A stretch of 64,000 nt of DNA from Prorocentrum cordatum. Taxonomy: Eukaryota. The notes under the pieces were generated by a model, which saw only the letters and a program-made list of their open reading frames with translations, had not been told where the DNA came from and did not search any database. The stretch spans positions 1 to 64,000 of the forward strand of contig CAUYUJ010000069.1 in the NCBI GenBank assembly GCA_963575745.1, written 5' to 3'. Of the stretch, positions 1 through 64,000 are shown piece by piece. The translations under genes and the position numbers were made by a program. Each line of letters begins with the position of its first letter. Position 1 is the first letter of the stretch.

Positions 1-41
1 TTTGCTTCAACCCGAGGACGGGTGATTGCGCTGGCTGTGGC

Positions 42-2249
42 TTGCCGGCCTGCAGAGATCAGTTCGATGCGAGCACTAGAAGATGTTCCACATGTACCCT
101 GCAGAAGAGCGAAAGGCCAGCTGCCAACGTGCGAGAAGAAGGGGCCGCGGCGAACGCAGTCGAGTCAGAGAAAAGAACGATGAAGCTTAAAGCTATCATC
201 GCGAATCCAATCCCGTATACAGAGAGCGAACAAGAAAAAGGGCCCACCTCGAGTTCGTTCGATTTGCCGTTATTTTCGCAAGAATTTCCTGTGAGGCCCT
301 TGATGCGCCGCAACTTTACCGTTCCCGGTCCTGCTCTAGAAGGCCCGGCTAAGCCGAGCACCCCTGAGAATGGGTTTCCAATCAACACGAAATTGACAGG
401 GTCTAATGATGATAACTTTTTTGTCAAATACTACCCGTTTTCCAGGGGTGGCCCTGCGGGGCCGCCGGCGGCTAAGCCGTCGGGCGAGACAGGACAGGAC
501 AAAGCAGCGAACGACAAGAGTGACGCTCCGAACACTGAGATCATGTCGACGCGCGACGAAGATAATGCTAAACGACCATATAAATCGCCTCCAGGGGGTC
601 CGGGGGGATCGAGGCCCTCAGATGGTGGAGGCGGCCGTGGAGCACCTCAGGGCCCTGGCGGGCCGCATGATCCAAGAGGTATTGATGAAAGTACGCCGTT
701 GGACCAATGGAGACAGGTTGGAAACAATCAGAAGATTGACTTGTTGGACATCCCCGATGTTACGAACATACGGGAGCGGCAAATGCATGCAATCCGCGCG
801 ATCGCTGGGTCGTCGCCCGACAGCCAAGCAGCGCAGAACTGGATCACGGAAGCTATGAACCCAGCTGTGGGCGATAAACAACTGAAAGATGCGGGGCGCT
901 TCCAGCGTCTTGACCTCATGATCGCTACTAATCTGATAGAGAAATTCAGTAAAAATCCGAAGAAATCGCAGCCAGCCTGGTCATCACATACACTTCCTCC
1001 AGCAGATCACTCGAATGGAGTACAGCGCCCAGAGGGAAGGCTCTTAACTGGACGCGAGATGGTACGAGCCATTTGTCACTGGTGTTCTGTTAGGTCGGAG
1101 TTGGGTCAACATCGCATTTCGCGTGATATCTTCAAGGTTGTTATTGACCCACACAAGCCAGATGCTGACCTGAATCATTTCTATAATGAATGGACAAACG
1201 TATACCAACAGCTCTACGGCGCCCGACCTCCGTCTGATGAAATGAGAGTTTCGATTCATGCACACTTTATTGAATAATGCAGAAAGCCCAGCAAATTGAA
1301 TTTCGTATGCCAACTCTATGACATGTCCAAGGATAAAATGGGACATGGTGTGAAGACTTACGAATGGCTGATGGGGCAGATCGAAGGAATGATGTTGCGA
1401 GATAAAGAAGAGTGGAACATCAGCGTGCATGAGAGTACCTTGAATCAACGTGCTCGGCAGGCCAGATTAGGCGGAGGTGGGGGCAATGACAACCGACGGA
1501 ATGCCGGCGGCAAAGCCGCTCCGGCAGAAGTAGCAGCTAAACTAGGTAAACCCACCGATGTCATGAAGAGCGGATTGACTAAGGGCGAGACGACGTGTAG
1601 GTACGTGCGTAAGGGCGAAACCTGCCCGTATGCAGGGAAAGGTTGTCTTTTCAATCATAAGAAGCCCAAGAATGCCACGCCGGCTCAGCCTGTCGCGGGA
1701 AATAAGTTTAATGCCGCTCCTGGCCAGGATAAGAACCCCAGATGGAGATCCAAGGACCGAGGCCGAAAGGGGCAGAGTCGATCACAGACCCCGATGGGCG
1801 GACGTGGAAAGGGAGCGCAACAGAGAAACAGGAGTCAATCCAATCGATCGCGCGGGAAAGAGAGCACGATTCCATGCTACGCGTGGTCCCGAGATTCCAA
1901 GAATTGTCGGGGAGCAGCAGACGGTTGCAACAAAGCCCAAAGGGGGTTGACCGATGCTGAGAAGCTTGAACGCGACAAATGGGAGCAAGCGAAACTTGAC
2001 GCGGGACAATCTTTGGGATACGAGCGCACAGCCAAACAAGCCAATGCCGCCGCTGCCAACGTCTCATCGACTGGAGGCAACGGTGGCTCGAGAGCCTCCA
2101 GTAGTAACTCCGACAAGCGTAAAAAGGATGGAGACAATAATAAAGGCAAAGGCAAAGGCAAAGATATGATCTGTCGCTCCTTCAAGGAAACAGGTAAATG
2201 CTCGCGTGGCAAGGAGTGTTGGCTTGCTCAGACCACGGATGGTCGTCCG
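42..2249 (+). pseudogene. gag: gag-like region, copy 1 (capsid-like core plus three CCCH-type zinc fingers), disrupted
   Basis: ORFs 42-1277 and 1296-. Motifs FQRLDLMIATNL, GRLLTGREMVRAICHW, DLNHFYNEW. Fingers CRYVRKGETCPYAGKGCLFNH, CYAWSRDSKNC..GC, CRSFKETGKCSRGKEC. In-frame TAA at 1275-1277 where copies 2/3 read CAA. Confidence 0.7.
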
Positions 2250-2949
2250 CGACTATGGCTCCGCGCTGGCGGCTCAGCCGCCAGTGCAGGAGGAATGATG
2301 CATTTAATGCTGTTACGGGCACTCTTTCTTGTCTTCCTTGCTCGGCGGATGCGGCGAAGCCCGCGTCGGTCAAATCGAAAGCGGGGGGGTCAGAAGAAAC
2401 CCGCTGACCAAGTCAGCTTGGGTGCCATAGCGTGCCCCGCTCCATTGTTTCGGGGCCTCTCAGGGCAGAAACAGACCAGCCCTAAATTTCTGAAGGTCTT
2501 TACTGATACTGGCGGAGGAGACTACAGGAATCCCTCCAGCGATGAGTTTCACAGTGAAAGCAGGGAACAGGTCGAGAGTCTCGTCAATGTCCTTGCGAAT
2601 TTCCTGTATCCTCTTTCTCGGGACGCTATCAAGAAGTACTGGTGCGTCCCCCCTGGTAAGAGTTGCATCCGGCATCGGAAGAACGATAGGGGCAATCTCC
2701 GTGTCCGTTTTCACCCCTCTACTGAGGAGCCCACCATCGCTTGGAGGAAGGCGCGTCGCCACGACTTGAAAGAGTTGCCCTCGAGTGGCAAAGATGGGTG
2801 GGCATTCCCTGGAGAAGTGCGCAGACAGATGTCTACTCAGTCGAGGGCGTCTGCTGCGGAAGCTCTGATCAGAGCGTCGGACCTGCAGGGGCAAGTCTGG
2901 CATCTCCGATTGAGAACCGAGGAGGGGGAAGAGGGCCCACGCGGCACAG

Positions 2950-3350
2950 CCGCTGCTGGATGCACAGACAAAGACGCTGCGTATCTTGGCGCGCTGAGCT
3001 TTATTATAGACACTGGGTGTGGGTACAACCTCATAGCGGAGAGATACATTAGAAGTGCAGGTGCAATGATATTGATTCGAAAGCTTCCGCAATCGATCAC
3101 TCTGAATACTGCTGGGGGAGAATCAAAGGCCCAAAGGCCCTCGGTTCAGTTCGCATCGCATGTCCCAAATTTAAGGGTGGTAGTTTCAATGCTTTAGTCA
3201 TGCCGGAGACCCCGTGCGTGATTTCGGTAGGAGAGTGGTGCATGGATCACGGCTTTAGCTTCTTCTGGCCAGCAGGCCAAAGACCCTACTTGTTGTTGCC
3301 CAATGGCCACAGAGTGGACCTGGCCGTTGAGGGCAAGATACCATACTTGA
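2950..3350 (+). pseudogene. retropepsin-type aspartic protease domain, frameshifted near 3130-3200
   Basis: FIIDTGCGYNLI active-site motif at ~3000-3035, LNTAGG flap, then ETPCVISVG..CMDHGFSFFW in the next frame. Confidence 0.8.
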
Positions 3351-5641
3351 CCCTGTCAGGCAAAGAGGCGCTGGGTCAGTGGATGTGCGCGGTTGCCGCC
3401 GGAGGGAGTGAACCCCCCGAGCGGTGGTGTTGCGTGACGCCAGGCGCCAAGGCATTCCTGGACAATGTGGAATCGGCCCCATGCTGTTCAGACTCGCGTG
3501 ACCATGACCTGCGTACACATGAGTTGATTGGTACCCACAGCTACGCTGAGGGACGGCCGACTGAGATCGCGCCCGCCTTTCCGTCATCGATAGACTCTGC
3601 GGATACCATCACCTACTTCTACGATTCGCCTCAAAAGGCTAGTGAAAGCGGTTGGAATCGGACGCCGACCGGCATCGCTGCCTTCAAAAGTCTTTCAACT
3701 TGGCCCGGCCACGGTCAAGCCGTCGGTCAGCGCGACGAGCAGCCCGGCAAAGCCGAGGCCTGCGTTGCCGCATACAGGAGCCCCTATGGGTATGGAGTCT
3801 CGGGATATCTTCCTTATGAGATAAATCGAGGACTGGGCTCCAGTGCGTGCGACGCGGCCCCAGGACCCGAGGAGGGTGAAGTTGGAGACGCTGACGGCGT
3901 CGACTTAGTCGACGTCGACGCACCGCCAGATATAGACCCAGACGATGCGGAGGTTGAGGTGCCGGAGACCCTTGCCGAGCGGCTCAAAAAGGCCACAGCC
4001 TCCCTGCCGCACCTTCTAACTCAGACTCCCAAGAACCCATATTGTTCAGTATGCAATTGGGCTAAAGCTATCAGAAAGCAACAGCGCAAGGCGCAAAACA
4101 AAGGACTAAAGGTTCCCCGCCCATACGCTAACCCCACTTCGTTCGGACACCTGACGACGATGGACCATTGGTTTGCGATGGAGGAACTATCGCGGGGGCT
4201 CCACGATGAGACCGCGTGCGTGATTTTTCGCGACCGAGCTACGAATTTTCTTGCCGCTCAGGGTGTACACGACAAGTCTGCGGTTCACGTTTGTAACTTT
4301 TTGGTGAACCTGAAAGCCCCGGAGGAGAAGTTAGAATTTTGTTATACAGATGGTGCAAGAGATCTTGCGAGGGCATGTTACGAGCTCAATATTGCCCATG
4401 ATCCTACCATCACCGGAAATAAGAAACATAACGCTGTTGCTGAGCGTGCAAATGGTGTGGTACAGATGGGGACCAGAGCCTTGCTCATGCAGGCTGGTCT
4501 TCCACCGCCATATTGGACCTATGCAGTCCGATACTTCTGTCTATGCTATAACACCAGGACCCCAGCGGAGGGACAGCCAAGTTGGGAGCGACGCTTTGGA
4601 TGTAGATTTGATGCTCCACTCCTTCCCTTTGGGTCCCTCGTACGTTATGCGCCTCCACCTGCGTCTAGGTTTCGGACCGCCAAGACTGGCGCAACGATGA
4701 TTCCGGGGATATACTTGGGGTATGTGCACAAAGCGGGGGGATTGGTTGGACCAGACAGTTATGTTGTGCCGTTGAGACAACTGGACGGTCTGAACATGGA
4801 GTCCGGGCGTACCCCAGAGGGTAAACGACCCACCATTGCGAAGTCCGATCAGGTGTACAGCAACTTCTTAGATGGTACTGCTGATGACCAATCGCCCCAA
4901 TTTCCTTTGCGAAAAGCGTACGACAAAGCGGTGACCGAAGTACGTTCCGTCACGATCCCTACAGCAGGAGAAGCTGCGGCCGTCCCAGACGGACCACAAC
5001 CAGCAACAGGGATACGACCGGACAACTTATTTGGCGCCGACGATCCTGCTGTTGTCATGCCACCGCCTTCCCAAGGAGGCGAGGACTCTCCACACTTCGA
5101 CTCAGAGGCCGAATTAGAAGACGACGGCCCCGGGGGATTGCGCGTGGATGACGAGCCTATGGTAGTTGACGGCAGAGATCCACAGCGCGATTCCCATCCA
5201 GCAGCTCAGAACCAAAAACTGGGACTCGCACAACGTGAATACCGTTTGGGCAGACAGTCCAACTTCTCAGCGGCTAAGCCGCGCGAGAAGGTTCCCGGGA
5301 AAGGACAACTACTTGCTCGAACAATTCAAAACCTGGACACGATGGAATACTTTGAGGATAGACGAAATGTTGCTGGACTGACAAAAGAAGAGTTGACGCA
5401 GACGCTCCCGTTGACAGGTCGCCGAAAGACATGTAGCATTCGAGTTGTTCTTTACTATGATCCCGATTACGCGCCTATAACTCGCGTGTCGGTCACTGAC
5501 CGAGACCCGAAATACAGTGCCCAATGGCTGGAAAAGCTACCTGAATCCACCAGTGCTGGGATCCATCCTGGACGATGGTTCAGCATGAATCATGCACAGC
5601 GCCGACAGGCCGTGGAACAATACAAGGCAGAAAAGAGATGA
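3200..5641 (+). CDS. pol: pol fragment: protease C-terminus, integrase zinc-binding motif, DDE integrase core and long C-terminal region
   Basis: 813-aa ORF with HLLT(Q/H)TPKNPYCSVC, TMDH, YTDG, NAVAERAN, LMQAGLPPPYWTYAVRYFC, LLPFGSLV and PGIYLGY, typical of copia integrase. Confidence 0.85.
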   Translation: MPETPCVISVGEWCMDHGFSFFWPAGQRPYLLLPNGHRVDLAVEGKIPYLTLSGKEALGQWMCAVAAGGSEPPERWCCVTPGAKAFLDNVESAPCCSDSRDHDLRTHELIGTHSYAEGRPTEIAPAFPSSIDSADTITYFYDSPQKASESGWNRTPTGIAAFKSLSTWPGHGQAVGQRDEQPGKAEACVAAYRSPYGYGVSGYLPYEINRGLGSSACDAAPGPEEGEVGDADGVDLVDVDAPPDIDPDDAEVEVPETLAERLKKATASLPHLLTQTPKNPYCSVCNWAKAIRKQQRKAQNKGLKVPRPYANPTSFGHLTTMDHWFAMEELSRGLHDETACVIFRDRATNFLAAQGVHDKSAVHVCNFLVNLKAPEEKLEFCYTDGARDLARACYELNIAHDPTITGNKKHNAVAERANGVVQMGTRALLMQAGLPPPYWTYAVRYFCLCYNTRTPAEGQPSWERRFGCRFDAPLLPFGSLVRYAPPPASRFRTAKTGATMIPGIYLGYVHKAGGLVGPDSYVVPLRQLDGLNMESGRTPEGKRPTIAKSDQVYSNFLDGTADDQSPQFPLRKAYDKAVTEVRSVTIPTAGEAAAVPDGPQPATGIRPDNLFGADDPAVVMPPPSQGGEDSPHFDSEAELEDDGPGGLRVDDEPMVVDGRDPQRDSHPAAQNQKLGLAQREYRLGRQSNFSAAKPREKVPGKGQLLARTIQNLDTMEYFEDRRNVAGLTKEELTQTLPLTGRRKTCSIRVVLYYDPDYAPITRVSVTDRDPKYSAQWLEKLPESTSAGIHPGRWFSMNHAQRRQAVEQYKAEKR

Positions 5642-6256
5642 TTTTTCAGTATAGAAGATCCTGGCCCTTGTCTTGGTCTTCTGCGTGATATTGGCCTGGA
5701 TGTGGATGGTCCGCCGATTCCGCCCGAACCCGCAGAGGCTCAGCCACTTGCGGCATTTCCTGAAGCCAGGCTAGCAGCACCGCAGGTGGCTGAGCGGCTC
5801 CGTCGTTCGAGGGAGGGCAGCCTGTGCTACACCCCTTGCAGCGGACGTGGGGCGGCGTCGCGGCTCGCACAGGGCGGCCAAGCCGCAGCTGTGGCTGCTG
5901 AGTCCTCTGGGGAAGGTGATTCCGACGAACATCTTTCGGATGATGAGGACGTTTGGTGGAAGCAGACATGGTGCGGAGGCACAATTGCACGAGACGGAAT
6001 TCCCTCCGGCTCAGCCCGTAGGGGCACGCTGTCCGATGACGATGAGACTGAGGACATTCATGAGGAAAGCCTGACCTTGAGTCCGGCGGCCGCCGCGTCG
6101 AGGAGAAGCATGCCTCGAATGCCGTTGCAGGATGGCTCGGCTTCAGTTTTCAGTCATCGTGTAAAAGATTTGATTTGCAATAGTTTACAGCCTTTTTACT
6201 GACCTCATCTCAGTCATCGACGAACCCTTCCAACTTCCCAACGACTGGCAACATAC

Positions 6257-6572
6257 CTACATTGATGCCGCTGTCGCCAGATCCGTTTCAAAGGACGAGG
6301 CCAAAGCGAACAAAGACGCCCAAGCTGCCTTGAGAAAAGAATGGGATATATTGTGTGACATTGGCACATGGAAAGAGAATGGCGTCAGAGAGTGCTCTGA
6401 CGTTGTCGCCGAACTCAAGGGACAGACGGCCCACTTCGGCCGGCTGTTTGCGATCCGCGTTGAAAAGAACTCAGAGTTACCGTTAAAACACAAAGATCGC
6501 AAGTACAAAGGTCGGGTAGTTTTTGGTTCGAGCGTGAGAGATCAGAATAAGGATGTTGCATTGTTTCGATAA
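6257..6572 (+). pseudogene. N-terminal fragment of copia-type reverse transcriptase, truncated
   Basis: AALRKEWD..DIGTW...HFGRLFAIRVEKNSEL...KYKGRVVF..SVRDQ, then TAA. I find no YVDD motif or RNase H downstream. Same breakpoint in all three copies. Confidence 0.8.
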
Positions 6573-6641
6573 TGCTGTATTCAGCGTTGCAAAGGCGGTT
6601 GTCCCTCATCGAGCGATTTGGTCAATCATCAGGCAAATTTC

Positions 6642-6658
6642 TGGTTATCAGCCGAAAG
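6642..6658 (+). promoter_or_regulatory. second, internal copy of the primer-binding site
   Basis: TGGTTATCAGCCGAAAG is identical to 8771-8787; also present at 17559-17575 and 28717-28733. Confidence 0.65.
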
Positions 6659-7390
6659 TCTCTCCATGAGCTCGTCTTCGGCGGTGCGGCATTTTTCCCA
6701 TCAGCCAGGGTGGTAGCAGCGGTCGCTTTACCAAAGAATGGGCTTCGCACGTGCGCTCTGATTGTGGCGCCCGAGAACCGGGATGCGAAGTCGGCGTCGC
6801 CGTCATGTGCTCCAGTCAGCGCTCTGGTCACGGGGGCGGGGGGCCGGACATTCAAGGAAAGAGGGGGCACCTGCGGCCAAGCCGCCAGGTGCCGACGATG
6901 TCACGACAGAGGGGGCAGTCGTTTCCTCCCCTCTGTGAAGGCCAGATAGTCAGGGTTGAGTAGCCTGGCTCGACATCTTCTGGCAAATACAGCTATCGCG
7001 CTTGAAACCAGACACAGTGTCAAGAGGAAGCTCACGGAGCGCTTTGCACGCGGTGTTTTCCCCACGTCGGAAACAAAGGTGTCGTTCGTGTCAACGTCGG
7101 CCTGCCCCGCGTCACGACGGAACAGACCGCGGGCGCCTGCAGCCCTTCAGGCAGGCGCGTCCCCGGGCAAGAGACACCCCATCATAATGGGCGCACTCGG
7201 CCCGTGGGGGTGGGCACATAATTCAAAGATGCTTGTGCCCTTGTTGCAGTGTTTCGACAAGTTGCATTCGCTGTCACAGTGCGCAGTCGTCGGGCCTCTT
7301 CGGCCCTTAGCCCCCTGGTGGCCACCGTTGAGCGGCAGAAGTTTTTTGCGGTTCGTTCCGGTGGTTCCAACCCCCCAAATCTTTGCGAAG

Positions 7391-8110
7391 TCGCCAGGCC
7401 GATTTTGCTGGAGGGTCAGGAATCCCTGGGATCCCTGGGATCCCTGAGCTTGCACAGGGATGGTGACGTCGCATCCCTGGAATCCCTGGGGTCCCTGAGC
7501 CTGCTCAGGGATCGTGACTTGGCATCCCTGGAATCCCTGGGATCCCTGAGACATCATAGTTTGCTGACCACCGACGTCGCGATCCCTGCGCAGGCTCAGG
7601 GATCCCAGGGATTCTGAGCGCGGGATCGCTGGTGGATCCCCAGGTCGGTTTTGCTGGAGGGTTAGGAATCCCTGGGGCCCCTGGGATCCCTGAGCCTGCA
7701 CAGGGATCGTGACTTCGCACCCCTGGAAGCCCTGGGATCCCTGAGCCTGCTCAGGGATCGTGACTTGCCATCCTTGGAATCCCTGGGGTCCCTGAGAAAT
7801 CATATGGTTTGCTGACAACCGACGTCGCGATCCCTGAGCAGGCTCAGGGATCCCAGGGATTCTGAGCGCGGGATCGCTGGTGGATCCCCAGGTCGGTTTT
7901 GCTGGGGGGTTAGGAATCCCTGGGGTCCCTGGAATCCTTGAGCCTGCACAGGGATCGTGACTTCGCATCCCCGGAAGCCCTGGGGCCCCTGAGCCTGCTC
8001 AGGGATCGTGACTTCGCATCCCTGGAATCGCTGGGATCCCTGAGCCTGCACAGCGATCGTCACTTAGCATCCCTGTGCATCCCTGGAATGCCTGAGAAAT
8101 CATATGGTTC
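7391..8110. repeat. higher-order tandem repeat (~47-bp subunits within ~248-bp units) inside copy 1
   Basis: Recurring ccctggaatccctgggatccctgagcctgc(a/t)cagggatcgtgacttcgcat, with 248-bp period and an inverted subunit in each unit. Confidence 0.9.
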
Positions 8111-8419
8111 GCTTATCGTTCTTGTTCTCCCAAAGGCGGGGGAAGCGGACGCTTGCATCTTCTGAGGTTGAGGGGGAAAAGGAGGAGGAGGAGGAGGAGG
8201 AGGAGGATGGACGAGGTGAAAGAGGGGAAGGAGATGCAGGATCAAGTGGTTGGCTCTCCAGATGACGTTCATTATTCGATGCCGCCGTCTCAGGGCGAGA
8301 ACCGAATCTGGCAGTAAAGAAAATGCGAGTGCGATCAGCGCGAACCGCGATGAAAATCAGTGGGTGCTGGGGGGGGGGGGCAGGGGTGCTGTGGCCGGAT
8401 GGGCTCTACGAGGCCCGCC

Positions 8420-8429
8420 GCGGGGGGAG
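8420..8429 (+). promoter_or_regulatory. polypurine tract immediately 5' of the LTR
   Basis: gcGGGGGGAG directly followed by TG; same at 19409-19418 and 30526-30535. Confidence 0.7.
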
Positions 8430-8769
8430 TGAATCAGCTCCTCTCCGCCTCATATTCATATTGCTTGTTGTATCACTTGCATTGCTGCGCACTGTCTGAT
8501 TATGATTGCGGTGGTTATCCGCAGCTGTATGTTTGCTTACAGGAGATAAAAGGTGCGAGCTGGTCCGCTCGCGCGCGCCGCGGGGTCGCCCCCGCGTCGT
8601 CGTCGCGTCGTCGGCCGGCCGGCCACCTCACTTACCATTCCTGATAGAGTAAAGTTGCTTACTGGTTACTTGTCTTATCGATGTCTCATCCCGTACCCTC
8701 TCCCGCTGAGCAGAGTGAACATGAAATCTTAGTTCCTTTGTCATCCTACCCCGATTCTCAGAGGAAAGA
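8430..8769 (+). repeat. LTR shared between copies 1 and 2
   Basis: Begins TG after the PPT and ends 2 nt before the PBS. Homologous to 19419-19758 and 30536-30877. Alternative 3' end is CA at 8760. Confidence 0.8.
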
Positions 8770-8770
8770 T

Positions 8771-8787
8771 TGGTTATCAGCCGAAAG
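8771..8787 (+). promoter_or_regulatory. primer-binding site (half-tRNA type)
   Basis: GGTTATCAGCCGAA directly after the LTR; also at 19760-19776 and absent after the terminal LTR. Confidence 0.7.
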
Positions 8788-8794
8788 CCGCGAC

Positions 8795-11700
8795 ATGGTC
8801 GAAGAGGGCTCATATCAGCCAGAAACATGGACTTCTGATGAACCACGCGACTCAGTCGCTGCGGGTATGAGCTATGATAAGACAGATGAAATTTCCGTCA
8901 CTTCGCGAAGCGCAGAGCATTATGTTGTACAACATGACGGACATGATCCACAGGAGAGCGGCCCTGGTCAAGGCCGCTTTCTTTCTTCTTATACCGCCGC
9001 TCGGGTCTCTAGGGGTAGAAGCACTGAAGAGGCTTTTGAGACGTCGGAAGATGGCTCTCCCTCTAGAGCTCCGATCGGTAATCGCGAACAAACCCCAGAC
9101 CCGCATGGACGGAATGGCACAACAGCGAGGTCTAGACGAGGAGCATTCTCGTCTTTGATTGCCGAATCGACGGAGTCAATCAGTCCCATTCCGATTGCTA
9201 CACATACATTCGTACCGGCCGCTGGTGAAGCCAGTCGATCGGGGGAAGCCCACGAGTCCACAGGCGTGTACCCCAACGTCCCAGGCGGATGGGAAGGCAC
9301 GAGTGGACATGTTCCCATCCCAATAGCATTGGTCGGACAATTTGGCCAGGATAGTGATGATCGAACTGATAGAGAGCATGAATGAAATAAACTCAATGGA
9401 GGAAGATCTTGATTATGCCAACAAAGGAGTGTCCCTGAGCCGAGAATTGTCCCGAGCCGAGAATTGTCCTCATTAATGGAAGCAGACCACCCCGCCCAAG
9501 GCGAGAGGTGGCCCCCAGATGGATCAGATGAAGATACAAGTGGCCCGACGCCTCAGGCGGACAAGGCTGAGACTCAGGCGAAGCATGATAGGGAGTCTAC
9601 AGGACGGACTCCTGCACCTCAATTCAAGATGCAGAGAAACGAGGATTACGATTTAAACGACTCACGGCTCAAAACAGGTTTCTATCATCCCGTCGTCGCC
9701 TCAGGCGATTGGCAACCTTCGGTGCCGGCCGCGGTCGAGGATGAAGAAATGGTTGGACAACCAGCTTCGTGCACTGAGCTTATCAGACTGGACGAAAGGG
9801 ATGAGGAGCTTCGGGAGGTACCTAAACCCAGAGAAAGTACGTTTGTGCGCCCTCGATCGGACGTTTCTAGTAGGGGAAGACCCAAAATGCCAAGATCAGG
9901 AGCGAGATCTACTTCAAGGAGCAACAGCAATATCTCCATGATGGACGCATGCTGGAACTGGAATTCTGACTGCGCGCCTCAGGCGGAGAGCAGATGCCCG
10001 GGTAAAACCAACAAGCCAGAAGGTGCACGTAGGCATCCAGTATGCAAGAGTTGCTCTGAGGCATGCCCGAAGTGCACCACCCAATGGTTGCGTGAAGATT
10101 GCTGCCATATGGACGAGCATAACTGCACATATCTTCTTATACACAGAATGCAGGATCAGGCTAGACTCGCCGAAACCAAGACTCAGCAGGAGTTCCTGGC
10201 AATCGAAGCGCAGTTGGCCGAAAGGGCCCGACTGGATCGAGAGGAAGTGATTGCAACCATGGAAGAAGTTCTGAAGACGCTCGAGGCTGAAAAGGCTTGC
10301 TCTAGCCAAGGCTGCCAGAGAGCGAGAACAAGAACTGGTGGAACAGGTGCACCATCAGACCGCGGCCGCTAAGCGGCAGGCGGAGAGAGAAGCCGAAAAT
10401 AGATATATCGAGATGCTGGCTTCAGAACGACAGGACGCTGTGGCGGCGACTAATCAGTCTGTTGATGCCAAAACGGTCACCGCTGCTGTTGCGGCGGCTA
10501 GAGTAGAAGGGGAACATATCGCTACAGCCAGGGCGGAACGAGAGAAACAGGAGCTTCAAGAAAAGCTTAAAAACGCCAGGCTGGAAGTGGTTAACACCCA
10601 AGTTGTAGCTGCGAAAATAGCTGACCAGAACAATCAATATCGAGAGGAACTCAAGTCACATGAGAATGCCAGAGCATCCCTGCAGCGCATGCAAGTGAGC
10701 AAAGATAAATGCCCGCCGGCTAAGCCAGCTGGGACGGACAGGCGACCGTCACCGACGGCTCAGTCGTCTGGTACAACGTCCGTTCCGCCCCAGCCTGACT
10801 TGACAACCATAGTGAACGCGGGATCGTCAACTTTGCAGGTGAGGGCTGCACCGCAGCCTCGACCCGCGAAAAGGGGAGAAACTAACACAGCGATTCTCAC
10901 AGTTTCTCAGTTTTGCCCAGCGTGCTCCAACCCGAAGACGGGTGATTGCGCTGGTTGTGGTTTGCCGGCTTGCAAAGATCATTTCGATGCGATTACTAAA
11001 AGATGCTCCAAATGTATTCTACAGAGGAGCGAAAGGTCAGCTGCCAACATTCGAGAAGAAGAGGCCATGGTGAATGCAGTCGAGTCAGGGAAAACAGTGA
11101 TGAAGGTTAAAGCTATCATCGCGAATCCATTCCCGCGCGCTGCGAGTGGACAAAGAAATAGCGTTCACCTCGAGTTCGTTCGACTTGCCGTTACCTTCAC
11201 AAGAAACTCCTGTGAGGTCCTTGATGCGCCACAACTTTACCGTTCCCGGTCCTGCTCTCGAAGGTCTGGCTAAGCCGAGCACCCCTGAGAATGGATTACC
11301 AAAATCAACATGAAATTGGCAGGATCCAACGATGATGACCGTTTTGTCAACTATCATCCATTTTCCAGGGATGGACCTGCGAGGCCGCCGGCGGCTAAGC
11401 CGTCTGGCGGGGCAGGGCAGGACAAAGAAGGGGATGGCAAGAGTGACGCGCCGAGCACTGAGATTATGTCGACGCGCGACGAAGATAACGCTAAACGACC
11501 AGACAAATCGCCTCCTGGGAGTCCGGGGGGATCGGGGCCCTCAGATGGTGGAGGCGGCCGTTGAGGACCTCAGGGCCCTGGCGGGCCGCATGGCCTAGGA
11601 GGTATTGATGAAAGTACGCCGTTGGACCAGTGGAGACAGGTTGGAAACAATCAGAAGATTGACTTGTTGGACATCCCCGATGTTACAAACATGCGGGAGT

Positions 11701-13165
11701 GGCAAATGCACGCAATCCGCGCGATCGATGGGTCGTCGCCTGAGAGCCCAGCAGCGCAGAGCTGGATTGCGGAAGCTATGAACCAAGCCGTGGATGATGA
11801 ACAACTGAAAGAAGCAGGTTGCTTCCAGCGTCTTGACCTCATGGTCGCCACTAATCTGATTGAGAAATTCAACAAATCCGAAGGAATCGCAACCAGCCCA
11901 GTCATCACATAAACTTCCTCCAGCAGATCACTCGAATGGAGTGCAGCGCCCAGAATGAGGGCTCTTCACGGGACGCGAGATGGTACGAGCCATTTGCCAT
12001 TGGTGTTCTGTTAGGTCGGAGTTGGGCCAACATCGCATTTCGCGTGATATCGTCAAGGTTGTTATTGACCCCGACAAGCCGGACGCTGACCTGTACCATT
12101 TCTATAACGAATGGACATATGTATACCAACAGCTCTATGGCGCCCGACCTCCGTCTGAGAGCTTCGATTCATGCACACTTTATCGAGCAATGCAGAGAGC
12201 CCAACAAATTGAATTTCGTCTGCCAACTCTATGACCTGTCCAAGGGTAACATGGGACATGGCGCGAAGGCTTCCGAATGGCTGATGGAGCAGATCGAAGG
12301 AATGATGCTGCGTGATAAAGAAGAGCGGAACATCAGCGTGCATGAGAGTACCTTGAATCAACGTGCTCGGCAGGCCAGGTTGGGTGGAGGTGGAGGAAAT
12401 GACAGTCGAAGGAATGCCGGCGGCAAAGCCGCCCCGGCAGAAGTAGCAGCTAAACTTGGGAAACCCACCGACGTCATGAAAAGTGGATTGACTAAGGGCG
12501 AGACGACGTGTAGGCACGTGCGTAAGGGCGAAACCTGCCCGCATGCTGGAAAAGGTTGCCCTTTCAATCACAAGAAGCCCAAGACTGCCGCGCCGGCTCA
12601 GCCAGCTGCGGGAAATAAGTCTAATGCCGCTCCTGCCCAGGACAAGAACCCCAGAGGGAGATCCAAGGACCGAGGCCGACAGGGGCAGAGTCGATCGCAG
12701 ACCCCAATGGGTGGGCGTGGGAAGGGGGCGCAACAGAGGAACCGGAGTCAATCCACTCGATCGCGCGGGAAAGAGAGCACGATACCATGCCGCGCGTGGT
12801 CTCGAGATTCCAAGAACTGTCGCGGAGCAGCAGACGGTTGCAAGAAAGTCCACAGAGGGTTGACCGATGCTGAGAAGCTTAAACGCGACAAATGGGAATA
12901 AGCGAAACTTGACGCGGGACAATCTTTGGGATACGAGCGCACAGCCAAGCAAGCCAATGCCGCCGCTGCCAATGTCTCATCGTCTGGAGGTGACGGTGGC
13001 TCGAGAGCCTCCAGTAATAACTCCGACAAACGCCATAAGGACGGAGACAAGAACAAAGGCAAAGGCAAAGGCAAAGACATGATCTGTCGCTCCTTCAAGG
13101 AATCAGGTAAATGCTCGCGTGGCAAGGAGTGTTGGTTTGCTCAGACCACGACTGGTCATCCGTGA
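8795..13165 (+). pseudogene. gag: long gag-like region, copy 2, multiple frameshifts and stops
   Basis: Chain of ORFs 8681-9385, 9464-10372, 10338-11273, 11310-11564, 11622-11912, 11936-12901 and 12926-13165, homologous to copies 1 and 3. Confidence 0.7.
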
Positions 13166-13207
13166 CAATGGCTCCGCACTGGCGGCTCAGCGGCTGGTGC
13201 AGGAGGA

Positions 13208-16200
13208 ATGATTCACATTATTTTGTTAAGGGTGCTCTTTCTTGTCTTCCTTGCTCGACGGATGTGGCGAAGGCCGCGTCGGTCAAACCGAAGGCGGGGG
13301 GGCCAGAAAATACCCGCTGACCAAGTCAGCTTGGGCGCCACTGCGTGCCCCGCTCCGTTGTTTCGGGGCCTCCCAGTGCAGAAACAGACCAGCCCTAAAT
13401 TTCTGAAGGTCTTTACCGATACCGGCGGAGGAGACTGCAGGAATCCCTCCGGCGATGAGTTTCACCGCGAAGGCAGGGGACAGGTCGAGAGTCTCGTCGA
13501 TGTCCTTGCGAATTTCCTATACCGTCTTTCTCGGGACGCTATCAAGAAGTACTGGTGCGCCCCCCCTAGTAAGAGTTGCATCCGATATCGGAAGAACGAT
13601 AGATGCAATCTCCGCGTCCGATTTCACCCCTCTACTGAGGGGCCCACCCTCGCTCGGAGGAAGGCGCGTCGCCACGACTTGAAAGAGTGGCCTTCAAGTG
13701 GCAAAGATAGGTGGACATTCCCAGGAGAAATACGCAGGCAGATGTCTGCTCAATCGAGGGCGTCTGCTGCGGAGGCCCTGATCAGAGCGTCGGACCTGCA
13801 GGATGAAGTCTGGCATCTCTGGTTGAGAACCGAGGAGGGGGAAGAAGGCCCACACGGCTCAGCCGCTGCTGGATGCACAGACAAAGACGCTGCGTATCTG
13901 GGCGCGCTGAGCTTCATAATAGGTAATGGGTGTGGGTATAACCTCATAGCGGAGAGATATAAGAAGTGCAGGTGCAATGCGATTGATTCGAAAGCTTCCG
14001 CAATCGATCACTCTGAATACTGCTGGGGGAGAATCAAAGGCCCTCGGTTCAGTTCGCATCGCATTATGCTTTAGTCATGCCAGAAACTCCGTGCGTGATT
14101 TCGGTAGGAGAGCGGTGCATGGACCACGGCTTTAGCTTCTTCTGGCCAGCAGGCCAAAGACCCTACCTGTTGTTGCCCAAGGGTCAAAGAGTGGACCTGG
14201 CCGTTGAGGGCAAGATACCATACTTCACCCTATCAGGCAAAGAGGCGTTGGGTCAGTGGATGTGCGCGGTTGCCGCCGGAGGGGGTGAACTTCCTGAGCG
14301 GTGGTGTTGCGTGGCGCCGGGCGCCTAGGCATTCCTGGGCAATGTGGAATCGGCGGGAGGCCCTCCGCCCCACGCTGTCCAGACTCGCGTGACCATAGAC
14401 CTGCATACACATGAGTTGATTGGTGCCCACAGCTACGCTGATGGACGGCCGACTGAGATCGCGCCTGTCTTCCGTCATCGATAGACTCTGCGGATGCCAT
14501 CACCTACTTGTACTATTCGCCTCAAAAGGCTAGTGAAAGCGGTTGGAATCGGACGCCGGCCGGCATCGTTGCCCTCAAAATTTTCGCAACTTTGCCCTGT
14601 CACGGTCAAGCCGTCGGTCAGTACGACGAGCAGCCCGGCAAAGCCGAGGCCGGCGCCGCCGCATACAGAAGCCCTCGCAGGTACGGGGTCTCAGGATATC
14701 TTCCCCATGAGATGAATCGAGGACTGGAATCCAGTGCGTGCGACGCGGCCCCAGGGCCCGAGGAGGGTGAAGTTGGAGACGCTGACGGCGTCGACTTAGT
14801 CGACGTCGACGCACCGCCAGACTTAGACCCAGACGATGCGGAGGTTGAGGTGTCGGAGACCCTTGCCGAGCAGCTTAAAAAGGCCGCAGCCTCCCTGCCG
14901 CACCTTCTAACTCATACTCCCAAGAACCCATCTTGTCCAGTATGCAATTGGGCCAAAGCTATCAGAAAGCAACAGCGCAAGGCGCAAAACAAAAGGCTAA
15001 AGGTTCCCCGCCCATGCGCTAACCCCACTTCGTTTGGACACCTGACGACGATGGATCATTGGTTTGCATTGGATGAACTCTCGCGGGGGCTCCACGATGA
15101 GACCGCGTGCGTGACTATTCGCGATCGAGCAACGGATTGTCTTGCCGCTCAGTGTGCGCACGACAAGTCTGCGGTTCACGTTTGCAACTTTTTGGTAAAC
15201 CTGAAAGCCCCGGAGGAGAAGTTATAATATTGTTATACAGATGGTGCAAGAGAGCTTGCGAGGGCATGTTACGTAATCAATATTGCCCATGAGCCTACCA
15301 TCCCAGGAAATAAGAAACAGAACGCCGTTGCTGAGCGTGCAAATCGTGTGGTACAGATGGGGGCTAGAGCCTTACTCATGCAGGCCGGTCCTCCACCGCC
15401 ATATTGGACCTACGCAGTCCGATACTTCTGTCTATGCTATAACACTAGGACCCCAGCGGTGGGACAATCAAGTTGGGAGCGACGCTTTGGATGTAGATTC
15501 GAGGCTCCGCTCCTTCCCTTTGGGTCTCTTGTGCGCTATGTGCCCCCACCTGAGTCCAGGTTTCGGCCCGCCAAGACTGGCGCAACAATGATTCCGGGGA
15601 TCTACTTGGGGTATGTGCACAAAGCGGGGGGATTGGTTGGACCAGACAGCTATGTTGTGCCGTTGAGACAACTGGACGGTCTGAACATGGAGTCAGGGCG
15701 TACCCTAGAGGGTAAACGACCCACTATTGAGAAGTCCGACCAGGTGTACAGCAACATTTTAGATGGCTTTGCTGATGACCAATCGCCCCACTTCCCTTTG
15801 AGAAAAGCGTACGACAAAGCGGTGACCGAAGTACGTTCCGTCACAATCCCTCCAGCAGGAGAAGCTGCGGCCGTCCCAGACGGACCACAACCAGCAACAG
15901 GGATACGACCGGACAACTTATTTGGCGCCGACGATCCTGCTGTTGTCATGTCACCGCCTTCCCAAGGAGGCGAGGACTCTCCACACTTCGACTCAGAGGC
16001 CGAATTAGAAGACGACGGCCCCGGGGGATTGCGCGTGGATGACGAGCCTATGGTAGTTGACGGCAGAGATCCACAGCGCGATTCCCATCCAGCAGCTCAG
16101 AACCAAAAACTGGGACTCGCACAACTTGAATACTGTTTGGGCAGGCAGTCAACTTCTCAGCGGCTAAGCCGCGCGAGAAGGTTCCCGGGAAAGGACAACT

Positions 16201-17489
16201 ACTTGCTCGAACAACTCAAAACCTGGACACGATGGAATACTTGGACAGACGAAATGTTGCTGGACTGACAAAAGAAGAGTTGACGCAGACGCCCCCGTTG
16301 ACAGGTCGCCGAAAGACATGTAGCATTCGAGTTGTTCTTTACTATGATCCCGATTACGCGCCTATAACTCGCGTGTCGGTCACTGACCGAGACCCGAAAT
16401 ACAGTGCACAATGGCTGGAAAAGCTACCTGAATCCACCAGTGCTGGGATCCATCCTGGACGATGGTTCAGCATGAATCAAGCACAACGCCGACAGGCCGT
16501 GGAACAATACAAGGCAGAAAAGAGATGATTTTTCAGTATAGAAGATCCTGGCCCTTGTCTTAGTCTTCTGCGCGATATGGGCCTGGACGTGGATGATCCG
16601 CCGACTCCGCCCGAACCCGCAGAGGCTCATCCACTTGCGGCTCTTCCTGAAGCCAGGCTAGCAGCACCGCAGGTGGCTGAGCGGCTCCGTCGTTCGAGGG
16701 AGGGCAGCCTGTGCTACACCCCTTGCAGCGGACGTGGGGCGGCGTCGCGGCTCGCACAGGGCGGCCAAGCCGCAGCTGCGGCTGCTGAATTATCGGGGGA
16801 AGGTGATTCCGACGAACATCTTGCGGATGATGAGGACGTTTGGTGGAAGCAGACATGGTGCGGAGGCACAATTGCACGAGACGGAATTCCCTCCGGCTTT
16901 GCACGAGACGGAATTCCCCCCGGCTCAGCCGGTAGGGGCACGCTGTCCGATGACGACGAGACTGAGGACATTCATGAGGAAATCCTGACCTTGAGTCCGG
17001 CGGCCGCCGCGTCGAGGAGAAGCATGCCTCGAATGCCGTTGCAGGATGGCTCGGCTTCAGTTTTCAGTCATCGTGTAAAAGATTTGATTTGCAATATTTT
17101 ACAGCCCTTTTACTGACCTTATCTCAGTCATCGACGAACCCTTCCAACTTCCCAACGACTGGCAACATACTTACATTGATGCCGCTGTCGCCAGATCCGT
17201 TTCAAAGGACGAGGCCAAAGCGAACAAAGACGCCCAAGCTGCCTTGAGAAAAGAATGGGATAGATTGCGTGACATTGGCACATGGAAAGAGGATGGTGTC
17301 AGAGAGTGCTCTGACGTTGTCGCCGAACCCAAGGGACAGACGGCCCACTGCGGCCGGCTGTTTGCGATCCGCGTTGAAAAGAACTCAGAGTTACCGTTGG
17401 GACACGCAGTTCGCAAGTACAAAGGTCGGGTAGTTTTTGATGGTTCGAGCGTGAGAGATCAGAATAAGGATGTTGCATTGTTTCGATAA
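13208..17489 (+). pseudogene. pol: pol (PR-IN-partial RT), copy 2, disrupted
   Basis: Protease site mutated to FIIGNG. HLLTHTPKNPSCPVC present. Stops at 14326 and 15225. RT fragment at 17244-17489. Confidence 0.85.
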
Positions 17490-18310
17490 TGCTGTATTCA
17501 GCGTTGCAAAGGCGGTTGTCTCTCATCGAGCGATTTGGTCAATCATCGGGCAAACTTCTGGTTATCAGCCGAAAGTCTCTCCATGAGCTCGTCTTCGGCG
17601 GTGCGGCATTTTTCCCATCAGCCAGGGTAGTAGCAGCGGTCGCTTTACCAAAGAATGGGCTTCGCACGTGCGCTCTGATTGTGGCGCCCGAGAACCGGGA
17701 TGCGAAGTCGGCGTCGCCGTCATGTGCTCCAGTCAGCGCTCTGGTCACGGGGGCGGGGGGCCGGACATTCAAGGAAAAAGGGGGCACCTGCGGCCAAGCC
17801 GCCAGGTGCCGACGATGTCGCGACAGAGGGGGCAGTCGTTTCCTCCCTTCTGTGAAGGCCAGATAGTCAGGGTTGAGTAGCCTGGCTCGACATCTTCTGG
17901 CAAATACAGCTATCGTGCTTGAAGCCAGACACAGTGTCAAGAGGAAGCCCACAGAGCGCTTTGCACGCGGTGTTTTCCCTACGTCGGAAACAAAGGTGTC
18001 GTTCGTGTCAACGTCGGCCTGCCCCGCGTCACGACGGAACGGACCGCGGGCGCCTGCAGCCTTTCAGGCAGGCGCGCCCCCGGGCAAGAGACACCCCATC
18101 ATAATGGGTGCACTCGGCCCGTGGGGGTGGGCACATAATTCAAAGATGCTTGTGCCCTTGTTGCAGTGTTTCGACAAGTTGCATTCGCTGTCACAGTGCG
18201 CAGTCGTCGGGCCTCTTCGGCCCGTAGCCCCCTGGTGGCCACCGTTGAGCGGTAGAAGTTTTTGCGGTTCGTTCCGGTGGTTCCAACCCCCCAAATCTTT
18301 GCGAAGTCGC

Positions 18311-19030
18311 CAGGCCGATGTTGCTGGAGGGCCAGGAATCCCTGGGATCCTTGGGATCCCTGAGCCTGCACAGGGATGGTGACGTCGCATCCCTGGAATC
18401 CCTGGGATCCCTGAGCCTGCTCAGGGATCGTGACTTGGCATCCCTGGAATCCCTGGGATCCCTGAGACATCATATGGTTTGCTGACCACCGACGTCGCGA
18501 TCCCTGAGCAGGCTCAGGGACCCCAGGGATTCTGAGCGCGGGATCGCTGGTGGATCCCCAGGTCGGTTTTGCTGGAGGATTAGGAATCCCTGGGATCCCT
18601 GGGATCCCTGAGCCTGCACAGGGATCGTGACTTCGCATCCCTGGAATCCCTGGGGTCCCTGAGCCTGCTCAGGGATCGTGACTTGCCATCCTTGGAATCC
18701 CTGGGATCCCTGAGAAATCATATGGTTTGCTGACAACCGACGTCGCGATCCCTGAGCAGGCTCAGGGATCCCAGGGATTCTGAGCGCGGGATCGCTGGTG
18801 GATCCCCAGGTCGGTTTTGCTGGAGGGTTAGGAATCCCTGGGATCCCTGGGATCCCTGAGCCTGCACAGGGATCGTGACTTCGCATCCCTGGAATCCCTG
18901 GGGTCCCTGAGCCTGCTCAGGGATCGTGACTTCGCATCCCTGGAATCCCTGGGATCCCTGAGCCTGCACAGCGATCGTCACTTAGCATCCCTGTGCATCC
19001 CTGGAATGCCTGAGAAATCATATGGTTCGC
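18311..19030. repeat. 47/248-bp higher-order repeat, copy 2
   Basis: Same subunits as 7391-8110. Confidence 0.9.
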
Positions 19031-19335
19031 TTATCGTTCTTGTTAGCGCTGCCGCTGATATCTTATACCTGTTCTCCCAAAGGCGGGGGAAGCGGACGCT
19101 TGCATCTTCTGAGGTTGAGGAGGAGGAGGAGGAGGAGGAGGAGGAGGAGGAGGAGGATGGACGAGGTGAAAGAGGGGAAGGAGATGCAGGATCAAGTGGT
19201 TGGCTCTCCAGATGACGTTCATTATTCGATGCCGCCGTCTCAGGGCGAGAACCGAATCTGGCAGTAAAGAAAATGCGAGTGCGATCAGCGCGAACCGCGA
19301 TGAAAATCAGTGGGTGCTGGGTGGGGGGGGGGGCT

Positions 19336-19366
<31 letters not shown>

Positions 19367-19418
19367 GGCCAGGGGTGCTGTGGCCGGATGGGCTCTACGA
19401 GGCCCGCCGCGGGGGGAG

Positions 19419-19758
19419 TGAATCAGTTCCTCTCCGCCTCATATTAATATTGCTTGTTGTATCACTTGCATTGCTGCGCACTGTCAGATTATGATTGCGG
19501 TGGTTATCCGCAGCTGTATGTTTGCTTACAGGAGATAAAAGGTGCGAGCTGGTCCGCTCGCGCGCGCCGCGGGGTCGCCCCCGCGTCGTCGTCGTGTCGT
19601 CGGCCGGCCGGCCACCTCACTTACCATTCCTCATAGAGTAATTTTGCTTACCGGTTACTTGTCTTATCGATGTCTCATCCCGTACCCTCTCCCGCCGAGC
19701 AGATTGAACATGAGATCTTAGTTCCTTTGTCATATTACCCCGATTCTCAGAGGAAAGA
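19419..19758 (+). repeat. LTR shared between copies 2 and 3
   Basis: PPT-TGAATC...GAAAGA-TT-PBS. Confidence 0.8.
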
Positions 19759-19783
19759 TTGGTTATCAGCCGAAAGCCGCGAC

Positions 19784-22700
19784 ATAGTCGAAGAGGGCCC
19801 ATATCAGCCAGAAACATGGACTTCTGATGAACCACGCGACTCAGTCGCTGCGGGTATGAGCTATGATTGGACAGATGAAATTTCCATCACTTCGCGAAGC
19901 GCAGAGCATTATGTGGTACAACATGACGGACATGATCCACAGGAGAGCGGCCCTGGTCAAGGCCGCTTTCCTTCTTCTAATACCGCCACTCGGGTCTCTA
20001 GGGGTAGAAGCACTGAAGAGGCTGTTGAGACGTCGGAAGATGGCTCTCCCTCTAGAGCTCCGATCGGTAATCGTGAACAAACCCCAGACCCGCATGGACG
20101 GAATGGCACAACAGCGAGATCTAGACGAGGAGCATTCTCGTCTTTGATTGCCGAATCGACGGAGTCAATCAGTCCCATTCCGATTGCTACACATACATTC
20201 GTACCGGCCGCTGGTGAAGCCAGTCGATCGGGGGAAGCCCACGAGTCCACAGGCGTGTACCCCAACGTCCCAGGCGGATGGGAAGGCACGAGTGGACATG
20301 TTCCCATCCCAATAGCATTGAATGGACAATTGGGCCAGGATAGTGATGATCGAACTGATAGAGAGCATGAATGAAATAAACTCAATGGAGGAAGTTTTTG
20401 ATTATGCCAACAAAGGAGTGTCCCTGAGCCGAGAATTGTCCTCATTAATGGAAGCAGACCACCCCGCCCAAGGCGAGAGGTGGTCCCCAGATGGATCAGA
20501 TGAAGATACAAGTGACCTGACGCCTCAGGCGGACAAGGCTGAGACTCAGGCGAAGCATGATAGGGAGTCTACAGGACGGACTCCTGCACCTCAATTCAAG
20601 AAGCAGAGACACGAGGATTACGATTTGAACGACTCACGGCTCAAAGAAGGTTTCTATCGTCCCGTCGTCGCCTCAGGCGATTGGCAACCCTCGGTGCCGG
20701 CCGTGGTTGAGGACGAAGAAATGGTTGGACAACCAGCTTCGTGCACTGAGCTTATAAGACTGGACGAAAGGGATGAGGAGCTTCGAGAGGTACCTAAACC
20801 CCGAGAAAGTACGTTTGCGCGTCCTCGATCGAACGCCTCTAGTAGCGGAAGACCCAAAATGCCAAGATCAGGAGCGAGATCTACTTCAAGGAGCAACAGC
20901 AATATCTCCATGATGGACACATGCTGGAACTGGAATTCTGACCGCGCGCATCAGGCGGAGAGCAGATGCCCGGGTAAAGCCAACAAGCCAGAAGGTGCAC
21001 GTAGGCATCAAGTATGCAAGAGTTGCTCTGAGGCATGCCCGAAGTGTAGCACCCAATGGCTGCGTGAAGATTGCTTCCATATGGGCGAGCATAACTGCAC
21101 ATATCTTCTTATACAAAGAATTCAGGATCAGGCTAGACTCGCCGAAGCCAAGACTCAGCAGGAGTTCCTGGCAATCGAAGCGCAGTTGGCCGAAAGGGCC
21201 CGACTGGATCGAGAGGAAGTGATTGCAACCATGGAAGAAGTTCTGAAGACGCTCGAGGCTGAAAGGCTTGCTCTAGCCAAGGCTGCCAGAGAGCGAGAAC
21301 AAGAACAGGTGGAACAGGTGCACCATCAGACCGCGGCCGCTAAGCGGCAGGCGGAGAGAGAAGCCGAGAATAGATATATCGAGATGCTGGCTTCAGAACG
21401 ACAGGACGCTGTGGCGGCGACTAATCAGTCTGTTGATGCCAAAACGGTCACCGCTGCTGTTGCGGCGGCTAGAGTAGAAGGGGAACATATCGCTACAGCC
21501 AGGGCGGAACGAGAGAAACAGGAGTTTCAAGAAAAGCTTAAAAACGCCAGGCTGGAAGCGGTTAACACCCAAGTTGTAGCTGCGAGAGTAGCTGACCAGA
21601 ACAATCAATATCGAGAGGAACTCAAGTCACATGAGAATGCCAGTTCATCCCTGCAGCGCATGCAAGTGAGCAATGATAAATGCCCGCCGGCTAAGCCAGC
21701 TGGGGCGGACAGGCGACCGTCACCGACGGCTCAGTCGTCTGGTACAACGTCCGTTCCGCCCCAGCCTGACTTGACAACCATAGTGAACGCGGGGTCGTCA
21801 ACTTTGCAGGTGAGTGCTGCACCGCAGCCTCAACCCGCGAAAAGGGGAGAAACCAACACAGCGAGTTTCACAGTGTCTCAGTTTTGCCCAGCGTGCTCCA
21901 ACCCGAAGACGGGTGATTGCGCTGGTTGTGGTTTGCCGGCTTGCCAAGATCAATTCGATGCGAACACTAAAAGATGCTCCAAATGTATTCTACAGAGGAG
22001 CGAAAGGTCAGCTGCCAACATTCGAGAAGAAGAGGCCATGGTGAATGCAGCCGAGTCAGGGAAAATAGTGATGAAGGTGAAAGCTATTATCACGAATCCA
22101 TTCCCGCACGCTGCGAGTGGACAAAGAAATAGTGCCCACCTCGAGTTCGTTCGATTTGCCGCTACTTTCACAAGAAATTCCTGTGAGGTCCTTGACGCGT
22201 CACAACTTTACCGTTCCCGGTCCAGCTCTCGAAGGTCCGGCTAAGCCAAGCACCCCTGAGAATGGATTACCAATCAACATGAAATTGGCAGGATCCAGCG
22301 ATGATGACCGTTTTGTCAACTATCATCCATTTTCCAGGGATGGACCTGCGAGGCCGCCGGCGGCTAAGCCGTCTGGCGGGGCAGGGCAGGACAAAGAAGG
22401 GGATGTCAAGAGTGACGCGCCGAGCACTGAGATTATGTCGACGCGCGACGAAGACAACGCTAAACGACCAGCTAAATCGCCTCCTGGGAGTCCGGGGGGA
22501 TCGGGGCCCTCAGATGGCGGAGGCGGCCGTTGAGGACCTCAGGGCCCTGGCGGGCCGCATGGCCCAGGATATATTGATGAAAGTACGCCGTTGGACCAGT
22601 GGAGACAGGTTGGAAACAATCAGAAGATTGACTTGTTGGACATCCCCGATGTTACAAACATACGGGAGTGGCAAATGCCTGCAATCCGCGCGATCGATGG

Positions 22701-24135
22701 GTCGTCGCCTGAGAGCCCAGCAGCGCAGAGCTGGATTGCGGAAGCTATGAACCCTGCTGTGGATGATGAACAACTGAAAGAAGCAGGTCGCTTCCAGCGT
22801 CTTGACCTCATGGTCGCCACTAATCTGATTGAGAAATTCAACAAAATCCGAAGGAATCGCAAACAGCCCAGTCATCACATAAACTTCCTCCAGCAGATCA
22901 CTCGAATGGAGTGCAGCGCCCAGAATGAGGGCTCTTAACGGGACGCGAGATGGTACGAGCCATTTGCCATTGGTGTTCTGTTAGGTCGGAGTTGGGCCAG
23001 CATCGCGTGTCGCGTGATATCTTCAAGGTTGTTATTGACCCCAACAAGCCGGACGCTGACCTGCACCATTTCCATAACGAATGGACAGATGTATACCAAC
23101 AGCTCTATGGCGCCCGACCTCCGTCTGAGAGCTTCGATTCATGCACGCTTTATCGAGCAATGCAGAGAGCCCAACAAATTGAATTTCGTCTGCCAACTCT
23201 ATCACCTGTCCAAGGATAAAATGTGACATGGCGCGAAGACTTCCGAATGGCTGATGGGGCAGATCGAAGGAATGATGCTGCGTGATAAAGAAGAGCGGAA
23301 CATCAGCGTGCATGAGAGTACCTTGAATCAACGTGCTCGGCAGGCCAGGTTGGGTGGAGGTGGAGGAAATGACAGTCGAAGGAATGCCGGCGGCAATGCC
23401 GCCCCGGCAGAAGTAGCAGCTAAACTTGGGAAGCCCACCGATGTCATGAAAAGTGGATTGACTAAGGGCGAGACGACGTGTAGGCACGTGCGTAAGGGCG
23501 AAACCTGCCCGCATGCTGGAAAAGGTTGCCCTTTCAATCACAAGAAGCCCAAGACTGCCGCGCCGGCTCAGCCAGCTGCGGGAAATAAGTCTAATGCCGC
23601 TCCTGCCCAGGACAAGAACCCCAGAGGGAGATCCAAGGACCGAGGCCGAAAGGGGCAGAGTCGATCGCAGACCCCAATGGGTGGGCGTGGGAAGGGGGCG
23701 CAACAGAGGAACCGGAGTCAATCCAATCGATCGCGCGGGAAAGAGAGCACGATACCACGCCGCGCGTGGTCTCGAGATTCCAAGAACTGTCGCGGAGCAG
23801 CAGACGGTTGCAAGAAAGTCCACAGAGGGTTGACCGATGCTGAGAAGCTTAAACGCGACAAATGGGAATAAGCGAAACTTGACGCGGGACAATCTTTGGG
23901 ATACGAGCGCACAGCCAAGCAAGCCAATGCCGCCGCTGCCAATGTCTCATCGTCTGGAGGTTACGGTGGCTCGAGAGCCTCCAGTAATAACTCCGACAAG
24001 CGCAAAAAGGACGGAGACAAGAACAAGGGCAAAGGCAAAGGCAAAGACATGATCTGTCGCTCCTTCAAGGAAACAGGTAAATGCTCGCGTGGCAAGGAGT
24101 GTTGGTTTGCTCAGTCCACGACTGGTCATCCGTGA
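19784..24135 (+). pseudogene. gag: long gag-like region, copy 3 (includes 640-aa ORF 20322-22244 with Cys clusters and coiled coil)
   Basis: CKSCSEACPKC..C.H..HNC and FCPAC..CAGCGLPAC..CSKC clusters, E/A/R-rich coiled coil, then core and CCCH fingers in broken frames. Confidence 0.7.
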
Positions 24136-24177
24136 CAATGGCTCCGCACTGGCGGCTCAGCGGCTGGTGCAGGAGGA

Positions 24178-27100
24178 ATGATTCACATAATTTTGTTAAG
24201 GGTACTCTTTCTTGTCTTCCTTGCTCGACGGATGCGGCGAAGTCCGCGTCGGTCAAACCGAAGGCGGGGGGGTCAGAAAATACCCGCTGACCAAGTCAGC
24301 TTGGGCGCCACTGCGTGCCCCGCTCCGTTGTGTCGGGGCCTCCCAGGGCAGAAACATACCAGCCCTAAATTTTTGAAGGTCTTCACCGATGCCGGCGGAG
24401 GAGACTGCGGGAATCCCTCCGGCGATGAGTTTCACCGCGAAGGCAGGGAACAGGTCGAGAGTCTCGACGATGTCCTTGCGGTTTTCCCATATCGTCTTTC
24501 TCGGGACGCTATCAAGAAGTACTGGTGCCCCCCCCTAGTAAGAGTTGCATCCGATATCGGAAGAACGATCGATGCAATCTCCGCGTCCGATTCCACCCCT
24601 CTACTGAGGGGCCCACCCTCGCTTGGAGGAAGGCGCGTCGCCACGACTTGAAAGAGTGGCCTTCAAGTGGCAAAGATATGTGGAAATTCCCAGGATAAAT
24701 ACGCAGGCAGATGTCTGCTCAATCGAGGGCGTCTGCTGCGGAGGCCCTGATCAGAGCGTCGGACCTGCAGGATGAAGTCTGGCATCTCTGGTTGAGAACC
24801 GAGGAGGGGGAAGAAGGCCCACACGGCGCAGCCGCTGCTGGATGCACAGACAAAGACGCTGCGTATCTGGGCGCGCTGAGCTTCATAATAGATACTGGGT
24901 GTGGGTATAACCTCATAGCGGAGAGATATATAAGAAGTGCAGGTGCAATGAGATTGATTCGAAAGCTTCCGCAATCGATCGTTCTGAATACTGCTGGGGG
25001 AGAATCAAAGGCCCTCGGTTCAGTTCGCATCGCATTGCGCTTTAGTCATGCCAGAGACTCCGTGCGTGATTTCGGTAGGAGAGCGGTGCATGGACCACGG
25101 CTTTAGCTTCTTCTGGCCAGCAGGCCAAAGACCCTACCTGTTGTTGCCCAAGGGTCAAAGAGTGGACCTGGCCGTTGAGGGCAAGATACCATACTTCACC
25201 CTATCAGGCAAAGAGGCGCTGGGTCAGTGGATGTGCGCGGTTGCCGCCGGAGGGGGTGAACCTCCTGAGCGGTGGTGTTGCGTGGCGCCGGGCGCCAAGG
25301 CATTCCTGGGCAATGTGGAATCGGCGGGAGGCCCTCCTCCCCACGCTGTCCAGACTCGCGTGACCATAGACCTGCATACACATGAGTTGATTGGTGCCCA
25401 CAGCTACGCTGATGGACGGCCGACTGAGATCGCGCCTGTCTTTCCGTCATCGATAGACTCTGCGGATACCATCACCTACTTGTACTATTCGCTTCAAAAG
25501 GCTAGTGAAGGCGGTTGGAATCGGACGCCGGCCGGCATCGTTGCCATCAAAATTTTCGCAACTTTGCCCTGCCACGGTCAAGCCGTCGGTCAGTACGACG
25601 AGCAGCCCGGCAAAGCCGAGGCCGGCGCCGCCGCATACAGATGCCCTCGCAGGTACGGGGTCTCAGGATATCTTCCCCATGAAATGAATCGAGGACTGGA
25701 ATCCAGTGCGTGCGACGCGGCCCCAGGACCCGAGGAGGGTGAAGTTGGAGACGCTGACGGCGTCGACTTAGTCGACGTCGACGCACCGCCAGACTTAGAC
25801 CCAGACGATGCGGAGGTTGAGGTGTCGGAGACCCTTGCCGAGCAGCTTAAAATCGGGGGAGCGTAAGACCCGGGTTTGCTGGGACTCGGGTTCGCCATCG
25901 TTTTTTGACGACCGCGACTCGGATTTTGACGAGGAGGAGTTTCGTGGGATGTCTGCAGCGGGAGGCCTCGTCAAAATGCAGGCTCGGCCTCGCCATTTTT
26001 TTGACGACCTCGTCGGGGATTTCCGAGTCCCCCGTACCCGGGTCTTACGTCTCCCCGATAAAAAGGCCGCAGCCTCCCTGCCGCGCCTTCTAACTCATAC
26101 TCCCAAGAACCCATCTTGTCCAGTATGCAATTGGGCCAAAGCTATCAGAAAGCAACAGCGCAAGGCGCAAAACAAAGGGCTAAAGGTTCCCCGCCCATAC
26201 GCTAACCCCACTTCGTTTGGACACCTGACGACGATGGATCATTGGTTTGCATTGGATGAACTCTCGCGGGGGCTCCACGATGAGACCGCGTGCGTGATTT
26301 TTCGCGATCGAGCAACGGATTGTCTTGCCGCTCAGTGTGTACACGACAAGTCTGCGGTTCACGTTTGCAACTTTTTGGTAAACCTGAAAGCCCCGGAGGA
26401 GAAGTTATATTATTGTTATACAGATGGTGCAAGAGAGCTTGCGAGGGCATGTTACGAGCTCAATATTGCCCATGAGCCTACCATCCCAGGAAATAAGAAA
26501 CAGAACGCCGTTGCTGAGCGTGCAAATTGCGTGGTAGAGATGGGGACTAGAGCCTTACTCATGCAGGCCGGTCCTCCACCGCCATATTGGACTGACGCAG
26601 TCCGATACTTCAGTCTATGCTATAACACTAGGACCCCAGCGGTGGGACAATCAAGTTGGGAGCGACGCTTTGGATGTAGATTCGAGGCTCCGCTCCTTCC
26701 TTTTGGGTCTCTTGTGCGCTATGTGCCTCCACCTGAGTCCAGGTTTCGGACCGCCAAGACTGGCGCAACAATGATTCCGGGGATCTACTTGGGGTATGTG
26801 CACAAAGCGGGGGGATTGTTTGGACCAGACAGTTATGTTGTGCCGTTGAGACAACTGGACGGTCTGAACATGGAGTCAGGGCGTACCCTAGAGGGTAAAC
26901 GACCCACTATTGAGAGGCCGACCAGGTGTACAGCAACATTTTAGATGGCTTTGCTGATGACCAATCGCCCCACTTCCCTTTGAGAAAAGCGTACGACAAA
27001 GCGGTGACCGAAGTACGTTCCGTCACAATCCCTCCAGCAGGGGAAGCTGCGGCCGTCCCAGACGGACCACAACCAGCAACAGGGATACGACCGGACAATT

Positions 27101-28647
27101 TATTTGGCGCCGACGATCCTGCTGTTGTCATGCCACCGCCTTCCCAAGAAAGCGAGGACTCTCCACACTTCGACTCAGAGGCCGAATTAGAAGACGACGG
27201 CCCCGGGGGATTGCGTGTGGATGACGAGCCTATGGTAGTTGACGGCAGAGATCCACAGCGCGATTCCCATCCAGCAGGTCAGAACCAAAAACTCGGACTC
27301 GCACAACTTGAATACCGTTTGGGCAGACAGTCCAATTTCTCAGCGGCTAAGCCGCGCGAGAAGGTTCCCGGGAAAGGACAACTACTTGCTCGAACAACTC
27401 AAAACCTGGACACGATGGAATACTTTGAGGACCGACGAAATGTTGCTGGACTGACAAAAGAAGAGTTGACGCAGACGCTCCCGTTGACAGGTCGCCGAAA
27501 GACGTGTAGCATTCGAGTTGTTCTTTACTATGATCCCGATTACGCGCCGATAACTCGCGTGTCGGTCACTGACCGAGACCCGAAATACAGCGCACAATGG
27601 CTGGGAAAGCTACCTGAATCCACCAGTGCTGGGATCCATCCTGGACGATGGTTCAGCATGAATCAAGCACAACGCCGACAGGCCGTGGAACAATACAAGG
27701 CAGAAAAGAGAGGATTTTTTCAGTATAGAAGATCCTGGCCCTTGTCTTGGTCTTCTGCGTGATATTGGCCTGGACGTGGATGATCCGCCGACTCCGCCCG
27801 AACCCGCAGAGGCTCAGCCACTTGCGGCGTTTCCTGAAGCCAGGCTAGCAGCACCGCAGGTGGCTGAGCGGCTCCGTCGTTCGAGGGAGGGCAGCCTGTG
27901 CCACACCCCTTGCAGCGGACGTGGGGCGGCGTCGCGGCTCGCACAGGGCGGCCAAGCCGCAGCTGCGGCTGCTGAATCCTCGGGGGAAGGTGATTCCGAC
28001 GAACATCTTTCGGATGATGAGGACGTTTGGTGGAAGCAGACATGGTGCGGAGGCACAATTGCACGAGACGGAATTCCCTCCGGCTCAGCCGGTAGGGGCA
28101 CGCTGTCCGATGACGATGAGACTGAGGACATTCATGAGGAAAGCCTGACCATGAGTCCGGCGGCCGCCGCGTCGAGGAGAAGCATGCCTCGAATGCCGTT
28201 GCAGGATGGCTCGGCTTCAGTTTTCAGTCATCGTGTAAAAGATTTGATTTGCAATATTTTAGCCCTTTTACTGACCTTATCTCAGTCATCGACGAACCCT
28301 TCCAACTTCCCAACGACTGGCAACATACCTACCTTGATGCCGCTGTCGCCAGATCCGTTTCAAAGGACGAGGCCAAAGCGAACAAAGACGCCCAAGCTGC
28401 CTTGAGAAAAGAATGGGATAGATTGCGCGACATTGGCACATGGAAAGAGGATGGTGTCAGAGAGTGCTCTGACGTTGTCGCCGAACTCAAGGGACAGACG
28501 GCCCACTTTGGCCGGCTGTTTGCGATCCGTGTTGAAAAGAACTCAGAGTTACCGTTAGGGCACAAAGATCACAAGTACAAAGGTCGGGTAGTTTTTGATG
28601 GTTCGAGCGTGAGAGATCAGAATAAGGATGTTGCATTGTTTCGATAA
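24178..28647 (+). pseudogene. pol: pol (PR-IN-partial RT), copy 3, disrupted
   Basis: FIIDTG present; integrase core in ORF 25808-26944; RT fragment in ORF 28249-28647. Confidence 0.85.
25853..26058. mobile_element. 206-bp MITE, TCGGGG...CCCCGA ends, 5-bp TSD TAAAA
   Basis: ~37-bp imperfect TIRs (TCGGGGGAGCGTAAGACCCGGGT / ACCCGGGTCTTACGTCTCCCCGA). Empty site cagcttaaaaaggcc in copy 2 at 14871-14885. Confidence 0.92.
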
Positions 28648-29469
28648 TGCTGTATTCAGCGTTGCAAAGGCGGTTGTCTCTCATCGAGCGATTTGGTCAA
28701 TCATCAGGCAAACTTCTGGTTATCAGCCGAAAGTCTCTCCATGAGCTCGTCTTCGGCGGTGCGGCATTTTTCACATCAGCCAGGGTAGTAGCAGTGGTCG
28801 TTTTACCGAAGAATGGGCTTCGCACGTGCGCTCTGATTGTGGCGCCCGAGAACCGGGATGCGAAGTCGGCGTCGCCGTCATGCGCTCCAGTCAGCGCTCT
28901 GGTCACGGGGGCGGGGGGCCGGACATTCAAGGAAAAAGGGTGCACCTGCGGCCAAGCCGCCAGGTGCCGACGATGTCGCGACAGAGGGGGCAGTGGTTTC
29001 CTCCCTTCTGTGAAGGCCAGATAGTCAGGGTTGAGTAGCCTGGCTCGACATCTTCTGGCAAATACAGCTATCGTGCTTGAAGCCAGACACAGTGTCAAGA
29101 GGAAGCTCACAGAGCGCTTTGCACGCGGTGTTTTCCCTACGTCGGAAACAAAGGTGTCTCTCGTGTCAACGTCGGCCTGCCCCGCGTCACGACGGAACGG
29201 ACCGCGGGCGCCTGCAGCCCTTCAGGCAGGCGCGTCCCCGGGCAAGAGACACCCCATCATAATGGGTGCACTCGGCCCGTGGGGGTGGGCACATAATTCA
29301 AAGATGCTTGTGCCCTTGTTGCAGTGTTTCGACAAGTTGCATTCGCTGTCACAGTGCGCAGTCGTTGGGCCTCTTCGGCCCTTAGCCCCCTGGTGGCCAC
29401 CGTTGAGCGGTAGAAGTTTTTGCGGTTCGTTCCGGTGGTTCCAACCCCCCAAATCTTTGCGAAGTCGCC

Positions 29470-30135
29470 AGGCCGATTTCGCTGGAGGGCCAGGAATCCC
29501 TGGGATCCTTGGGATCCCTGAGCCTGCACAGGGATGGTGACGTCGCATCCCTGGAATCCCTGGGATCCCTGAGACATCATATGGTTTGCTGACCACCGAC
29601 GTCGCGATCCCTGAGCAGGCTCAGGGATCCCAGGGATTCTGAGCGCGGGATCGCTGGTGGATCCCCAGGTCGGTTTTGCTGGAGGATTAGGAATCCCTGG
29701 GATCCCTGGGATCCCTGAGCCTGCACAGGGATCGTGACTTCGCATCCCTGGAATCCCTGGGATCCCTGAGCCTGCTCAGGGATCGTGACTTGCCATCCTT
29801 GGAATCCCTGGGATCCCTGAGAAATCATATGGTTTGCTGACAACCGACGTCGCGATCCCTGAGCAGGCTCAGGGATCCCAGGGATTCTGAGCGCGGGATC
29901 GCTGGTGGATCCCCAGGTCGGTTTTGCTGGAGGGTTAGGAATCCCTGGGATCCCTGGGATCCCTGAGCCTGCACAGGGATCGTGACTTCGCATCCCTGGA
30001 AGCCCTGGGGTCCCTGAGCCTGCTCAGGGATCGTGACTTCGCATCCCTGGAATCCCTGGGATCCCTGAGCCTGCACAGCGATCGTCACTTAGCATCCCTG
30101 TGCATCCCTGGAATGCCTGAGAAATCATATGGTTC
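29470..30135. repeat. 47/248-bp higher-order repeat, copy 3 (one 47-bp subunit fewer)
   Basis: Direct comparison with 18311-19030. Confidence 0.85.
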
Positions 30136-30452
30136 GCTTATCGTTCTTGTTAGCGCTGCCGCTGATATCTTATACCTGTTCTCCCAAAGGCGGGGGAAGC
30201 GGACGCTTGCATCTTCTGAGGTTGAGGAGGAGGGGGAGGAGGAGGAGGAGGAGGAGGAGGAGGAGGAGGATGGACGAGGTGAAAGAGGGGAAGGAGATGC
30301 AGGATCAAGTGGTTGGCTCTCCAGATGACGTTCATTATTCGATGCCGCCGTCTCAGGGCGAGAACCGGAATCTGGCAGTAAAGAAAATGCGAGTGCGATC
30401 AGCGCGAACCGCGATGAAAATCAGTGGGTGCTGGGGTGCTGGGGGGGGGGCT

Positions 30453-30487
<35 letters not shown>

Positions 30488-30535
30488 AGGGGTGCTGTGG
30501 CCGGATGGGCTCTACGAGGCCCGCCGCGGGGGGAG

Positions 30536-30877
30536 TGAATCAGCTCCTCTCCGCCTCATATTAATATTGTTTGTTGTATCACTTGCATTGCTGCGCACTG
30601 TCTGATTATGATTGCGGTGGTTATCCGCAGCTGTATGTTTGCTTACAGGAGATAAAAAGGTGCGAGCTGGTCCGCTCGCGCGCGCCGCGGGGTCGCCCCC
30701 GCGTCGTCGTCGTGTCGTCGGCCGGCCGGCCACCTCACTTACCATTCCTGATAGAGTAAAGTTGCTTACCGGTTACTTGTCTGATCGATGTCTCATCCCG
30801 CACCCTCTCCCGCTGAACAGAGTGAACATGAGATTTCAATTCCTTGTGTCATCTTACCCCGATTCTCAGGGGAAAGA
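30536..30877 (+). repeat. terminal (3') LTR of the array
   Basis: Homology with the other LTRs stops after GAAAGA at 30877; no PBS follows. Confidence 0.8.
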
Positions 30878-31312
30878 CTTGCTCCCGTCGTTCAGATTGG
30901 CGCTGATGCCAGAGATCGGGCCACACGTCTGGATCCAATTGCATCCTCGTCGCTGCCGCCCCCCATCCTCTCTCTTTCCTCCGCCCGTGCCATCCTCCTC
31001 CTAAGGGGGGGAAGAAACACACAGACACCATTAATCGCCGACGCCCAGGAACATGTGGGAGAATATGGGAAGTGTGGGGGAAAACAGAAACCCCGAACAT
31101 ATGCAAACATATGGGGAATCTTTTTATTTGTGTGTATCTATTCGTGTGTGTCCCAGGGCCCTGTCCTCCTTTTCCTCCTGCTCCTCCGCCACTTCCTCGG
31201 ATGTGCAAAGCCCCCCCGCCTCCGTTTCTCGCCCCCTCGCCAGAGCGGCCCGAACCTGACAGCAGCAGCGGCGCCGCGCCGCGCCCTCTGCGGGGCTCGG
31301 AGTAGCCCCCGC

Positions 31313-32270
31313 CGCCCGTGCTGCCTCGCAGGGCTGGACCGAAACGGTGTTTCAGGTGAGTTCGTGGGCCGCTTTCGCTTCGACTCCGTTCTGCGGTAGA
31401 GGCGGTGTCGAGACAAAAAAGCGAGGGCAAACGAGAACAAAACGGGAACGAAGGACACTGTTTAAGTTCAGCCCGTGGCTGCCTCGCAAGGCTGGACCGA
31501 AACGGTGTTTCTGGTGAGTTCGTGGGCCGCTTTCGCTTCCACTGCGTTCTGCTGTAGAAGGCGGGCTCGAGACAAAAAAACCGAGGGCAAACGAGAACAG
31601 AACGGGAACGAAAAACACCGTTTAGGTTCAGCCCGTGGCTGCCTCGCAGGGCTGGACCGAAACGGTGTTTCTGGTGAGTTCGTGGGCCGCTTTCGTTTCC
31701 ACTTCGTTCTGCGGTAGAAGGCGGGATCGAGACAAAAATAACGAGGGACAACGAGAACAAAGCGGGAACGAAGAACACCGTTTGGCTTCAGCCCGTGGCT
31801 GCTTCGCAGGTCTGGACCGAAACGGTGTTTCTGGTGAGTTCGTGGGCCGCTTTCGCTTCCACTCCGTTCTGCGGTAAAGAGGCGGGCTCGAGACAAAAGA
31901 ACGAGGGCAAACGAGAACAAAGCGGGAACGAAAAACACCGTTTAGGTTCAGCCCGTGGCTGCCTCGCAGGGCTGGACCGAAACGGTGTTTCTGGTGAGTT
32001 CGTGGCCCGCTTTCGTTTCGACTCCGTTCTGCGGTAAAGAGGCGGGCTCGAGACAAAAAAAAACGAGGGCAAACGAGAACAGAACGGGAACGAAAAACAC
32101 CGTTTGGTTTCGGCCCGTGGCTGCCTCGCAGGGCTGGACCGAAACGGTGTTTCTGGTGAGTTCGTGGGCCGCTTTCGTTTCCACTCCGTTCTGCGGTAGA
32201 GAGGCGGGCTCGAGGCAACAAAAAAAGAAGCGAGGGCGAACGAGAACACAGCGGGAACGAAGGACACCAT
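31313..32270. repeat. 160-bp tandem repeat, ~6 units, resuming briefly at 32816-32885
   Basis: gcccgtggctgcctcgcagggctggaccgaaacggtgtttctggtgagttcgtgggccgc recurs every 160 bp; whole unit conserved. Confidence 0.95.
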
Positions 32271-32271
32271 T

Positions 32272-32634
32272 CCCAGACCCCCGACGTCATGTTTTTGTCA
32301 TGACGTCGATCCCCAGCGGTTTGGACCCATTCCCCGGGACCGGTTTTTCCTCCTGAGTCGTTCTTTGACGGTCCCGGGGGCCGGTGAAGGCCCCCAGGTG
32401 CCGAAAGTAGCGAAAAACTTGCCGTCATGATTTTTTCATGACTCGAGGGGGTTAAAACGACGCGAAGATCGGGACAAAATCGGATCGGGATAACTCGAAA
32501 TCTCTGAGAATCGGCGGGTTTGGAGGATGTATTGGGCGCCGCGGCCGCTCCAGAGCGTTCCGGAACGCTCTGAGAGCGCTCCGGAACGCTCTGGAGCGAT
32601 TTATCCCGATCCTAGCCCTGTTTTAGGGGTCTGG
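32272..32634. mobile_element. CCCAGACCCCC-family MITE with right TIR split by a nested MITE
   Basis: Left end CCCAGACCCCCGACGTCATG; right end GAGGGGGT[insert]GGGGTCTGG. Confidence 0.8.
32453..32625. mobile_element. MITE, TAAAA...TTTTA ends, 5-bp TSD GGGGT
   Basis: TSD at 32448-32452 and 32626-32630; second copy at 41164-41301. Confidence 0.85.
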
Positions 32635-34214
32635 CTGGGTAGTCCAAGGCCAGACTGTCAGATTGGATTGGGCCCCAAGGGCCAATCTGGCCCGGCCAAG
32701 CTGGACGATTTGGGTGATTCGCCAGGCTGGATTCGCGTGGGCTCCCTCGCCAGACTGCCCCCGTTTGCCAGATGGGGCCTGCCAGATGGGCGCCAGATTG
32801 GCTTCGACTGCCCAGAAAAATCGAGGGACAACAAGAACAAAGCGGGAACGAAGAACACCGTTTGGCTTCAGCCCCTGGCTGCCCCGCGCACCCGGCCACC
32901 GAGAGCCCATGGGGCCACGGCGCCGGGCGGCGTCGGAGAACTCGGCGACGGAGGTCGAGCTCGAGGTCGGGGGTCTGCAGGAAGGAAGCAATGCCTCCTC
33001 CTGCTCCTCCTCCTCCTCCTCCTCCTCCTCCTCCTCCTTCCCCTCCTCCTCCTCCTCCTCCTCCTCCTCCTCCTCCTCCTCCTCATCCCCATCCACCATG
33101 CCCAACAGCGGATCTTACCAGCCTGGAACACATCCCTATCCCTAGGCTGTGGCATCACCTCACCTCGATGCCGATCTCAGGCCTACACCGCACTCACATC
33201 TATACCCCTGGGTGGGTGTATGTGCGGCCGTTTTTGCGCTGTCATGTGCGCGCATGTGCGCGGCATGTGCCAGTCATGTGCCAGGCCTGTGCGGCCCTTC
33301 GTGGATGGACCTCCTACTGTGCACGTCGTGCCCGGGCATGTGCGGGGGCATGTGCGCTGTGTTTCGATGTATCCATCATGCGCACATGCACGCGCAGTCC
33401 GACGCAGATGCGCGCACATGCCTGCACATGCGGGAGGTGTTCCAGAATCGCAGGTCTGTCATCGGCACATGCACGCACATGCCTGTGCAACCTCTCTTCG
33501 GGAGGCCGCGCGGGCCCGCACATGCACGCACATGCGGTGAAACGCGCGGGCGCACATGCGTGCACATCCCAATGCACATGCACGCTCATGCCCTAGGAGC
33601 TGTCTGGGACCCCTGTGCCTCCAATGCCTCCTGGCCTTCGCAGAGCTAACCTGGGGCGTGCCAGGGCTTCTTGAAAGAGTTTGTTGTGCGTTTAGACTCG
33701 CCCGCTGCTGGCGGGGGCGGTTCTTGGAGCTGGCGGTGGCGTGCCCTCCTAGTAAAATAATCTCCCGCGCGCCTTCTCAGCTGGGCCGGAGAAGCAGGGG
33801 TGGGTGGGGGAGGTGGAGGGGGAGGGGAGGAGGGGGGGGCGGAGGAGGCGGACGCCCCTGGCTCGGCCGGCCCGCCCGCCTGTTCGGCTCGGCCAGAGGA
33901 GGAGGAGGAGGAGGAGGAGGAGGAGGAGGAGGAGGAGGAGGAGGAGGAGGAGGTGAGAGTTGCGAGGACATCTCAGGCGAAAGTGGCTTGACGGCCCGAG
34001 TTCAGGGAATCTCGGAATCGCTGGCCTGGCTCGGCCACTGGCGAGCTCGGCCTGTGCGAATACTGTGCGTACCTGTGCGGGGCATGTGCGGGACGTGCAA
34101 GAATCCCAGGGCCGGCGTTCGTCTCCGGGCGCCGGCGCGTTCGCGTCCAGCCCGTTCCGCGTGAGACGTCGTCGGCAATCTGGAGGCCGACATGCTTTGA
34201 CATGAGGTCATGAG

Positions 34215-35100
34215 GTGATTTGGCCACCTTCGCCTGAGACATCCTCGCAGCTCTGGTCTCGGAGATGCCCTGCCCCAGGGTGGCCCGGCCACTTTCGCTT
34301 GAGACATCCTCGGAACTCTGGGTTTCGAGACGCCCTCGCAACTCTGACCTCAGAGATCTCCTGCCCCATGCTTGTCAGGCCACTGTCGCCTGAGACATTC
34401 TCGCAAGTCTCGATTCCGATATCCCCGAGCTGAGGTGGTCAGCCACTGTCGCCTGAGACATCCTCGCAACCCTGATCTCAATGATGCCCTGCTCGATAGT
34501 GTCTCGGCCCCTTTCGCCTCAGACATCCTCGGAACTCTGGGTTCCGAGACGCCCTGAGCTGAGGTGGTTAGACCACTTTCGCTTTAGACATCCTCGCCCG
34601 AGATGCCCTGAGTTGAGGTGTTCAGGCCACTTTCGCCTGAGACATCCTCGCAACTCTGACCTCAATGATGCCCTGCTCCATAGTGTCTCGGCCTTTTTCG
34701 CCTGAGACCCCCGCAATTCTGGGTTCCGAGATGCCCTGAGCAGGTGGTCAGGCCACTCCTGCCTGAGACATCCTCGCAACTCTGGGTTCCGAGACGCCCT
34801 GGGCTGAGGTGGTCAGACCACTCTCGCCAGAGACATCCTCGCAACTCTGACCTCAGAGATCTTTTGCCCCATGGTGGTCAGGCCACTTTCGCCTGAGACA
34901 TCCTCACAACTCAGACCTCGGAGGTGTCCTGCCCCATGGTCGTCTGGTCACCTTGACCAGCGACATCCTCGCCAATCTGGTTTCCAAGATGCCCTGCCCC
35001 ATAGTGGTCTGGCCACGCTTGCCTGAGACATCCTCGCAACTCTGGGTTGCGAAATGCCCCAAGCTCAGGTGGTCAGGCCACTATCGCCTGCGACATCTCT
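34215..35100. repeat. degenerate tandem repeat, core ggccactttcgcctgagacatcctcgcaactctg
   Basis: About 13 recurrences at ~50-75-bp spacing; inverted copy at ~33957-33990. Confidence 0.85.
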
Positions 35101-35815
35101 GCGGCATGTGCGGGCATGTGCGTCTATGCTTTCAGAGTTTTGCTTGACCGTGCATTCGACTGTGCGTCGGACGGTGTGGCATGTGCGCGCATGTGCGGCA
35201 ATGCTGTTGAGGCTTTTGTATATTTGCATGGGCATGTGCATGCGACTGTGCGGCATGTGCCTGCATGTGCGGCCCCTTCCGGACCACAATTTCAAAGTGA
35301 GCACTATAGAAGTGAGCGCTATAGAAGTGAGTCCGGTGTATGCCTAAGATTGTCCTCGCTTGTTGCTCGCTCATCTTGGGGATAGGGATGCGTTCGAGGC
35401 TGGTTAGGATCTTGTTCCTTTTGAACAGGCCTCGCCGTCCGCGCCGCCGCGGCCTCTGTCCATTCGAGACAGGAGGCCGCCTGCCCAACAGCGGCCGCTG
35501 TTGGTTTGGGACAACACTTGCTGTTGGGCACTGTGCCCATTCTTTCCGTACCCATTTCGGGCGTCCAAAAGGGGGCGCGCCGTGCTCGCACGGCAAGCAG
35601 TGGGGCGGAGCGTCCTGGCGTGCCTGTAGGCCTACCAAAGAATGTTCGAATCCCCTTGTGTGGTTTCCACGGAAGCGTCCTAGAACATGTCTGGCTGGGA
35701 CTGTCTTGTTTTGACACATCGGGTTTGTGTTATCAGAACTTGGCACGTTCTTGGCTTCTGAGAACATGTCGTGGTAGGCCTATGGGAGTGCCGGGGCGGC
35801 CGGTGCCTGCTCAGT

Positions 35816-36004
35816 TCGGGCCGGACGAAAGGGGGGGGGTGGGGGGGGTACGAAATTTGCGGCACGCAGCCGGTTTCGGCCTCACCGAGGGGCCCCTTCC
35901 TTGATACATGGCCGCCTCCGGCGCCAAGAGGCGCCGGGAAAATCAGCTGCGCGAGCTGCTTCTCAAGACCCCCCTTTGCTATCCCCCCCTTTCGCCCGAC
36001 CCGA
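35816..36004. mobile_element. MITE, TCGGG...CCCGA ends, 5-bp TSD TCAGT
   Basis: TIR TCGGG(C/T)CGG(A/G)CGAAAGGGGGGG. TSD at 35811-35815 and 36005-36009. Relatives at 48499-48635 and 56349-56544. Confidence 0.88.
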
Positions 36005-36036
36005 TCAGTGCACGCCTGCACCGGGAAATAAAAGAT

Positions 36037-36110
36037 TCGAAGGGCACCAACCATACACCAACACCGATCCTGGCCAGGATCGGTGTTGGTGTATGGTTGG
36101 TGCCCTCCTA
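36037..36110. mobile_element. 74-bp palindromic mini-element, 5-bp TSD AAGAT
   Basis: Perfect 66-bp palindrome at 36041-36106; AAGAT at 36032-36036 and 36111-36115. Confidence 0.8.
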
Positions 36111-36504
36111 AAGATACCCTAAAAATACCCCAAAAAGGTCAAAAAGTACACCAAAAATAGTCGAAACTCCTTCTGCAGGGGGACAGGCGCGACTCAACAC
36201 TGGGCCCCGGGCCCAGGGCCGGCGCCTGGCCGCCCTGCCAGGGCCGGGCTCTCTGCGAGTGGCCGATGGCCAAGGGCCGCGCTGCCGCTGCGATTGGATT
36301 CAGCCCAGCTCGGCGCCCTGGCACGGAGTTATGGTAGGTTTGCGTCGTGTCGACCAGCGGCGACCCCAGCGCGGGCGTTCAAGGTTGAACGCCGCCGGCG
36401 ACCCAGAATCGATCGATGTTGAACGATCGGACGTTGCGGCAGCGGCCGATCGTTCAAGGTTGAACGATCCCTGCGGTGTCAAAAACCAACGCTGGGGTCG
36501 GCGC

Positions 36505-36722
36505 CCTTCTGGACGCCCGAAACGGGTACTGAAAGAATGGGTACAATGCCCAACAACAATTCCTGTTCATTTTGGACAGGATTCGCTGTCCGCGCCGCCG
36601 CGGCCTGTGTCCATTCGAGACAGGAGGTCGCCCGCCCAACAGCGGCCGCTGTCGGTTTGGGACAACATTTGCTGTTGGGCATTGTACCCATTTCTTCGGT
36701 GCCCATTTCGGGCGTCCAAAAA
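36505..36722. mobile_element. inverted-repeat element (ggacgcccgaaa..ggtac..aaagaatggg TIRs)
   Basis: ~50-bp imperfect TIRs; related sequence at 35410-35582 and 50057-50270; TSD not resolved. Confidence 0.6.
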
Positions 36723-36793
36723 GTGGCCGATGGCCAAGGGCCGCGCTGCCGCTGCGGTTGGGTTCAGCCCAGCCTTAGCGCCCTGGCACGGAG

Positions 36794-36989
36794 TTATGTC
36801 GGTCGTGTCCCCCTACAGGAGGATTTTCGACGAAAAATAAAAAATGTACCCCCAAAAAGTACATCCAAAGGGTCCAAAACTATTCAAAACATAGTCCCTG
36901 GATTATTTCTGGATTATTTTTTGGCTACTTTTGGGGTATTGCTTATTTTTCGTCGAAGATCCCCCTGTACGGGGACAGACCCGACATAA
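36794..36989. mobile_element. MITE with ~47-bp TIRs (TTATGTCGG...CCGACATAA)
   Basis: TIR comparison; relatives at 50290-50481 and 56546-56886, the latter with a nested insertion. Confidence 0.75.
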
Positions 36990-37678
36990 GCATGGACGTC
37001 GGGCGCGTCCCTCTGCAGTCAGGCGATCGCGAGCATGGATCAGGGGGGCCTGGATGACAGCGACGGGTTCCGTTTCCGGGGGGAAGCGCGGAGTTGCGCC
37101 GCCGAGCGAGGCGGCACCGGCGGCATTTTGGGGAGGGCACTTCCCCCCATCCATGGAGTTGGCGACCGCGCGCCAGATCCATGAATCGCTGATCCATGTT
37201 CGCGCGCCCCCGATGTATAGGAGGAGTCTTCAAAGATAGCCAAAACATAGTATCGGGACGAAGTCTTCTAGCATTCGTTGACAGGGATCGCTAATCCATT
37301 AGTTCGATGACTAGTCTGCGCGCCCCCGGTTTCTTGTCCGCGTCGCGAGGTGATCTGGGGCCCCCCCCTCCTGCTTCCAGGCGTCCCACCGGTGCAGCTC
37401 CACAATGCATTAGTAGCACTAGTGTGCCCCCACTGGTGCAGCTCCGGTGCAGCTCCCACCGGTCCCAGGCTATGGGGACGATGTTTGTAGTATTCGGCTA
37501 TGGTCAGGAGGAAAAGAAACACAGACACAATTGATCATCGATTCCCCAGAAGATATGGGAAAATATGGGAAGTGGACGGGAAGACAGAAACCCAGAACAT
37601 ATGGGAAACTATGGGGGTGCTTTTGTTTGTGTGTATTTATTTGTGTGTCCTTGGGCCCCTTCGCATGGGGACGATGTT

Positions 37679-37865
37679 CCCAGACCCCCGACGTCATGAT
37701 TTTTTCATGACGTCGATCCCCAGCGGTCTGGACCACTTCCCCGGGACCGGCTTTTCCTTCCGAGTCGTGTTTTGACGGCCCCGAGGGCCGGTAAGGGCCC
37801 CCGGAGGCCGAAAATCCTGAAAAACTTGCCGTCGTGATTTTTGTCATGACTCGAGGGGGTCTGGG
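37679..37865. mobile_element. CCCAGACCCCC-family MITE, 15-bp flanking direct repeat
   Basis: catggggacgatgtt at 37664-37678 and 37866-37880. Confidence 0.88.
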
Positions 37866-38446
37866 CATGGGGACGATGTTTTGTGTGTATTTGTTTGTGT
37901 GTATTTGTTTGTGTGTAGGGAAGACAGAAACCCAGAAACCCAGAAAAGATGGGAAAATAGGGGGGATGATTTTGTTTGTGTGTATTTGTTTGTGTGTCCT
38001 TGGGCCCCTTCACATGGGGACGATGTTTAGGAGGAGGAGGAGGAGGAGGAGGAGGAGGAGGAGGAGGAGGAGGATGACGAGGAGGAGGAGGAGGAGGAGG
38101 AGGAGGAGGAGAGGAGGAGGACGAGGAGGAGGAGGAGGAGGAGGAGGAGGAGGAGGAGGAGGAGGAGTGGCATTCGTGGGCTGCGCGCGAGCACTGTTGG
38201 AGCCCGCCGGGGCCGGGCGCCGCGGTGCGGCCTCGGCCTCCGGGCGCTCGGCCCCCCGAGCGGGTCCGATGCGCGCCTCCGGGCACGGCTCGGGGGGGGG
38301 GAGCGGCACACAGACGCTGTGAATCCTCGACTCCCTCCTCCCTCCTCCCTCATCCCTCCTCCTCCCTCCTCCTCCTCCTCCTCCTCCTCCTCCTTCCGCC
38401 TCCTCCTCCTCCTCCTCCTCCTCCTCCTCCTCCTCCTCCTCCTCCT

Positions 38447-38958
38447 CCTCCTCCTATCGTCGACTCCCAGGGAAAATACGGGAAGTGGACGGGAAGACAG
38501 AAACCCAGAACATATGGGAAAATATGGGGGGTGCTTTTGTTTGTGTGTATTTCTTTTCCCATGGGCCCCTTCACATGGGGACGATGTTCCCAGACCCCCG
38601 ACGTCATGAATTTTTCATGACGTCGATCCCCGGCGGTCTGGACCCATTCCCTGGGACCGGCTTTTCCTCCCGAGTCGTTTTTTGACGGCCCCGATGGCCG
38701 GTCCTCCTCCTATCGTCGACTCCCAGGGAAAATACGGGAAGTGGACGGGAAGACAGAAACCCAGAACATATGGGAAAATATGGGGGGTGCTTTTGTTTGT
38801 GTGTATTTCTTTTCCCATGGGCCCCTTCACATGGGGACGATGTTCCCAGACCCCCGACGTCATGAATTTTTCATGACGTCGATCCCCGGCGGTCTGGACC
38901 CATTCCCTGGGACCGGCTTTTCCTCCCGAGTCGTTTTTTGACGGCCCCGATGGCCGGT
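38447..38958. repeat. near-identical 256-bp tandem duplication
   Basis: 38447-38702 matches 38703-38958 and includes most of a CCCAGACCCCC MITE. Confidence 0.85.
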
Positions 38959-39030
38959 AAGGGCCCCCGGAGGCCGAAAATCCTGAAAAATTTGCCGTCG
39001 TGATTTTTTCATGACTCGAGGGGGTCTGGG
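38845..39030. mobile_element. CCCAGACCCCC-family MITE, 12-bp flanking direct repeat
   Basis: ggggacgatgtt at 38833-38844 and 39031-39042. Confidence 0.85.
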
Positions 39031-39719
39031 GGGGACGATGTTTGGGGCAGGTGATGGAGAGGAGAGGAGTGGAGGCGGAGGGAGGAGGAGGGGAGGAGGA
39101 GGAGGAGGAGGAGGAGGAGGAGGAGAGGAGGAGGAGGAAGGAGAGAGGAGGAGGAGGAGAGAGGGAGGAGGAGGGAGGAGGATGGGAGGAGGAGGAGGGA
39201 GGAGAGGAGAGGAGAGGAGGAGGAGGAGGAGGAGGAGGAGGAGGAGGAGGAGGAGGAGTGGCATTCGTGGGCTGCGCTCGAGCATTGTTGGAGCCCGCCG
39301 GGGCCGGGCGCCGCAGTGCGGTCTCGGCCTCGGGGCGCTCGGCCCCCCGAGCCGGTCCGATCCGCGCCTCCGGGCACAGTCTCGGGGTGGGGAGCAGCAC
39401 ACAGACACTGTGAATCCTCCTCCGCCTCCTCCTCCCTCCTCCCTCCTCCCACCTCCCTCCTCCCCCCTCCTCCTCCTCCTCCTCCTCCTCTCCTCCTCTC
39501 CACCTCCTCCTCCTCCTCCTCCTCCTCCTCCTCCTATCGTCGACTCCCAAGAAAAGATAGGAACATATGGGAAGGGGGGGGGAGACGAAGGCCCAGAAGA
39601 GGCGCGGAAATGTGGCGGCCCCCGAGCCGGTCCGATCCGCGCCTCCGGGCACAGCTCGGGAGGGGGAGCAGCACACAGACGCTGTGGATCGTCGACTCCC
39701 AGGGAAAGATAGGAACACA

Positions 39720-39905
39720 CCCAGACCCCCTCGAGTCATGAAAAAATCATGACGCGAGGTTTTTCATGATTTTCGGCCTCCGGGGGCCCTCACCGGGCCT
39801 CGGGAGCGTCAAAAAACGACTCAGGACGAAAAACCGGTCCCGGGGAATGGGTCTGGACCTCTGGGGGTCGACGTCATGAAAAATTCATGACGTCGGGGGT
39901 CTGGG
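39720..39905. mobile_element. CCCAGACCCCC-family MITE (opposite orientation), 39-bp flanking direct repeat
   Basis: 39681-39719 vs 39906-39944, 35/39 identical. Confidence 0.85.
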
Positions 39906-40322
39906 ACTGTGAATCGTCGACTCCCAGGGAAAGATTGGAACATATGGGAAGGGGGGGGGAAGACGAAGGCCCAGAAGAGGTGCGGAAATGTGGCGGCCCC
40001 CGAGTTGGTCCGATCCGCTTCTCCAGGCACAGCTCGGGAGGGGGAGCAGCACACGGACGCTGTGAATCGTCGACTCCCAAGAAAAGATAGGAACATATAA
40101 GGGGGGGGAAGACTAAGACCCAGAAGAGGTGCGGAAATGTGGCGGATCCTGGGATTTGTGTGCAATATTTGCGTTTCCTTGGGCCTCTTTAACACAGAGC
40201 CACAACCACAACCAAGTGGATTTTTCGGGACCCACCGACGGACCTGGGCATGAGCACCTTGGTTGGGGTCGTGGTCGATGTGGCCGTGCCGGGACGCCCA
40301 CATTGACCGCAGCCATCACGAA

Positions 40323-40490
40323 TCGGGTGTTGCTAGAAGTGCCCCAGGCCCACGGTGCCCCAAGCTTTTCGCTCCATTCTTGAGCCCCTGATCCCCTCTG
40401 GGCCTCGTGAGGGGTGCCCTGGAGGCCGTCTGGGCCACCGCGAGAATCCTGGGGGTACCTTGGGCCAGGGGTACTTCTAGCAGCACCCGA
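40323..40490. mobile_element. 168-bp MITE, TCGGG...CCCGA ends, 5-bp TSD ACGAA
   Basis: TIR TCGGGTG(T/C)TGCTAGAAGT(G/A)CCCC(A/T)GGCCCA; ACGAA at 40318-40322 and 40491-40495. Confidence 0.9.
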
Positions 40491-41163
40491 ACGAAGCTGA
40501 TGCCAGTGTTCCGACAGTTCTTCGCATGCGCAGGGTGTGCCCTCGAAGTGGCTGTGGCCAGGAGGAGGCGGCGGAGGACGAGGAGGAGGAGGAGGATGAG
40601 GGACGAGGAGGAGGAGGACGAGGAGGAGGAGGAGGAGGAGGACGAGGAGGAGGATGAGGAGGAGGGACGAGGAGGAGGAGGAGGAGGAGGAGGGGAGGAG
40701 GAGGAGGAAGAGAAGGAGGAGGAGAGGAGGAGGAGAGGAGGAGGAGGCGGAGAAGGAGGAGGAGGGATGAGGGGAGAGAGAGGAGGAGGAGGAAGAAAGG
40801 AGGAGGCTAGGAGGCGGAGAGGGGAGGAGGAGGCGGAGGAGGCGGGGAGGGGAGAGGGGAAGGGAGGAGGGAGGAGGAGGGGAGGAAGGGAAGAGAGGGG
40901 GGGGAGGAGGAGGAGGAGGACACCCCCGCAGCTTCGCCTCCGATCCGCCGGCGCGCGGCCGCCCCGCTCGGGCCCGTGCCCCGTGCGGGGCCGGCGTCGG
41001 GCGGGGTGGGCCGGCGCTCCCCCCCGTGCGGAGGGGGCTCGCGGCTCCGTGCCCGAGGAGCTGGACGCGATCCTGGGCCGCCCGGGCGCGTCCGCTGCTG
41101 CGGCCCCCGCCCGCTGCGGCAGGCAGGCAGTCCGAGGAAGCGAGGTGTATACCCCACCCAGAG

Positions 41164-41301
41164 TAAAACGACACGAAGATCGGGGCAGAATCGGATCGGG
41201 ACGACTCGAAATCTCGGAGAACCGGCGGGAGCGTTCCGGAACGCTCTGAGAGCGCTCCGGAACGCTCTGGAGCGATTTATCCCGATCCTAGCCCTTTTTT
41301 A
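41164..41301. mobile_element. MITE, TAAAA...TTTTA ends, 5-bp TSD CAGAG
   Basis: CAGAG at 41159-41163 and 41302-41306; homologous to 32453-32625. Confidence 0.85.
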
Positions 41302-41675
41302 CAGAGATCCAGCGTGTGGGCAGAAAAAACAGGACGGGGGTCTGCGGCAGGTTTCGGCCCCTGGGGGTCCTCGCCGGGCCTCGGGACCGTCAGAGAAAGA
41401 TTCAGGTTGAGAAGCCGGTCCTGGGGAATGGGTCAAGATTTTTCCGGTGGCCGCGTATTGAAGCAATCACGACATCGGATCTCTGGGCATGCCGCTACCA
41501 TCGCCTCGTTTTCCCCTTTCTCGCCCCGCTGCAGGGCCCTCGCCGCCGCTGGATTCGCCTCGAAGTGCTGGCCAGGACGTACCCCAGGAGAAGCCCGGGG
41601 AGTGGCGTCATTGGTACTTCTTTTGGGTTCCGCATACAGAGGAGGACAAGATGCCCATACCGCCACCCTGGGGTT

Positions 41676-41851
41676 CCCATCAGAGCCCGTTCGGCGTCGG
41701 AGCCCACTCGGCCGCCGAGGGGGCTCATGATCGAGCCCACTCGGCGGCCGATCGGCTGCCCCGCATTGCCTCGACCCTGTCAGAGCTGTGCCCGATCGGC
41801 TGCCCGTTCGGCGGCCGAGCGGGCTCAGACGCTGAACGGGCTCATAAGGGA
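41676..41851. mobile_element. fold-back element with ~45-bp imperfect inverted repeats
   Basis: gagcccgttcggcgtcggagcccactcggccgccga vs tcggcggccgagcgggctcagacgctgaacgggctc; no TSD found. Confidence 0.55.
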
Positions 41852-42324
41852 GGCATAGGGCAGAGAGAGTTTTTCACACCCTGGCGATACAGTGGAGGCC
41901 CATGCCAAGAAACATCCTGCTTGCCTCCAGGGTGCCCTGGGTTTCTTGGGCTTCGATGGTTTTGCTATGGAAAGCGTGACGCTCCCGCACGAAAGATCAA
42001 TGGACGTCCTGGAGTCTCAGGGTTGGGTTTCTTGTGGAAGGTTTCTGGTGGTCGGGCCCCTACTGTAACGGGCGTGACTTGGGGGGAGGGGGGGGGGGCT
42101 TGGCCGGTCCTATAAGGAAGAAATTCTAGACGCTTCGCGTATCCCCACCAGTGCCTGCCGCTGGCGCTTCCGCCTGCGGCTGTTTTTTTACCTAACAGCG
42201 AAGACTGATAGGTTTCTAGTAGGCTCAAAAGAGAGCAGCAGATGACTCCACAGGGGGGTTTGGGCAGCCGTTGGGGAGGTGTTGGGGTTTGCCGGCGGGG
42301 ATCGTTTTTCGCATACAGTCACAC

Positions 42325-42850
42325 ACTTCGTTCTCTTCGACCTCCCAGAACTCCATTCCCGGGCCACATTCTGAATGCCCGGAGCCAACTGTAGGCCACT
42401 TCGTGCTCTTCGACTTCCCAGAACTCCATTCCCGGGCCACATTTTGAATGCCCGGAGCCAACTGTATGCCACTTCGTGGTCTTCCCAGAACTCCATTCCC
42501 GGGCCACATTTTGAATGCCCGTAGCCAACTGTAGGCAACTTCGTGCTCTTTTGAATGCCCGGAGCCAACTGTAGGCCACTTCGTGCTCTTCGAGTTCCCA
42601 GAACTCCATTCCCGGGCCAGATTTTGGATGCCCGGAGCCAACTGTAGGCCACTTCGTGGTTTTCGAGTTCCCAGAACTCCATTCCCGGGCCAGATTTTGA
42701 ATGCCCAGAGCCAGCTGTAGGCCACTTCGTGGTCTTCGACTTCCCAGAACTCCATTCCTGGGCATGAATTTGAATGCCCGGAGCCAACTGTAGGCCACTT
42801 CGTGTTCTTCGAGTTCCCAGAACTACATTCCCGGGCCACATTTTGAATGC
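42325..42850. repeat. ~64-bp minisatellite, ~8 units
   Basis: cccagaactccattcccgggccacattttgaatgcccggagccaactgtaggccacttcgtg recurring. Confidence 0.92.
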
Positions 42851-43135
42851 TGAGGCAGGCTGAGGCTGAGGCTGAGGCTGAGGCAGGCTGATGCTGAGGC
42901 AGGCTGAGGCTGAGGCTGAGGCTGATGCAGGCTGAGGCTGAGGCAGCCTGAGGCTGACGCCGCGGCTGAAGGCAGACTGAGGCTGAGGCTGAAGCAGGCT
43001 GAGGCTGAGGCTGAGGCAGGCTGAGGCTGAGGCAGGCTGAGGCTGAGGCTGAGGCACGCTGAGGCTGAGGCTGTGACTGTGACTGCCGTTGCCACTGCGA
43101 CTGTCATCGCGAATGCGACTACGACTGCGAGAACA
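42850..43135. repeat. (GCTGAG)n simple repeat grading into (GACTGY)n
   Basis: Direct reading. Confidence 0.9.
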
Positions 43136-43334
43136 GCAGAATTCTACAACTGGATTCTCATCTGAATCTTAAGGGGATTGCTTCCAGATATGCTCCTACA
43201 CATCGCTGTTAGGTTGCTTTGCCCGATATAATTATTTTTGCTTATATTCAAACAACAACAAAAAACGTATCCCCACCAGCCCGTCCAGAAACGACGCCCA
43301 GGCGAGTAGAGGGTCGGCCTGAGGGGCTTTTCGG

Positions 43335-44050
43335 CGTCTTGGGTGCCTCGGGGGGGCCTCTGTGGGCCGTTCGGGATCCTCTTTGGGGCCTCCTGGGGGC
43401 CTCTTGGGGCCTCTTGGGGCCATCTTGGGGCCTCTGGGGGGTCTCTGGGAGCACCTTGGGTGCCTCTGGGGCCTCTGGGAGCACCTTGGGTGCCTCTGGG
43501 GGGTCTCTTGGGGCCTCTTGGGGGTCTCTTGGGGGCCTCCTGGGGGCCTCTTGGGGGGCCTCTTGGGGCCATCTTGGGGCCATCCTGCGGCCTCTTGGGG
43601 CATCCTGGGGGCCTCTTGTCAAAGAAAGCGGAAGCACTAATTAGCGTCGCTCCTGGAAAGCCTCTAAAATCGCCTCCTGAACCGCTCTTTGAGGGCTCTT
43701 GGAGCGCTCTTGGGCGCTCTTTGCGCCGTCTTCGGGCTTTCTTGGGCCCTTCTTGGAGCTATATTGAGCCATCTTGGAGCTATCTTGACGCCTCGGGTGG
43801 GCATCGGAAGCGAAAGCGCGAGAACGCCAAAAACATTGATTTCCCATAGGGTTTTGAAACATTTTGGCTTCTTGGGGGCATCCGAGGGGAGCTCTAGTGG
43901 ACACTTAGAGCCGTCTTGGGGCGGTCTTGGAGCGTCTTGGAGCATCTTCGGAACCATCTTGAGGCATCTTGCGCTATCTTGAACCATCTTGGAGGCGATC
44001 TTGGGCTCCCTGAGGCCCTCTTGGAGTCGTCTTGGCTCATCTTGGACGCT
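43335..44050. repeat. degenerate 10-11-bp repeat (gggcctcttg / catcttggag)
   Basis: Direct reading. Confidence 0.75.
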
Positions 44051-44798
44051 CCAACGCGTCGCGGCCCCCCCTGTCCAGGTCAGTGGGGAGGGGGTGGGGG
44101 GAGGGGTAAACCCCTCTCCGAAGGGGAAGACGGAGGATGGAAGAAGAAACGCTCTAAACCACCGACGCCCAGAGGGCTGGTGGGATTGGCTCCTACCTGT
44201 CCTTCGTCGCCACGGCTGGATTCGCCTCGGAATCTTGGTAAGAACGCATCCTGGAGCAGGCCCGGGGAGCAGCGGCAGCGGCATCTTTGTGCTCCCCGAG
44301 GCAAGGGCCTGCCTTGAGGCGACTGGGGGCTGCTGCTGGCGTGGTGCCCCCCCCGCCATATTCCCGCTCCCCCCTGCAGTCGGGGCCCTGAAGAAGGAAC
44401 CCTTTTCGTTGGGGAGGGGCTCCGCGTTCCTTCAGTGTTTCGCAGCTTGCCTCAGGTTTTCCTTATGTTTTCGATCGGAAGTCGAAGTTTAACTCATGGA
44501 AAAAAAGTGGCCTCGTTCCTTATTTTGGGTTCCTTAGGTCAAGCCCCCGACTGCGTCCCTGGAGCAGGGCTGGTCTAGACCACGGCGGCCCTGCTTTGCG
44601 GTCTGGGTCCTTGTCGGGCGAGGTCTCGAGCAGCGGGGCAGGCTGGACCCCGGGAGGGGTCCGGGGTCCACTGGGGGCCGAAGCGCGCGGAGCTGGGGAC
44701 GAGTGGCGGGAGAGCCGCCGTGGTCTCGCCTGGCCCTCCTCTCCGACCTCGAGGAAGGCCAGCGGACCACCTGCACCGACCCCAGGCGGGACGATCCT

Positions 44799-44970
44799 TC
44801 GGAGGTGGACAGAACCCCCAACAGTGACACGTCGATTAGTGAATTGTCCGTTTTCGGTTCTCGAAAGGGCGCCGTGTCCGTTATTTTCCAGGCTTGCGCC
44901 CGACAGGTTTGGGCCTCGGGTTGTTTTCACTAAACCACGTTTTACTAAAGGGGGGTCTGTCCAACCCCGA
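44799..44970. mobile_element. 172-bp MITE, TCGG...CCGA ends, 5-bp TSD ATCCT
   Basis: TCGGAGGTGGACAGAACCCCC / GGGGGTCTGTCCAACCCCGA; ATCCT at 44794-44798 and 44971-44975. Confidence 0.9.
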
Positions 44971-47680
44971 ATCCTGGGCGCAGTTTTGGGGTGCGTGCCT
45001 CCCTGGCTATGCCGGGAGGGCGTGTCCACAGGGCCTGGCCCCAGGAGGGGCCCGGCCGGGCTCGGCGAGTTGTTCGGTGGCCGTTCCCCGACGTCTGCGG
45101 CCGCCTGCGAGTTTGCAGCGCACAGTAAGGGTGAGCAGATTTCCACGGGTCTCCTTGCATCCTTGCCCCTCCTCCTCCTCCTCCTCCTCCTCCTCCTCCT
45201 CCTCCTCCTCCTCCTCCTCACGCTTCCGCCTCCTCCTCCTCCTCCTCCTCCCTCCTCCCCTCCGCCTCCTCCTCCTCCACCTCCTCCTCCTCCTCCACCT
45301 CCTCCTCCTCCTCCTCCGTCCTCCTCCTCCTCCTACCTCCTCCTCCCCCCCCCTCCTCCTCCTCCTCCTCCTCCTCCTCCTCCTCCTCCTCTATCTGAAT
45401 TTGGGCAGTCGCTGGAGAACGACTTCATTGCCTACTCCAACGTCTAACTACCTCGGGCCCCGGCCCGCCCGCGCCGGCCCCCCGGGCCCCGCCAGCCACT
45501 GGCCGGCGGACACGCCCGCCTCGCCTCGCCTCGCCCTCTCGAAAAGCGCCGGCACGCCCTTCCAAGGCCATTGCATCATCTCCGTGCATCCGTATACGCG
45601 GTGAACATCCCTGCAAGTAGGGGGGTCACATGGCTGCTGGCATTAAGTCGGGCATGTCCCTCCAGAGGGAATATTCAAAAGTAGGTTTGAACAAAAAGTC
45701 GGGTAATGTGTTTTCGATTATGCGGGTTTTTCGTTCGTATTTTTTCCGTCCAAAATCCGCCTGTAGGAGGACATGCCTGACCTAAGGGTAGGGTTCACCT
45801 GTGGTTGCCTGCTCCTCCCCCTCCCCAGGCCCCCTCGGGTCGCGACTAAAGTCACGACGTGAGCTTTTGGTCGTTGTCGGCCTCCGCGGACCGTCCAAAG
45901 AGCGACTCGGGACGCAACGTCGGTCCTGGGGAAGGGATCGAGACTTCTGGGGCTCGAGTGGCGAAAACAGCATGACGTCAGGGGGTCTCCTCTCGGGGTG
46001 GGCGAAAGGCTTGGCATCGCTCGGACGTGTGCGTTTCTTCCCAGCGAGGGCCATGGAGGAGCATCCTGGATCATCTTGCGAAACACGCACGACATCGACA
46101 CATGTACGGGGAACGCACGTCCGAGCGACGGCGAGCAGGGGGGGCAGGGGGGGACGTGCGGGGGAGATAACGGAAGCGGCCTCCCGCAGCTGGCTGTTCG
46201 GCCCCGCCGCGCGAACATTCGCCTCGTCGCGCGACGGCTCGAGGCGCCCAGGAAGCGAGCAGCTCGCAGCTCATTCGCTGGCATCCCTTTCGGCGGCGAG
46301 CTAGGGGGGAAACGAGAAGACGAAGGCCTTCTCAGACGATGTGCTTGTTTTCCACCACCACCACCATAAGTTGGGGGGGAGGGTGTCCTCCTCCTCCTCC
46401 TCCTCCTCCTCTTCTTCGTCCTCCTCCTCGTCCTCCTCCCTCCCCCCTCCAACTCAGGGTGGTGTTTGTGGAAAACAGGCCCATCATCAGAAGGCGGCGG
46501 GACTTCTCAGAAGTTCTCGACCGTCAAGTCTGCCATCCCGGGCCCAAGATCTCCCGGCCTCGGGCCCGGGATGAGCTCAGAGCTGACCCTGCCCGTTCGG
46601 CCTGGAGGACGCACCCTCCGATGTCCTGGCATCGCTGGGACATGTGTATTTTTTTTCTCGGCGAGGACCCTTGAGGACCATCCTGGACCATCCTGGACCA
46701 TCGAGCAAAAAAAACATGCACGAAACCGAAACATGCACGGGAAATGGACGTCCCAGCGACGGCAAGATGTAGGATGCCTCTCCTGGGAGGTTGCGTAGTT
46801 AACCAAGGCGGTCATTCAGCGGCGAACGACCCAGGGGGAAGTGAGAAGGAGGATGCCTTCTCAGACGGCGGCGGGACTTCTCGGAAGCCCGCGGGCCCCC
46901 TGATAAGTCCTGTGTGTCTTCGGGGGAGGCTCAGGAAGCTTCTCAGAATGCTCGGGGGACTTCCGAGCCCGCTCCTTCTCACAGCCCCCCCGGGCGCACC
47001 GCCTACAGTGAGCGACTTGAATAAGGAACACTTGCTTTTCAAAAGGGGCTCTGTCGTTCCTTAGGCTTGCATGCGTTACTTATCGCTGCTTAGGCGTTAT
47101 GGATTGATTATCAGCGCTTGTGCGTTATTCTTCAGAAGAAAAAGAGCTTCGTTCCTGATGCATCGTTCCTTAGGTCAGGCCGATGACTGTATACGCGTTG
47201 AATGTACCCCTTCGGGTCCAGTCGGCGCCAGGGTGTCGAACATCCCTGCAGCAAGCAGAAAGGGTCCGCATGGCTGCCAGCATCCTTCAGGATCACCCGG
47301 CCCCCGCCGGCGTTTTCCGCAGTCCCTGACCCTCAAAGGCAGGGCGCGGTCGCGCCCGGCCCCTCTCCGGGAGGCATACCGTCGGGCCGCTGAAGAAGGA
47401 GCCCTTTTCGTTTGGGAGGGGCTCAGTGTTCCTCAGTGGTTTCACATCGTTCCTTGGGCTCTCCAGGGCTATCCTATGGAACATCGGAGTTTAGCTTATG
47501 GGAAAAAGGGGCCTCGCTCCTGGTCCATCGTTCCTCAGGTCAGCGCCCCGAGAGTACGCAAAAGCCGGGGCGCCGTGCCTCTCCGGGAGGCATGCCCGAG
47601 AATTGCATGTGTCTCCTATATTTCTCAGACGATTCGAACCTCGAAGATCATAACTATGGTAAACATATGATGTCCTTAAA

Positions 47681-47866
47681 CCCAGACCCCCGGCGTCATG
47701 ATTTTTTCATGACGTCGACCCCCAGCGGTCTGGACTCATTCCCCGGGACCGGTTTTTCCTCCTGAGTCGTTTTTTGACGGCCCCGAGGGCCGGTAAGGGC
47801 CCCCAGAGGCCGAAAATCATGAAAAACTTCGCGTCGTGATTTTTTCATAACTCGAGGGGGTCTGGG
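47681..47866. mobile_element. CCCAGACCCCC-family MITE, 19-bp flanking direct repeat
   Basis: 47662-47680 vs 47867-47885 (16/19 identical); single-copy empty site in paralog at 48080-48170. Confidence 0.85.
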
Positions 47867-47912
47867 AACATCTCATGTCCTCAAACTCTACACCCAAAAT
47901 GAAGATGGGGTA

Positions 47913-48077
47913 CACCTTAGGCGATGCTTAAGAAAACTTGAGTTTTCGGCCAGAGTCTCGATTATTCTTAATGTTTCAATGTAAATCCTAAGATTTTGAC
48001 AGAAACGTTGGGGTTATCTTCAAGTTCTGAGACTATGAGTTTCTTAACCCATGATTTCTAAAGCATTTCGCAGGGTG
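47913..48077. mobile_element. MITE with CACC...GGTG ends and TA duplication (Tc1/mariner-like signature)
   Basis: ta-CACCTTAGGCGATGCTTAAGAAA...TTTCTAAAGCATTTCGCAGGGTG-ta; second copy at 56690-56853. Confidence 0.8.
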
Positions 48078-48945
48078 TATATTTCTCAAACGATCAGAAC
48101 CTCGAACATCAGAACTACGTCAGAACATCTCATGCCCTCAAGCTCTATACCCAAAAGGAAGATGGGGTGCGCAAAAGCCGGGGCGCCGTGCCCCATGTCC
48201 GGGGGCAGTGGCCATGCGAAGTTGTCGAGGCATCCAGCCGCCGTGGTCGACGTGAGGTGTAGAAAAAAAAATGAAAAAAAGCCGGGGCGCCGAAGCCCTG
48301 CTCCTCGGTATCCGCCGGCCGGGCCGACGACGGCACCCCCGAGAGCTCTCCCCCGAGAGCTCTCTTCGGCGCCGCTCGGCGCCTCCCAGGGTGCGAAAGG
48401 CCGCCCGGGCTGCCTCGGCAGCCCGTCGCGGGGGGGGGGGCCGGCTCGGCGCCCCCTCGGGGCGGTCCCTCGACGGCCCCGGCAGGGGCAGGCCAAGATC
48501 GGGCCGGGCGAAAGGGGGGGATTGGGAAAGGGGGGGGGTACGAAATTTGCTGCATGCAGCTGGTTCCGGCCTCACCGAGGGGCCCGTTCCTCGATACATG
48601 CCCACCTTTGCTATCCCCCCCTTTCGCCCGACCCGGGGGGCCGGCTCGGCGCCCCCCCGGAGCGGTCCCTCGACGGCCCCGGAGGGGCAGGCCGAGAAGC
48701 CGAGGTCGGGGGCGGAAAAGAGGGGGGTGATGACTAGGGGGGGGTGGACATCATGGCGGGGAGCACGATGTTTCCCCAGATTTCATGGCGCCTCTTGTTA
48801 TTTCACTACGTCCCTGGCCCCCCCGCTGGGCCGCGCAGCCTCCGGGCGGTGGCCGCCCGGAGGCCTCGGCAGCCCGTCGCGGGGGGGGCCGGCTCGGCGC
48901 CCCCCTCGGGGCGGTCCCTCGACGGCCCCGGCAGGGGCAGGCCGA

Positions 48946-49309
48946 CCCAGACCCCCTCGAGTAGTGAAAAAATCATGACGGCAGGTGTTTCGCTATTTTC
49001 GGCCTCCGGGGGCCCTCACCGGGCCTCGGGAGTGTCAAAAAACGACTCAGGATGCAAAGCCGGTCATGGGGAAAGGGTCCAGACCTGGGGGGGCCGGCTC
49101 TCTGGGGGGGCCGGCTCGGCGCCCCCCCCAGAGATCCAACGTATTGAAAAAATCAAGACGCAGGTTTTTCGTAATTTTCGACCTCTAGGGGCCGTCGCCG
49201 GGCCCTGGGAGCGTCAAAAAACGACTCAGGATGCAAAGCCGGTCATGGGGAGAGGGTCGGGACCTCTGGGGGGCGCGTCATGAAAAAATCATGACGTCGG
49301 GGGTCTAGG
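48946..49309. mobile_element. internally duplicated CCCAGACCCCC-family MITE, ~42-bp flanking direct repeat
   Basis: cctcggggcggtccctcgacggccccgg(c)aggggcaggccga at 48904-48945 and 49310-49350. Confidence 0.8.
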
Positions 49310-49391
49310 CCTCGGGGCGGTCCCTCGACGGCCCCGGAGGGGCAGGCCGAGAAGCCGAGGAGGATGCAGATCCTCTCGGGACGACCGACAG

Positions 49392-49596
49392 CCCAGATGG
49401 TCTGGTACCGGAAATTTTCGGTAGCGATTTCGACGCACCCCGAATTTCGGTCGCGACCGGATCTTCGTTCGAGGGCGTTGAAATAGCGGATTTCGGAACG
49501 TTCTGATACCGGTATTGGGCGCTGCATTTCGGTTTTTCGGTAGCGACCGATCTCTGCGGAGCGCTACCGGAAATTTTCGGTAGCGGACCATCAGGG
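49392..49596. mobile_element. MITE, CCC...GGG ends, ~35-bp TIRs, apparent 2-bp TSD AG
   Basis: CCCAGATGGTCTGGTACCGGAAATTTTCGGTAGCG vs CGCTACCGGAAATTTTCGGTAGCGGACCATCAGGG. Confidence 0.7.
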
Positions 49597-49877
49597 AGGG
49601 GCAATTACGGAATATTAGAAAGGGAGGGTAATTACGGAAGCCGAGGACTTAGTGGGCCCTGGAAACGACAGGGCCGTTGTTTTGCCGGTTCCGTTTTGCC
49701 GTTTTTGTTGCGGGTTTCAGCGCAGTTTTTTGACCGTTGCCGTCGCCGTGTTGCGACCGGTTCCGGCTCCAGTTCCAATCTTGGAGCCGTTTTTTTGGCC
49801 GTTTCCGGTCGCCGTTTTTTCGGAGCGTTTCCTCGACGGCCACGGAGGGGGCCAAGAAGCCGAGGAGGATGCAGATC

Positions 49878-50049
49878 TCGGGGGTGGGCAGAACTCCCAA
49901 CAGTGACACGTCGATTCGTGAATTGTCCGTTTTCGGTGCTCGAGAGGGCGCCGCGGGCGTTATTTTCCAGGCTTGCTCCCGCCAGGTTTGTGCCTCGGGT
50001 CGTTTTCACTAAACCACGTTTTACTAAAGGGAGGTTTGTCCATCCCCGA
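49878..50049. mobile_element. 172-bp MITE, TCGG...CCGA ends, 5-bp TSD AGATC
   Basis: Same family as 44799-44970; empty site gaggatgcagatcctctcgggacgaccgacag at ~49360-49391. Confidence 0.92.
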
Positions 50050-51559
50050 AGATCCTTTCGGGACGACCGACAGGGGTACGGAAAGCATGGGTGCGATGCC
50101 CAGCAGCAGTCCCTTCTTCCTTGTGATCAGGGCTCGCTGTCCGCGCCGCCGAGGCCCGTGTCCACTTGAGACGGGAGGCCGCCTGCCCAACAGCGGCCGC
50201 TGCTGGTTTGGGCAAACGTTTGTTGTTGGGCATTGTACCCATTCTTTCCGTACCCATTCCGGGCGTCCAAATCCTCGGCCGCGTTAAGCTTAGGTCGGGC
50301 CTGTCTCTTTGCAGGGAGATTGTCGACGACAAATTAGAAATACCTCAGAAATTCACCAAACAGGTCAAAACACACCTCCAAAATGGTCCCCAGACTATTT
50401 TTGGACTATTTTTTTGATTATTTGTGGGGTATCATTTATTCTTCGTCGAAGATCCCCCTGTAGGGGGACAGGCCCGACTTACATCGAAGCAGCGACAACG
50501 CCGTAAGCATGACCCTCTGGCGCTCCGCGCGGACTTCTCGGATCCGCGTGGGGGGGGCCCTCCGGCGCCGCCCCTGGCGCGCTCCGCGCGCCAGTGCGGG
50601 GGTGGTCCAGCGCAGATCCAAGAATCAGGAGGGAAAGAAACACACAGACACAATTAATCGTCGATTCCCCAGAAAATATGGGAAAATATGGGAAGTGGGG
50701 GGGAAGACAAAAACCCAGAAAATATAGGAAAATATAGGGAATCTTTTTATTTGTGTGTCCTGGGGCCCCTTCAAAGAAGTCCGCGCGGAGCGCCAGCAGT
50801 TTGTGTTTTTCAGCGTTTCTCTTCTTCTATTTCAGGCGATCGGTTGTTTCGTTATCGATGTTGTGAATCTTGATGGAGCCTCTGTTCTTGTCTGTTGTTT
50901 TATTGTCGATTGTTTTTTTTTATGAGGATTCTCTTTCTACTGTTTTCTCATCTATTGTTTTCTTTGAATGGGGCGTGGATTGTTGATTGCTTCCTTATCG
51001 ATTGTTTTGTCGATCGGCGCGGGCCCTCGCACCCCCGCCCTTTCCCCCCCCATGGAGTAGATCTTGGCTGCTTCTGGCGCCTGTTTCGAGCAGGCGGAGT
51101 CTTCCCCATAGGACGCACGGTTCCAAACGGTCGCACCAAGCAGAGTTCCGGAGCCAACCCCCCCCCTCCCCCATTCCCCCCAATGTCGAGACGCCGACTA
51201 AAAAAAACGTTCACTCAGCGACGGGTCCCGTTTCCAGGGGATGCAAGGTGCTAGTTCGAGGATGGCCCGCCTCGCGAGCGCGCGCGCTCTTAGGAAGAGG
51301 AGGGCCAGCGGGACGAGTCCACGTCTGGCCCACATGGCGCAAGCGGGACCTGAGCCACGGGGGGGGGGGCATCCTGTGCGCCATGGGTCGTGCTTATGGA
51401 TGGCTCCAGCTCTTTCTAGGCGGCCGTTGACACTTCCAAGGCTCCCGCGGATCCACCACTGGCCCACGTGGGATGCTGCCGCGTCTTCAGCACCGCGCGT
51501 GTATCGCTGGAGAGGCGCGCGCATTTGATGTACGCCGTCCGTACCCGCGATCGCAAGCA

Positions 51560-51915
51560 CGGATCAAGGGGGCGTGGATTAGCGACGGGTCCCGTTTCCG
51601 GGGGAAAACGCGGATTTCCGCCGCCGAGCGAGGCGGCTCCGGCGGCATTTTGGGGAGGGCACTTGCCCCGATCCATGGATTTGGCGACCGCGCGCCAGAT
51701 CCATGAATCGCTAATCCATGTTAGCGCGCCCCCGATGTATAGGAGGAGTCTTCAAAGATAGTCAGAAAATAGCATCGGGACGATTGTTTGTAGTATTCGT
51801 TGACAGGGATCGCTAATCCATGTCTGCGCGCCCCTGGTGCTTGTCCGCGTCGCGAGGTGATCTGGGATCTGGGGCCCCCCCTCCTGCTTCCAGGCTTCCC
51901 ACCGGTGCAGCTCCA
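51560..51915. repeat. dispersed repeat, paralog of 37035-37405
   Basis: Shared gcgacgggt(t/c)ccgtttccgggg...gatgtataggaggagtcttcaaagatag...cagggatcgctaatccat. Confidence 0.8.
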
Positions 51916-53915
51916 CAAAACAGGGCCGACGGCGCCGACGTTTTCAGGAGAGAACAAAAATCACGCAGACACAAATAATCGTCGATTCCCCCAGAAAATA
52001 TGGGAAAATATGGCAAGTGGGGGGAAGACAAAAACCTTTAAAATGTTGGAAAAGATGTGGAATATTTTCATTTGTGTGTATTTATTTGTGTGTCTCAGGG
52101 CCCCTTCACATTCGCGCGTGAGCTGCCCGTGTGAGATCGCGCTCAAGCGGCCCCGTTTCCAGTGTGGCGTGCCGCGCTGGCGGCCCGCGCAAGCCACCGC
52201 GCAAGCTCGGTAGGGCATCTCGCGTAGGAGCCGTTTCTGTTCGTCGTTCAAGTTGGGCCCGAGCAGATGGGTTCGGAGGATCGCGCCGCGTCGCCGTCGC
52301 GACGGCGATGCGGTTCGCTGCGGAGCCCAGTGCATCGCCGACGCCTCGGCGATGCGTCGCCGATGCGGCACGATCCTCCGACCCCTCCTCCTCCTCCTCC
52401 TTCCTCCTCCTCCTCCTCCTCCTCCTCCTCCTCCTCCTCCCCCTCCTCCTCCTCCTCCTCCTCCCCTCCTCCTCCCCCTCCTCCTCCTCCCCCTCTCCTC
52501 CCCCTCCTCGGCACCCCACCCGGGAGGCCTCTGCTCCGCCGGGCGCCCGGTCTTGCCGTCCCTCCACCCCGCCCCGCCCCGCCCCTGCGGCGCGGAGGTG
52601 GCGCTGCTGGCGTGCGGGGCGCTTGCCGCGGCGGGCAGGGTGCGGCCCAGGGCCGAGGCATCTCGAGAGGAGCGGCTCCGCGGTACCGAGAATCAGAGAG
52701 GACCCAATCCACTTTATGCTCAGGAATCGCCCAATGGTACATGCCCGACCTAATGGTACACTTGAGCGACGCAACCAAATGGGGTCGACTGCGCCGACAT
52801 TGGCGCGTAAGCTGCCCGTGTAAGGTCGCGCGTAAGCGCCCTCGTCTCCAATGTATCGTGCCGCGCTGACTGCCCGCGTGAGCCACCGAGTAAGGCTTAG
52901 GTCGCTATGCCATCTCGCGTGAGATCCGTTTTTGATCGTCGCTCATTTCGAGGATGCCTGTGCGCCAGAGATCTCATCCACCGCCGCCCAGTGGGGGAGG
53001 AGAGCCCCGGGGTCCGGGCATCACCCTTCGTTTGATGCTGTTTTTTCCTCAGCCACTCGATCATGGAACGGGTGGAACGGTTGTGTGTTGAGGATCGCTT
53101 CTTGAGGAAGGTGTCATATTCCCCTAATAGCTTTTCGCTGGATGGTTCGACTGGTCGTAAAGGAAAGACCACCGAAGAGTCCCACAAGAGCTGAGGAGCC
53201 CGAGAACGCCAGTGCCGGCAGCCGTTTCGCTTGAGACTCGTTCACAGTGGCAACGGATTCTCGTCTCCATGCTCCCGTCTCCATGCTGACTTCACTTTCC
53301 GTCCGGGCGGCCACAGTCCTTTCTGTGAAGAGCACGTTGCGGTGCACATGGCCGTGCTCGCACCGTTGTCGCACGGCCTCGACGCTTAGACATACACGCC
53401 GGTCGTTGAAAGTAGGTATTTCTGGATTCCCAGATCCCAATCTACTTCAAGCGCCTTCCTACTTCAAGAATCGACATGCTTTTGCTGTGTTTTGTTATTC
53501 TCTGGGAGGGCCTGGACCCAATCCACTTCATCCGCCTTCCTACTTCATGTTTCTACCTACTTCTTCCGACCGACGTGTACACTACGGCGCACATATCCGT
53601 GCACCGGCCCCTGCGTTCTCCTCAGACATGCTCATCCTGCGTCTCTCGCCCGGCCACGGACGGCCCCCTGTGAAAACGTACCACGATGCACGTGGCCGTG
53701 CTCTCGTTGCTGCCTCCACCCTGTCGAAGGCCACCATCCTTTCTTCAGAGCGTGAATTACCTACCCCGCTTTCGCTTCCAGGCAAAATCAAGTCATACCA
53801 CGCGCCTCCTCGTCAAGCGGCCTGACCAGTACAGGCCGTAGTTTGACATCGTTTGGTATCTCTTGGAAGCGAGGGTGGTCAAAAGCGAGGTAGGTTTGTT
53901 TTCCCCCTATTTCTA

Positions 53916-54092
53916 TCGGCGGCGAGCGAGGGGGGGAAGTGAGAATGAGAAGGCCTTCTCAGAAGGTTCGGAAGCCCCCCGGCTTTCTGCCCCGAAGGCA
54001 GAAGCAAATTCTCAGGAGGCGCGAGGGGTTCTGAGAAGTCCCGCCACCCTCTGAGAAGGCCTTCTCCTCGTTTCCCCCTCCCTCGCTGCCAA
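53916..54092. mobile_element. older MITE, TCGG...CCAA ends, degenerate 5-bp TSD (TTCTA/CTCTA)
   Basis: TIRs containing gagaaggccttctcaga; relatives at 46290-46340 and 46816-47005. Confidence 0.6.
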
Positions 54093-54719
54093 CTCTAGCA
54101 GAATGCAGAGAGGTGCCTCTCGCCGTGCTGTCTACTCTGCCACAAGGCCACGATCCCTTGTACAAGCATGCGCTACCGTGGACACTGCCGTGCTGCCGCC
54201 ATGGCACACGGCCACGATCCCGTGATCAAAGTGTGCAATTTTGCGCATGGCCGCGCTCCCACCCACAGCCACACGGCCACGATCCCATGTAAGAAACAGT
54301 ATGGTGCACATGGCTGTGTTCAGAGCGTGAATTACCTACCCCGCTTTCGCTTCCAGGCAAAACCAAGTCATACCACGCGCCTCCTCGTCGAACGGCCTGA
54401 CCAGTAACCCGAGGAAGCATTTAAGAACCCCCCCGGCGATATCTTAGCACCGCATTTTTACTCGATATTCCGAGGGGCCGAAATAACCGAACGATAGGTT
54501 TAGCACCCGGACACAGAACAAATTCGCGGAGGCCTGGCCCCTGGAAAACGAGGCGTGCTAAGAGGCCTGCCTGGGAGCCTGCTTAGACGCCTGCTCAGGA
54601 GCCTGCTCAGAGGCCTGCGTCTGCTTCTGCTTAGGAACCTGCTCAAAGGTCTGCTTCGGAGGTCTGAGAGGCCTGCTTCGGGACCTCTCTGAGAGACCTG
54701 CTGAGGACCCTTCCCAAAC

Positions 54720-56090
54720 AAGCTTTCCCTGCTCCTGCTTCTCCTCCTTTTCCTGCTCATGTTCCTTGTCTTGCTCCTCCTTCTCCTCTCCTCCTCCTCC
54801 TCCTCCTCCTCCTCCTCCTCCTCCTCCTCCTCCTCCTCCTCCTCCTCCTCCTCCTTCTCCTCCTCCTCCTCCTCCTCCTCCTCCTTTCTCTCTTCTGATC
54901 TGCTGGCCTCTTGGAAGAGATTTCTCATTCAAAACCCTTCTAGAAATTGATTTTCATCGGCCGTCCTAGGGGGAGGTCCACGAGAGGGTATCCCGCCCCC
55001 CCCCGCACCGTGGCGTTATCTTAGCACCCGGCCACGCGAAAAAACAATCCAGTTCTATTCCTGCGGGTGTCCTAGGGATTCCTAAGGATTTATTTAGGAT
55101 TCTTAAGGATTCCCCTACGATTCCTGCGCATTCCTAAAGCTTTCTGTGGATTCCTCAGAATTCCAGAAGACTCTTTTAAATTCCTGAGGGCTCGTCACAA
55201 ATTCCAGGGCATTCCTCATGAATGTTAGGATTCCTAAGGATTCCTACAGGGTCCTCAGGATTCCTGAGGATTCCTAGAGATTCCTAAACATTCGTTCTCC
55301 TCCTTCTCTTCCTCCTCCTCCTCCTCCTCCTCCTCCTCCTCCTCCTCCTCCATCTCCTCCTCTCCTTCCAGTGCTTCAGACTTGTGAGCGACGCTTCCAT
55401 CTCATCAAGAATCCAATCTGACCTGGGCAAGACACAGGACAATCTGCCGACGATCCGTTCTGAATCAACTGGAAAGGCTGAGAAACCTGGGAAAGCTGAG
55501 AAACCTGGGGAAGCTGAGAAACCTGGGAAAGCTGAGAAAACTGAGACAACTGAGAAGCTTTCCCTGCTCCTGCTTCTCCTCCTTTTCCTGCTCATGTTCC
55601 TTGTCTTGCTCCTCCTTCTCCTCTCCTCCTCCTCCTCCTCCTCCTCCTCTCCTCCTCCTCCTCCTCTCCTCCTCCTCCTCCTTCTCCTCCTCCTCCTCCT
55701 CCTTCTCCTCCTCCTCCTCCTCCTCCTTTTCTCTCTTCTGATCTGCTGGCCTCTTGGAAGAGATTTCTCATTCAAAACCCTTCTAGAAATTGATTTTCAT
55801 CGGCCGTCCTAGGGGGAGGTCCACGAGAGGGTATCCCGCCCCCCCCGCACCGTGGCGTTATCTTAGCACCCGGCCACGCGAAAAAACAATCCAGTTCTAT
55901 TCCTGCGGGTGTCCTAGGGATTCCTAAGGATTTATCTAGGATTCTTAAGGATTCCCTCACGATTCCTGCGCATTCCTAAGACTTTCTGTGGATTCCTCAG
56001 GATTCCAGAATCCAGAAGACTCCTTTAAATTCCTAAGGGCTCGTCAAAAATTCCAGGGGATTCCTCATGAATTTAAGGATTCCTAAGGGG
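54720..56090. repeat. ~540-bp block duplicated (54720-55260, 55555-56090) with (CCT)n and ggattccta repeats
   Basis: Direct comparison from agctttccctgctcctgc onward. Confidence 0.85.
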
Positions 56091-56689
56091 CAGGAGGAAG
56101 TTCGTGGGTGGAGGAGAGGAGGAGGAGGAGGAGGAGGAGGATGAGGAGGAGGAGGAGGAGGGCTCCTGGTGCCAGGTAACGCTTCCAGGGTGCGGAAGGG
56201 TTATCGATTTGCCGGAAGGGGGGGGGGGGGTCTTAAATGCTTCTTACAGGCCGTGGTTTGGCATCGTTTGGCATCTCTTGGAAGCGAGGCTGGTCAAAAG
56301 CGAGGTAGGTTTGTTTTCCCCCTATGTGTCCTCACCCCTGTCACGCCTTCGGGTCGGGCGAAAGGGGGGGATTGGGAACGGGGGGGGGGTACGAAATTTG
56401 CTGCATGCAGCTGGTTTCGGCCCCGCCGAGGGGCCCATTCCTCGAAACATGGCCGCCTCCGGCGCCGGGAGGCGCCGGGAAAATCAGCTGCGTGAGCTGA
56501 TTCTCAAACCCCCCCTTTGCTATCCCCCCCTTTCGCCCGACCCGAGTTATGTCGGTCGCGTCCCCCTACAGGAGGATTTTCGACGAGAAATAAAAAATGT
56601 ACCCCCAAAATACATCCAGAGGGCCCAAACATGTTCAAAACATAGTCCCCGGATTATTTTTGGATTATGTTTTGGCTACTTTTGGGGTA

Positions 56690-56853
56690 CACCTTAGGCG
56701 ATGCTTAAGAAAACCTAAGTTTTCGTCCAGAGTCTCGATTATTCTTAACGTTTTAATGTAAATCCCAAGATTTTGATAGAAGTTCTTGGTTTTATTCAAT
56801 TTCTGAGACTATGAATTTCTTAACCCATGATTTCTTAAGCATTTCGCAGGGTG
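56690..56853. mobile_element. TA-flanked CACC...GGTG MITE nested in a TTATGTCGG-family MITE
   Basis: Empty site ttggggtattgcttattttt at 36931-36950 has a single TA. Confidence 0.85.
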
Positions 56854-58827
56854 TATTGCTTATTTTTCGTCGAAAATCCCCCTGTCACGCCCAGCAACTC
56901 GTGGGAAGACGCACGAAGGCCCGTTTTTTCGCTCGCCGACCTCCCGCATCTTCAATTCGGCTGCCACTCGTCAGGAGGGGGAAAAAAAAACACACACAGA
57001 CACAATTCATCGGCGATTCCCCAGAAAATATGGGAAATATGGGGAGTGGGGGGGAAGACAGAAGCCCAGAAAATATGGGAAAATATGGTGGATATTTTTA
57101 TTTGTGTGTATTTATTTGTGTGTCCCAGCTCCCCTTCACAATTTGGCTGCCATTCGTCAGGAGGGGGAAAAAAAAAACACAGACGCAATTCATCGTTGAT
57201 TCCCCAGAGGATATGGGAAAATATGGGAAGTGGGGGGGAAGACAGAAGCCCCAAAAATATAGGAACGTATGGGGAATCGTTGTATTTGTGCGTGTTTATT
57301 TGTGTGTCCTGGGGCCCCTTCAATTAGGGAGCGTTGCTGGGGCAATCTGTGCACACCTGGCTCTCACGTCCGGCGTCGGGCCCCCGGATCCCCACGGATC
57401 GAGCCAGCCCGACAAGTGTTGCAGACGACGGTGTCGACGAGTGCCTAGTAGCTCTTCGCTAGAGCGGTCTCATATGATGAGCCTGTTTTCCACCACCACC
57501 ACCAGAAGTTGGAGGGGGGATGAGGTCCTCCTCCTCCTCCTCCTCCTCGTCTTCCTTCTCCTCTTCGTCCTCCTCCTCGTCCTCGTCCTCCACCTCCTTA
57601 CCCCTCCAACTTATGGTGGTGGTGGTGGTGGAAGACAGGCCCATCATTACATGTAAAGATGGGCCACAGAAGAGTCCCACGGGGACGGGGCGCCCGCGAA
57701 CGGCGGCAGACGTTTCGCTGCCTGCAGACGTTTCGCTGCCGGCAGACGTTTCGCTGCCGGCCGTTTTCACAACCTGTGCAGGAATCGTACTTTGCCGCCA
57801 CGCGGGGTCCGGACGGCCACGATTGCTGTATCATAGTGCATTCCAGTGCACATGGCCGTGCTCTCACCGTTGTCACACGGCCACAGTCCTTTGTAAGAGG
57901 CATGAAGTGCGGCGCATGTGCATGGCCGTGCTTTCGCACCTGTCATGATTGCGGTCACCATCCTTTGTTCAAACATGTACTGCGGTACACATGGTCATGA
58001 TCTCGCCCCAGCCACGCGGCCACGATCCCGAGCAAAGATGCATTGCGGTGCACGTGGTCGTGCTCCCACCCCTGACACACGGCCACGAGCCCTTGCAAAA
58101 GCTTTGGACGGTGCACATGGCCGAGCTCTCACACTTGCCATTCTCCAGGATAGGGATACCTAGGGATGCCTAGGGATACCTAGGAATGCCTTGGGATACC
58201 TAGGAAAGCCTTTCATTGGCCGAGTTCCTGTTCCTAGACCCGCATCTTCACCTTTGGCTATGATGGTTCTTTGTCGGGGAGGTCTTCACAATGCTGCATT
58301 TTTAGGTGCATCGCATGTCGGGGGGGAGGGGGAGGAGGAGGAGGAGGAGGAGGAGGAGGAGGAGGAGGAGGAGGAGGAGGACGAGGGCCCGTGGTTTCAA
58401 AACCCTGACGACTTGAGTAAATCAAGGCAGAGGTTCTTTGCTTTCTTCGGCCCCGATTGCAATTCCTGGGACCCGGCAGCGCCAATGCCAAAGGAACGAC
58501 TCGCAATGACTCCGAAGGGATGTCGGGACCAGGGACAGAACATGGCTCAGGAGGGGAAAAAACACGCAGACACAATTAATCGTCGATTCCCCAGGAAAAG
58601 ATAGGAACATATGGGAAGCGGGGGGGGGGAAAACAAGAACCCCAGAAAATATTTGAAAATATGTGGAATCCTGTTATTGTGTGTGTTTATTTGTGTGTCC
58701 CAGGGCCCCCTCAATGGCGCCTGGAGACCCGAGGCGGAGGAGGGATGGATGCTCCTTGGCTGGGGGTGCCGAAGAGTGGGGGGATCTCTCCACGGCTGGG
58801 GGGCACAGCATCAGGGAAACAAAAAGT

Positions 58828-58990
58828 GGCATAAAAATAAAAACTCGGAGGTCCGCGCGGATTTCTCGGATCGGCGCTGGGGCCCCCCGGCGGCGCCTCG
58901 GGCGCCGCCCCTGGCGCGCTCCGCGCGCCAGGGAGGGGGGTCCAGCGCCGATCCGAGAAATCCGCGCGGACCTCCGATTTTTTTTATGCC
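58828..58990. mobile_element. fold-back element, 36-bp perfect inverted core; second copy at 59749-59918
   Basis: TCGGAGGTCCGCGCGGATTTCTCGGATCGGCGCTGG and its exact reverse complement ending at 58977. Confidence 0.75.
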
Positions 58991-59292
58991 CATAGCATTT
59001 TTTTTTTCCGCACGCAGCTTCCAGGCATCAAGGCCCCCTTTGGTGTTTTTCGGGTGACGGCAGTTCCGGTTCGCGGAACGGGGCGGGGGGGACGCCCCCA
59101 GGTACACATCACGAAACCAGGTTCCACGAAATCCAGTTCTGCCAACGCCCGACAGGAGGGGGGGTGACGACTGGGTCTAGCAGTGGCGAAGAGTTCTGGC
59201 TCGCCTACAGCCCTACCAAACAATGTTGTAAGAACTTTTTGTGGTTTCCACGAAGTGTTCTTAGAACATTTCTGGCGAATCAATCTAAGCCT

Positions 59293-59553
59293 CCTGAATG
59301 GGGTCCGAGCAGATGGGGTCGGAGGATCGCGCCGCATCGCCGATGCATCGAGGATGCGGCTCGATGTTGAGACCGTATTTCCACACGCCGACGTCGCCGA
59401 CGCATCTCCGACGCATCGCCGACGTCGCCGATACATCGCCGATGCATCGCCGATACATCGCCGATGCATCGCCGATGCATCGCCGATGCATTGGCGATGC
59501 ATTGGCGATGCGGCGCGATCCTTCGACCCCATCTGCTCGGACCCCATCTAGGA
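59293..59553. mobile_element. fold-back element with ~55-bp TIRs enclosing (CATCGCCGATG)n
   Basis: ATGGGGTCCGAGCAGATGGGGTCGGAGGATCGCGCCGCATCGCC and its inverse; partial relative at 52255-52385. Confidence 0.7.
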
Positions 59554-59999
59554 TGCCTCTAATCAAGGCCCCCTCTGGTTCTTTCGATGCATCTCCTGGC
59601 CTCTCCCCGCGCACGTGCCTGGGGCCACGAGGCGCTCCTCCAGCCCTCTCCCTGGCCTCCCCTTCCGTTCTCCAGCGCACGCGCCCTGGTTCGGGCGCAC
59701 GTTGAGATCTTCAGCGGGCGAAGAAGGGCATACATAGGGGAACAAAACGTGACATAAACATAAAACTCGGAGGTCCGCGCGGATTTCTCGGATAGGCGCT
59801 GGGCCCCCCGGCGGCGCCTCGGGCGCCGCCCCTGGCGCGCTCCGCGCGCCAGGGAGGGGGGTCCAGCGCCGATCCTAGAAATCCGCGCGGACCTTCGAGT
59901 TTTTTATGTTTATGTCACTTGTTGATCCCATAAAGAAGGGCATACAACAAATTACGCCGGAGTGAAAACCGCAATTCGTGGATTTGTGAATGTTCGCAT

Positions 60000-62900
60000 G
60001 TGCCTCGATCGGCCTTCCTACCGCTCCTAGTCGAATTCGAAGATACCTGGTAGTCCCGTCATGGATTCGATGTTCCTCTCTCTCTCTCTGTCTCTCTACT
60101 TCTCCCTCTCTCTCTCTCTGTTTCCGTATTTGTTTGTTCTTCATTTCTCTTGCTCTTCCCCGTGGTGTCCCGTGGCGCCGGGACACCCCTTGTCAGGCCA
60201 TATGCTATTCTGTGTTATGCTAGCAGAAATGAGGGCGACCGTGAGAACTCTTGTGATGCCGATAGTGAGATCCATTGAGTGGGATCGAAAGTGAGATCGA
60301 TCGGGAGGTCTTTGTTGAGATGTGCAGTGAAGCCGATTAAGTAAGTTCGGTTGTGAGATCGACTGTGGGGATGATGGGACAGAGAGGTCGATCGTGACAT
60401 CGATGCTGATATCGATAGTGACATCGATTGATCGAGATCGATCATGAGACCTATCGTTAGATTGATCGTGTCTTCGTTCGTAAGATCGATAGTGAGATCG
60501 ATTGAGTGGCATGGATAGTCATGTATCGAATGTGAGATCGATTGAGTGACATGGATCGTGGGATCGATATAGAGAGATCGTCCGTGAGATCGATAGTGAT
60601 TTCGATCGAGGCATCGATAGTGAGATCGATCGTGAGGTCGGTGGTGCGATCGACAGTGCGATAGATAGTGAGATCGATAGTGACATCGATAATGAAATTG
60701 ATTGTGGGATCGACTGAGATCGATAGTGAGATCGAAAGTGATATCAACCGGGAAATTGACTGTGAGATCAATGGGGAGTTCAATCGTGATATCAAAAATA
60801 AGATGGATTGAGTGACATGGACAGTGAGATCGATAGTGAACTCGGTAGTGAGATCGATTGAGTGAGATGGATGATGAGATCGATTAGTGAGATCAATATT
60901 GAGATCGACCAGGAATCTGGGCTCCCGGGACCCAGAAACTCGAAACCTGGGAACCTTGCCGCCCACCGAAATCTGTCCAGAACCAGCAACCGGGGAACCG
61001 GAACCAGGAACCCAGGAACCCAGAGATCAATAAGTTGGAGCATAGTGTGATCGATAGTGAGTTCGATCGTGAGATGGATAATAAGATGGATTGTGAGATC
61101 GATAGTGAGATCGATAGTGAGGACGATAGTAAGGTCGACAGTGAGACCGATAGTGAAGTCGATTGAGTGAAGTCGATGGTGAGATCGATCGTGAGATCGA
61201 TCGTGCGATCTATAGGGAGATCGGTTGTGAGATCGACAGTGAGATCGATAGTGAGATGTGAAGTGGCATCGATAGAGAGGCCAAGCGAAAGTGAGATCCA
61301 TAGTGCGATTGATTATGTTAGTTTCATAGTGCGATCGATAGTGATGACGATAGTGATATCGATCCTAAGACTGAAATCAAAATCGATGGTGAGATCAATT
61401 GAATGAAATGTATTGTGAGGTCGGTAATGAAATCGATCGTGAGTTTGATCCTTGCATCGATAAAGAGATCGATAGGGAGATCGACCAGGAGCACAGAAAC
61501 CAGGGAACCCCGCCGCTCACGGAAATCGGTCTGGAACCAGAAACGTGGAGCCAGGAAGCCCGGAACCAGGAACCCGGAACCCATGCCGCCCACCGAAATC
61601 CGCTTCTAACGTTTGCCAGGATTTTCAATTTCCGCTAGGGCCCTGTCAGTGCAAGCACTGATTTGCGAACTTTTGCGTCGTCGGGGGCGCCTGTCCCAGG
61701 GCGGCTGGAAGCTTTATACCCCTATGGCTGTGCGTCAGGGTATGAATTACACTAGAGAAAACCCCAATCGGTGGATTTCCGAATTTTTCGCAGGTGTCTC
61801 GATCGGCCGTCTTCCCGCCCCAGTCTTTTTTGAATATGTTTCGTACTCTTGTCTAGTTCTTCGATGTCGATCTCTCTTTCTCTCTCTGCTTCTCTCTCTC
61901 TCTCTCTATTTTGTTGTTTCTCGTACTCTCTCTCTGTCTTCCTCTCTCTCTCTCTCTCTCCATCTCCCGTTGTGCGCGGGCATCTCGTGCAATGCTATGT
62001 TTATCGGCAGAGTGAGATCCATTGAGGGAGATCGAACGTGAGATCGATCGTGAGATTGGCAGTGAGGTCGATTCAGTAAGGGCGATTGGGAGATCGACAG
62101 TGAACTCGATAGCGACATCGATAGTGAGATCGATAGCGAGATCGATTGATCGAGATTGATCGTGAGATCTATTGTTAGATTGATCGTGTGTTCGATGAAG
62201 AGGTCGATGGTGCGATCGATTGATTGACATGGTTAAAAAGATCGATCGTGAGAGCATAGGGGAAATCCGTATTGATGTCGACAGTGAAATCGATTGAGTG
62301 ACATGGATAGTGGGATCGATAGTGATATCGACCGTGAGATCGATTATGATTTCGGTGGTGACACCGATAGTGATATCGATCGTGAGACCGGTGGTGCGAT
62401 CGACAGTACGATCGCGACAGATAGAGAGATCGATAGTGACATCGATAATGACATCGATTGTGAGATCGACTGTGCGATCGATTGGGAGATCCATTGTGAT
62501 ATCGATAGTGAGATCGATCGTGAGATCGATAGTGAGATCGGTAGTAAAATCGATTGTGAGATCGATCAGGAGATCACTCGTGATATCGAAATGGAGATCG
62601 ATTGAGTGGCACAGATAGTAAGATCGACAGTGAACTTGATAGTGATCGATCGAGTGTGATGGAGGATGAGATCGATTAGTGAGATCGATAATGAGATCGA
62701 CCGAGAATTCAGGTCCCCGTCAACCAGAAACTCGAACCGTGAGAATCCCGCCGCCCACCTAAATCGGTCCAGAACCAGCATTTGGAAACCAGGGAACCCG
62801 GAACCCGGTACCACGGGACCCCGCCCAAAACCGGAAACCCACCCACCCGGAAACCAGATATTTGCTACATTGCCGTAACATGCCATGTTCATTAGCTTGA

Positions 62901-63720
62901 TTGCCCCATAGTCGCATGCACATATGATATGTATTTGGAAGTATGCACGCACAGATGTGCCTATGGATCTTCTACGTGTAAATATATGAATGTAGTTATG
63001 CATCCCGCAATCGGTCCGTGGTGTCCCGTGGTTGGATCGTGAGATCGATAGTTGGAGCAATAGTGAGATTTGAAAGTGGTATCAGTAGTAAAAGAATGTA
63101 ATAGTGTGATTGATAGCGATAGTGAGATCGATAGTGAGTTGGATCGCGGGAAGGATCATGCGATTGATTGTGAGATCGATCGTGTCATCGATAATGAGGG
63201 CGATAGTAAGGTCGATAGTCAGACCGATCGTGAAGTCGATTGAGTAAAATCGATAGTGAGATTGATCGTGCGATCTATAGGGATATCGGTTATGAGATCG
63301 ACAGTAAGACCGATAGTGCGATCAAACGTGGGATCGATCGATGGAGAGGTCGATACTGAAGCCAGTAGTGAGATCGACATCGAGTCCGATAGCGAGGCCG
63401 ATTGAGTGAGATCCGTAGTGCGATCAATGATGACAAAGATAGTGAGAACGATTGGAATATTGATCATGTAATCGATGGTGATATTGATTGAGCGAGATGG
63501 TTTGTGAGATCGATCATGAGATCGATCATCAGTTCGATCGTTGCATCAATGGAGCGATCGATTGGGAGATCGACCAGAACTCGGAAACCTGGGAACCCCG
63601 CTGCCCACCGAAATCGGTCAGAACCAGCAACAGGGAACCGTGGAAACCCAGAACGGGGAACCCGGGAACCCGGCCGCCCACCGAAATCGGCCTCTCATTT
63701 TCGCAAAATCTTTCAAACTC
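60000..63720. repeat. two diverged ~1.6-1.9-kb units built on (GAGATCGATAGT)n 12-bp satellite with (CT)n heads and ggaacc-rich spacers
   Basis: Units ~60000-61625 and ~61795-63720 share the order CT tract, satellite, gaaactcgaa/gcccaccgaaatc spacer, satellite, spacer. Confidence 0.8.
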
Positions 63721-64000
63721 CGCTATAGGACCCCTTCAGCTGGTTGGGGAATTTCCCAGCTGCCCTGGGACAGGCGCCCCCGATGACGGAACAGTTCATT
63801 TCATACCGTTCTTCGCTCGCGAAGAGGTGGATTATCGGGGGCGGCAAGGAGGGGGTGATGACTAGGGCGGTGTGGATATCATTGCGAGGGCCACGGTATC
63901 TCTGCAGATTTCATGGCGCCTCTTCTTATTTCGATACGTCCCCAGTCCCCCCCGCCAGCCGGCCATGATTTGCGCCCCCCTTCTTGGGCGCCTCCCTCTT

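What the first reader, a model, noticed from the sequence alone, without database searches (positions are those of the whole stretch)
32272..49350. TIR element family flanked by long, variable-length target duplications (12-42 bp)
Seen: a ~186-bp element with CCCAGACCCCC...GGGGGTCTGGG ends and subterminal hairpins (GTCATGA-N5-TCATGAC) occurs at 37679, 38845, 39720, 47681, 48946 and 32272. The first five are immediately flanked by direct repeats of 15, 12, 39, 19 and ~42 bp. Paralogous empty sites in this window carry the flank only once (38013-38027, 40059-40097, 48124-48142, 48454-48495). Known: eukaryotic DDE TIR superfamilies normally give short, fixed-length TSDs of about 2-11 bp. Long variable duplications typify TPRT retroelements and a few bacterial IS such as IS1549 and IS1634. 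Inference: this is a non-autonomous member of a DNA transposon group with an atypical integration mechanism. I recognise no transposase in the window.
Basis: partly seen in the sequence, partly recalled or inferred. Interest (0 to 1): 0.8.

Follow-up and report, generated by a model that had tools for sequence, protein, structure and literature searches.

The report
Mini-transposon with long variable target duplications
A 187-base mobile DNA element in a repeat-rich stretch of an unidentified eukaryote is flanked by duplicated target DNA of 12 to about 64 bases, not the short fixed duplications usual for such elements, which hints at an unusual way of inserting.

Summary
A ~187-bp non-coding element (here "E") has 11-bp terminal inverted repeats and a palindrome inside each end. 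It occurs about 10 times between 32.2 and 49.3 kb and nowhere else in the window. All 5 copies of the young cluster with both tips intact are flanked by direct repeats that abut the tips. Their identities are 15/15, 12/12, 35/38, 16/19 and about 41/42. Only 4.7% of random 187-bp gaps in the same DNA score as well. Paralogous empty sites carry each flank once.

- The 15- and 12-bp cases are probably one event.
- The "42-bp" case is better read as one copy with a ~64-bp duplication, into which a second copy later inserted with 0-2 bp duplicated.
- 32272 is complete but has no flanking repeat.
- Two very old copies are uninformative.

A second small element ("S") sits twice inside E's end with a clean 5-bp duplication. 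The host DNA therefore does not lengthen every duplication.

Most likely E is a non-autonomous DNA transposon whose two ends join the target at independently placed nicks. The enzyme is unknown: no Pfam family reaches threshold in 271 reading frames. Variable duplications are already reported for Chlamydomonas Helitron2 and Replitron elements, so I rate it a new variant. No genome-wide test was possible.

The parts
37679..37865 (+). E copy, intact. Flanked by 15/15 direct repeat (37664-37678 and 37866-37880).
38845..39030 (+). E copy, intact. Flanked by 12/12 direct repeat (38833-38844 and 39031-39042). Same left junction as 37679, so probably the same insertion carried along by a segmental duplication, with 3 bp lost at the right junction.
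38589..38702 (+). Partial E copy. It is the first 114 nt, produced by a 100%-identical 256-bp tandem duplication (38446-38958) whose breakpoint lies inside E.
39720..39905 (-). E copy, intact. Flanked by 35/38 direct repeat (39682-39719 and 39907-39944), with one extra base at 39906.
47681..47866 (+). E copy, intact. Flanked by 16/19 direct repeat (47662-47680 and 47867-47885).
48946..49109 (-). E copy 'A'. Its inner-end hairpin (about 39 nt) is replaced by about 14 nt copied from the adjoining flank, and the last 6 nt of the tip are retained next to the repeat. Flanked by a ~64-bp direct repeat: 48882-48945, and 49110-49127 plus 49310-49351.
49127..49309 (-). E copy 'B', a hybrid with one canonical end (CCTAGACCCCC) and one subfamily-2 end (GGATCTCTGGG). 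It is inserted inside the right-hand copy of A's duplication with only 0-2 bp duplicated, in a C run.
32272..32639 (+). E copy (32272-32452 plus 32631-32639) interrupted in its right terminal repeat by element S1. No flanking direct repeat.
32453..32625 (+). S1, a copy of a second small element family (ends TAAAAC...GTTTTA). It has a 5-bp target duplication GGGGT (32448-32452 and 32626-32630).
41157..41487 (-). Old E copy of subfamily 2 (terminal repeat CCCAGAGATCC at both ends; 41157-41163 plus 41307-41487), interrupted by S2. No detectable flanking repeat, but too diverged to be informative.
41164..41301 (+). S2, the second copy of the S family. It has a 5-bp target duplication CAGAG (41159-41163 and 41302-41306).
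45824..45990 (-). Degenerate E copy (66-72% identical to the others). No detectable flanking repeat.
38013..38027 (+). Paralogous site without E that carries the 15-mer once. It may be secondary rather than ancestral.
40060..40095 (+). Paralogous empty site for the 39720 insertion. The flank is present once, with matching contexts on both sides.
48124..48142 (+). Paralogous empty site for the 47681 insertion. The flank is present once.
48456..48495 (+). Paralogous empty site for the 48946 insertion. A further one lies at 48656-48695. The flank is present once in each.

Best explanation
E is a family of small non-coding DNA transposons (MITE-like, non-autonomous) in a eukaryotic genome. Each end carries an 11-bp terminal inverted repeat followed by a short palindrome. 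Together these form an imperfect inverted repeat of about 33 bp that probably binds a transposase supplied in trans. On insertion the two ends are joined to the two target strands at nicks that are not held at a fixed spacing. Repair synthesis across the staggered gap then duplicates anything from about 0 to about 64 bp of target.

Shown here: the element's anatomy, the copy set, flanking repeats that abut the conserved tips, single-copy paralogous empty sites, and an ordinary 5-bp duplication made by another element in the same DNA.

Inferred: that the repeats arose at insertion, that the stagger is variable because the two end-joining steps are uncoupled, and that the intermediate is DNA.
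For: - All 5 young copies with both tips intact have direct repeats that abut the tips (scores 10-28). Only 4.7% of 2000 random 187-bp gaps in the same repeat-rich 18 kb score 10 or more. For about 4 independent events that is roughly 5e-6 (my arithmetic).
- At three sites the left repeat copy keeps the upstream context and the right copy keeps the downstream context of a paralogous site that has the sequence only once. This is the signature of a target duplication and not of a pre-existing tandem repeat.
- Both 11-bp tips are complete at the junctions of the repeat-bearing copies, which argues for enzyme-defined ends.
- Mismatches in the repeats (0/15, 0/12, 3/38, 3/19, about 1/64) are in line with the 3-8% divergence of the same copies from their consensus.
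- The S element makes 5-bp duplications twice in the same DNA, so long repeats are a property of E and not of host repair in general.
- The element folds far better than shuffles (DNA -48.4 against -29.1 +/- 3.3 kcal/mol), and the hairpin motif is found only in E copies.
- There are T runs on both strands (sequence). No tRNA-like or Rfam match was found. Both points speak against an RNA intermediate.
Against: - There are only about 4 independent events, all in one 17-kb stretch of one window.
- Copy B, which must be younger than A's near-perfect duplication, duplicated only 0-2 bp.
- The complete copy at 32272 has no flanking repeat, although it is no more diverged than 39720.
- The region is prone to small local duplications: a 256-bp tandem copy at 100% identity, a 14-17-bp templated copy beside A, and a 4-bp slip at the end of 32272.
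- No autonomous partner or transposase is present.
- No copy outside the window could be examined.
Confidence: 0.5

Rival explanations
1. E is mobilised by an HUH (Rep-type) nuclease, as Helitron2/Helentron or Replitron elements are. On each strand a hairpin lies 11-15 nt upstream of a 3' end ...TCTGGG, so E would be two Helitron-like 3' ends in inverted order. The variable duplications would arise as reported for one-ended Helitron2 and Replitron-1 insertions in Chlamydomonas.
For: - Hairpins sit at both ends, beside short terminal inverted repeats.
- Insertions without duplication are mixed with duplications of variable and sometimes long length. This is the pattern described for CRe-1/2/3: about 7-19 bp, and in some cases 44-443 bp, with none at full-length insertions (PMC3627910, passages read).
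- Replitron-1 makes variable-length duplications in de novo insertions (bioRxiv 10.1101/2022.12.15.520654, section 8 read).
Against: - The defining asymmetric arrangement of Helitron2 is not met. There the 3' inverted repeat lies 20-30 bp inside the end, upstream of the hairpin (section 9 of PMC3627910). In E the inverted repeat is at the very tip at both ends.
- There is no T-rich target rule: the base left of the element is T in 4 of 8 copies.
- Replitrons have direct terminal repeats, not inverted ones.
- In CRe families the duplications accompany mostly 5'-truncated copies, whereas here full-length copies carry them.
- No Rep or helicase is found in the window.
Confidence: 0.17
2. E itself makes no duplication, or a short one. 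The long flanking repeats are secondary products of a duplication-prone region. Possible routes are hairpin-stalled replication with template switching, or aberrant transposition that uses ends of neighbouring or sister copies.
For: - Local duplications of 4, 14-17, about 150 and 256 bp lie next to or inside E copies.
- Copies sit close together in both orientations.
- B and 32272 lack long repeats.
Against: - The repeats abut both conserved tips at about 4 independent sites. Template switching has no homology to guide it there, because the ends are inverted and not direct.
- Aberrant transposition would add a normal short duplication, and none is seen.
- The random-gap control already includes the region's tandem repeats and still gives only 4.7%.
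Confidence: 0.12
3. Excised or extrachromosomal linear E DNA is captured by host end-joining at chance staggered chromosome breaks. Fill-in of 5' overhangs of any length gives the variable repeats.
For: The range of duplication length from about 0 to about 64 bp has no preferred value, and no target consensus appears at the junctions.
Against: End-joining usually trims or adds bases, yet both 11-bp tips are complete at the junctions of the repeat-bearing copies. Natural breaks with 15-64-nt 5' overhangs are not a common substrate (my own knowledge).
Confidence: 0.1
4. E is copied through RNA and inserted by a LINE or Penelope-like reverse transcriptase (target-primed reverse transcription), the classical source of long variable duplications.
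For: - The duplication lengths fit that class. Non-LTR elements give variable duplications, up to a median of 900 bp for Dualen-4b in Chlamydomonas (PMC9977147, passages read).
- One copy (A) lacks part of one end.
Against: - There is no poly(A) or simple-repeat tail, and both ends are exact inverted repeats.
- T runs on both strands would stop RNA polymerase III (sequence; inference).
- No tRNA-like head was found, and no Rfam family including hammerhead ribozymes.
- A's missing part is an internal replacement with the tip retained, not a 5' truncation.
Confidence: 0.07
5. The flanking repeats are chance matches or pre-existing tandem repeats into which E happened to fall.
For: All sites lie in locally repeated sequence families, and 4.7% of random gaps in the region score as well.
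Against: Five of five young intact copies have the repeats. The paralogous sites carry the flank once, not twice.
Confidence: 0.02

Closest known systems
[quoted passage not shown]
   Same: Eukaryotic elements with hairpins at both ends and short inverted repeats at or near the ends. Some insertions have no duplication and others have duplications of variable length (about 7-19 bp, with cases of 44-443 bp). No coding capacity for their own transposase.
   Different: Their inverted repeats are asymmetric, with the 3' one 20-30 bp inside the end and upstream of the hairpin. They insert after T-rich tetranucleotides, and duplications accompany mainly 5'-truncated copies. E has symmetric repeats at the very tips, shows no T-rich target, and its full-length copies carry the duplications.
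Replitron-1 / Replitron-N1 (Craig 2022, bioRxiv 10.1101/2022.12.15.520654)
   Same: Eukaryotic DNA elements whose observed de novo insertions give variable-length target duplications. A hairpin lies near one end.
   Different: They have direct, not inverted, terminal repeats. They insert in a fixed orientation after RG and have 'fuzzy' right ends carrying donor-flank sequence. None of these features is seen in E.
Bacterial IS1634 / IS1549 group (IS4 family) and casposons
   Same: Elements bounded by terminal inverted repeats that make long duplications. These are variable (tens to hundreds of bp) for IS1634/IS1549 and about 14-15 bp for casposons. This is recalled from my own knowledge; the papers appeared only in a search listing.
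   Different: These are prokaryotic autonomous elements with known DDE or Cas1 enzymes. E lies in eukaryote-type DNA next to copia-like retroelement copies, and no enzyme is known for it.
LINE / Penelope-type retroelements and their SINEs (target-primed reverse transcription)
   Same: Duplications of variable length in the 10-100-bp range (PMC9977147, passages read).
   Different: Those elements have RNA intermediates, 3' tails, frequent 5' truncation and no terminal inverted repeats. E has exact inverted tips and no tail.
Classical MITEs of DDE superfamilies (Stowaway, Tourist, hAT- or Mutator-derived)
   Same: Size, lack of coding capacity, terminal inverted repeats, multiple diverged copies and nested insertions.
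   Different: Classical MITEs give a fixed duplication of 2-11 bp that is typical of their superfamily (general knowledge). E gives about 0, 15, 19, 38 and about 64 bp. The S element in the same window behaves classically, with 5 bp twice.

Membership tests
MITE (operational class of small non-autonomous elements with terminal inverted repeats) | Small size, no coding capacity, terminal inverted repeats, several copies | tested here: met
   The element is 186-187 bp with 11-bp perfect tips inside an imperfect inverted repeat of about 33 bp. There are 10 strong matches, and no ORF family was found.
MITE (operational class of small non-autonomous elements with terminal inverted repeats) | Target duplication of a fixed length typical of the parent superfamily | tested here: not met
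   Lengths are 15 (12), 19, 38, about 64 and 0-2 bp.
Eukaryotic DDE superfamilies with terminal inverted repeats (hAT, Mutator, PIF, Tc1/mariner, piggyBac, CACTA, P, Merlin, Transib and others) | Short fixed duplication of 2-11 bp | tested here: not met
Eukaryotic DDE superfamilies with terminal inverted repeats (hAT, Mutator, PIF, Tc1/mariner, piggyBac, CACTA, P, Merlin, Transib and others) | Autonomous relative encoding a DDE transposase with the same ends | not testable with these tools
   No genome is held, and none is found in the window.
Helitron2 / Helentron non-autonomous elements | Hairpins at both ends | tested here: met
Helitron2 / Helentron non-autonomous elements | Asymmetric inverted repeats: the 5' one 0-2 bp from the end, the 3' one 20-30 bp inside the end and upstream of the 3' hairpin | tested here: not met
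   In E both repeats are at the very tips and the hairpins lie inside them. The definition is taken from PMC3627910 section 9.
Helitron2 / Helentron non-autonomous elements | T at the 5' end, and insertion after a T-rich tetranucleotide or between T and T | tested here: not met
   The left neighbour is T in 4 of 8 copies, and no T-rich tetranucleotide lies upstream of the duplications.
Helitron2 / Helentron non-autonomous elements | RepHel-encoding autonomous partner | not testable with these tools
   No genome is held.
Replitron | Short direct terminal repeats | tested here: not met
   E's ends are inverted, not direct.
SINE or other element moved by target-primed reverse transcription | 3' poly(A) or simple-repeat tail, and a polymerase III-type head | tested here: not met
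   There is no tail, no tRNA-like sequence and no Rfam match.
SINE or other element moved by target-primed reverse transcription | Variable-length target duplication | tested here: met
IS1634/IS1549-type insertion sequences | Terminal inverted repeats with long, variable direct repeats | tested here: met
IS1634/IS1549-type insertion sequences | IS4-family DDE transposase; bacterial host | not testable with these tools
   No enzyme is known for E. The surrounding DNA is eukaryote-like: copia-type gag-protease-integrase frames and long AGG microsatellites.

The most novel reading that the evidence does not exclude
E represents a eukaryotic DNA-transposon lineage whose integration machinery joins the two ends at independently chosen, widely spaced target nicks. 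This would be a eukaryotic counterpart of IS1634-type or Cas1-type integration, or a symmetric-ended HUH element. It would therefore be a new superfamily-level mechanism for elements with terminal inverted repeats in eukaryotes.
Probability: 0.3. Interest if true: 0.8.

Novelty: new variant of a known kind. Interest (0 to 1): 0.6.

Why it matters
The length of the target duplication is the main clue used to classify small non-coding transposons and to infer how their transposase holds target DNA. A eukaryotic element with exact inverted tips but duplications from about 0 to about 64 bp does not fit any DDE superfamily. Automatic MITE finders that demand a short fixed duplication would miss or misfile it. 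If confirmed genome-wide, it points to an uncoupled or non-DDE insertion mechanism. It would also give a concrete set of ends with which to look for the responsible enzyme. Such elements also copy tens of bases of host sequence at each insertion, which is a source of small local duplications.

Tried and rejected
- Whole genome: none is held.
- Public DNA collections:
  - An exact 21-nt end pattern found nothing in metagenome contigs.
  - A looser 18-base pattern gave 16 loci. In all 16 the match did not extend beyond the pattern, so they are chance hits.
  - A 32-base end-plus-hairpin pattern found nothing in prokaryote genome contigs or viral contigs.
- Earlier notes of this scan: nothing for this genome, this sequence or look-alike stretches. 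A word search returned one bacterial case that was not used.
- Sequencing runs: two runs hold only 0.09 and 0.07 of the sampled words. Nothing was laid, so these runs are evidence of nothing.
- Host identity:
  - Pfam found no family in 10 long frames of the retroelement region.
  - The integrase-like frame had no homolog at E <= 1e-5 among the 8000 candidates scored.
  - The ESM Atlas gave only unnamed clusters and one gag_pre-integrase cluster.
  - The host lineage stays unknown, so I cannot say whether it is a green alga, where variable duplications are already known.
- RNA readings rejected: no Rfam family at gathering threshold in the window, only sub-threshold noise over one copy, and no tRNA-like gene.
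- Literature searches:
  - Four full-text searches were run.
  - The wheat 'Mariam' element (9-bp duplication, no inverted repeats) proved irrelevant.
  - Coral CMITEs (TTAA duplication) proved irrelevant.
  - Cryptophyte polinton-like viruses (7-23-bp repeats at tyrosine-recombinase elements) proved irrelevant.
  - The element's end sequences occur in no paper except as chance primer matches.
  - I found no paper describing a eukaryotic element with exact terminal inverted repeats and long variable duplications in these searches. Repbase and Dfam could not be consulted.
- Site-specific targeting: considered because 37679 and 38845 share a junction. Rejected as the main reading because the other sites share no motif.

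Full report
**Setting**

The window is eukaryote-like and gene-poor.
- The first ~31 kb holds roughly three ~10.9-kb head-to-tail copies of a copia-type retroelement. The frames carry CCCH fingers, a DTG protease motif and an integrase-like frame. Pfam recognises none of them.
- The rest is a patchwork of local repeats and long AGG/CCT microsatellites at 57-64% G+C.
- No whole genome is held, and the host lineage could not be named.

**The element (E)**

- The tip 11-mer occurs 11 times exactly, and 19 times with at most 1 mismatch against 3.5 expected.
- The palindrome motif occurs 8 times against 0 expected, always inside E.
- blastn and an nhmmer profile built from 8 copies give 10 strong matches, all between 32272 and 49309. 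One weak hit (E 0.001) lies at 58403-58508, and there is nothing in 1-32 kb.
- Reading inward, both ends run tip 11-mer, then 3-4 nt, then GTCATGA, a 5-6-nt A/T loop and TCATGAC. E therefore has imperfect terminal inverted repeats of about 33 bp, each holding its own palindrome.
- As single-stranded DNA one copy folds at -48.4 kcal/mol, against -29.1 +/- 3.3 for shuffles.
- There is no Rfam family and no tRNA-like sequence.
- No Pfam family reaches a curated cut-off, and none is transposon-related, in these frames:
  - 111 of 111 stop-to-stop frames of at least 130 aa that start at or after 30093;
  - 160 of 160 frames of 75-129 aa that start at or after 31000 (counts).
- Of the 171 frames of at least 130 aa in the whole window, 13 further ones from 5.6-16.3 kb were scanned. 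One search scanned ten start-codon ORFs, mostly from the first 27 kb. The other frames below 30 kb were not scanned.

**Flanking repeats**

I scored ungapped direct repeats that end within 2 nt of the left tip and start within 2 nt of the right tip.

| Copy | Flanking repeat | Note |
|---|---|---|
| 37679 | 15/15 | |
| 38845 | 12/12 | |
| 39720 | 35/38 | one extra base at 39906 |
| 47681 | 16/19 | |
| 48946-49309 | about 41/42 | one indel |

- The scores were 15, 12, 28, 10 and 17.
- Among 2000 random 187-bp gaps in 32-50 kb, 4.7% score 10 or more and 3.6% score 15 or more. Those hits presumably come from the region's tandem arrays (not examined).

**Empty sites**

Fuzzy searches find each flank once at paralogous sites: 38013, 40060, 48124, 48456 and 48656.
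- For 39720, 47681 and 48946, the left repeat copy shares the paralog's upstream context and the right copy shares its downstream context.
- That is what a target duplication predicts and what a pre-existing tandem repeat does not.

**How many events**

- 37679 and 38845 have the identical left junction and are each other's closest relatives (95.2%, against at most 92.5% to other copies).
- Their left flanks are about as diverged as the elements are.
- Most likely they are one insertion copied by a ~1.1-kb segmental duplication, with CAT later lost between G runs at one right junction.
- The alternative is two hits at the same nucleotide. It cannot be excluded, but the other sites share no target motif.
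- The E-less unit at 37881-38027 is closer to the filled 37679 unit than to the 38845 unit. It may therefore be secondary, for example a template switch across the 15-bp repeat, and not an ancestral empty site.
- 38589 is the front half of 38845, copied by a 100%-identical 256-bp tandem duplication.

**The composite at 48946-49309**

This is two elements.
- On the + strand a 64-bp unit (48882-48945) is followed by copy A (48946-49109).
- The same unit then follows again, split after about 18-24 bp by copy B (about 49127-49309).
- With B removed, the two units align over 64 nt with one indel and a C-run length difference.
- A's last 6 nt still abut the second unit, while its inner hairpin (about 39 nt) is replaced by about 14 nt copied from that flank.
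- The simplest history is that A inserted with a ~64-bp duplication and B then inserted into one copy of it.
- B duplicated at most 0-2 bp, within a C run. B must be younger than A's almost perfect duplication, so this is a genuine near-zero case.
- B is a hybrid with one canonical tip and one tip of a second subfamily (GGATCTCTGGG). The old copy at 41157-41487 carries that second tip at both ends.
- A and B are 85.6% alike, so B is not a fresh copy of A.

**A second element as an internal control**

The apparent loss of the right tip at 32272, and the odd end of the 41.3-kb copy, are both due to a second small element, S.
- S1 lies at 32453-32625 and S2 at 41164-41301. They are 75% alike, with TAAAAC...TTTTA ends.
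- Removing S plus one copy of a 5-bp duplication (GGGGT and CAGAG respectively) restores E's terminal repeat in both cases.
- An ordinary element in the same DNA therefore makes a short, equal-length duplication (n = 2). Long repeats are specific to E.
- With corrected ends, 32272 and the 41.3-kb copy still have no flanking repeat.
- The 41.3-kb and 45.8-kb copies are 64-72% identical to the rest and so are uninformative.
- 32272 is 88.7% identical to the consensus, against 91.9% for 39720. Its lack of a repeat is therefore real, or it is due to rearrangement of its right flank, which holds an unrelated ~180-bp stretch before the 160-bp satellite resumes.

**Tally of informative insertions**

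The duplications are about 15 bp (with its 12-bp derivative), 19, 38, about 64, 0-2 and none.
- Mismatches in the repeats fit the divergence of the copies.
- The length is thus variable from about zero to about 64 bp.

**Mechanism**

Repeats that abut enzyme-defined tips and are absent from empty sites are best explained by staggered target nicks whose spacing is not fixed, followed by gap repair.
- I infer a DNA intermediate from the exact inverted tips, the lack of a tail, the T runs on both strands, and the absence of any tRNA-like or Rfam match.
- The enzyme class is open.

**Published parallels**

1. Chlamydomonas Helitron2 non-autonomous elements have hairpins at both ends and short inverted repeats. 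Their duplications are absent at full-length insertions, about 7-19 bp at most others, and 44-443 bp in some (PMC3627910: abstract, passages and section 9 read).
   - E fails the defining asymmetric-repeat layout and shows no T-rich target.
   - I therefore do not file it there.
2. Replitron-1 has variable duplications in observed de novo insertions (bioRxiv 10.1101/2022.12.15.520654: abstract and section 8 read).
   - Its terminal repeats are direct, not inverted.
3. Non-LTR elements give long variable duplications (PMC9977147, passages read).
4. Bacterial IS1634/IS1549 and casposons are recalled from my own knowledge and were seen only in a search listing.

In four full-text searches I found no description of a eukaryotic element with exact terminal inverted repeats and long variable duplications. 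Repbase and Dfam were not available.

**What stays open**

Everything rests on about 4-6 events in 17 kb.
- No other copy could be fetched.
- The only route to reads failed.
- The genome-wide length distribution, polymorphic empty alleles and the autonomous partner are the decisive missing data.

**Verdict**

I rate it a new variant of a known kind, with interest 0.6.

Noticed in passing
32453-32625 and 41164-41301: A second small element family (S; 173 and 138 bp, 75% alike, ends TAAAAC...TTTTA, internal palindrome) has only two copies in the window. Both lie within the last 10 nt of the right-hand terminal repeat of an E copy, at different positions and in opposite relative orientation. Each has a clean 5-bp duplication. 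This suggests a preference of S for E's ends.
   Followed up: partly
1-31000: About three head-to-tail ~10.9-kb copies of a copia-type retroelement, in the order gag with CCCH fingers, DTG protease, integrase-like frame. Pfam does not recognise them, and no homolog at E <= 1e-5 was found for the integrase-like frame. Each unit also holds a 248-bp / 51-bp tandem array.
   Followed up: partly
38446-38958: A 256-bp tandem duplication at 100% identity has its breakpoint inside an E copy. It is a very recent local rearrangement.
   Followed up: partly
37500-40100: Modules of about 1.1 kb are built of a short unit, an (AGG)n run, a G+C-rich spacer and a (CCT)n run. The AGG and CCT runs form long inverted repeats.
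   Followed up: no
31314-32268 and 32813-32887: A 160-bp satellite (5.9 copies) is interrupted by E plus S plus about 180 bp rich in GCCAGAYKGG-like motifs. It then resumes with a fragment that overlaps the interruption point by about 50 bp.
   Followed up: partly
60384-62700: Long arrays of a 12-bp unit (GAGATCGATAGT and variants) lie in a lower-G+C stretch (48-49%) at the window's end.
   Followed up: no
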